37,573 nt of DNA, from contig JBOIBD010000002.1 in NCBI GenBank assembly GCA_050739415.1, positions 1 to 37,573 of the forward strand. The letters run 5' to 3'. The position numbers and the translations under genes are program-made. This DNA comes from Gammaproteobacteria bacterium. Its GTDB lineage: Bacteria; Pseudomonadota; Gammaproteobacteria; Natronospirales; REEB76. Below are positions 1 through 37,573 of the stretch, one piece after another (within the stretch, counting starts at the first letter, position 1; each line of letters opens with the position of its first letter). The notes under the pieces were generated by a model, which saw only the letters and a list, made by a program, of their open reading frames with translations, was not told the DNA's origin and did not search any database.

Positions 1-87
1 GGGGATAATAATTCTTATCAGCGCCGATTTGATACTCAGCTTGCGGGCGCTTTATAAATACGGCTAAAGCGGTGTCATAAATGACCT

Positions 88-116
88 GCTTAAGCGAAAG
101 CTGAGCGGGTTTTTTT
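88..116 (+). terminator. Rho-independent terminator-like hairpin upstream of metF; probably the end of the upstream gene or an attenuator
   Basis: gcttaagc-GAAA-gctgagc forms a stem of about 7 bp with one bulge and a GAAA tetraloop. It is followed by ggg and a run of 7 T (110-116), 15 nt before the metF ATG. Confidence 0.45.
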
Positions 117-130
117 ATGGATGTCAGTTT

Positions 131-1066
131 ATGAATCCGCTTTCCACCTCCTGGGACCAGCAGGCTTTTCCGGTGCATCCGGCAGTGTCTTTCGAGTTCT
201 TTCCACCCAGTACGCCGGAATTGCAAAAGAAACTGTGGCAGGCGCTGGAACGTCTCGCGCCGCTGGCGCCACGCTTCGTGTCGGTGACCTACGGCGCCGG
301 CGGCTCCACCCGTGAGCGCACCCACGAGACCGTGGTTGATATCGAACGGCGCCTGGGTCTGCGCCCGGCCGCGCACCTGACCTGCGTCGGTGCCGACAAG
401 GCCGAGATCAATGCCGTAGCACGTCGCTACTGGCAGGCCGGCATCCGCCATGTGGTGGCGCTGCGCGGCGATCCTCCGGACGGGCAGGGCAAGTTCACAC
501 CACATCCAGGGGGGTACACCTGCGCGGCGGAGCTGGTGGCGGGCTTGAAACGCGTGGCGGATTTCGAGATCAGCGTGGCGGCGCATCCGGAAGTGCATCC
601 CGATGCGGTCTCAGCCCAGGCCGATCTGGAAAACCTCAAGCGCAAGCAGGGCGCCGGCGCGGCCCGCGGCATCACCCAGTTTTTTTTCGACGTAAACGCG
701 TTTCTGCGTTTCCGTGACGCGGCGACAAAGGCAGGCGTAAGCATGCCGCTGGTGCCCGGCATCCTGCCGGTTACAAATTTTCAGCAGGTGCAGAAATTCG
801 CCGCGCGTTGCGGCGCCAGTGTGCCGGCGTCATTGGCGCGTCATTTCGATGGACTCGATGCAGACCCGGAAACCCGTAAGCTGGTAGCGGCGCACGTGGC
901 TGGCGAGCAGTGTCGGCGCTTGCAGACGGAAGGCGTACACGAGTTCCATTTCTATACACTGAACCGGGCGGAACTCACTCGCGCCATCTGTCATCTGCTG
1001 GGTATCCGCGCTGCTAGTCAGCCCTCTATACCCGCGGCGCCCGGCAGCGCTGCGGCCCGCGTCTGA
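131..1066 (+). CDS. metF: 5,10-methylenetetrahydrofolate reductase
   Basis: 311-aa ORF with the MetF N-terminal signature VSFEFFPP...[15 protein letters not shown]. Its length matches bacterial MetF. It sits directly upstream of metH, with a 8-nt gap. Confidence 0.95.
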
Positions 1067-1074
1067 GGCTTACT

Positions 1075-4000
1075 ATGTCTTGTCAAACCCTACTCGAAGA
1101 ACTGCTCGGAAAGCGCATCCTGCTACTGGACGGCGCCATGGGCACCATGATCCAGAGCTACAAACTCTCGGAACAGGAATTTCGCGGCGAGCGTTTCAAA
1201 GACCACGATCATGACCTACAGGGTAACAATGATTTACTCACACTGACTCGACCGCAGGTTATCGAGGAGATCCACCAGGCCTATCTGGATGTCGGCGCCG
1301 ACATCATCGAGACCAACAACTTCAATTCAACAGCGATCTCCCAGGCGGACTATGGCACCCAAGCGCTGGTATATGAACTGAACCGCGAGGCCGCACGCCT
1401 AGCGCAACGCCTTACGGAAAAAATGACCCGCGCCACGCCGCACAAGCCGCGCTTCGTGGCCGGCATCCTTGGGCCCACCAGCCGTACCGCGTCCCTGTCA
1501 CCGGATGTGAACGACCCGGGTTTCCGTAATGTGAACTTCGACGAATTGCGTGCCACCTATGCAGATGCTGTCAGCGGCCTGTTGGATGGCGGCGCCGATC
1601 TGTTGATGGTGGAAACTGTGTTCGACACCCTTAACTGCAAGGCAGCACTGTTCGCCATCGAAAAGCAATTCGAACAACGCGGCGAGCGTGTGCCGGTGAT
1701 GATTTCCGCCACCATCACCGATCTTTCCGGCCGCACACTTTCAGGCCAGACGCCCGAAGCCTTCTGGAATTCCGTGCGCCATGTACGCCCATTCAGCATC
1801 GGCTTGAATTGTGCCCTGGGCGCTGAGCAGTTGCGCCCTTACGTGGAAGAACTATCACGCATTGCTGACTGTTATGTGAGCGCCCATCCCAACGCCGGTC
1901 TCCCGAACGCCTTCGGGGGCTACGACGAGACTCCGGAACATATGGCCGGGCTAATTGGTGAATGGGCGGAAAGCGGCTTTCTCAATATCGTGGGCGGCTG
2001 CTGCGGTACCACGCCGGATCATATCCGTGCGCTTTCGGAAGTAATCGTACGGCGTGTGCCTAGGGAAATCCCCGTTATCGAACCGAAGTGTCGCTTGAGC
2101 GGGCTGGAAGCCCTCAACATCGGCTCCGACAGCCTGTTCGTGAATGTGGGTGAGCGCACCAATGTCACCGGTTCGGCAAAATTCAAGAAGCTGATTCTGG
2201 ATGGCGAATACGAAACCGCCCTGGAGGTGGCGCGTGAGCAGGTGCAGAACGGCGCGCAGATGATAGACGTGAACATGGACGAGGGCATGCTGGACGGCGA
2301 GAAAGCCATGCGGCGCTTCCTGAGCCTCATCGCTTCCGAGCCGGACATTTGCAAAGTGCCGGTGATGATCGATTCATCCCGCTGGGAAATCATCGAGGCG
2401 GGCCTGAAACAACTGCAGGGCAAGTGTGTCATCAATTCCATCAGCCTCAAGGAAGGCGAAGAGAAGTTCCTGCACGAAGCCAGACTCGCGCGCCGTTACG
2501 GTGCGGCGGTGGTGGTGATGGCCTTCGATGAAACCGGCCAGGCGGATACCTTGGAGCGGCGCGTAGACATCTGTGCGCGTGCCTACCGGCTGCTTACGGA
2601 AAAGGTAGGCTTCCCGGAGGAGGACATCATCTTCGACCCGAATATCTTTCCGGTCGGCACCGGCATCGAGGTCCACAGCAATTATGCGGTGGACTACTTC
2701 GAGGCGGTGAAACAGCTCAAGCAGAAACTGCCGCAAGCGCTCATCAGCGGCGGCGTCAGCAATGTGTCATTTTCCTTTCGCGGCAACAACACAGTACGCG
2801 AAGCGATGCATGCGGCTTTCTTGTATCACGCCATCCAGGCCGGTATGGACATGGGCATCGTCAACGCCGGCCAGTTGGCGGTTTACCAGGACATTCCCAA
2901 AGAGCTGCTGGAGCAGGTGGAAGACGTACTGCTGAACCGCCGGCCAGACGCGGCGGAACGGCTGGTGCAGTTCGCGGAGACCTTACAGCGCGGTGGCAAG
3001 AAGAAGGTGGAAGATGCGGCTTGGCGGGAGTTGCCGGTCGGGAAACGACTGGCGCATGCGCTGGTGCAAGGCATCACCGACTTTATCGAAGCCGATACGG
3101 AAGAAGCACGCCAGCAGGCCAAGCGGCCGATAGACGTCATAGAAGGCCCGCTCATGGATGGCATGAACGTGGTCGGCGACCTATTTGGCGCCGGCAAGAT
3201 GTTCTTGCCGCAAGTGGTGAAATCCGCGCGCGTCATGAAGAAAGCCGTGGCCTGGCTCATACCTTATATAGAGGCTGAGAAGGACTCCAAAGCCCGCGCC
3301 AAAGGCAAGATCGTCATGGCCACGGTCAAGGGCGATGTGCACGATATCGGCAAGAATATCGTAGGCGTGGTGCTGCAATGCAACAACTATGAAGTGGTCG
3401 ATCTCGGCGTCATGGTGCCGGCCGCAAAAATCCTCGAGACTGCCCGCACCCAAAAAGCCGACATCATCGGTGTTTCCGGTTTGATCACGCCTTCGTTGGA
3501 AGAGATGGCGCATGTAGCGAAAGAAATGCAAAGGGAAGGTTTCAATATTCCGCTGCTCATCGGCGGCGCCACCACCTCGCGGGTCCACACGGCGGTCAAG
3601 ATCGCACCGAATTATTCAGGTTCTGTGACCTACGTGAAGGATGCGTCCCGGGCCGTGAGTGTGGCGACCAGTTTATTGGGCGAGGGCAGGCAGGCGTTCG
3701 TGGATTCCGTGACCAAGGAATATGCAAACGTGCGCGCCCAGCACGCCGGCCGTGAGGATCATACCAAATGGCTGACGCTAGAGCAGGCGCGCGCAAATCG
3801 TACATCCATTGAATGGGAAGGCTATGCGCCTATCAAACCACGCAATCTAGGTGTTGAAGCATTCAATGACTATGCACTGGAAGATATCCGCCGCTATGTA
3901 GACTGGACCCCGTTCTTTCATGTGTGGCAACTGAAGGCCAGTTATCCGCGCATCCTGGACGACCCTGAGAAGGGCGAAGCTGCACGCAAGCTGTTTGCTG

Positions 4001-4755
4001 ACGCTAACCAGATGCTGGACCGTATTATTGCAGAGAAGTGGTTGCGAGCCAGCGCCGTGTATGGTCTGTTTCCAGCCAATGCCGTGAACGGCGATGACGT
4101 AACGGTGTTCAAGAACAGCGATCGGGATGAGCAGCTGATTACCTTCCATTTCCTGCGCCAGCAGCAGGAAAAGCCCACCGGCAAGCCCAATCAATGCCTG
4201 GTGGATTTTATGGCACCGCTGGCTTTGGGTATCGAGGATTATTTCGGCGCCTTCGCTGTTACCGCCGGTCTTGGTATTGAAGAACATTTGCAACGCTTCA
4301 ATGCGGACAATGACGATTACAGTGCTATCCTGTTGAAATCACTTGCCGATCGCCTGGCGGAGGCATTCGCGGAACTGCTGCACGGTCGCGTGCGCCGGGA
4401 ATTCTGGGGCTACGTCCGGGATGAACAGCTCGATAACGATGCCTTGATTCAGGAACAGTACAAAGGTATCCGGCCCGCACCCGGTTATCCCGCCTGTCCC
4501 GAACACACTGAGAAAGGCGGCATTTGGCAACTACTGGATGCGGAACGCCGCGCCAGTATCAAGCTCACGGAACACTACGCCATGTGGCCGGCGGCCGCGG
4601 TCAGCGGGTTTTATTTTTCGCATCCTCAATCGCGCTACTTTGCCGTGGGCAAGATCAACCGCGATCAGGTGGTTGATTATGCTGAACGTAAAGATATGGA
4701 ACTGGAGACTGCTGAACGCTGGTTGGCGCCGAACCTAGGATATACACCCCAGTAG
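1075..4755 (+). CDS. metH: Cobalamin-dependent methionine synthase
   Basis: 1226 aa. It has the Hcy-binding GGCCGTTP motif, a pterin-binding region, the B12-binding DxHxxG motif ([11 protein letters not shown]), and an AdoMet activation domain ([12 protein letters not shown]). GAGG lies 8 nt upstream of the ATG. Confidence 0.97.
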
Positions 4756-4935
4756 GAATGAGGCGTGAGCAGTGATGGTTGGGGGAGGTGACGGAGAAGT
4801 GGGTGATTCACTTATGCGAACCGATTCGTCAGATGATAATCGTCATCACCTTAGAAAGATGATGCTGCCTTTGTTAGAATACTAATACTGAATAGAGCTT
4901 TCTTCCTTCCGAAGTCTCCTTCCTAGGGGTGAACA

Positions 4936-7593
4936 ATGTTCAAGACAATATTACTATTGGCCTCGTTGCTGGGGTTATTGTTCCCATTTACCACGAGTGC
5001 GGCCAATCATCCGAATGTATTGCGCGCCACGCTCAAAAACGGCCTGCGGGTCGTGATTGTAAGAAATACCCTGGCGCCGGTGGTGACTACCGAGATGAAT
5101 TATCTCGTCGGTTCTAACGAAGCCCCAGTCGGATTTCCAGGTACCGCACATGCGCTGGAGCACATGATGTTCCGCGGCAGTCCGGGATTATCCAAGGACC
5201 AACTCGCGGAAATATCAGCCGCTATGGGCGGCAATTTCGACGCCGATACCCAAGATACGATTACCCAGTTCTATTTCACAGTGCCGGCCGATGACCTGGA
5301 CGTGGCGTTGCGCATTGCCGCGATCCGCATGCGCGGACTGGATGTGAGCCAGGCAGAGTGGGAGAAAGAGCGTGGCGCTATCGAACAGGAAGTGGCGCGG
5401 GATTTGTCCAATCCCCAATACCTGATGTTCAAGCAATTGCAGGCAGTGATGTTCAAGGGTACGCCCTATGAGCACGATGCACTCGGCACGCGCCCGTCCT
5501 TCAACCAGACTAGCGCGAAAATGCTCAAGGAGTTTTATGGTACTTGGTACGCGCCCAACAACGCGGTTTTCGTCATCGTAGGCGACGTACAGCCTAAAGA
5601 AACACTCGCAAGAATGGAAAAACTTTTCGGCGACATCTCGGCCAAGAAATTGCCGGCACGTCCCGCGTTCAAGTTCGAGCCTGTGCAACCGCAAACCATC
5701 CAGCTGCCCACCGACACGCCCTATGGTCTATCGGTCATTACCTTCCGTCTACCGGGCTATCACAATCCTGACTATGCCGCGGGTGAGATTCTCAGTGATG
5801 TGCTGGCCAGCCAGCGCGGTGTGCTGTATGCCTTGGTTCCGCAAGGCAAAGCGCTGTACGCGGGTTTTGCCGGGATCGCGATGCCGGCCACTGGGCTGGG
5901 TCTGGCGATCGGAGTGTTCCCGAAAGGCGGGGATTCCGCCGCACTGACTGCGGAAATCCGCGAGGTGTTGACGCAGACCCTGAAGGATGGCGTGCAAGCG
6001 GATCTCGTGACGGCTGCGAAGCGTCAGGAAATCGCACAACTGGAATTCCAGAAAAACTCCGTGGTCGGTCTGGCTAATGCCTGGTCAAATGCACTGGCGC
6101 AGCAAGGGCTGGATTCCCCTGACGATATGATCGCGGCCTTCAACAAGGTGACCGTTGCTGATGTGGACCGTGTGGCGAGGGCATATCTTAACCAGGACCA
6201 AGCGTTCACGGCCATCATGACGCCGGAATCATCCGGCAAACCAGTCTCGAGTAAGGGCTATGGTGGCGCCGAATCATTCTCCGCAGCACCGGAAAAAGCC
6301 GTGCCGCTGCCGAAATGGGCAGAAACAGTACTCGCGCAGTTGAATATGCCGCGATCTACATTGAGTCCTATCGTCAGCACGCTGCCGAACGGGATCAAAC
6401 TTATCGTGCAACCCACGAACGTCAGTAATACCGTGAGCGTGTACGGTCGCATCAAGAATCAGCCGGATTTGCAGCAACCAGCCGGCCAGGACGGCGTCAA
6501 CCAGGTGCTGAACGGCTTGTTCAGCTACGGCACGACGAATCTGGACCGGTTAGCTTTCCAGAAGGCATTGGACGATATCGCTGCCCAGGAATTTGCGGGC
6601 ACGAATTTCTCCGTACAAGTACCGGTAGCGCATTTTGACCAGGCCGTGAAACTGCTGGCTGATAACGAACTACATCCGGCACTGCCGGATCAGGCCTTCA
6701 AAGTGGCACAGATGCAGACCGCACGTCTGGTAGCGGGTCAATTACAGAGTCCTGAGTACTTATTCCGCCGCACAGGCATCAAGGCGCTGGTGCCGGCCGG
6801 TGATCCGACCCTGCGGGAAGCTACACCGCAGAGCGTCATGGGACTAAAACTCCAGGACGTACAGGCTTATCACCAGACGGCCTTCCGGCCGGACCTGACT
6901 AGTATCGTAGTGATCGGCAAGATTTCGCCGGTAGAGGCTAAGTCAGTCATCGAAAAGTATTTCGGTGGCTGGAAGGCAGGAGGCACGAAACCGGTCACCA
7001 ATCTGCCAGCCATCCCGCTCAACAAGCCATCCGCGGCGGTAGTGCCGGACAAGACCAGTGTGCAGGATACGGTCGCGTTGATGCAGACTCTGGGCGTGAA
7101 CCTGTTCAGTCCGGACCGTTATGCCTTGCAACTGGGCAACCAGGTGCTTGGAGCCGGTTTCTACGCTTCGCGTCTGTATCGAGACCTGCGCGAGAAGACC
7201 GGTCTTGTGTATAACGTCAGCTCTCGATTCGACCTCACACCCACACGCGGCACCTTTACGGTGGAATATGGCAGCGATCCGGATAAGATCAAACAGGCTC
7301 GGGCACTGATCATACGCGACCTTACTGATATGCAGAGAACCCCGGTGACACCGGTGGAACTGCAGCGGGCCAAGGCGCTGGCGCTGCGTGGCATACCGCT
7401 CCAGCAATCCAGTGTGGACAGCATCGCGGACAACTGGCTGACTTTTGCCACAGACGGCCTGCCTTTGGATGAGCCGATGGTTGCAGCACATCACTACATA
7501 CTACTCACAGCACCGGAGATTCAGGCAGCTTACAAGCAGTGGTTGCGGCCTGCTGATCTGGTGGAGATCGTGAAGGGACCGAATCCGCAATGA
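4936..7593 (+). CDS. Secreted M16 (pitrilysin/insulinase) family zinc peptidase with two tandem M16 units
   Basis: N-terminal signal peptide (MFKTILLLASLLGLLFPFTTSAA). The inverted zinc motif HxxEH (HALEHMMFRG) is in the first half. The second half starts with a similar LPNGIKLIVQP strand but lacks HxxEH. Confidence 0.9.
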   Translation: MFKTILLLASLLGLLFPFTTSAANHPNVLRATLKNGLRVVIVRNTLAPVVTTEMNYLVGSNEAPVGFPGTAHALEHMMFRGSPGLSKDQLAEISAAMGGNFDADTQDTITQFYFTVPADDLDVALRIAAIRMRGLDVSQAEWEKERGAIEQEVARDLSNPQYLMFKQLQAVMFKGTPYEHDALGTRPSFNQTSAKMLKEFYGTWYAPNNAVFVIVGDVQPKETLARMEKLFGDISAKKLPARPAFKFEPVQPQTIQLPTDTPYGLSVITFRLPGYHNPDYAAGEILSDVLASQRGVLYALVPQGKALYAGFAGIAMPATGLGLAIGVFPKGGDSAALTAEIREVLTQTLKDGVQADLVTAAKRQEIAQLEFQKNSVVGLANAWSNALAQQGLDSPDDMIAAFNKVTVADVDRVARAYLNQDQAFTAIMTPESSGKPVSSKGYGGAESFSAAPEKAVPLPKWAETVLAQLNMPRSTLSPIVSTLPNGIKLIVQPTNVSNTVSVYGRIKNQPDLQQPAGQDGVNQVLNGLFSYGTTNLDRLAFQKALDDIAAQEFAGTNFSVQVPVAHFDQAVKLLADNELHPALPDQAFKVAQMQTARLVAGQLQSPEYLFRRTGIKALVPAGDPTLREATPQSVMGLKLQDVQAYHQTAFRPDLTSIVVIGKISPVEAKSVIEKYFGGWKAGGTKPVTNLPAIPLNKPSAAVVPDKTSVQDTVALMQTLGVNLFSPDRYALQLGNQVLGAGFYASRLYRDLREKTGLVYNVSSRFDLTPTRGTFTVEYGSDPDKIKQARALIIRDLTDMQRTPVTPVELQRAKALALRGIPLQQSSVDSIADNWLTFATDGLPLDEPMVAAHHYILLTAPEIQAAYKQWLRPADLVEIVKGPNPQ

Positions 7594-7749
7594 CAAGGTG
7601 GGAGTGTATGCGGGGTCAGAAGGGGAGTCTAAGATAGCGTGCGCAAGCGGGTACTGCAGCAGCATAGTAAGGATCCGCAATCGCCGGCCTTTTCCTGCCG
7701 TTGTCGTGGACGTCACACCAAGTATTTACTTGAAGCGCATGCAAATTCG

Positions 7750-7778
7750 TTGACTCTATAATGGTCGAGGGCTAGGAT
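7750..7778 (+). promoter_or_regulatory. Candidate sigma70 promoter for the mgtA leader
   Basis: TTGACT (7750-7755), a 17-nt spacer, then TAGGAT (7773-7778). A perfect TATAAT at 7757-7762 overlaps this but has no properly spaced -35. Confidence 0.35.
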
Positions 7779-8190
7779 GCGCGCCGACTCGGTAATTGGA
7801 GGAGCCCCGATGGGCAGTTGCAGTAGTTGCTGTAATCAAAAAACCCACCTGATGGGTACGACCTCCCTCGCCTGATTCCTTCTTTTTCGCGTGGGTAACT
7901 GTGCCACCAGGCACTCATGGACATCCACGCGGCCATGCCAGAACAAGAAATTACCTTAAAAATTGCTGCTACTGGCTCGACGTCTTCAACGTTGTGCGTA
8001 CCCGCGACCTATTTGAGGCAGCTCCCACGTTCAGAAAACCACTGCCTTCCAGCACGACCGCCGGCGTTGTGCATTTGCGTATCGGCTGATACCGGGATTA
8101 ACCCGTGCCGATGCGCCCCGACTCAAGCGGGCCAAGTACGTGGAACGTAAGGTAACAAACTATCTTTTGCGCGTAGGCAACTTGAGGCGC

Positions 8191-10860
8191 GGCATGCTTC
8201 CCAACGGTGAGCATCAGGCAAGCCGTGTGCATGCGCGTCTGCTGGCGGTCAGCCGCATGGGAGCCCAGGATGCCCTGGATGAATTTCGCACCAGCATCCA
8301 GGGTCTGACCACACCCGAGGCCGAGGAGCGTCTGACCGAGCACGGCGCCAACACTGTGGCGCGTGAAAAGAAAAAAGGCTGGTTCAGGCAACTACTTATC
8401 CGGCTCGCAAACCCACTTAATCTGCTGCTCATCATTCTGTCCATCATGTCGCTGGTGACCGGCGACATGACCGGCGCTGGCATTATTTTCATCATGGTGG
8501 TGGTGGCCATTACCCTTGCTTGGGTTCAGGAAGCTCGATCCAACCGCGCTGCCGAAAAGCTCCATGCCATGGTGAAGACCACGGCCACGGTGCTGCGCCA
8601 GGAAGAAGTCGAGGACGCCGAACCGACGGGACAAAAGGCAGGGGAGGAGGCGGACACGAAACCACAAGCGGTGTTCAAGCCGGTCCGCAAACAGGTGCCC
8701 ATTGACGAACTGGTGCCGGGCGATCTGGTACAGCTTTCCGCTGGCGACATGATACCCGCCGATGTGCGCCTGCTGTCAGCCAAGGATTTGTTCATCAATC
8801 AGTCCTCGCTCACCGGCGAATCCCTGCCAGTAGAGAAACTGGCGGTGGCGGAAGGTGAAGAGGGCCATCCGTTGGAAACCGCCAATCTCTGTTTCATGGG
8901 CACCAATGTGCTAAGTGGTACTGCTATCGCGCTGGTGGTGATGACCGGCGCCGATACCTACTTCGGTTCACTGGCCAACACCTTGGTGAGCGCGCGTGTG
9001 CAAACCAGTTTCGACAAGGGCGTGCATCGCTTCACCTGGTTGATGATCCGTTTCATGTTGGTGATGGTGCCGCTGGTATTCCTGGTCAACGGTTTGACGA
9101 AGGGCGATTGGGCGGAAGCTTTGATGTTCGCTCTGTCAGTGGCGGTGGGACTTACGCCTGAGATGCTGCCGGTGATCGTGACCGCGAATCTCGCAAAGGG
9201 CGCGTTGTCAATGTCGCGCAAGAAAGTCATTGTCAAACGCTTGAGTTCCATCCAGAACTTCGGCGCCATTGACGTGCTGTGCACCGACAAGACGGGCACG
9301 CTCACGCAAGACAAGGTGTTCCTGGAAAAACACGTGGATCTCAACGGCAACGACAATGAACAGGTATTGGAACTGGCATTTCTCAACAGCTATTACCAGT
9401 CCGGGCTGCGCAACCTGCTAGACGTGGCAGTGCTGGAAAAGGTTGAGATGTACGCCGACCTGCACCCAGAGCGCAATTACCGCAAGGTGGACGAGATTCC
9501 GTTCGATTTTCAGCGCCGCCGCATGTCGGTGGTGGTGGAGGAGGAACACGAACGGCACCTGCTGATCTGCAAGGGCGCGGTGGAGGAAACCTTCAGCATC
9601 TGCTCGCATGTCGAGGTGGACGGGCACCGAAAATCGCTGGTGCCCGAGGATCTGGCGAAGCTGCAGGACATGACCCTGGCGCTGAACCAGGACGGTTTTC
9701 GGGTCATCGCAGTGGCTTACAAAGAAATCATCGAGCCCAAGCGCACCTACAGCGTAGCGGATGAGTGCGACATGGTATTGCTCGGCTACATCGCCTTCCT
9801 GGATCCACCCAAGGAATCCGCCAGTCAGGCCATCGCCAAGCTCAGAGAGCATGGTGTCAAGGTCAAAGTGCTCACCGGCGACAACGATGCCGTGACCCGC
9901 AAAATTTGCTCACAAGTTGGCTTGGAAGTCGAGCACATCGTGCTCGGCGGCGACATCGAGAATATGAGCGACGAGGGCCTGGCAGACATTGCAGAGGGAG
10001 CCGCAGTATTCGCCAAGCTCTCCCCGGAACAGAAAGCACGCGTGATTCACGCACTGCAAGTCCGTCACCACGTGGTGGGGTTCCTGGGCGATGGCATCAA
10101 CGATGGTCCAGCGCTCAAGGCAGCGGATGTAGGTATTTCCGTAGATAGTGCGGTGGATATCGCCAAGGAGTCCGCTGACATCATCCTGCTCGAGAAAAGC
10201 CTGATGGTGCTGGAAGAGGGCGTCATCGAGGGCCGCAAGGTATTCGGCAATATTATCAAGTACATCAAGATGGGGGCCAGCTCCAACTTCGGTAACATGT
10301 TCAGCGTGCTGGGCGCAAGCATCTTTTTGCCATTCCTTCCTATGGCTCCGATCCAGATTCTAGTCAACAATCTTCTCTATGATTTTTCGCAGACAGCAAT
10401 ACCGACCGACAACGTGGATCCGGAATATCTGCAGAAACCGCGCCAATGGGATTTGCACAATATCGGCTGGTATATGGTGGTCATCGGGCCGATCAGTTCA
10501 GTGTTCGATTACATTACGTTCGGTATCCTGATTATATTTTTCAATGGCTGGCACGATGCGGCCTTGTTTCAGACCAGCTGGTTCGTGGAATCCATCCTCA
10601 CCCAGACGCTGATCGTGCACGTGATCCGTACCGCCAAGGTGCCATTCATTCAGAGCTGGCCGAGCTGGTCGTTGCTGGGTACTACCATCCTGATTAGTAT
10701 CATCGGTGTGTGGCTGCCATTTAGCTGGCTGGCGCATGGCTTCGGCATGGTGCCAGTGCCGATGAAGTTCCTGTTGATCATGCCATTCATCATGGTGGCC
10801 TACGTCGCGCTCACTCAGTGGGCCAAGAGCCGGCTGGTGCGGCGGTTTGGATTGAATTGA
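8191..10860 (+). CDS. mgtA: Magnesium-translocating P-type ATPase
   Basis: P-type motifs TGES (SLTGESLPVEK), the phosphorylation site CTDKTGTLT, and GDGINDGPALKAADVGISV. The size and N-terminus resemble enterobacterial MgtA. The ORF is open from 8140 (GTG). I prefer the ATG at 8191 because GAGG lies 8 nt upstream of it. The exact start is uncertain. Confidence 0.93.
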   Translation, partial: GMLPNGEHQASRVHARLLAVSRMGAQDALDEFRTSIQGLTTPEAEERLTEHGANTVAREKKKGWFRQLLIRLANPLNLLLIILSIMSLVTGDMTGAGIIFIMVVVAITLAWVQEARSNRAAEKLHAMVKTTATVLRQEEVEDAEPTGQKAGEEADTKPQAVFKPVRKQVPIDELVPGDLVQLSAGDMIPADVRLLSAKDLFINQSSLTGESLPVEKLAVAEGEEGHPLETANLCFMGTNVLSGTAIALVVMTGADTYFGSLANTLVSARVQTSFDKGVHRFTWLMIRFMLVMVPLVFLVNGLTKGDWAEALMFALSVAVGLTPEMLPVIVTANLAKGALSMSRKKVIVKRLSSIQNFGAIDVLCTDKTGTLTQDKVFLEKHVDLNGNDNEQVLELAFLNSYYQSGLRNLLDVAVLEKVEMYADLHPERNYRKVDEIPFDFQRRRMSVVVEEEHERHLLICKGAVEETFSICSHVEVDGHRKSLVPEDLAKLQDMTLALNQDGFRVIAVAYKEIIEPKRTYSVADECDMVLLGYIAFLDPPKESASQAIAKLREHGVKVKVLTGDNDAVTRKICSQVGLEVEHIVLGGDIENMSDEGLADIAEGAAVFAKLSPEQKARVIHALQVRHHVVGFLGDGINDGPALKAADVGISVDSAVDIAKESADIILLEKSLMVLEEGVIEGRKVFGNIIKYIKMGASSNFGNMFSVLGASIFLPFLPMAPIQILVNNLLYDFSQTAIPTDNVDPEYLQKPRQWDLHNIGWYMVVIGPISSVFDYITFGILIIFFNGWHDAALFQTSWFVESILTQTLIVHVIRTAKVPFIQSWPSWSLLGTTILISIIGVWLPFSWLAHGFGMVPVPMKFLLIMPFIMVAYVALTQWAKSRLVRRFGLN

Positions 10861-10900
10861 TGATCAGACACAGAAGTATGGAAACACAACTTCGGCGCGA

Positions 10901-10993
10901 ATGATCAATATTACCAATAAAGCAGCGCAACTGCTGCTGATATTGATTGTCTTGTCCGCAATCTACTACCTGCTCATGGGAGAGCGCAGCTGA
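10901..10993 (+). CDS. Possible 30-aa single-TM small protein trailing mgtA (MINITNKAAQLLLILIVLSAIYYLLMGERS)
   Basis: ATG-to-TGA ORF 40 nt after the mgtA stop, on the same strand. It has a hydrophobic core of about 19 residues flanked by polar ends. Its ATG overlaps the TGA of an 8-codon mini-ORF (ATGA). There is no strong Shine-Dalgarno sequence. It lies upstream of the strong hairpin at 11064-11096. Confidence 0.25.
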   Translation: MINITNKAAQLLLILIVLSAIYYLLMGERS

Positions 10994-11063
10994 GCTGACG
11001 GTGGTATGCGAGAAAAACCAGTATGAACCCACAGAATTTTCTTTCAGGCTCATTGGCCTCGAT

Positions 11064-11096
11064 TTGTGGGAGCGGTGGCGCCCACCGCTCCCACAA
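11064..11096. terminator. GC-rich 14-bp perfect stem-loop between the convergent mgtA and BNR genes
   Basis: ttgtgggagcggtg-gcgcc-caccgctcccacaa. It starts 4 nt from the stop of the minus-strand gene. Neither side has a clear U-tract, so it may be a bidirectional terminator, an RNA stabiliser or a REP-like hairpin. Confidence 0.5.
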
Positions 11097-11100
11097 TCAA

Positions 11101-14100
11101 TCAGTGTTTCAGCAAACTATTCGCCTGGACAATATCCGACTGCAATCGTGTTTCACCGTTTTTAGCTCGATTCGATAGCAGCGTGAAGACCTGCTGCTGA
11201 GCGGGCGTGGGCGGCACAAACGCCAAGCCCACATCGGCAGCGAGATACGCCAGATGACTGCGCAGTTTCGGCTCATATACCAAGCTGCCCTCAGCCGACT
11301 GCATTTTGAGTTGCACCAGATCACCGATGTCCCGGTCCAGATTGTCGAGTGTGGTGCTTGCGCGGTTCGCCGATACCTTTTTGTCGGTTACCACTTTTTG
11401 CAATGCGGTGCGGGCTTCAATGGCCTGATTGAGCTTGGTATCCAAGCTGTTGAGTGCGTCGTGGATATGCATCAGGAGATCAAATTGCTGCTGCAACTCC
11501 GGTTGTGTAGTCTGAACGCGCGGGCCGAGCTTCACCTCGAATGGCTGCCCCTGCGTTTTGCCGCCATAGCTCAGCACTGCACGGTACGTGCCGGGGACTA
11601 CCTCGGGGCCTTCCAGCGTGTCGTTCTCTCCGCCGGCCGCGTCAGGAACGAAGAAGCCCTTGACCTCTACTGCGTTGGGATAACGCATGTTCCACTGGAA
11701 ACGGTTCATGCCCGCGTGCAATTTATCTTTCTGGGCTTTTTTCTTGTCCTTATTCGTAATAGGCAAACTGATGCTGTCGATGAGCTTGCCCTGTGCATCG
11801 GTAAAGCTCAGCTTCACGGGCATGTGCCCGTCATAGCCGGCCGGCAGATGGTAGAACACGCTCATGCCCGGTGCGAGGTTATGGCCCTCGCCCGAATGGT
11901 ACTTGCCGAAACGCTTCACCAGCCAGGCTTGTTGCGGCGCGAACAGATACGGCGCATCGCTTGCAACTTGTGCCCGGCTTAATTGTTCGAGGAAACTGAG
12001 ATCATCCATTACCCAGAATGCACGGCCGTGGGTAGCCAGCACCACGCTGTGTTGTGCGGGCTGAATTGCGATATCGCTCACCCGCACCGATGGCAGATTG
12101 AGCGCCAGAGGCAGCCAGTTGGCACCGCCGTCCAGGCTCATATACACCGTCTTGCTGGTGCCGAGGAACAACAGATTCGCATCAGTTGGATCCTGGCGGA
12201 TGCTCTCCAGATATTGATTGTCGGGTAACCCGGATGCAAGCGCGGTCCAATGCTTGCCGTAGTCCGTGGTCTTGTACACGTAGGGTTTAAGATCATCCCA
12301 CTGATAGTGGCTGGCGGTTAGGTAGGCGGTACCCGCTTCGGTATGGGATGCCTCGACGCAGGTAATTGTTATCCAAGTCGGTAGTCCCGTGGGCGTCACC
12401 GGATTCCAATGGCGTCCGCCATCGGCGGTGACATACACCAGCCCGTCGTCGGAACCAGTCCAGATGATGTTGTCATTCAGCGGTGATACTGACATGGCGG
12501 AAATAGTGTCGTAGGCCTCCGCGCCGGATACGTCGGCGCTGATGGGTCCACCCGGGCGGCCCTGCTTGCTTTTGTCATTGCGCGTCAGGTCCGGACTGAT
12601 GCTGGTCCAGGTGAAGCCGTCGTCCATACTTTTCATCACGTACTGGGAGCCGATCAGCAGCTCCTTGGGATTGCCGGGTGCGAACAGAATGGGATGATGT
12701 ATCCAGGCGAACCGGTACTTAAGTTCCGCTGCGGACGCGCCTTCCTGGTACAAGGGCCAGGGACTGATGCTCTGCATCACATTGGTACGGCTGTTGCCTT
12801 TCCAGAATAGCGTGTAGTAGCCAGCGCCGTATGTGATCCAGGGTTTGCCCGGTTGCGGAACCACCCAGGTGCTTTCACCGCCGGGAACGCTGTTCCAGAC
12901 GTCGAGTGGAATGCTGCCGCTGTCGGTGGCGCTTGGTCCTTCAAACGAGCCTTCATCCTGTTGTGCGCCATAGACGTGGAAGGGGAACTGTTCGTCGAGA
13001 TTTACATGATAGAACTGACCGGTTGGCTGGTTCCATACTGTGCTCCAAGTCAATCCGGCGTCCTGTGTCACAGTCGCACCGCCGTCATTGCCTTCGATCA
13101 TAATGTTCGGCTGATTCGGATTGATCCACAGCGCATGATTGTCGCCGTGCGGCGTGTGCAACTTCTTGAGAGTCTTGCCCCCATCATGCGAAACCCACAA
13201 TGCCGACACCTGTGGGAAGTAGACCGTGTTCGGATCCTTGGGATCCACATACAGTGTCGAGTAATAGAACGCGCGCTGCGTGAGGTCCATGCTGCTGTTT
13301 ACCAGCTTCCAGCTTTGGCCGGCGTTGTTGGAGCGGAATACGCCGCCGTCCTTGCCTTGGTATTTAGCCTGGATGATGGTGTACATAACGTTCGGATCGC
13401 CGGGCGCAATGGCGAGACCGATGCGGCCAAAAATACCCGTCGGCAGTCCGGCATTGTGGGTGATGTTTTTCCAGGAACTGCCGCCGTCGGTGGATTCGTA
13501 CATGCCGCTGCCGGGACCGCCGCTGGAAAAGCCCCAATGTGTCCGATACGCCTGCCAAAGAGCAGCGTACAAAATTTGCGGATTGCGCGGGTTCATGACC
13601 AGGTCAATGGCACCGGTCTGATCATTCACGTATAAAATCTTTTTCCAAGTCTTGCCGCCATCCGTGCTCTTGTACACGCCGCGCTCGGGATTCGAAGCGA
13701 ATACATGGCCCATGGCCGCGACATACACGATGTCGGGATTATTCGGGTCCACCACGATGCGGCTGATGATTTGGGTATCAGCAAGGCCGATGTGGGTCCA
13801 GGTCTTGCCTGCGTCGGTGGATTTGTACATGCCGTCGCCGGTCAGCAGGGTATTGCGGATATCCGATTCGCCGGTGCCAACATAGATGACTTTGGGGTCC
13901 GAGGGCGCCACTGCGATGGCGCCGATATTGGCGTTATCAAATTGACCGTCGGAAAGATTTTGCCAGGTGGCACCGTAGTTCGCGCTCTTCCATACGCCGC
14001 CGCCGGTGGCGCCCATGTAATACAGATTTGGCTGTTGCGTCACGCCGGTGACTGCGATCACGCGCCCGCCCACATAGGGGCCGATGCTGCGCCAATTAAG

Positions 14101-14223
14101 CGCGCTGAGAAGTTGCGTTGGCGGTACCGCAGCGGCGCTGGCCGCAAACGGGAGGGTAATGAATAAACTGGCGCATCCTACTGCCAGCGACCGGAGAGCA
14201 CCTTGGGATATCTTGTTCTTCAT
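11101..14223 (-). CDS. Secreted BNR/Asp-box repeat protein (sortilin/VPS10- or glycosyl-hydrolase-like beta-propellers) with a C-terminal helical region
   Basis: Eleven S/T-x-D-x-G-x-(T/S)-W type Asp-boxes, for example STDAGKTW, STDGGKTW, STDGGSSW, TTDYGKHW and SLDGGANW. It has a signal peptide ending AASAAA. I prefer the ATG at 14223 with GGAGG 6 nt upstream, although the ORF track begins at a TTG at 14229. Confidence 0.8.
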   Translation of the reverse strand: MKNKISQGALRSLAVGCASLFITLPFAASAAAVPPTQLLSALNWRSIGPYVGGRVIAVTGVTQQPNLYYMGATGGGVWKSANYGATWQNLSDGQFDNANIGAIAVAPSDPKVIYVGTGESDIRNTLLTGDGMYKSTDAGKTWTHIGLADTQIISRIVVDPNNPDIVYVAAMGHVFASNPERGVYKSTDGGKTWKKILYVNDQTGAIDLVMNPRNPQILYAALWQAYRTHWGFSSGGPGSGMYESTDGGSSWKNITHNAGLPTGIFGRIGLAIAPGDPNVMYTIIQAKYQGKDGGVFRSNNAGQSWKLVNSSMDLTQRAFYYSTLYVDPKDPNTVYFPQVSALWVSHDGGKTLKKLHTPHGDNHALWINPNQPNIMIEGNDGGATVTQDAGLTWSTVWNQPTGQFYHVNLDEQFPFHVYGAQQDEGSFEGPSATDSGSIPLDVWNSVPGGESTWVVPQPGKPWITYGAGYYTLFWKGNSRTNVMQSISPWPLYQEGASAAELKYRFAWIHHPILFAPGNPKELLIGSQYVMKSMDDGFTWTSISPDLTRNDKSKQGRPGGPISADVSGAEAYDTISAMSVSPLNDNIIWTGSDDGLVYVTADGGRHWNPVTPTGLPTWITITCVEASHTEAGTAYLTASHYQWDDLKPYVYKTTDYGKHWTALASGLPDNQYLESIRQDPTDANLLFLGTSKTVYMSLDGGANWLPLALNLPSVRVSDIAIQPAQHSVVLATHGRAFWVMDDLSFLEQLSRAQVASDAPYLFAPQQAWLVKRFGKYHSGEGHNLAPGMSVFYHLPAGYDGHMPVKLSFTDAQGKLIDSISLPITNKDKKKAQKDKLHAGMNRFQWNMRYPNAVEVKGFFVPDAAGGENDTLEGPEVVPGTYRAVLSYGGKTQGQPFEVKLGPRVQTTQPELQQQFDLLMHIHDALNSLDTKLNQAIEARTALQKVVTDKKVSANRASTTLDNLDRDIGDLVQLKMQSAEGSLVYEPKLRSHLAYLAADVGLAFVPPTPAQQQVFTLLSNRAKNGETRLQSDIVQANSLLKH

Positions 14224-14470
14224 TACCAACCTCCTGCCAGATGCTATGGAGGCGTCGTGCGTCCCTGCTCACCGCCTTCAAGCCTTGGGTTTGTGAGTAA
14301 GCCGTGGAAACAGTGAGCCGTGCCGGTTTGGATACCGACCCTGCCGACCCAACATGGGTTACGGCGGCAAAGCTTACGACTCCAGACTGATACTTGCAAA
14401 GAGTCGGATATGATCTTCTTGATCGATACGCAACCCTTAATACCAAGCGCAGCAGTTTCTGAAGCAGATT

Positions 14471-14489
14471 CTTGTCATATTTCTGTCAC
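14471..14489 (+). promoter_or_regulatory. Pho box (PhoB binding site) of the pstS promoter
   Basis: cTTGTCAT-ATTT-CTGTCAC matches two 7-bp CTGTCAT-type direct repeats separated by a 4-bp A/T spacer. A -10-like TACACT (14500-14505) lies 10 nt downstream. This is the classic arrangement in which a Pho box replaces the -35 element. Confidence 0.7.
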
Positions 14490-14533
14490 ATTCTCGCCCT
14501 ACACTTACCAGAATGTTTCAGACTAGGGGACGT

Positions 14534-15553
14534 ATGACCAAGACTATCCGCCAACTGCTGGTGGTCGCCGCGCTTGCCGTAGTGGCGGCTGCGGCTGGCG
14601 CGGCGGAGACCCAGCTTGCCGGGGCAGGGGGTACGGCGATTTACCCGGTGCTGGCCAACTGGGCGGCGCAGTACCACGACCTCACCGGTGTGGCGGTGAA
14701 CTATCAGCCCATTGGCTCCGGTGGTGGCATCCAGCAGATAGAAGTCAAGACCGTGGCCTTCGCTAACAGCGATATGCCCTTGCCGTCCGTAACGCTGCGC
14801 ACCAACCATCTTATCCAGTTCCCCGCGCTCATCATCGGAATCACGCCGGTGGTGGACATCCCTGGGATCAAGCCCGGAGAGATTACGCTCAGCGGAACTT
14901 TACTGGCGGATATTTATCTGGGGAACATCCAATACTGGGATGACCCGCGCATCATCGCGCTCAATCACGGCGTGACCTTGCCACACATGCGCATCATCAC
15001 GGTGTACCGCTCGGATGGCTCCGGGACCACCTTCAATTTCACCAACTATCTATCGAAAGTAAGCTCGGCGTGGCGCGAGAAAGTCGGTGTCAACACGGCG
15101 GTGTCCTGGCCGAACGGCGTAGGCGGCAAGGGCAACGCGGGCGTGGCCTCGTTCGTGAAGCAGATCCGTGGCAGCATCGGCTATGTGGAATATGCCTTCA
15201 CGCAGGAGACCCACATGGCCTGGACGCGAATGCTGAACCGCGATGGAAAGGTCGTGGCGCCGAATCTGGAAACCTTCGCGGCAGCGGCACGACACGCGGA
15301 CTTTTCCAAGGTGACGGATTTCAACCTCACCCTCACCGATGAACCCGGCGCGGATACTTGGCCCATCACCGCCACCACTTACATATTGATGCGCACCGAT
15401 TACCCAAAGGAAGACAATCAGGCAGTGCTGGCGTTTTGTCGCTGGTTCATGGACCACGGCCAGGAACAGGCTCGGCAATTGAACTATGTGCCGCTGCCCG
15501 CGCCTGTCGTTGAGCTCATCGAACGGTACTGGAAAAGAGAACTGGGGTTTTGA
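14534..15553 (+). CDS. pstS: Phosphate ABC transporter periplasmic binding protein
   Basis: Signal peptide MTKTIRQLLVVAALAVVAAAAGA followed by the PstS-like ...GAGGTAIYPVLANWA... region. It is the first gene of pstSCAB. The ORF is open from 14513, but I prefer the ATG at 14534, which has AGGGGA upstream. Confidence 0.93.
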   Translation: MTKTIRQLLVVAALAVVAAAAGAAETQLAGAGGTAIYPVLANWAAQYHDLTGVAVNYQPIGSGGGIQQIEVKTVAFANSDMPLPSVTLRTNHLIQFPALIIGITPVVDIPGIKPGEITLSGTLLADIYLGNIQYWDDPRIIALNHGVTLPHMRIITVYRSDGSGTTFNFTNYLSKVSSAWREKVGVNTAVSWPNGVGGKGNAGVASFVKQIRGSIGYVEYAFTQETHMAWTRMLNRDGKVVAPNLETFAAAARHADFSKVTDFNLTLTDEPGADTWPITATTYILMRTDYPKEDNQAVLAFCRWFMDHGQEQARQLNYVPLPAPVVELIERYWKRELGF

Positions 15554-16533
15554 GCAGCGCTACACCCTCTTCCGGCAGCTGGGTCAAATCCGCCCGGCAT
15601 CAGCGCAGCGCCGCTGCCGACACGTTGTTCCGTGGCATCACGCGCGTAGCGGCATTGCTGGTGCTGGCGCTGGTGATCGCCATCCTGGTGGTGTTACTGG
15701 TGCAGGCCTGGCCGGCGTTCCGGCAGTTCGGCTGGGGCTTTTTCACAGGCTCCGAATGGGATCCGGCTCATAACCGATTTTCTGCGCTCACTTCCATCTT
15801 TGGCACGCTGGTGACTTCGCTGATCGCCATGATCATCGCGGTGCCGGTGAGTTTTGGCATTGCGCTGTTTATTACCGAACTGGCGCCGGCCTGGTTACGG
15901 CGCCCTGTAAGCACGGCCATCGAATTGCTGGCGGCAATACCCAGCATCATCTATGGCATGTGGGGTCTGTTCGTGTTCGCGCCGCTGTTCGGTGAATATG
16001 TGCAACCTTGGATAACGACGCATATCGGAAACTGGCCGCTGGTAGGGATTCTGTTTCAAGGTCCGCCCATGGGCATCGGCATGTTTACCGCGGGATTGAT
16101 TCTCGCCATTATGGTGATTCCGTTCATCAGCTCGGTGATGCGCGATGTGTTTGATCTCGTGCCGACCGTACTCAAGGAATCTGCGTATGGCGTCGGCTGC
16201 ACCACCTGGGAAGTGGTGTGGAATGTCGTGCTGCCGTACACGCGCGTGGGTGTGGTCGGTGGTGTGATGCTAGGTTTGGGACGTGCGCTGGGTGAAACCA
16301 TGGCCGTGACGTTCGTGATCGGCAACAGTCACAGCATTAGTTCATCATTATTCATGCCAGGCAATACCATTTCCTCGACGCTCGCCAACGAGTTCTCGGA
16401 AGCGGTGGGCCAGACTTACACATCCTCCCTCATCGCACTCGGTTTGATCCTGTTTCTCATCACTTTCGTGGTGCTGGCACTGGCCAAGTTGCTGTTACTG
16501 CGCATGGCGGCGCGCGAAGGGAGCAAGAGCTGA
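15550..16533 (+). CDS. pstC: Phosphate ABC transporter permease PstC
   Basis: Polytopic membrane protein colinear with E. coli PstC (...GTLVTSLIAMIIAVPVSFGIALFITELAP...LLAAIPSIIYGMWGLFVFAP). The TTG start overlaps the pstS TGA. Confidence 0.9.
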   Translation: MSSATPSSGSWVKSARHQRSAAADTLFRGITRVAALLVLALVIAILVVLLVQAWPAFRQFGWGFFTGSEWDPAHNRFSALTSIFGTLVTSLIAMIIAVPVSFGIALFITELAPAWLRRPVSTAIELLAAIPSIIYGMWGLFVFAPLFGEYVQPWITTHIGNWPLVGILFQGPPMGIGMFTAGLILAIMVIPFISSVMRDVFDLVPTVLKESAYGVGCTTWEVVWNVVLPYTRVGVVGGVMLGLGRALGETMAVTFVIGNSHSISSSLFMPGNTISSTLANEFSEAVGQTYTSSLIALGLILFLITFVVLALAKLLLLRMAAREGSKS

Positions 16534-17384
16534 TGGCATTTTCCGCCCGCTATCTGCGTCGCCGCCTCGTCAATGGCACGAATCTGACGATGTCGGTGTT
16601 GGGGACATTATTCGGGCTATTCTGGCTAGCTTGGCTGCTATGGACGCTCGTCAGCCGAGGTCTGCGCTGGCTCGGACCGAGCCTGTTCACACAGAACACC
16701 CCGCCGCCAGTGGCGGCCGGTGGTCTGGCTAATGCCATCGTGGGTTCTCTGCTGATCACGCTGGTGGGCGTAGTGGTAGGCACACCCATCGGCATTCTGG
16801 CCGCCACCTGGCTCGCGGAATTTGGCCGGCATTCACGCACCGCAGCGGTAATTCGTTTCGTGAACGACATCCTGTTGAGTGCGCCGTCTATCGTCATCGG
16901 TGTGTTTATCTACGCCATCGTGGTCGCGCATTTTGGATATTTCTCCGGCTGGGCCGGCGGGCTGGCGTTGGCTATCATCATGCTGCCGGTGGTATTGCGT
17001 ACCACTGAGGACATGCTACGGCTGGTCCCTGACCAGATGCGCGAAGCGGCTGCGGCCTTGGGCGCGCCTCAGTGGCGGGTAGTGGTAACGGTGGTGTACC
17101 GTGCATCGCTGGGCGGCATACTCACCGGCGTCATGCTGGGCATCGCGCGCATCAGCGGTGAGACTGCGCCCTTGCTGTTCACCGCGCTCAACAACCAGTT
17201 CTGGAGCACCGACATGAGCAGGCCCATGGCTAACCTGCCGGTGATGATCTTCCAGTTCGCCATGAGCCCTTATGATAATTGGCAGCATCTGGCTTGGGCG
17301 GCGGCGCTGCTCATCACGCTCGCCATCCTGGTGCTGAGCCTGATCGCACGCACGCTTATTCATGCCAACTCATCTGTGAAATGA
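16533..17384 (+). CDS. pstA: Phosphate ABC transporter permease PstA
   Basis: 283-aa polytopic permease. Its start overlaps the pstC stop (TGATG). It is in the conserved position between pstC and pstB. Confidence 0.9.
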
Positions 17385-18232
17385 ATATGGGCGATACGGA
17401 CACCACGATGACGCATGCCATCCCGCCGGAAGTCCTGGCAGGCTCAGCGCGTGTGCCTGGACGCAAGACGGTCATTGAAAAGCCGAAACTGACTATCCGC
17501 GAGCTGAACTTCTTTTACGGTAAATTTCAGGCGCTGCGTGATATCAATATGGACATCGCGGAACGTCAGGTCACCGCGTTCATCGGACCGTCCGGCTGCG
17601 GCAAATCCACTCTGCTACGCACTTTGAACCGTATTTACGGCCTGTATCCTGAGCAGCGCGCCACCGGCGAAATCATGCTCGACGGCCACAACATTCTGGA
17701 CCGGGACCAGGACCTGAATTATCTACGCGCCAAGATCGGTATGGTGTTCCAGAAACCCACGCCATTCCCCATGGCGGTGTACGAGAACATCGCTTTCGGT
17801 GTGCGGCTGTACGAACGCCTGTCACGCGTAAAGATGGACGACCGGGTGGAATGGGCGCTGCACAAAGCGGCACTGTGGGATGAGGTAAAGGACAAACTGC
17901 GGCAGAGTGGTACGCGCTTATCCGGTGGTCAGCAGCAGCGCTTGTGCATCGCCCGCGCCATTGCGGTGAAACCCGAAGTCATGCTTCTCGATGAACCCGC
18001 ATCGGCGCTGGATCCGATTTCCACCTTGAAGATCGAGGAGCTGATCGCCGAACTGAAAACCGATTACACCATTGTCATCGTCACCCACAACATGCAGCAG
18101 GCCGCGCGCGTCTCCGATTACACCGCCTTCATGTATCTCGGTAATCTGGTGGAATATGCTGATACCAGCACGCTGTTCACCAACCCGCTGCAGAAGCAGA
18201 CCGAAGACTACATCACCGGCCGCTACGGCTGA
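17381..18232 (+). CDS. pstB: Phosphate ABC transporter ATP-binding protein PstB
   Basis: Walker [13 protein letters not shown] signature [14 protein letters not shown] and Walker [14 protein letters not shown] prefer the ATG at 17381, which overlaps the pstA stop (ATGA). The longer ORF from 17279 would overlap pstA by about 100 nt. Confidence 0.95.
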
Positions 18233-18271
18233 TCCGCATAATTGTTTAAGGGATCTTCCCGTCCCATGAGT

Positions 18272-20284
18272 CTATTGCGGGGCAGAAGCAGCCGGCAGAT
18301 TCATGAGCCTGTGAACCTCTCCAAAACGCGGGTCGGTGCGGACACCGGCCCAGTCCGGACCGGATGTCAATAGCAGGGAATAGTCGTGATCATTTGCCGC
18401 ACGCTGCAATTCGGAAAAGCAGTGGGGTTTGTCGCCCAAGCTCCAGTACAGTCTGGCTGTCAGCACGCCGGAAACGTAATGTGCCGGCTCTTGCCGTTGC
18501 AGAGTCGCCAGGTATTGGGTAGCAAGGTTCTTGCCGTCAAAACCGCTTTCGGCCAAGCCCGATTCCATCAGGAGAAAAGGGCCAGGGGAATTCCGGGTGA
18601 CGCTGACTGCCAATTTTTCATCATTCAACACCTGTGCGTATTTTTTCATGGCCACGTGCGTTTCAGCCAGATACTCATAATACAGTTCAAAACGCGGCGT
18701 TTTGGCGATGCCAGCGTGTAACTGGTTTTCCGCCTGGCTCAACAGGCCTGCATACGCGAGTGCCCGGCCCAGGTTTGCATTGATGACAGGCAGATGCGGA
18801 TCCAGATGGTGCGCAATTCGCATTTGCTCCAGCGCCCGCGCCGCATCGCCGGTCAGCCAGAAATACTTTGCATACCATTGGTGTGCGATTGCGTTGTATG
18901 GATCAAGGCTCAGGGCACGCAGGTATTCCCGCTTGGCTTGCGTCCATTGCCAATGTTTTGCGTACAAAAATCCTAGTACCGCATGTGCAATCGGCAGCGC
19001 GGGATCCAGGGATATTGCCTTATTTGCAGCGGATAGGGCATCGTTGTAATGAGCATCCGGTGGGCGGCCATCACCATAGCTGGGCCATATGGCCCAGGCC
19101 ATGGCCAAGGCAGCCCAGGAGTTGGCGTAATCCGGATCCTGCTGGATGGACTTCCGAAAATCGTCAGTGGCCTGTTTGATGGCGTTGGCGGTGCGGTCAT
19201 TCAAGTATTCCCTGCCTACCAGATAGAGGTCCCTGGCAGCGGGGGCATTCGTCGAATAATTATCAGGGACGAAGGTAGTTGGATCAACGACTGGCATGTG
19301 CAGGTGTGCAGAAACAGCCTTAGTCAGTGCGTCCTCAATCTGGAATATCTGATTACGCGGGGCTGTTATTTTATCAGACCATGATTCATAACCGCTGGCC
19401 GGATTCACCAGTTGCACGTTGACGCGCAACATATCACCTTCGCGCTGTACGTTGCCTTCAATGATGTTATTGACTTTCCCGGCACAGTCAGTCTGTTGTG
19501 CCATTCTGGATCCACCCGGCGAACCGCATGATGCTATTTCAGTCAGCACGCGTACCCCGGAGATGCGATCCAGCGCGGTAGTCAACGCGCCTGTCATTTC
19601 CTCGCCCACGTAACCGCCGTCGGGATTCCGGCTCTGGTTCACGAAAGGCAGTATGGCCAGAACCAGTGGTTGGAGAGGTTCAGATGATTCTTCGCGTCTG
19701 CGCCTGTATTGATGCAGATACACTGCGCCGGAGATAATAACCAGAACCACCACAGTTGCTGCGGCAGCCAGCCATGGCCGGGTACCTGCGAACCGCTGAC
19801 CGCTTGAAGCCGGAGGAGAGGAGCGCAGCATGCATTCGGCTTCCCACAGCGATGCCGAGACTATCTGGATGGCATCCTTCAGACAACGACGGTAGGTGCT
19901 CAAGCTCAGGTGCAAGCTGTCGCAAACCGCACGTTGCTGGCGCAGCGGTGCGATGTAGGTGAGCAGCAATACTTGATAGAGGCGGCTGAATTTAGGGTTC
20001 TCGCCAAGGCGCTCGGAGTGCGAGCGGATCAGGTCACGTAGCGCCTGCGCAGGCGGTATGGCAGGGGACTGCGCCAGCTCCGCCGCAATCAGCCGGGAAG
20101 CGATTAAGGGGTTATGGCGTAAACGGTCTGGCCGGTTGTAGTCCTGCAGGGCTTGGTAAACCGCCAGCACGAATCCATATTCAGAATTAATATCGCTCGA
20201 TGGTTTTTCATCCTCCGTGGACGCAAGCGGAAGTTGCGGTCCAGCGCCGGTATTCTGTTCAGAAGACGATTTCCAGCTACTCAT
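18272..20284 (-). CDS. Membrane-anchored putative transcriptional regulator: sigma-70 region-4-like HTH, one TM segment, a TolB-N-like module and TPR repeats
   Basis: The N-terminal ...YQVLLLTYIAPLRQQRAVCDSLHLSLSTYRRCLKDAIQIV... resembles an ECF sigma region 4 / LuxR-type HTH. The TM segment is WLAAAATVVVLVIISGAVYL. Next comes LAILPFVNQSRNPDGGYVGEEMTGALTTALDRISGVRVL, an LPF-x-N-x-S module common in membrane TPR regulators. About 330 aa of TPR-like repeats follow. Confidence 0.6.
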   Translation of the reverse strand: MSSWKSSSEQNTGAGPQLPLASTEDEKPSSDINSEYGFVLAVYQALQDYNRPDRLRHNPLIASRLIAAELAQSPAIPPAQALRDLIRSHSERLGENPKFSRLYQVLLLTYIAPLRQQRAVCDSLHLSLSTYRRCLKDAIQIVSASLWEAECMLRSSPPASSGQRFAGTRPWLAAAATVVVLVIISGAVYLHQYRRRREESSEPLQPLVLAILPFVNQSRNPDGGYVGEEMTGALTTALDRISGVRVLTEIASCGSPGGSRMAQQTDCAGKVNNIIEGNVQREGDMLRVNVQLVNPASGYESWSDKITAPRNQIFQIEDALTKAVSAHLHMPVVDPTTFVPDNYSTNAPAARDLYLVGREYLNDRTANAIKQATDDFRKSIQQDPDYANSWAALAMAWAIWPSYGDGRPPDAHYNDALSAANKAISLDPALPIAHAVLGFLYAKHWQWTQAKREYLRALSLDPYNAIAHQWYAKYFWLTGDAARALEQMRIAHHLDPHLPVINANLGRALAYAGLLSQAENQLHAGIAKTPRFELYYEYLAETHVAMKKYAQVLNDEKLAVSVTRNSPGPFLLMESGLAESGFDGKNLATQYLATLQRQEPAHYVSGVLTARLYWSLGDKPHCFSELQRAANDHDYSLLLTSGPDWAGVRTDPRFGEVHRLMNLPAASAPQ

Positions 20285-20795
20285 CTATCCCCATACCCCG
20301 CTGGTGGTACAACTGCTTCTTGGGAGAATCTGGCAGGTTCGTATAACGCTAGTCCAGAGCGGTTGATGGGGTCAAGGTGCCCCTGTGCAGGCCGGCCGCG
20401 GCTCGGACCTGAGCCTCAGACAGCCCTGTTTTCTACAGGCCGCACCAATGGCGGCTTCTGACTGAATTTGAACATTTTTTGACACAAAATCGGTCTCCTG
20501 TCCTCCTATAGTTCGACTTTACTTAACTTAAAGCCGATTAGGATCACGCCACACGGTTGATGGCGGTAATTGCTTGGGGGTGTTTCGTTGCGGCTTGAGC
20601 CAGGCTTTGCCTGAACTTGTTTTGGGGAGACGACTATGACACTTCGGGGTTTGCCGGCCGGTTGTTTGGGGCACTGCAGAAAGTGATGCTGACGGCCAGT
20701 GGCGGAAGGGGAGACCGCAGCAGCTTTATCGTCGAGACCTGTATCTGGACCGACCCGTCAGGCTTGCCTGTCGGCCGGCGTCCATAGGCGGGAGA

Positions 20796-21746
20796 GTGAT
20801 CTTGGTTGATACGGCCCCACAGAAATTTACGGCTCCACGCATAGTCACACGGTTAAGCGGCCGTGATCAATCGGTTCTGTATCTTGCCGATGATCCGATT
20901 TTGGCCGGAGGAAAACGCGGGAGTTACCTTTTTGAGCGGCATCAGACTTCGCCAGGTAACTTGCCCCCGCATGTTTTTGAAGAGCATATGTTCATGCTGC
21001 CCATGAGTTCATCACCCGTACCGTTTCGCAGCCACCTCAACGGCCGGCAGGTAAATGGCCAGTTCGAACCCGGGCGATTCCGGTTCCTCGCGGCGGGTGA
21101 CAGCCTGTCAACCGCGTGGAATCAGTCAATGGAGAGCATTCTGATTGCAATTCACCCCGCTGTGCTGCACCGCACTTTGGGCGATGATCTGCAGTGTGTT
21201 TCGAACGAACTGACATCGAATATTTTGCCGCACGACGACCCCGTACTGGCCAACCTGATATTGGCATTGCAAGCGTACATCCAATCGGGCTGTCTGGCGG
21301 GCAGGCTGTTTGAGCAGTCTATTCTGACGGCGATTGGCGCGCATTTACTGTCCGCATACGGCGGCCGCCGGGGCCGGCGAAGCCAAGGCTACCGTGCGCC
21401 CCTGCTGCGCTGGAAGCTGACGCGCGTTGAAGAGTACGTGCGGCAAAACCTCGCTCGCAGCGATCTCAATCTTGGGGAAATCGCCGCGGCGGTGAATTTG
21501 AGCATGTGCCAGCTCAGCCGGACATTCCGGGCAACCACGGGGCAAAGGTTGTGGCAGTTTGTCCTGGAGCGCCGGGCACGTGAAGCCATGCGCATGATGA
21601 GCGGCAAACATCCACCGCCGCTCGCACAGATTGCGCACGCCTGTGGCTTTGAGAGTTATTCGCAATTCATTGCGGCATTCCGAAAATTGTACGGGCTTTT
21701 GCCGAAGGACTATCTGCGTACTTTTGACGGACCGGATAGGCAATGA
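20796..21746 (+). CDS. AraC family transcriptional regulator
   Basis: The C-terminus has the dual-HTH AraC signature (LNLGEIAAAVNLSMCQLSRTFRATTG...LAQIAHACGFESYSQFIAAFRKLYGLLPKDY). It has a GTG start. It is divergent from the TPR regulator and directly upstream of the lipoprotein cluster. Confidence 0.9.
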   Translation: MILVDTAPQKFTAPRIVTRLSGRDQSVLYLADDPILAGGKRGSYLFERHQTSPGNLPPHVFEEHMFMLPMSSSPVPFRSHLNGRQVNGQFEPGRFRFLAAGDSLSTAWNQSMESILIAIHPAVLHRTLGDDLQCVSNELTSNILPHDDPVLANLILALQAYIQSGCLAGRLFEQSILTAIGAHLLSAYGGRRGRRSQGYRAPLLRWKLTRVEEYVRQNLARSDLNLGEIAAAVNLSMCQLSRTFRATTGQRLWQFVLERRAREAMRMMSGKHPPPLAQIAHACGFESYSQFIAAFRKLYGLLPKDYLRTFDGPDRQ

Positions 21747-21942
21747 TTGGCATCATGCGCGCAAAAATCCAAAGTCCACCGCAATAAATTGAAGTCCAGA
21801 CATCAATATGGGAACTATTATTTGATTCAAGCGCCGAGTGGATGCGAGCGAGAATACAACTGGGGCGCGTGAGGGCGGAGGGAAACCCCGGCGATGACCT
21901 CAAGCCGGGAGGTATCTGAATAAAACTTTGGGAGAAACAGCC

Positions 21943-23601
21943 ATGAAACTTCAGCGTTTGACGGTCCTTTTGCCGGGGATGTTGCTGGCGGTCGTATTGA
22001 CCGCCTGCGGCGGGGGAGGATCGAGTTCCCCATCTGGATCATCGTCCAGTAGCAGTTCCGGCGGCAGTTCCTCGGGTGGGAGTTCTTCGTCAGGTGGCAG
22101 CTCATCCAGCAGTTCCTCGGGCGGCAGCTCGTCAGGAGGAAGTTCGTCCAGCGGCGGGTCCTCAAGCTCCAGTTCGTCCGGCGGCAGTTCTTCAGGCGGC
22201 GGCTCCGGTTCGGACTCGCTGCTCAGCGGCCAGTATGCCTTCATCGTTAGCGGCTTTGACTCAGCGCTCGCGGGCAGTATCACGGTCAACGGCAGCGGAA
22301 CGATTACCGGCGGCACGGAGGACATCGCGACTCCGGCCAGCAACCCCAATCTGTCCGGTTCGGATCTGAGCATCACCAGCGGCACCTACACGGTCGGCTC
22401 GGATCACCGCGGCACGCTGAGCTACACCGATTCCAACGGCAACAAATTCACCTTCGCGTTTGCGCTCGGTGCCATCTCGGGCGGCGTGGCCGCGCAAGGC
22501 CAGATGATCGAGTTCGATTCCAATCCGCTCGAAATGACGGGCCAGCTCGCACTGCAGAATCCGGCCGCGTTTTCCGCGTCCGCGTTGAGCGGCACCTATG
22601 CCTTGGACTTGCCGGGCTGGGATGCTTCCAACCAGAACCCGCAAGTGATTATCGGCAGCTTCACCGCCGGTGCAGGCGCTATTACCAATGGACTACTTGA
22701 TATCAACGACGGTGGCTCGGTTAAGGCGGCGCAGTCTTTCACCGGCAGCCTTGGCAGCATTGGCTCGAATGGTCGCGGCGCAATGACCGTAAATGTCGGT
22801 ACCAATACCAATACAATCACACTCTACGTGGTTTCCGCCGGCGAATGGTTCCTGATCAGCGGGACCTCGGCAAGCGAGAATTTCGCAACTGTCGGTGAAG
22901 TAATTCAGCAGAGCGGTGGGCCGTTCAGCGCGTCATCGCTGAACGGCAACACGATATTTGTGGATCAGTCGGAAACCGGCGTGCCTTCGCCGCATGCCAT
23001 GCTGGGCCTCCTGAACTTTGCCTCGAACGGCACGTTTTCGGGCTCGCTCGATATCAACGACGGCGGTACGGTCAGCTCGATGACGGCTACGGGCACGTTC
23101 AGTTTCACGAACGCGGCGAACGGCCGCTTTACCCTTACTCCCGGTGGTAACACCCTGGTTGGCTATATGGTGGCCCCGAACGAGGCCGTCATGACTGAGA
23201 CAACTGCTAACAAGCAGCCAGATTTCGGCACCCTCGAACCGCAGTCGGCCGGCCCGTTCAGCAACAGTTCCGTGGACAGCTCGTTCTATCTTGGCACGCT
23301 GCCGCTGATGTCCCCCGGCGCGCCGGGCAATCCGCCGCCGGCCTTGAACATCACCTCCGGCATTGCGGCTTTCAACGGCAGCGGTGGCCTTTCAGACACC
23401 GTAGATATCAATTCATCCGGTGTGACGACTTCCGGCTTTACCGGTTCGGATACCTACTCGGTGGCGGCGAATGGCCGCATGACGACCACGTCGGGTGACT
23501 TCGTGGGATACCTCGTTTCGCCGACAAAACTCTACTTGCTGAACATCGCGCAGGGTCAACCGGGCACACCGAATCCATCCATATTCATCGTTCAGCAGTA
23601 G
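21943..23601 (+). CDS. Lipoprotein LP1: lipobox, 70-aa Ser/Gly tether, then four copies of a Cys-free beta-rich domain of about 115-130 aa
   Basis: MKLQRLTVLLPGMLLAVVLTA|C lipobox, with GGGAGA upstream of the ATG at 21943. The internal repeats are marked by LSGQYAF / LSGTYAL / LNGNTIF starts and by GxxDINDGG(S/T)V...GRxT cores. Confidence 0.75.
   Translation: MKLQRLTVLLPGMLLAVVLTACGGGGSSSPSGSSSSSSSGGSSSGGSSSSGGSSSSSSSGGSSSGGSSSSGGSSSSSSSGGSSSGGGSGSDSLLSGQYAFIVSGFDSALAGSITVNGSGTITGGTEDIATPASNPNLSGSDLSITSGTYTVGSDHRGTLSYTDSNGNKFTFAFALGAISGGVAAQGQMIEFDSNPLEMTGQLALQNPAAFSASALSGTYALDLPGWDASNQNPQVIIGSFTAGAGAITNGLLDINDGGSVKAAQSFTGSLGSIGSNGRGAMTVNVGTNTNTITLYVVSAGEWFLISGTSASENFATVGEVIQQSGGPFSASSLNGNTIFVDQSETGVPSPHAMLGLLNFASNGTFSGSLDINDGGTVSSMTATGTFSFTNAANGRFTLTPGGNTLVGYMVAPNEAVMTETTANKQPDFGTLEPQSAGPFSNSSVDSSFYLGTLPLMSPGAPGNPPPALNITSGIAAFNGSGGLSDTVDINSSGVTTSGFTGSDTYSVAANGRMTTTSGDFVGYLVSPTKLYLLNIAQGQPGTPNPSIFIVQQ
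22009..22218 (+). repeat. In-frame Ser/Gly low-complexity tandem repeat (LP1 tether)
   Basis: GGGGSSSPSG is followed by an exact 20-aa period, SSSSSSSGGSSSGGSSSSGG, in about 2.7 copies (units at 22039, 22099 and 22159). The DNA copies differ at many synonymous positions, including AGY/TCN serine codon switches. Confidence 0.9.
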
Positions 23602-23756
23602 GCCGGCGATGGTGATGATCGAACACGGCCGGTAAGGAAGTCGGCCCTTCATGGGTGCAGCCACGGCTGCCGCCGGGTTTGCAGAAGCGTGAACAGAATC
23701 TGCTCAGGATTTTGAGAAGCGAACTTCATGGGGATTTATATAACGGGAGTGCTGTC

Positions 23757-25094
23757 ATGAAGATTCAAAGGCTTGGCGCATTGGGGACGGCATTATTGTT
23801 TGCGTTGGCACTGTCGGCATGCGGCGGCGGTGGCGGTTCCTCGGGTAGCCCGCCGACGGGTAGTTCCTCCAGCGGGGGCTCTTCGAGCGGCGGCTCATCC
23901 GGTGGCAGCTCTTCCGGAGGCGGTTCCTCAGCGGTCACTTTTAGCGTGTGGGTGTCAAACGGGGACAACAGCATTACCGAAGTTATGCCAGCGGCAATCG
24001 CTGCGCAGTCTTGTTCGGTATCAACATGCGTGACATTCACTGGAGGCGGCATGAATGGTACGTATGCCTTGACAGCGGATGCAAACGGCGATATCTGGAT
24101 CGTGAATGACCCCGATGCAAACCTAGAGATTGCATCCAGTGTTACCGAGATCACTGCATCGGCAGTCGCGGCAGGGGCTTGTGGCAATACCACCTGTCTT
24201 AACTTTGTTGGTGGAGGGATAAGTGAGCCCCAAGATATTACGGTAGACGCTAAAGGAAATGTCTGGGTCGCGAATTTTGGATGCCCAAACTTGGCGTCGA
24301 CCACTTCGGGTTGCAACAACAGTAATGGCGGACTAAATGGTGGAATAACCGAGATTGAGCCGGGCGCTACACAAAACTGCTCCTCTGGATGTGCCTACTT
24401 CACTCTCCAACAAGGCGGTAATGGTGTACCAGAGATAATGCCGGAAGGTGTTGCAGTGGACAAGGAGGGGAATATTTGGTTTTCAAGCGACGGATGTTTG
24501 TCCGTGCCCTTGTGCACGAATCCAGCAAGCGTTGTGGAAATCCCCACAGCCACTATTCAGGCAGGATCGTGTAACAACGCTCAAGCCTGCCCTGCGTATT
24601 CTGGGAACATGGACGGCGTCGGAGGTATTGGCGTTGATGCTTCTCAAAATGTATGGATCGCTGGCAATACGGTAACCGAGATTAAAAATGGAGCACCGAC
24701 AACTTGTACTTTTGGTTGTATTACCTATTCTGGCTTCGATTTGAATGGCACTGAAGCCGTTGCAACTGACGGAGTGGGAAATGTATGGGTCGCCAGTGTA
24801 AATGCCGAGTCACTGACGGAGATCACAACAGCCGCAGTTGCTGCTGGAAGTTGTGGAACCACTTCCTGCCCCATTTACTCAATTGGTGAAATTATAGATA
24901 ATCCGCGCCCGTTGGCCGTAGATCAAAATGGGGATATATGGGTTGGTGCTCAAGGGCCAAGCGTAATTCAAGAAATACAACCGGGCGCTGCGTCGAATTG
25001 TTCGTCTGGGTGCATCGTTATAAGTAATTATCCAAGCACGCCAGTTTCCATCGCTATTGCTAGAAATGCTGAAACTAATAGTGGACAACTGTGA
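23757..25094 (+). CDS. Lipoprotein LP2: lipobox, 36-aa Ser/Gly tether, then an NHL/Vgb-like repeat (beta-propeller-like) domain with 9 close Cys pairs
   Basis: MKIQRLGALGTALLFALALSA|C lipobox, with GGGAG 7 nt upstream of the ATG at 23757. There are 6 blade motifs D-x-x-G-(N/D)-(I/V)-W-(V/I/F) (ADANGDIWIVN, DAKGNVWVAN, DKEGNIWFSS, DASQNVWIAG, DGVGNVWVAS, DQNGDIWVGA). These alternate with (I/V)TEI...C-x(3-5)-C segments. Confidence 0.8.
   Translation: MKIQRLGALGTALLFALALSACGGGGGSSGSPPTGSSSSGGSSSGGSSGGSSSGGGSSAVTFSVWVSNGDNSITEVMPAAIAAQSCSVSTCVTFTGGGMNGTYALTADANGDIWIVNDPDANLEIASSVTEITASAVAAGACGNTTCLNFVGGGISEPQDITVDAKGNVWVANFGCPNLASTTSGCNNSNGGLNGGITEIEPGATQNCSSGCAYFTLQQGGNGVPEIMPEGVAVDKEGNIWFSSDGCLSVPLCTNPASVVEIPTATIQAGSCNNAQACPAYSGNMDGVGGIGVDASQNVWIAGNTVTEIKNGAPTTCTFGCITYSGFDLNGTEAVATDGVGNVWVASVNAESLTEITTAAVAAGSCGTTSCPIYSIGEIIDNPRPLAVDQNGDIWVGAQGPSVIQEIQPGAASNCSSGCIVISNYPSTPVSIAIARNAETNSGQL
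23823..23930 (+). repeat. In-frame Ser/Gly low-complexity repeat (LP2 tether)
   Basis: GGGGGSSGSPPTGSSSSGGSSSGGSSGGSSSGGGSS follows the lipobox Cys directly. Confidence 0.9.
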
Positions 25095-25234
25095 TTCTTC
25101 GCAAAATGGAATTAAGGTCATGCAGATAGTTTCCTGGCAAGATGGCAGTCAATGCCCAAATCAACCGCCACCATTTCTGAAAGTCGCGCGACACTTATCC
25201 ACAACATGTTCATGATATTGAGGTGCGAACGAAA

Positions 25235-27163
25235 ATGAATATGAAGCGCGTTAGATTTTTCGTTCTATTGGTCCCCCTGCTTTTCAGTGCCATCTCTGGT
25301 TGCGGCGGAGGCACCTCTGCATCAGGAAGCGGAGGCACCTCATCGTCTGGAGGCGGATCAGGAGGCGGTGGATCACCGCTCCAGTCCTACACAACGGCCG
25401 GGACGTATGAATTCACCGTTCCCTCCGGCACCACGTCCATAATTGTTCAAGCATGGGGTGGTGGGGGTGGAGGAGGACTCGGTTGTTATTACACGGATGG
25501 GTATGGGGGCGGGGGCGGGGGAGGGGGAGGAGGATATGCACAGATTCAACTCAGCGTCACACCAGGAGCTGCTTTTACTGTAAATGTAGGCGGTGGCGGC
25601 GGTGTTGGCACGGTATCACCTGCTGGTGAGTGCATCGGGGGTGGCACTTCGGGTGGCAATAGTCAAATTCAAACGCAAAATGGTACGGTTCTCGTTGAAG
25701 CAACTGGTGGCTCCGGTGGCCTAAATGAAGGTCGTGGCGGAACTGGTGGTAATGGTAACGGAGAAACTGGTTTCACAAGCATGACGGGATCGATCGGTAT
25801 GAACGGCACTGCTTTCACGAATACTTTTGATCAAGTCGGTGGCGCTGGTGGTGCAGGGGCTAACGGTGGTGCAGGAGGGGTGGGTGGTTCAGCAGCATCC
25901 AATGTCATTGGAGAGGCAGGTGTGTCTCCTGGTGGAGGCGGTGGCGGTGGCGCTGCCAATGAAGTCAATTTCCCGGCCGGGCCGGGTGCTCCGGGACAAG
26001 TGGTTATAACTACGGGGACAGGAGGCGGCAGCCCTTCGGGCGGAAGCTCATCCAGCGGCTCATCGGGGGGGGCTTCATCGTCCAGCGGTAGTTCGTCCGG
26101 GGGCAGCTCGTCAGGCGGCAGCTCTTCTGGAGGAAGCTCCTCGGGCGGTTCATCCTCCAGCAGCAGTTCCTCAGGTGGAAGCTCGTCCGGGGGTAGCTCC
26201 AGTGGAGGGGGTCCTCCACCTAACACTGGCAATGGAAACGTCTATTGGGCAGAGCAATTTACCGGGGTCATCTGCACAGCGGCAAAGAGCCAGCAGAACG
26301 GTACGTGCAACGTTATTGCTACTGGGCAGGTTGGCGCAACATCAATTGCTATAGATTCTACTAACGTTTTCTGGACAGATGCTCACTCAGTATGCTGGGC
26401 ACCGAAGACGCAAAAAAATGGTGGCTGCACTAATACCATAATGGCTAATGGCAGTCCCGTATCCTATCAGGCGCCAGCAGAAATCGCGATAAGTACCGAT
26501 GATGTCCATTTTACATTTGCAGATAGCGGAACAGGCAACGTTTATATTTGTTCGAATCCCGCCAACGGCGCTGTCACTTGCACATCGTATGGTTCCTTTA
26601 CGGACCCACGCAGCACGGTTGCGGATAGCAATTATGTCTATATAGACAATACGGGTGCTGGCAGTGTATTGAGTTGCCCGATATTGCCAGGAACGTGTAC
26701 GACACTGCAGACCAATCCATTAGCCTCTGGCGCGCCAACTGATGATGGCATGGCGCTTGACACCAGTTCTGTCTATTACGCTGTTTATATCAACGCCTCA
26801 CTAGGTAATATTTGCGAAGTGCTCAAGACAGGTTCGGGACAGTTGTGCTCGACCGCGATCGCGACATCTCAAGGCGGGCCGGTTCGTGTCGCCGTTGATT
26901 CTGCGAATATCTACTGGTCTGATGACGGGGACGGCCAAATCTGTACTGCCCCAAAGACACAAATTAACGGCGGCTGCACAACAGTCATCGCTAGTAACCA
27001 GTCCTCCCCTTACGGGATTGCGATCGATTCGAGTTATATTTATTGGATAAATTCAGGCAATGGGCAAGTGTGTTGGGCACTGAAGAACGTGAATCAAGGC
27101 TCGTGCAACATAATTGCTACAGACCCACCGGCCGGTTCAATAGCCATTGCTGTCGATCCATGA
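25235..27163 (+). CDS. Lipoprotein LP3: lipobox, 24-aa Ser/Gly tether, poly-Gly 'glycine-rich domain', 64-aa Ser/Gly linker, then 7 YWTD-like repeats each with a Cys pair
   Basis: MNMKRVRFFVLLVPLLFSAISG|C lipobox. The N-domain SYTTAGTYEFTVPSGTTSIIVQAWGGGGGGG...GGGGGGGGGGYAQIQLSVTPGAAFTVNVGGGGG resembles, from memory, the glycine-rich domain family seen in phage-fibre-like and viral proteins. The C-domain repeats (IAIDSTNVFWTD, VDSANIYWSD, IDSSYIYWIN) each carry C-x(6-10)-C. The start could be 25223 (GTG), 25235 or 25241. Confidence 0.8.
   Translation: MNMKRVRFFVLLVPLLFSAISGCGGGTSASGSGGTSSSGGGSGGGGSPLQSYTTAGTYEFTVPSGTTSIIVQAWGGGGGGGLGCYYTDGYGGGGGGGGGGYAQIQLSVTPGAAFTVNVGGGGGVGTVSPAGECIGGGTSGGNSQIQTQNGTVLVEATGGSGGLNEGRGGTGGNGNGETGFTSMTGSIGMNGTAFTNTFDQVGGAGGAGANGGAGGVGGSAASNVIGEAGVSPGGGGGGGAANEVNFPAGPGAPGQVVITTGTGGGSPSGGSSSSGSSGGASSSSGSSSGGSSSGGSSSGGSSSGGSSSSSSSSGGSSSGGSSSGGGPPPNTGNGNVYWAEQFTGVICTAAKSQQNGTCNVIATGQVGATSIAIDSTNVFWTDAHSVCWAPKTQKNGGCTNTIMANGSPVSYQAPAEIAISTDDVHFTFADSGTGNVYICSNPANGAVTCTSYGSFTDPRSTVADSNYVYIDNTGAGSVLSCPILPGTCTTLQTNPLASGAPTDDGMALDTSSVYYAVYINASLGNICEVLKTGSGQLCSTAIATSQGGPVRVAVDSANIYWSDDGDGQICTAPKTQINGGCTTVIASNQSSPYGIAIDSSYIYWINSGNGQVCWALKNVNQGSCNIIATDPPAGSIAIAVDP
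25505..25527 (+). other. Canonical G-quadruplex motif (G5-N1-G5-N1-G5-N1-G5) on the coding strand of LP3
   Basis: gggggcgggggcgggggaggggg encodes part of the Gly10 run. A second G-rich tract, ggggtggtgggggtggaggagga, lies at 25455-25477. Confidence 0.7.
26021..26212 (+). repeat. In-frame Ser/Gly low-complexity tandem repeat (LP3 inter-domain linker)
   Basis: GGGSPSGGSSSSGSSGGASSSSGSSSGGSSSGGSSSGGSSSGGSSSSSSSSGGSSSGGSSSGGG contains a run of the 5-aa period GGSSS. It is followed by PPP. Confidence 0.9.
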
Positions 27164-27195
27164 AGCGCAATTGATTTGACCTTGGAGACAAGGGT

Positions 27196-28476
27196 ATGCA
27201 GCCTCCCGTCAAATCCGCCGTGCACGGGGGCGTTGCGCTTGCCGGATTGGCCGCATTTCTGCTCGGTATCTGGATCCTCTGGTATTTCAGACCCTTCGCG
27301 AATTCGATACATGCCTGCCTGTTCCTGATTGCGCTGGTCGCGATTGCAGTCAGTACGGCGGATCTGTTCTGGCAAAAGGTGTACCGGCGGGCCAGCACCG
27401 GGCTGGATGGCTCCCGGCGGGAGTATTCGTTTAGCCGCACCGGCACCAAGCTGCTCGGCCTCCTCGGCAGCTTCGGGTTCATCAGTCTGTTGTACTGGCT
27501 GTTCCCCGAGTACCACGGCGGCTTCTACCGCCATTACTACGCGATGCTCGAAATCCTGCTGCCCGTATGGCTGCTGGCGGCGGTGCCGTACTTCTATTTT
27601 CTCGACAGTCGGATGGCATCGCCCCGCGACGGCTATTGGCAGCTCGGCCGGCTGCTGCTGTGCCGCTGGGCGGACGTGGATTACACGCTGCTGCGCCAGC
27701 ACCTGCTCGGCTGGCTCATCAAGGGCTTCTTTCTGCCGCTCATGTTTGTCTACATGAGCAATGATCTCGGGGGTATCGAGGCCTTCCGCTTCAGCGGCCT
27801 GGATTCCTTCAAGAGCTTCTACGACTTCGGCTACAGCTTCATTTTCTTCACGGATGTCACGCTGGCCACGATGGGCTACATCGTCACGCTGCGCCTCACC
27901 GACACGCACATCCGCTCTCCGGAACCCACGCTGCTCGGCTGGGCCGCGGCACTGGTGTGCTATGAACCGTTCTGGTCACTCATTGGCGGCCATTATCTCG
28001 CCTATGACACTGGCCGTCCCTGGGGCGTGTGGCTGTGGGGCCATCCGGTTGTGTACGTGCTGTGGGGCTCAGCGATCCTGCTGCTGCTCGCGTGCTATGT
28101 CTCGGCCACCATTACCTTCGGCTGCCGCTTCTCTAACATTACCCATCGCGGCATCCTCACCAACGGGCCGTATCGTTTCACCAAGCACCCGGCCTATGTT
28201 GCAAAAAACCTGTCGTGGTGGCTGATCTCGGTGCCGTTCGTGGCGCAAGGCACCGTCGGGGAGACGCTGCGCAACTGCCTGCTGCTGTTGGGTGTCAACG
28301 GCATTTATTATCTGCGAGCCAAGACCGAAGAGTGGCATCTGTCGCGCGACCCGGTCTATGTCCAATACGCGCAGTGGATCAACGAACACGGCCTGTTCAG
28401 CCGCATGGCCCGGCTCAAGCCTCTGCGCTTCCTGGCCTACCGGGTGCCGGCAGAAGTCGCCTGCAAAATCCAGTAA
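27196..28476 (+). CDS. Polytopic membrane protein with a C-terminal ICMT/PEMT-family (Ste14-like) methyltransferase domain
   Basis: 426 aa with multiple hydrophobic segments. The C-terminal motif ITHRGILTNGPYRFTKHPAYVAKNLSWW...YYLRAKTEEWHL matches the (L/I)xTxGPYRxxRHPxY...EE signature of isoprenylcysteine carboxyl / phospholipid methyltransferase-like enzymes, with K in place of the usual R. The gene starts 32 nt after the LP3 stop, and GGAG lies upstream. Confidence 0.75.
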   Translation: MQPPVKSAVHGGVALAGLAAFLLGIWILWYFRPFANSIHACLFLIALVAIAVSTADLFWQKVYRRASTGLDGSRREYSFSRTGTKLLGLLGSFGFISLLYWLFPEYHGGFYRHYYAMLEILLPVWLLAAVPYFYFLDSRMASPRDGYWQLGRLLLCRWADVDYTLLRQHLLGWLIKGFFLPLMFVYMSNDLGGIEAFRFSGLDSFKSFYDFGYSFIFFTDVTLATMGYIVTLRLTDTHIRSPEPTLLGWAAALVCYEPFWSLIGGHYLAYDTGRPWGVWLWGHPVVYVLWGSAILLLLACYVSATITFGCRFSNITHRGILTNGPYRFTKHPAYVAKNLSWWLISVPFVAQGTVGETLRNCLLLLGVNGIYYLRAKTEEWHLSRDPVYVQYAQWINEHGLFSRMARLKPLRFLAYRVPAEVACKIQ

Positions 28477-28602
28477 CCAGTGCTGCATACAAACAATGAG
28501 GCACGAGATGTTGCGTTTCAGGTTCAGATGCACAGATGTGCGGTTCGATCATTAACCGGATAAAGCGCAATGGACAATTCCATACAGCGGGAGAAAGCTA
28601 TC

Positions 28603-29961
28603 ATGAAGAGTCTACTTGGTCATCTTGCGGTGCTTTCATTTATCGTACTGTTGGCGGCTTGCGGCGGCGGTGGCTCCGGCAGCTATGGCGATTCGGGCAG
28701 TAGCAGTTCCGGCGGAAGTGGCTCAGGTGGTTCTAGCAGCGGCAATGGCAGCAGCAGTGGTGGCAGCAGCAGCGGCGGCGGGAATATCAATTTCAGCGTC
28801 TGGGTTTCCAACGGTAATAATAACAGCGTGACCGAGATTACCCCTGCCGCCATTTCCGCCGGCTCCTGCAGCACATCAACCTGCATCGTTTTCACGGGCG
28901 GTGGAATGAATGGGGCGGGTCCATTGACGGTGGATGTGCACGGGGATGTCTGGGTTGCCAATGAACCTGTTGGCGCTTCCTCGGGGTCTGCTCCTTACAG
29001 CGTAACAGAAATCACCGCCGAGGCGGTCGCGGCTGGAGCGTGTTCTTCGGCCAGCTGCCTGAATTATACGGGGGGCGGAATATTTGCGATTAAAGACATC
29101 ACCGCGGACGTGAACGGGAATATCTGGGTTGCGGATAGCTGCGCGCCGACAACCAACTTTGCTGCGGCACCATGTGGGCACGGTAACGGTGGGATTACTG
29201 AAATAAAGCCTGGCGCGGCCCAGGATTGCTCATCAGGGTGTATCTATTTCCTGATACCGCAGAATAGTAATAATGATGGAGTTCCACAACTTTTCCCTCA
29301 GGGCGTGACGACTGATGGGCAAGGCAACGTATGGTTTACCAATAATGGCTGTGTCGTCAGCAACTGCCCGGTGAATACAGGCAGTCTCGTGGAAATACCC
29401 TTGAGCAGCGTACAAGCTGGATCCTGTTCCGGCTGCGTCCTTTACTCAAATGGAAACATTGCCGATCCCAGAGAAGTGGCGGTAGATATGGTTGGCAATG
29501 CATGGGTGGCAAACAGTTGCGGACCCGCAAATTGTTTCGATTATTCTGGTGGTAGTGTGACGGAAATCGAAAAAGGAGCCTCACCGGACTGCTCATCAGG
29601 CTGCGTAGATTATACAGGCGGAGACGTGTCTCAACCTGAAACGGTTGCTGTGGATAACAGCGGAAATATATGGGTGTCCGATCCAGCGCTTCCGGGGCTG
29701 ACCGAGATTACATCAGCCGCGGCTACCGCGGGAACGTGCAGTGTTTCATCGTGCGTCAATTTTAATACAGGCGGTATTACCGTGGATACGAGAGCAATGG
29801 CAATTGATCCAAACGGGGATATCTGGCTCACGAGGTCAACTGATGGAACTGTTCTGGAAGTTGCGTCCGGCGCACCTGTGGATTGTTCATCCGGTTGTAT
29901 AAGGATATCCCTGCCACAATCGGTACAGCTAAACGCTGAAGATGTTGCAATCATGCCCTGA
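28603..29961 (+). CDS. Lipoprotein LP4: colinear paralogue of LP2 (lipobox, 40-aa Ser/Gly tether, NHL/Vgb-like repeats with 10 Cys pairs)
   Basis: MKSLLGHLAVLSFIVLLAA|C lipobox, with GGGAGA upstream of the ATG at 28603. NINFSVWVSNGNNNSVTEITPAAISAGSCSTSTCIVFTGGGMNG aligns with AVTFSVWVSNGDNSITEVMPAAIAAQSCSVSTCVTFTGGGMNG of LP2, and the similarity continues to the C-terminus. Confidence 0.8.
   Translation: MKSLLGHLAVLSFIVLLAACGGGGSGSYGDSGSSSSGGSGSGGSSSGNGSSSGGSSSGGGNINFSVWVSNGNNNSVTEITPAAISAGSCSTSTCIVFTGGGMNGAGPLTVDVHGDVWVANEPVGASSGSAPYSVTEITAEAVAAGACSSASCLNYTGGGIFAIKDITADVNGNIWVADSCAPTTNFAAAPCGHGNGGITEIKPGAAQDCSSGCIYFLIPQNSNNDGVPQLFPQGVTTDGQGNVWFTNNGCVVSNCPVNTGSLVEIPLSSVQAGSCSGCVLYSNGNIADPREVAVDMVGNAWVANSCGPANCFDYSGGSVTEIEKGASPDCSSGCVDYTGGDVSQPETVAVDNSGNIWVSDPALPGLTEITSAAATAGTCSVSSCVNFNTGGITVDTRAMAIDPNGDIWLTRSTDGTVLEVASGAPVDCSSGCIRISLPQSVQLNAEDVAIMP
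28663..28782 (+). repeat. In-frame Ser/Gly low-complexity repeat (LP4 tether)
   Basis: GGGGSGSYGDSGSSSSGGSGSGGSSSGNGSSSGGSSSGGG follows the lipobox Cys directly. Confidence 0.9.
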
Positions 29962-30113
29962 AAGAGGGTATTGGGATCGGTGCAAACGCAATAAAAATGC
30001 AGCCATGTGAAATCTGCTCTGTCATTTTGCGGTGTTGTTAACCTGTAGCTAACCTATTGCCGTGAGTCCGGATTATCCATCTCCTGGAATTTTGTATGCA
30101 CCAGACATGAAAC

Positions 30114-30144
30114 AAAAAAAGCCAGGGGAAACTGAGGCTTTTTT
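30114..30144. terminator. Weak bidirectional terminator-like element between LP4 and tRNA-Val
   Basis: An A7 run, an imperfect hairpin (agccag-gggaaa-ctgaggct, about 6 bp with a 2-nt bulge), then a T6 run. It reads as a hairpin plus U-tract in both orientations. The stem is weak. Confidence 0.35.
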
Positions 30145-30148
30145 CGAA

Positions 30149-30223
30149 TGGTGGGCGGTACTGGGATCGAACCAGTGACCCCTGCCGTGTGAAAGCAGTG
30201 CTCTACCGCTGAGCTAACCGCCC
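30149..30223 (-). tRNA. tRNA-Val (anticodon CAC)
   Basis: The reverse complement GGGCGGTTAGCTCAGCGGTAGAGCACTGCTTTCACACGGCAGGGGTCACTGGTTCGATCCCAGTACCGCCCACCA folds as a full cloverleaf. It has a 7-bp acceptor stem (GGGCGGT/ACCGCCC), a D stem (GCTC/GAGC), an anticodon stem (CTGCT/GGCAG) with loop TTCACAC, a T arm (ACTGG-TTCGATC-CCAGT), and an encoded CCA. Confidence 0.95.
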
Positions 30224-30238
30224 ATTCTGGGAGCGCGA

Positions 30239-30267
30239 ATTTTACGGGCCAAGGGGCGAATGGTCAA
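30239..30267 (-). promoter_or_regulatory. Sigma70 promoter of tRNA-Val
   Basis: On the minus strand: TTGACC (30267-30262), an exact 17-nt spacer, then TAAAAT (30244-30239). A GC-rich discriminator (tcgcgctccc) follows, and the mature tRNA 5' end is 15 nt downstream of the -10. Confidence 0.55.
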
Positions 30268-30308
30268 CAAACCGGGGATTGTTTGGACATATCTATAGAA
30301 TATGAGTC

Positions 30309-32768
30309 ATGACTGCGCTCCCTATAGAAAATCTGCTGCCAGAAATTGCTAAAGCCCTGACAGAGAAACTAACTGCTGTGATCCAGGCGCCGCCGGGTGC
30401 GGGCAAGACCACACGCGTCCCGCTGGCGCTGCTGAATGCACCCTGGCTTGCGGGACGCAAGCTCATCATGCTGGAACCGCGGCGCCTAGCGGCACGTGCT
30501 GCGGCGCAGTACATGGCCAAGCTCCTTGGTGAGCGGGTGGGGGAGACGATCGGCTATCGGGTGCGCATGGATACGCGGGTCGGGCCCCGCACGTGCATCG
30601 AGGTCGTCACGGAAGGTGTGTTGACACGGATACTGCAATCCGATCCGGCACTCGACGATTACGGTCTGGTGATTTTCGACGAGTTCCACGAGCGCAGCTT
30701 GCATGCCGATCTGTCGCTGGCGCTGTGCCTACAAACCCGCCAGGTACTGCGGCCGGATCTGCACATTGCGGTCATGTCTGCGACGCTGGATACCGCACCC
30801 GTCGCGAAACTGATGGGTGATGCGCCTCTGCTCACCTCGGAAGGTAGCGGTTTTCCGGTGGACACACACTATCTGCCTATACCTGCACGCGAGCGAATCG
30901 AAGCGCAGGTGACGAACGTGTTGCGTCGCGTGCTGGCTGATGAAACCGGCAGTGTGCTGGTGTTTCTGCCCGGCGGCGGAGAAATCCGCCGTGTGGCGGC
31001 AATGCTGGAGGGGAATCTGCCGGAAAGCATAGACGTGATGCCCTTGTACGGCGATTTGTCCCAGTTGCAGCAAGACGCGGCTATTCTTCCCGCCATGCCG
31101 GGCCGTCGCAAAGTGGTGCTGGCGACGTCCATTGCCGAGACCAGCCTCACCATCGAAGGCGTGCGCGTGGTGGTGGATGCGGGCTTGATGCGAGTGCCCA
31201 GATTTGATCCGGTAAGCGGCATGACGCGACTGGTGACGGTGCGAGTGTCGCGCGCATCCGCCGATCAGCGGCGCGGACGTGCGGGCCGGCTGGAACCGGG
31301 TGTCTGCTATCGGCTATGGAGCGAAGGCGAACGGCTGGAAGCCCAGAGCACACCGGAGATATTGCAGGCAGATTTAGCGCCGCTGGCGTTGGAACTCGCC
31401 CAGTGGGGTGCCGGGGATGGTTCCGCGCTGGCGTGGCTGGATTCACCGCCTACCGCGGCACTGGCTCAGGCACGCGAATTGTTGCAACGGCTGGAAGCAT
31501 TGGATGCAGCGGGACACATAACCGCGCACGGCGGACGTTTACTGGAGCTGCCACTGCATCCGCGTCTGGCCCATATGGTAATAAAAGGCGCGGAGCAGGA
31601 ACGAGGTTGGATCGCGTGCCTGTTGGCGGCACTGATCAGCGAGCGGGATATTCTCCCTGTCGGCGAACAACAAGCCGATGTCAGTGTGCGCCTGCGCATG
31701 TTGGATGAACAAAATGTGGATTCGCGGCTGCGGCGGATTCTGGCTTTGGCAAAGGACATCTCTCGACAGGCTGGTGTCACAGCCAGCAATACTCACGATG
31801 CGCATCCGGCGGGTGTTTTGCTGGCGCTGGCGTATCCGGATCGGATCGCGAAACACCGCCCAGGGAATGCGCCGCGTTATCTATTGAGCAACGGCCGTGG
31901 TGCGTTTTTGCAGGAAGGTGATGCGTTGGGCGCGGCGGCATGGCTGGCAGTTGCTGAGCTGGATGGAAATCCGCGGGAGGCGCGTATTTATCTGGCTGCA
32001 TCCGTAAGCGAAGCGGAGCTACGTGAATTGTTCGCAGCACAGGTGGAAACACGTGAACTCGTGGAGTGGGATGAGACCAGTGATGCTGTGGTAGCTGTAT
32101 CAGAGCAATATTTTGGCAGCATCGTGCTAGAACAACGGCCACTTGCCAATCCCGATCCGCAACAAGTTACCGCACTGATGCTTGAAGCCATACGCAAGCA
32201 CGGGCTGGACTATCTGCCATGGACACCGGCCATCAGGAATTGGCAGGCGAGGGTAAAGTTCTTGCGGCGTGTGGACGGTGAACAGTGGCCAGCAGTGGAT
32301 GATGCAAGTCTATCCGCCACATTGGAGCATTGGCTAACGCCGTTCCTGCAAGGCCGCTCGCGTTTGAGCCATCTTGCTACTTTGCAGTTACAGCAGGCGC
32401 TCAACACCTTTCTGGATTACCGTCAACAGCGTTTGCTGGATGAATTGGCACCGACACATTTCATCGTGCCGACGGGTTCCCGTATTCCGATTGATTACGG
32501 CTCAGGCGAGACACCGGTGTTGGCGGTACGCTTGCAGGAGCTATTCGGTCTTGGTGAATCACCGGGCATTGCCCGTGGCCAAGTAAAATTGCTGTTGCAT
32601 CTGTTATCGCCGGCGCACCGGTCGGTGCAGGTGACACAGGACCTGGTGGGTTTCTGGCATAGTAGTTATCAGGATGTACGAAAGGACATGAAGGGGCGTT
32701 ATCCGAAACACTACTGGCCGGATGATCCGTTGCGAGCGGAACCTACGCGGCGCGTCAAGAAAAAGTAA
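30309..32768 (+). CDS. hrpB: ATP-dependent RNA helicase HrpB (DEAH-box)
   Basis: 819 aa with Walker A APPGAGKTT, the DEAH box FDEFHERS, SAT (MSATLD) and QRRGRAGR. The length and C-terminal domain fit HrpB. Confidence 0.93.
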   Translation: MTALPIENLLPEIAKALTEKLTAVIQAPPGAGKTTRVPLALLNAPWLAGRKLIMLEPRRLAARAAAQYMAKLLGERVGETIGYRVRMDTRVGPRTCIEVVTEGVLTRILQSDPALDDYGLVIFDEFHERSLHADLSLALCLQTRQVLRPDLHIAVMSATLDTAPVAKLMGDAPLLTSEGSGFPVDTHYLPIPARERIEAQVTNVLRRVLADETGSVLVFLPGGGEIRRVAAMLEGNLPESIDVMPLYGDLSQLQQDAAILPAMPGRRKVVLATSIAETSLTIEGVRVVVDAGLMRVPRFDPVSGMTRLVTVRVSRASADQRRGRAGRLEPGVCYRLWSEGERLEAQSTPEILQADLAPLALELAQWGAGDGSALAWLDSPPTAALAQARELLQRLEALDAAGHITAHGGRLLELPLHPRLAHMVIKGAEQERGWIACLLAALISERDILPVGEQQADVSVRLRMLDEQNVDSRLRRILALAKDISRQAGVTASNTHDAHPAGVLLALAYPDRIAKHRPGNAPRYLLSNGRGAFLQEGDALGAAAWLAVAELDGNPREARIYLAASVSEAELRELFAAQVETRELVEWDETSDAVVAVSEQYFGSIVLEQRPLANPDPQQVTALMLEAIRKHGLDYLPWTPAIRNWQARVKFLRRVDGEQWPAVDDASLSATLEHWLTPFLQGRSRLSHLATLQLQQALNTFLDYRQQRLLDELAPTHFIVPTGSRIPIDYGSGETPVLAVRLQELFGLGESPGIARGQVKLLLHLLSPAHRSVQVTQDLVGFWHSSYQDVRKDMKGRYPKHYWPDDPLRAEPTRRVKKK

Positions 32769-32783
32769 GCGTAATGACGAACT

Positions 32784-32892
32784 GGTGCGTAAGCACACCC
32801 TACAAAATAAATGTAGGTTTGGCTGAGTGCAACGATGCCCGATATTCTGGCATTAAAGATGTTGGGGTACGCTTCGCTCACCGCCAATCTAG
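32784..32892. repeat. Degenerate REP-like palindromic elements of the GTAGG(G/T)T... type in the hrpB 3' intergenic region
   Basis: There are three pieces. The first is ggtgcgtaagcacaccctac (32784-32803). The second is gtaggtttggctgagtgcaacgatgcccgatat (32813-32845). The third is gttggggtacgcttcgctcaccgccaatctag (32861-32892). They resemble the GTAGG-TTGGG...GCTTCGC...CCCAAC-CTAC interspersed repeats I recall from beta/gamma-proteobacterial genomes. The CCTAC...GTAGG arms flank an A-rich loop. Confidence 0.35.
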
Positions 32893-32932
32893 GTGATGCG
32901 TAGGAGCGGCTTGTTTGCAGAAATTCTGCGAG

Positions 32933-33142
32933 TTAATCTTCCTCGTAGATTTCCTTGAGTTTGCGCTTCAGACGCCGCTCGTTTAGATGATCTTCCAGGG
33001 TGCGCCATGCTTGGGACGCATTCTGCGGTTTCACCGGTTTTGGATTCCGCTTTCTGCCGGGCGCGCCCGGTTCATACACCTGATCGTTACCGGCGTCGTC
33101 GCTGTTGCGGAGAAATTCTTCAATACCGGATGGTTTGGGCAT
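32933..33142 (-). CDS. Small charged hypothetical protein (69 aa from the ATG) immediately downstream of the RND pump gene
   Basis: MPKPSGIEEFLRNSDDAGND...AWRTLEDHLNERRLKRKLKEIYEED, with GAGAGA upstream of the ATG at 33142. The ORF is also open to a TTG at 33235 that overlaps the pump stop. From memory, the C-terminal ...LEDxLxERRLxRxLxxxxE(D/E) tail resembles the small 'PA3496-like' proteins. This is unverified. Confidence 0.45.
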   Translation of the reverse strand: MPKPSGIEEFLRNSDDAGNDQVYEPGAPGRKRNPKPVKPQNASQAWRTLEDHLNERRLKRKLKEIYEED

Positions 33143-33231
33143 GCTTGTGGTTCTCTCGGCCAACATCAAGGGGATAGGGCGCGCTTTATACCCCGATATC
33201 GCAATCTTGTAAATCCCGGACGGGGGGCCTA

Positions 33232-36200
33232 TCAAGGGCTTGGTGCGGAAATCGCTTGTGCCGGGTCCGGGTGGTGCTGCCGGGCAAAGAAGGTGTACAT
33301 GGTGGGAACCACGAACAGCGTGAACATGGTACCCAGGGTCATGCCGCAGGCGATCACCAGACCGATATCGAAACGGCTGACAGCGCCGGCGCCGGAGGCC
33401 AGCAGCAGCGGTACCACGCCCAAGACCATGGCGGCGGTGGTCATGAGGATGGGGCGCAAACGCACTGCGGCGGCGTGTTCGATGGCCTCACGCTTGGTGC
33501 AGCCGGTTTGGATCTGCCACTTGTTCGCAAAGTCCACCATCAGGATGCCGTGCTTGGTGATCAAGCCAATCAGTGTCAGCAGTCCCACCTGTGTATATAT
33601 ATTGATGGTGGCCGCGCCCAAAAAGATAGGAATGAGTGCACCGCAAAACGCCAGCGGTACGCTGAATAAAATCACCAGCGGATCGCGCCAACTTTCGAAC
33701 TGTGCCGCCAGTACCAGGAAAATCACGATAAGTGCAAAGAAAATCGCCAGCAGCAGTGTATTGCCTGATTGCACGAATTGGCGTGATTCGCCGGCATAGT
33801 TGATGAAATAGCCCTTGGGGAAAATTTGCTGCGCTTCATTCTTGAAGAAATCCAGTGCTTTCCCCAAGGAGACGCCCGGGATCGCCGAGATGGTGGCCGC
33901 ATTCAACTGCTGGAACTGGTTCAATTGATCAGGCTGAATGCTGTTGCTGAGGTGTGCCACGGTGGAGAGTGGGATCATGGAGCCATCGCCGGTGCGCACA
34001 TAATAGTTCATGAGTTCAGCGCCGTTGCGGCGGAACTGGTCGGCTACCTGCGGGATCACCTGGTAGCTGTAGCCCTGCAGGTTGAAGAAATTGAGGTAAC
34101 CGCCACCCAGGAACGTGCTCAGTGATGAGCCCAGATCCTGCATGCTGATGCCGAGCTGCTGGGCTTTGTTGCGGTCTATATCTATGCTGAGCTGTGGGTT
34201 GTCGAATTTAAGATCGCTATCCACGTAATAGAACATACCGCTCTTGCGGGCCGCATCCATGAGTTTTTCCTGTACGGCATAGATATCCGAGTAGGGTGCG
34301 GTGGAGCTCACCACGAATTGCACCGGTAAACCAGAAGAGCCGGGCAGTGAGGGGAAATTGACCGCAAATCCACGCAAGCCCGCGATTTGGGTAAGCTTCT
34401 GCTGCACCTCTTTGGTCACTGCGAACTGGCTGACAGAACGCTCGTTCCAGGGTTTTAGAATCAGGAATGCGATGAGACTGTTGGTGCCGCCGCCAAAGCC
34501 GCCGCCGTTGATGAGCGCATAAGCGTCGCGCTGCGGAATGCCTTTGAAGATGTCTTCGACTTGCTGGCCGAATTTTTCCATATAGGCATGGGTGGCGTCC
34601 AACGGGCCAGTGGTCTGGACGAAAACGAAACCCTGGTCTTCGGTCGGCGCGAGTTCGCTGGGTGACATGGCATAGAATGCCACAACGTTCAAAATGACTA
34701 CGATGGCCACAACGACTGTCACCGGTCGCCAGTTGAGGGCATTGTGGAGCCAATGCTGGTAGCGTTCCTTGAGTGTGTCGAATTGGTGATTGAGCCAGGT
34801 TTCAAGCCGGTTGGTTTTACCAGTAGGCGCCAGGAATTTCGAGCACATCATCGGTGAGAGGGTGAGCGCGATAATTCCGGAGAGGATCACCGCGGCCGCC
34901 AGGGTGAAGGCAAATTCCTGGAACAATGAACCGGTCAGGCCGCCGATGAAGCCGATGGGCGCGAATACCGCCGCAAGCGTGATGGTCATGGCGATAACAG
35001 GCGTGGCGATCTCACGTGCACCGATGAGCGCCGCCTGGAATGGAGTCTTGCCTAACTCAATGTGACGGTGCGTATTTTCCACCACTACGATGGCATCATC
35101 CACGACCAGGCCAATGGCCAGCACCATGGCGAGCAGCGTCAGCAAGTTGAGTGAGTACCCCAGGAGCAGCATGAAGAAACACACGCCGATGAGTGACAGC
35201 GGAATCGTGATCACCGGGATGATCACCGGCCGCATTGCACCCAGGAACAGGAAAATCACCACGATCACGATCAAGGCTGCTTCCACGATGGTCTTGATGA
35301 CTTCGTAGATTGAGGCACTGATGAATTGGGTGGCGTCATAGACTACTTTTGTGTGCATCGAGGGCGGCAACTGCGGCTCGATGTCCGCCAGCTGCTGGCG
35401 GATCAGCTTCACTGTCGTCAGCGGATTGGCGTCCGGCGTGGGGTTGATGGCCATGAACACGGATGGAATACCACTGAAATTCACTGACAGATCCCGTACC
35501 TGCGAGCCGAGTTCCACCTGGGCCACATCCTTGATGCGTACCAAGTTGCCGTTCTGGCTACGCAACACGATGTCTGCGAACCCCTTGGAATTTTGCAGAT
35601 CGGTGGTAGTGGCGATATTCATGGACACCAGGCTGCCGCGGGTGGCGCCTGGCGCCGATAGATAATTGTTCTGCAAAAGCGCATTGGCTACATCGCTGGC
35701 GGTGACGCCGTAGGCAGCCATCTTCTTAGGATCCAGCCAGATGCGCATGGCGTAAGGGAAACCGAAAACTTGCGCCGACGCGACACCATCCAAGGTCTGC
35801 ACCTTGGGTTGCACGACTCGCGTGATGTAATCAGTGATCTGGCCCAGCGACATCTGGTCCGAGTAGAAACTGATGAACATGATGGCGGTATTGCGCACGT
35901 CCGATGACTGAATCACCGGCGCCTGCGATTGCGGCGGCAACACGTTTTTCACCTGGTCCACTTTGGACATGATGTCAGTCAGCGCTTTGTGGATGTCGTA
36001 ATTGAGCTTGAGATACACCGTAATGGTGCTCATGCCCTGGGTGCTGGAGGAGGTAATGTAATCAATGCCCTCGGCGCCAGCTACAGACTGCTGGATCGGT
36101 TGGGTGATGAAGCCCTGGATTACATTGGCACTAGCGCCGGGGTAGGCGGTGGTGATGCTGACTTGGCCAGTCTCAATTTGTGGATACTGGCGCAGTTCCA

Positions 36201-36294
36201 TCTTGTTGACGGAATTCAGCCCCAACAGCAGGATGATCAGGCTGATGACCGTCGCCAGCACCGGGCGGCGGATGAAGATATCGGTAAAATTCAT
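33232..36294 (-). CDS. RND family multidrug/HAE1 efflux pump, inner-membrane permease subunit
   Basis: 1020 aa with the AcrB/MdtB-like N-terminus MNFTDIFIRRPVLATVISLIILLLGL...YPQIE and the conserved LAIGLVVDDAIVVVEN. It has the 12-TM layout with two large periplasmic loops. Confidence 0.95.
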   Translation of the reverse strand: MNFTDIFIRRPVLATVISLIILLLGLNSVNKMELRQYPQIETGQVSITTAYPGASANVIQGFITQPIQQSVAGAEGIDYITSSSTQGMSTITVYLKLNYDIHKALTDIMSKVDQVKNVLPPQSQAPVIQSSDVRNTAIMFISFYSDQMSLGQITDYITRVVQPKVQTLDGVASAQVFGFPYAMRIWLDPKKMAAYGVTASDVANALLQNNYLSAPGATRGSLVSMNIATTTDLQNSKGFADIVLRSQNGNLVRIKDVAQVELGSQVRDLSVNFSGIPSVFMAINPTPDANPLTTVKLIRQQLADIEPQLPPSMHTKVVYDATQFISASIYEVIKTIVEAALIVIVVIFLFLGAMRPVIIPVITIPLSLIGVCFFMLLLGYSLNLLTLLAMVLAIGLVVDDAIVVVENTHRHIELGKTPFQAALIGAREIATPVIAMTITLAAVFAPIGFIGGLTGSLFQEFAFTLAAAVILSGIIALTLSPMMCSKFLAPTGKTNRLETWLNHQFDTLKERYQHWLHNALNWRPVTVVVAIVVILNVVAFYAMSPSELAPTEDQGFVFVQTTGPLDATHAYMEKFGQQVEDIFKGIPQRDAYALINGGGFGGGTNSLIAFLILKPWNERSVSQFAVTKEVQQKLTQIAGLRGFAVNFPSLPGSSGLPVQFVVSSTAPYSDIYAVQEKLMDAARKSGMFYYVDSDLKFDNPQLSIDIDRNKAQQLGISMQDLGSSLSTFLGGGYLNFFNLQGYSYQVIPQVADQFRRNGAELMNYYVRTGDGSMIPLSTVAHLSNSIQPDQLNQFQQLNAATISAIPGVSLGKALDFFKNEAQQIFPKGYFINYAGESRQFVQSGNTLLLAIFFALIVIFLVLAAQFESWRDPLVILFSVPLAFCGALIPIFLGAATINIYTQVGLLTLIGLITKHGILMVDFANKWQIQTGCTKREAIEHAAAVRLRPILMTTAAMVLGVVPLLLASGAGAVSRFDIGLVIACGMTLGTMFTLFVVPTMYTFFARQHHPDPAQAISAPSP

Positions 36295-36312
36295 GGGCAG
36301 TGTCTCCGGTGC

Positions 36313-37410
36313 TCAGTCCAGCTTCACACTGTTGTTGATTTCCACCTGCATGTCGTTCTGCAGTTTCTGCTGTCCAGCTGTCACCACGACGTCACCTGCC
36401 TGTAGACCCTTGGTGACGGCCACGCGGCCATCGCGTTCCTGGCCGGTGGTTACGAATTGCTGGCTAACCTTGAGCACTGGCTTGCCGTCGGTGTCCTTGC
36501 CGTTTTGTTTGACGATGAACACAGAGCTGCCGTACAGCGAGTAGTCCACGGCACTGGTGGGCACGGTGACCACGGTTTGCGGCTTGCCGGCGTACACTTT
36601 CACGTTGGCGAACATGCCTGAGCGCAGCAGGTGTTCGGGATTGTGGATGGTGGCCTGCAGGGTCACGTTGTGCGTATTAGGATCCACGGCGGAATTAATG
36701 GCGGTTAGCTCGCCACTGAAAACCTTGCCAGGATAGGCGTCCACAGTGACTTCCACATGCTGGCCATTGGATAGCGTCGCCAGGTTCTGCTCTGGCAGTC
36801 CGAATTGAACGTACAAAATACCCAACGATTGCAGGCTGGCGATCGCGGTGCCGACCGGTAGATACTGGCCGATATTGACATTGCGGATGCCGATTTGTCC
36901 CGAGAACGGCGCGCGGATTGCGAGTTTCGCGATCGCAGTCTGATCATTTTCCAAATTTGACTGGGCCTGCTTGAGGTCATTCTTCGCCGTATCCAGATCC
37001 GATTTTGCGATCAAATGTTGCTTGATAAGTGCCTGGGAACGATCTAAGTTCACCTGGGCGAGATGCAATTCGGCTTGAAAACCGATCAACTGGGCGCGCT
37101 GGCTGCTGTCATCCAATTGCACCAGTAACTGGCCCTTCTTTACTTCGGTGCCGGATTGGAAATAAATACCGGTGACATTGCCTACGAGCTGATTGCTTAC
37201 ATCCACACCCTGCACTGGTGTGAGATTACCGACTGAACTGAAATACGGCGCCCAGCTCTCTTGTTGCGCAGGTGCGTCGGAAACAACTACTTCTTGTTTC
37301 ATGTGGGAGAATTTTTTGATGGCTGCGTAAACTTTCAGACCCCAGATGCCATAGATGATCACCATGATGCCGAGCATGATGGCGACGGTGATAACGATGC
37401 GTTTGGCCAT
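36313..37410 (-). CDS. RND efflux periplasmic adaptor (membrane fusion protein)
   Basis: 365 aa with an N-terminal TM anchor and a lipoyl/hairpin pattern (VKKGQLLVQLDD...AQVNLDRSQAL...DLDTAKNDLKQAQSNL...IRAPFSGQIGIRNVNIGQYL). It lies 18 nt upstream of the pump gene, and AAGGA lies upstream of the ATG. Confidence 0.93.
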   Translation of the reverse strand: MAKRIVITVAIMLGIMVIIYGIWGLKVYAAIKKFSHMKQEVVVSDAPAQQESWAPYFSSVGNLTPVQGVDVSNQLVGNVTGIYFQSGTEVKKGQLLVQLDDSSQRAQLIGFQAELHLAQVNLDRSQALIKQHLIAKSDLDTAKNDLKQAQSNLENDQTAIAKLAIRAPFSGQIGIRNVNIGQYLPVGTAIASLQSLGILYVQFGLPEQNLATLSNGQHVEVTVDAYPGKVFSGELTAINSAVDPNTHNVTLQATIHNPEHLLRSGMFANVKVYAGKPQTVVTVPTSAVDYSLYGSSVFIVKQNGKDTDGKPVLKVSQQFVTTGQERDGRVAVTKGLQAGDVVVTAGQQKLQNDMQVEINNSVKLD

Positions 37411-37425
37411 GAGGGTGTCCTTGGT

Positions 37426-37573
37426 TCAGGAATGAGTGATGCCAGAACTTTGTCGAGCGTTCCGGATTGTTGATTCTGAATGGTGTAGTACGGCAGTTTG
37501 AACGCCCGTGATAAGCTTGTTGCGATGGGCGCGTAGATAATCCCGTGCGGCGGTCATGACAGTCAGCCCAAAA
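37426..37573 (-). CDS. 3' end of an unidentified gene, truncated by the window edge
   Basis: The minus-strand frame is open for all 49 codons to the window edge (...LTVMTAARDYLRAHRNKLITGVQTAVLHHSESTIRNARQSSGITHS*). It ends 15 nt before the adaptor gene. The tail does not look like a typical outer-membrane-factor C-terminus. Confidence 0.3.
   Translation of the reverse strand, partial: FGLTVMTAARDYLRAHRNKLITGVQTAVLHHSESTIRNARQSSGITHS

Follow-up and report, generated by a model that had tools for sequence, protein, structure and literature searches.

What does an enzyme of the ICMT superfamily do in the middle of a row of bacterial lipoprotein genes? The question is raised by a gammaproteobacterial stretch of DNA of 37,573 nucleotides, hereafter the window, in which the gene of a polytopic ICMT-like membrane protein stands among the genes of four lipoproteins (LP1 to LP4) carrying long Ser/Gly tracts. 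Among environmental and pathogenic Proteobacteria, many secreted enzymes, adhesins, pilins and surface lipoproteins contain polyserine or Ser/Gly linkers. We know of no mechanism for the upkeep of such protease-prone stalks in Gram-negative bacteria, nor of a prenylcysteine that could plausibly serve as substrate for the bacterial proteins that bear the annotation 'isoprenylcysteine carboxyl methyltransferase family'.

Gene layout of the locus

A sequence-only reading of this DNA had described an AraC gene, four lipobox/Ser-Gly proteins, a 426-aa ICMT-like membrane protein and a tRNA-Val. Rechecking of the ORF coordinates and a tRNA search located all of them where they had been placed, the six ORFs on the plus strand in the order AraC, LP1, LP2, LP3, enzyme and LP4 (Table 1). 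An independent gene caller, applied to the source MAG contig, returned identical products of 552, 445, 642, 426 and 452 aa for LP1, LP2, LP3, the enzyme and LP4. The sole uncertain gene boundary was the AraC start, the gene callers and the ORF giving 250, 314 or 316 aa. The enzyme gene follows directly on LP3 after a gap of 32 nt. The search of the block for a transporter or a second enzyme gave none, which agrees with the earlier statement that the methyltransferase-like protein is its only recognisable enzyme. The block was also rightly said to end at the 3' side of a tRNA. A promoter-like site was found on the minus strand at 30267-30239, near tRNA-Val; promoter-like and terminator-like sites were no commoner than shuffled expectation.

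Table 1. Positions of the lipoprotein array and of its neighbouring features in the window
Feature	Coordinates	Strand	Basis or remark
TPR regulator-like membrane protein, 670 aa	18272..20284	-	TPR and partial CadC/HilA-like matches
AraC-family regulator	20796..21746	+	HTH_18 E=2e-18
LP1, lipobox LTA/C, ~70-residue Ser/Gly tether (DNA 22003-22230)	21943..23601	+	
LP2, lipobox LSA/C, ~37-residue Ser/Gly tether (23823-23939)	23757..25094	+	
LP3, lipobox ISG/C, 24-residue tether (25304-25387), internal 70-residue Ser/Gly linker (26012-26221)	25235..27163	+	
ICMT-superfamily enzyme, 426 aa, ~10 helices	27196..28476	+	Pfam ICMT 23.1 bits, AF2 model
LP4, lipobox LAA/C, ~40-residue Ser/Gly tether (28660-28791)	28603..29961	+	
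tRNA-Val(CAC)	30149..30223	-	3' end towards LP4; array boundary, hrpB beyond

The 670-aa TPR protein has a cytoplasmic N-domain, a single TM helix and a periplasmic TPR region. It is a conserved neighbour of the lipoprotein array, with homologues beside the array in L001 (56% identity) and in L180-L182. The gene content of the array itself varies. L001, the closest relative (82% identical), has retained the enzyme as well as LP1 and the TPR regulator, lacks AraC and carries different heads on its other lipoproteins. In L092 an AraC gene precedes an LP1 homologue, and only that pair is present. L180-L182 contain genes for the TPR regulator and for LP3-like, FG-GAP and LP2-like proteins, the LP3 homologue standing first in L180, and an LP4 homologue occupies the matching position before HrpB in L177 and L179. 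The enzyme is missing from the syntenic arrays of L180-L182 and L177, and no LP1 or LP2 homologue linked to the enzyme was found elsewhere. The proposal that AraC, LP1-LP4 and ICMT form a conserved module was thus given up, the gene set not being linked in other genomes. The block is a lineage-specific, variable lipoprotein array with one conserved enzyme rather than a fixed operon-type system, and the array occupies a fixed chromosomal site between the TPR membrane regulator and tRNA-Val/hrpB.

A tRNA-borne genomic island at tRNA-Val was considered and rejected, as the window showed no att-like repeat, integrase or composition shift. The end of the tRNA-Val gene had no match of at least 11 nt elsewhere in the window, and the GC content was 0.50-0.61 in the block vs 0.53-0.62 in the flanks. 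The relative L178 does have an integrase island at the corresponding site.

Lipoproteins and their Ser/Gly stalks

The N-terminal design attributed to all four proteins, namely signal peptide, lipobox, Gly and Ser/Gly tether, was borne out by their sequences. Each carries the lipoprotein signature ([LVI][ASTVI][GAS]C near residue 20 after a signal peptide) with Gly at +2, and the lipobox cysteine (LTAC, Cys22; LSAC, Cys22; ISGC, Cys23; LAAC, Cys20) is followed by GGG and a Ser/Gly tether of 24-70 residues. The window holds five tracts of at least 80% S+G, 28-76 residues long, all of them within LP1-LP4 after the signal peptides, and so placed around the enzyme gene; no such tract was found in the other exported proteins of the window, the M16 peptidase, the BNR protein and PstS. 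LP1-LP4 are predicted to be outer-membrane-type lipoproteins on unusually long Ser/Gly stalks. A recent slippage origin of the tracts was rejected, and because their 15-nt repeats match only at 67-80% the repeats are old and degenerate. The condition that lipobox and tether be common background in the lineage holds for the short G/S tether, which is routine after the lipobox there. In arrays of the lineage that have the enzyme the tethers are 24-117 residues long, and in those that lack it 14-20 residues, a contrast drawn from five short contigs.

Propeller-like heads with Cys pairs had been seen in three of the four lipoproteins, and the domain matches agree with this for LP2, LP3 and LP4. 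LP2 and LP4 are paralogues, as proposed earlier, with 47% identity; they matched NHL/SBBP/Reg_prop propeller repeats, and their closely spaced Cys pairs, mostly C-x2-5-C, number 9-10 per protein, with nine in LP2. LP3 has a Gly_rich_2 domain as its N-terminal half and YWTD-like blades in its C-terminal half, which contains seven Cys pairs, mostly C-x10-C. The abundant Cys pairs of LP2-LP4 suggest an oxidising, exported location. LP1 has no propeller and no Cys apart from that of the lipobox, and it models as four tandem 8-stranded beta-barrels (AF2, pLDDT 91, pTM 0.91) whose fold weakly matched two-barrel enzymes as well as lipoproteins of the TbpB/hemophilin type. It has more than 600 homologues, the nearest named ones in Gammaproteobacteria MAGs, and none has a Pfam family for the LP1 domain. 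Domain searches found no carbohydrate-active enzyme domain in the heads of LP1-LP4. The heads are probably binding domains, in the form of tandem beta-barrels and disulfide-stapled propellers, and the idea of an uncharacterised, envelope-directed block with tethered binding heads is supported.

The ICMT-like enzyme family

The match of the window enzyme to Pfam ICMT (PF04140) is weak, its score lying below the cut-off of 24; the relatives P0261, P0249 and P0376 reach 28-29 bits, above the cut-off. More than 2480 homologues were found at 55-63% identity, with PF04140 in nearly all of the 120 listed. The family of about 10 helices is widespread and keeps 42-63% identity across phyla; members occur in Ralstonia, Pandoraea, Cupriavidus and Microbulbifer. 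The window enzyme also matched PEMT weakly, DUF1295 matches were obtained too, and some sources label homologues 'steroid 5-alpha reductase family enzyme'. Alignment of 25 sequences revealed ~95 invariant positions, including the motifs GPYR-x3-HPAY (G324, P325, Y326, R327, H331, P332, A333, Y334) and R-x2-TE-x2-HL (R374, T377, E378, H381, L382), as well as Y388 and Y391.

The AF2 model (pLDDT 76) contains ~10 long helices read as TM helices and is of low confidence at residues 239-243, 267-273 and 310-328, the catalytic loop included. The N-terminal ~240 residues form a domain without known relative, which is followed by a C-terminal ICMT/PEMT-like cofactor domain, and the two are fused in nearly all cases. 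Foldseek with the full model against the PDB gave nothing at E<=0.001, a weak test because of these low-confidence regions. Single-sequence and profile searches of the PDB were empty or spurious, and no solved ICMT was matched.

The enzyme resembles ICMT/Ste14, LmtA and PEMT in being polytopic, in its C-terminal cofactor motif (GPYR..HP.Y, R..EE..L) and in weak to moderate Pfam matches. It differs from them in being twice as long, with the extra conserved N-terminal domain, and solved ICMT structures matched it neither in sequence nor in fold. ICMT/Ste14, LmtA and PEMT act from the cytoplasmic side on lipid-embedded substrates, and the conserved loops and cofactor motif of the window enzyme are likewise predicted from the model to face the cytoplasm. 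CaaX-type prenylcysteine substrates are presumably not to be expected in this bacterium. We infer the topology of the enzyme, its substrate and the methyl transfer.

Neighbours of the enzyme gene

The neighbours of the enzyme gene were analysed at 82 genome loci. A long Ser/Gly tract was present in 15 of 81 proteins at position -1 and in 4 of 80 at position +1, against 2 of 575 in the background at an absolute distance d above 2. The result was replicated in the metagenome set, with 7/66 vs 3/305 in the background, so the linkage of the ICMT-like gene with Ser/Gly-tract proteins goes beyond chance, as had been suspected. The combined sets gave an odds ratio of 31 and a Fisher p=3e-15, a value that is inflated because the loci are not phylogenetically independent. 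The genes of the Ser/Gly neighbours mostly share the strand of the enzyme gene and lie 0-110 nt upstream of it. Their products are exported but unrelated to one another, comprising lipoproteins, PEP-CTERM proteins, pilin-like proteins, chitinases and giant exoproteins, and they use differing export or anchoring routes; most of those elsewhere are not lipoproteins. The adjacency recurs in at least 10 unrelated protein families and several phyla, ~30-fold above the same-locus background. In Microbulbifer, chitinases with Ser-rich linkers flank the enzyme gene; to our knowledge, a tie between polyserine-linker surface enzymes and an ICMT-like enzyme has never been described.

The commonest neighbour of the enzyme family is a GT-C glycosyltransferase, whose gene adjoins that of the enzyme at 24/82 genome loci and 10/80 metagenome loci, commonly with a 4-nt overlap. 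The assignment to GT-C is drawn from matches below the Pfam cut-off, PMT_2 being matched by 7/14 members and STT3 by 1/14, and a PDB profile search with this GT-C family gave no match. A PgfS/ArnC-like GT2 gene stands beside the enzyme in 14 of the 82 genome loci (E=7e-71 to PgfS, 5e-42 to ArnC). Loci with a Ser/Gly neighbour and loci with a GT-C neighbour do not overlap in the genome set (0/82), and ~43% of loci have neither. Since the genome-set loci are disjoint, the three-way link rests on one metagenome locus (L135), where GT-C, enzyme and Ser/Gly lipoprotein are all present, and on one fusion protein, P0261, which unites the ICMT-like enzyme with GT-C in a single chain. The window contains no GT-C or GT2 gene, and tblastn against it with the neighbour proteins gave chance matches with E>1.

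Comparison with known systems

The closest analogue is the streptococcal system in which GtrB (GT2) together with PgtC2 (GT-C), or else Pgf, glycosylates extracytoplasmic disordered regions rich in Ser/Thr (PMC12041528). There the GT2 makes a polyprenyl-phosphate sugar, the GT-C transfers it outside the cytoplasm, and glycosylation shields the disordered regions from proteolysis (PMC12041528). The likeness lies in the nature of the substrates, Ser-rich disordered tails or tethers belonging to lipoproteins and membrane proteins, and in the neighbours of the family, with GT2 scoring best against PgfS and GT-C being the commonest. Unlike the present case, the streptococcal system belongs to Gram-positive bacteria and includes no ICMT-fold protein; the tracts of the window are Ser/Gly rather than Ser/Thr, no GT2 or GT-C lies in it, and glycosylation of its stalks is putative. 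Surface enzymes of Saccharophagus, Cellvibrio and Microbulbifer share the lipobox, the long Ser-rich flexible linker and the globular head (PMC2386152), but the heads of the window are not carbohydrate-active enzymes.

A search of the literature for enzyme-family members that have been characterised yielded no more than a brief remark on BCAM0694. In B. cenocepacia, bcam0694 (ICMT-like) adjoins bcam0695, which encodes a collagen-like lipoprotein with 83 GTS repeats, and modification of BCAM0695 by BCAM0694 in a lipidation role was proposed in silico (PMC10224339). By description, the likeness is that of a polytopic ICMT-like protein gene beside a Gly/Ser/Thr-repeat lipoprotein gene; unlike BCAM0695, the lipoproteins of the window have no collagen middle-region domain. 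The lipidation role proposed for BCAM0694 is chemically unlikely.

Possible functions of the enzyme

The observed gene anatomy and statistical linkages of the enzyme gene suggest an undescribed envelope protein-modification pathway. Our preferred reading, held tentatively and with a little less than an even chance of being right, is that the enzyme tailors a lipid-linked donor, after which a GT-C decorates the Ser-rich stalks, LP1-LP4 being the local clients. The substrate of the enzyme would be a lipid-linked intermediate, reached from the cytoplasmic face of the inner membrane, and the most plausible reaction would be a SAM-dependent methyl transfer to a polyprenyl-phosphate-linked sugar or to some related lipid donor. 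The donor would then be flipped and used by a GT-C encoded elsewhere in the genome, which would decorate Ser residues of the disordered stalks, those of LP3 foremost. The likely benefit would be protection of the stalks from proteolysis or tuning of surface properties. The link to glycosylation in this genome is one that we infer.

The enzyme might instead modify a bulk envelope lipid, with the stalked proteins depending on the altered membrane only indirectly; this is unlikely. Such a role could be lipid A phosphate methylation, LmtA-like and accompanied by ArnT/ArnC-like GT-C/GT2 proteins, or PEMT-like head-group methylation. The weak Pfam matches to both ICMT and PEMT, the resemblance of the GT2 neighbour to ArnC as well and the disjoint GT-C and Ser/Gly loci of the genome set speak for it, as does the use of SAM by LmtA to methylate the lipid A 1-phosphate (PMC4402001). 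It leaves unexplained the long Ser/Gly tract, which is the sole common feature of the unrelated -1 neighbours, and the tight operon-like spacing to their genes. That there is no functional link at all, the enzyme having an unrelated membrane role in a recombination-prone array and the tethers being ordinary spacers, is distinctly unlikely. The varying array content with loss of the enzyme from syntenic arrays, the short G/S tethers common in the lineage and the chance-level terminator/promoter signals that would define an operon are in accordance with it, but the adjacency across families and phyla, replicated in a second data set, and the mere 32 nt between LP3 and the enzyme gene argue against it.

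Two further assignments concern the chemistry. An NADPH-dependent reductase of the SRD5A/DUF1295/polyprenol-reductase type, likewise part of the superfamily, saturating the polyprenol carrier of GT2/GT-C, would fit the DUF1295 matches, the 'steroid 5-alpha reductase' label of some homologues and the polyprenyl-phosphate carriers used by the neighbouring glycosyltransferases. It is very unlikely, as no Pfam match is better or more frequent in the family than ICMT, and the tail with its invariant R-x2-TE(E)-x-HL ... Y-x2-Y is, as we take it, nearer to the ICMT/PEMT motif than to the reductase motif. That the enzyme methylates the lipoproteins themselves or their lipid anchor, as the sequence-only reading had speculated and as was also suggested for BCAM0694/0695 (PMC10224339), would recall ICMT, which acts on a lipidated cysteine. 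The lipidated Cys of bacterial lipoproteins is N-terminal and has no free alpha-carboxyl. The enzyme does adjoin lipoproteins in the window, L001, L021 and L135, and also in B. cenocepacia (PMC10224339). This role is most improbable because, besides the missing alpha-carboxyl, the majority of Ser/Gly neighbours elsewhere are not lipoproteins, and because the loops and cofactor motif are predicted by the positive-inside rule to be cytoplasmic, with the mature substrates outside the cytoplasm.

Significance

The donor-tailoring reading can be widened to the whole family, so that the ~10-helix ICMT-like proteins would represent an undescribed Gram-negative pathway for Ser/Gly (polyserine) stalks, with a methyltransferase-tailored donor and a new GT-C family; in this general form it is rather doubtful. 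If true, it would be a Gram-negative counterpart of the streptococcal glycosylation of disordered regions with an extra, chemically new step, and we know of no protein-glycosylation system with an ICMT-fold enzyme. The enzyme family is conserved and numbers thousands of proteins, and its genes track Ser/Gly tracts and the GT-C/GT2 pair, which makes it a concrete candidate, amenable to genetics, for a new pathway of protein modification or lipid-carrier tailoring. A function would thereby be given to one of the large bacterial groups that go under the name 'isoprenylcysteine carboxyl methyltransferase family'.

Gene organisation of the block and its lipoproteins

The window was mapped by ORF calling, an independent gene call on the contig and a tRNA scan, and all of these match the coordinates that a sequence-only reading had given for the AraC gene, the four predicted lipoproteins (LP1 to LP4), the ICMT-like membrane protein among them (hereafter the enzyme) and tRNA-Val. 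No integrase was found in the window and the sequence of the tRNA end is repeated nowhere in it; promoter and terminator scans were uninformative. The TPR regulator upstream is kept beside the lipoprotein array in the related loci L001 and L180-L182, and it is a candidate regulator of the array, more consistent than AraC. The 270-aa ORF, which overlaps the gene of the AcrB-type pump, is unlikely to be real.

Positions of features in the window and at loci of other genomes and metagenomes
Feature	Sequence	Positions	Strand	Remarks
TPR regulator, 670 aa	window	18272-20284	-	cytoplasmic N-domain, one TM helix, periplasmic TPR repeats; partial CadC/HilA-like matches
AraC regulator	window	20796-21746	+	start uncertain
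LP1	window	21943-23601	+	
LP1 head	window	22213-23598		four-barrel beta domain, pLDDT 91; >600 homologues; no Pfam or NCBIfam family
LP2	window	23757-25094	+	
LP3	window	25235-27163	+	
Enzyme, 426-aa polytopic protein	window	27196-28476	+	32 nt past LP3 end
LP4	window	28603-29961	+	
tRNA-Val(CAC)	window	30149-30223	-	tRNA scan; hrpB next
270-aa ORF	window	32987-33799	+	no family match
AcrB-type pump gene	window	33232-36294	-	
DUF4157/eCIS_core protein, 197 aa	L004 (Pandoraea pneumonica)	7411-8004		4-nt overlap with ICMT-like gene start; no Ser/Gly tract
Giant ESPR-signal exoprotein	L010	714-7889		1900-2500 aa, 800 to >1300 near-pure Ser/Gly residues (range of the four)
Giant ESPR-signal exoprotein	L041	383-7861		as L010
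Giant ESPR-signal exoprotein	L101	1512-7979		as L010
Giant ESPR-signal exoprotein	L103	2171-7924		as L010
GT-C with C-terminal domain	L039	5816-7873	-	685-715 aa (both); Methyltransf_23/25, weak DVU_1556-type matches
GT-C with C-terminal domain	L052	5889-8033	-	as L039
Integrase (phage-type), antitoxin gene, transposase	L178	2247-5400		directly after LP4 homologue

In each lipoprotein a signal peptide with lipobox (LTAC, LSAC, ISGC, LAAC) is followed by GGG and then by a tract in which Ser+Gly make up at least 80%; LP3 has an additional internal Ser/Gly tract of 70 residues. Tracts of at least 80% Ser+Gly were absent from all other reading frames of the 37.5-kb window, including those of other exported proteins. 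The repeats of 15 nt that code for the tracts are degenerate, so the tracts are not products of recent slippage. Three of the four globular parts had been read as Cys-paired propellers, which profile matches and Cys spacing bear out for LP2, LP3 and LP4. The paralogues LP2 and LP4 (47% identity, few close homologues) have NHL/SBBP/Reg_prop repeats with one closely spaced Cys pair each, mostly C-x2-5-C, and LP3 has a Gly_rich_2 domain and a YWTD-like propeller with seven Cys pairs, mostly C-x10-C. Profile searches gave no family for LP1, and its AF2 model shows four tandem 8-stranded beta-barrels that weakly resemble two-barrel proteins and surface lipoproteins of the TbpB/hemophilin type. The homologues of its head are uncharacterised proteins encoded in MAGs of Gammaproteobacteria and Acidobacteria. 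Most are lipoproteins in which Ig-like spacers accompany a short G/S tether; Big_2/He_PIG Ig domains usually precede the head.

Conservation of the gene set

The proposal that AraC, LP1 to LP4 and the enzyme form a conserved module did not hold, as gene content differs across relatives. In the closest relative (L001, enzyme 82% identical) AraC is absent, the LP1 homologue directly adjoins the TPR regulator, and next come a different lipoprotein (Ser/Gly tether of 117 residues), the enzyme and a lipoprotein with a Big_2 head. An AraC gene directly precedes the LP1 homologue in L092; in L177 and L179 an LP2/LP4 homologue immediately precedes hrpB and the RND pump that the window also has; L180-L182 have the TPR regulator followed by LP3-like, FG-GAP and LP2-like genes and lack the enzyme, which was likewise not found in the neighbourhoods of LP1 homologues elsewhere. 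The chromosomal site is thus fixed, while the lipoprotein array that it holds varies. In L178 the mobile genes listed in the table stand where the window, L177 and L179 have tRNA-Val/hrpB, which makes the site a likely hot spot of integration in this lineage, the window itself being without an island. A lipobox with a short G/S tether of 14-20 residues is routine lineage background, but the tethers of the two enzyme-containing arrays are far longer at 24-117 residues, a contrast drawn from a small sample.

The enzyme family and its neighbours

Homologues of the enzyme at 55-63% identity number >2480, and nearly all of them come with a precomputed ICMT (PF04140) match; the enzyme itself scores just below the Pfam cut-off and several relatives score above it. 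About 95 positions are invariant among 25 aligned homologues, including C-terminal GPYR-x3-HPAY and R-x2-TE-x2-HL...Y-x2-Y, which we take to be typical of ICMT/PEMT enzymes. The AF2 model, confident in its N-terminal half, has about 10 long helices, read as ten TM helices; neither fold nor sequence gave a PDB match for this model, whose catalytic loop is poor. By the positive-inside rule and ICMT analogy, both termini, the cofactor motif and the conserved loops at residues 60-84, 137-162 and 232-245 would lie on the cytoplasmic side. The N-terminal 240 residues match 490 cluster representatives (50% identity), and because the full-length ones are nearly all 415-470 aa, this domain is obligately paired with the ICMT-like one. 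P0354 (838 aa) is a natural fusion in which the enzyme is followed by an extra TM helix and then by a C-terminal beta-lactamase-fold domain.

When species-representative genomes were scanned, relatives sharing 42-63% identity turned up at 80 loci; the hosts belong to Beta-, Gamma-, Alpha- and Deltaproteobacteria, Bdellovibrio-like bacteria, Verrucomicrobia, Acidobacteriota and Planctomycetes. Using simple gene calling, a neighbour was counted as Ser/Gly-rich if any 25-residue window held at least 80% S+G, with genes at |d|>2 of the same loci as background. Such neighbours occurred immediately upstream (-1) in 15/81 cases and downstream (+1) in 4/80 (background 2/575), and in metagenomes in 7/66 and 2/66 (background 3/305). 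For position -1 in the combined data the odds ratio is 31 (p=3e-15, inflated by shared ancestry), and the linkage statistics are solid. The suspected general association with Ser/Gly proteins holds, and more broadly than proposed. The neighbours are mutually unrelated: giant ESPR/TPS-type exoproteins with >1000 Ser/Gly residues (Ralstonia, Pelomonas), PEP-CTERM proteins whose anchor is preceded by a poly-Ser tract, type IV pilin-like proteins that end in a poly-Ser tail, GH18 chitinases containing polyserine linkers (Microbulbifer), Bdellovibrio-like proteins and Ser/Gly-tethered lipoproteins. A long exported Ser/Gly tract is the sole property common to those at -1. As a rule their genes share the strand of the enzyme gene and lie 0-110 nt upstream of it, the window equivalent being LP3.

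In L010 and L041, where the distance was measured, 0-4 nt separate the end of the giant exoprotein gene from the ICMT-like gene. A C-terminal domain of ~60 residues (PLPAWL.F....F.A..VP.G.LP.QV) is found in the exoproteins of L010, L101 and L103, also in L006, L017 and L099; that of L041 ends differently. A third kind of neighbour that recurs is the DUF4157/eCIS_core gene in Pandoraea.

Among homologous neighbours the most frequent is a membrane protein of 415-510 aa (24/82 genome loci, 10/80 metagenome loci), whose gene often overlaps that of the enzyme by 4 nt. It appears to be a remote GT-C glycosyltransferase family because of PMT_2 matches in 7/14 members (best E=7e-7) and an STT3 match in one, all below the Pfam cut-off; the PDB gave no sequence match. 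Some versions of 680-715 aa end in a class-I methyltransferase domain, which in L039 and L052 would add another methyl-transfer function to the same neighbourhood. A GT2 gene also occurs at 14 loci and would be of the polyprenyl-phosphate-sugar synthase type, since its best NCBIfam matches are PgfS (7e-71) and ArnC (5e-42). This pair gives the only recurrent enzymes beside the family, and neither gene is present in the 37.5-kb window. One protein, P0261 (848 aa), joins the enzyme to a PMT_2-like GT-C, and may have arisen artificially by read-through between overlapping genes. Ser/Gly loci and GT-C loci do not overlap in the genome set; one metagenome locus (L135) has GT-C, enzyme and Ser/Gly lipoprotein together.

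Possible role of the enzyme

GT2/GT-C pairs of this kind glycosylate substrates outside the cytoplasm via polyprenyl-phosphate sugars, and ICMT-fold enzymes work from the cytoplasmic side on lipid-embedded substrates, an example being LmtA, which methylates the lipid A 1-phosphate (PMC4402001). In streptococci, a pair of the same kind (GtrB/PgtC2 or Pgf) attaches O-linked sugars to disordered, Ser/Thr-rich regions in lipoproteins and membrane proteins, which guards these regions against proteolysis (PMC12041528). Because of this precedent, the lipid substrates of the ICMT fold, the recurrent GT2/GT-C enzymes and the Ser/Gly tract as the only feature shared at -1, we infer tentatively, with rather less than even confidence, that the enzyme would tailor a lipid-linked donor, probably by methylation, that the donor would then decorate Ser-rich stalks, and that LP1 to LP4 would be local clients.

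The earlier suggestion that the methyltransferase modifies the lipoproteins directly is disfavoured by chemistry and topology, and the Ser/Gly neighbours elsewhere are mostly not lipoproteins. Rival to donor tailoring are also a role in bulk lipid or lipid A, a reductase rather than methyltransferase activity, and a coincidental placement of the gene.

The only published hint of the linkage found in the literature is an in-silico remark that ICMT-like bcam0694 of B. cenocepacia adjoins bcam0695, a lipoprotein with 83 GTS repeats, for which its authors speculate on lipidation (PMC10224339). Surface enzymes with lipobox and polyserine linker are already known from Saccharophagus, Cellvibrio and Microbulbifer (PMC2386152), and the literature gave no characterised system in which Ser-rich stalks or a GT-C accompany an ICMT-fold enzyme. 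The known kind here is extracytoplasmic modification of Ser-rich disordered regions, of which the combination of an ICMT-fold enzyme with Ser-rich stalks or GT-C would be a new variant.
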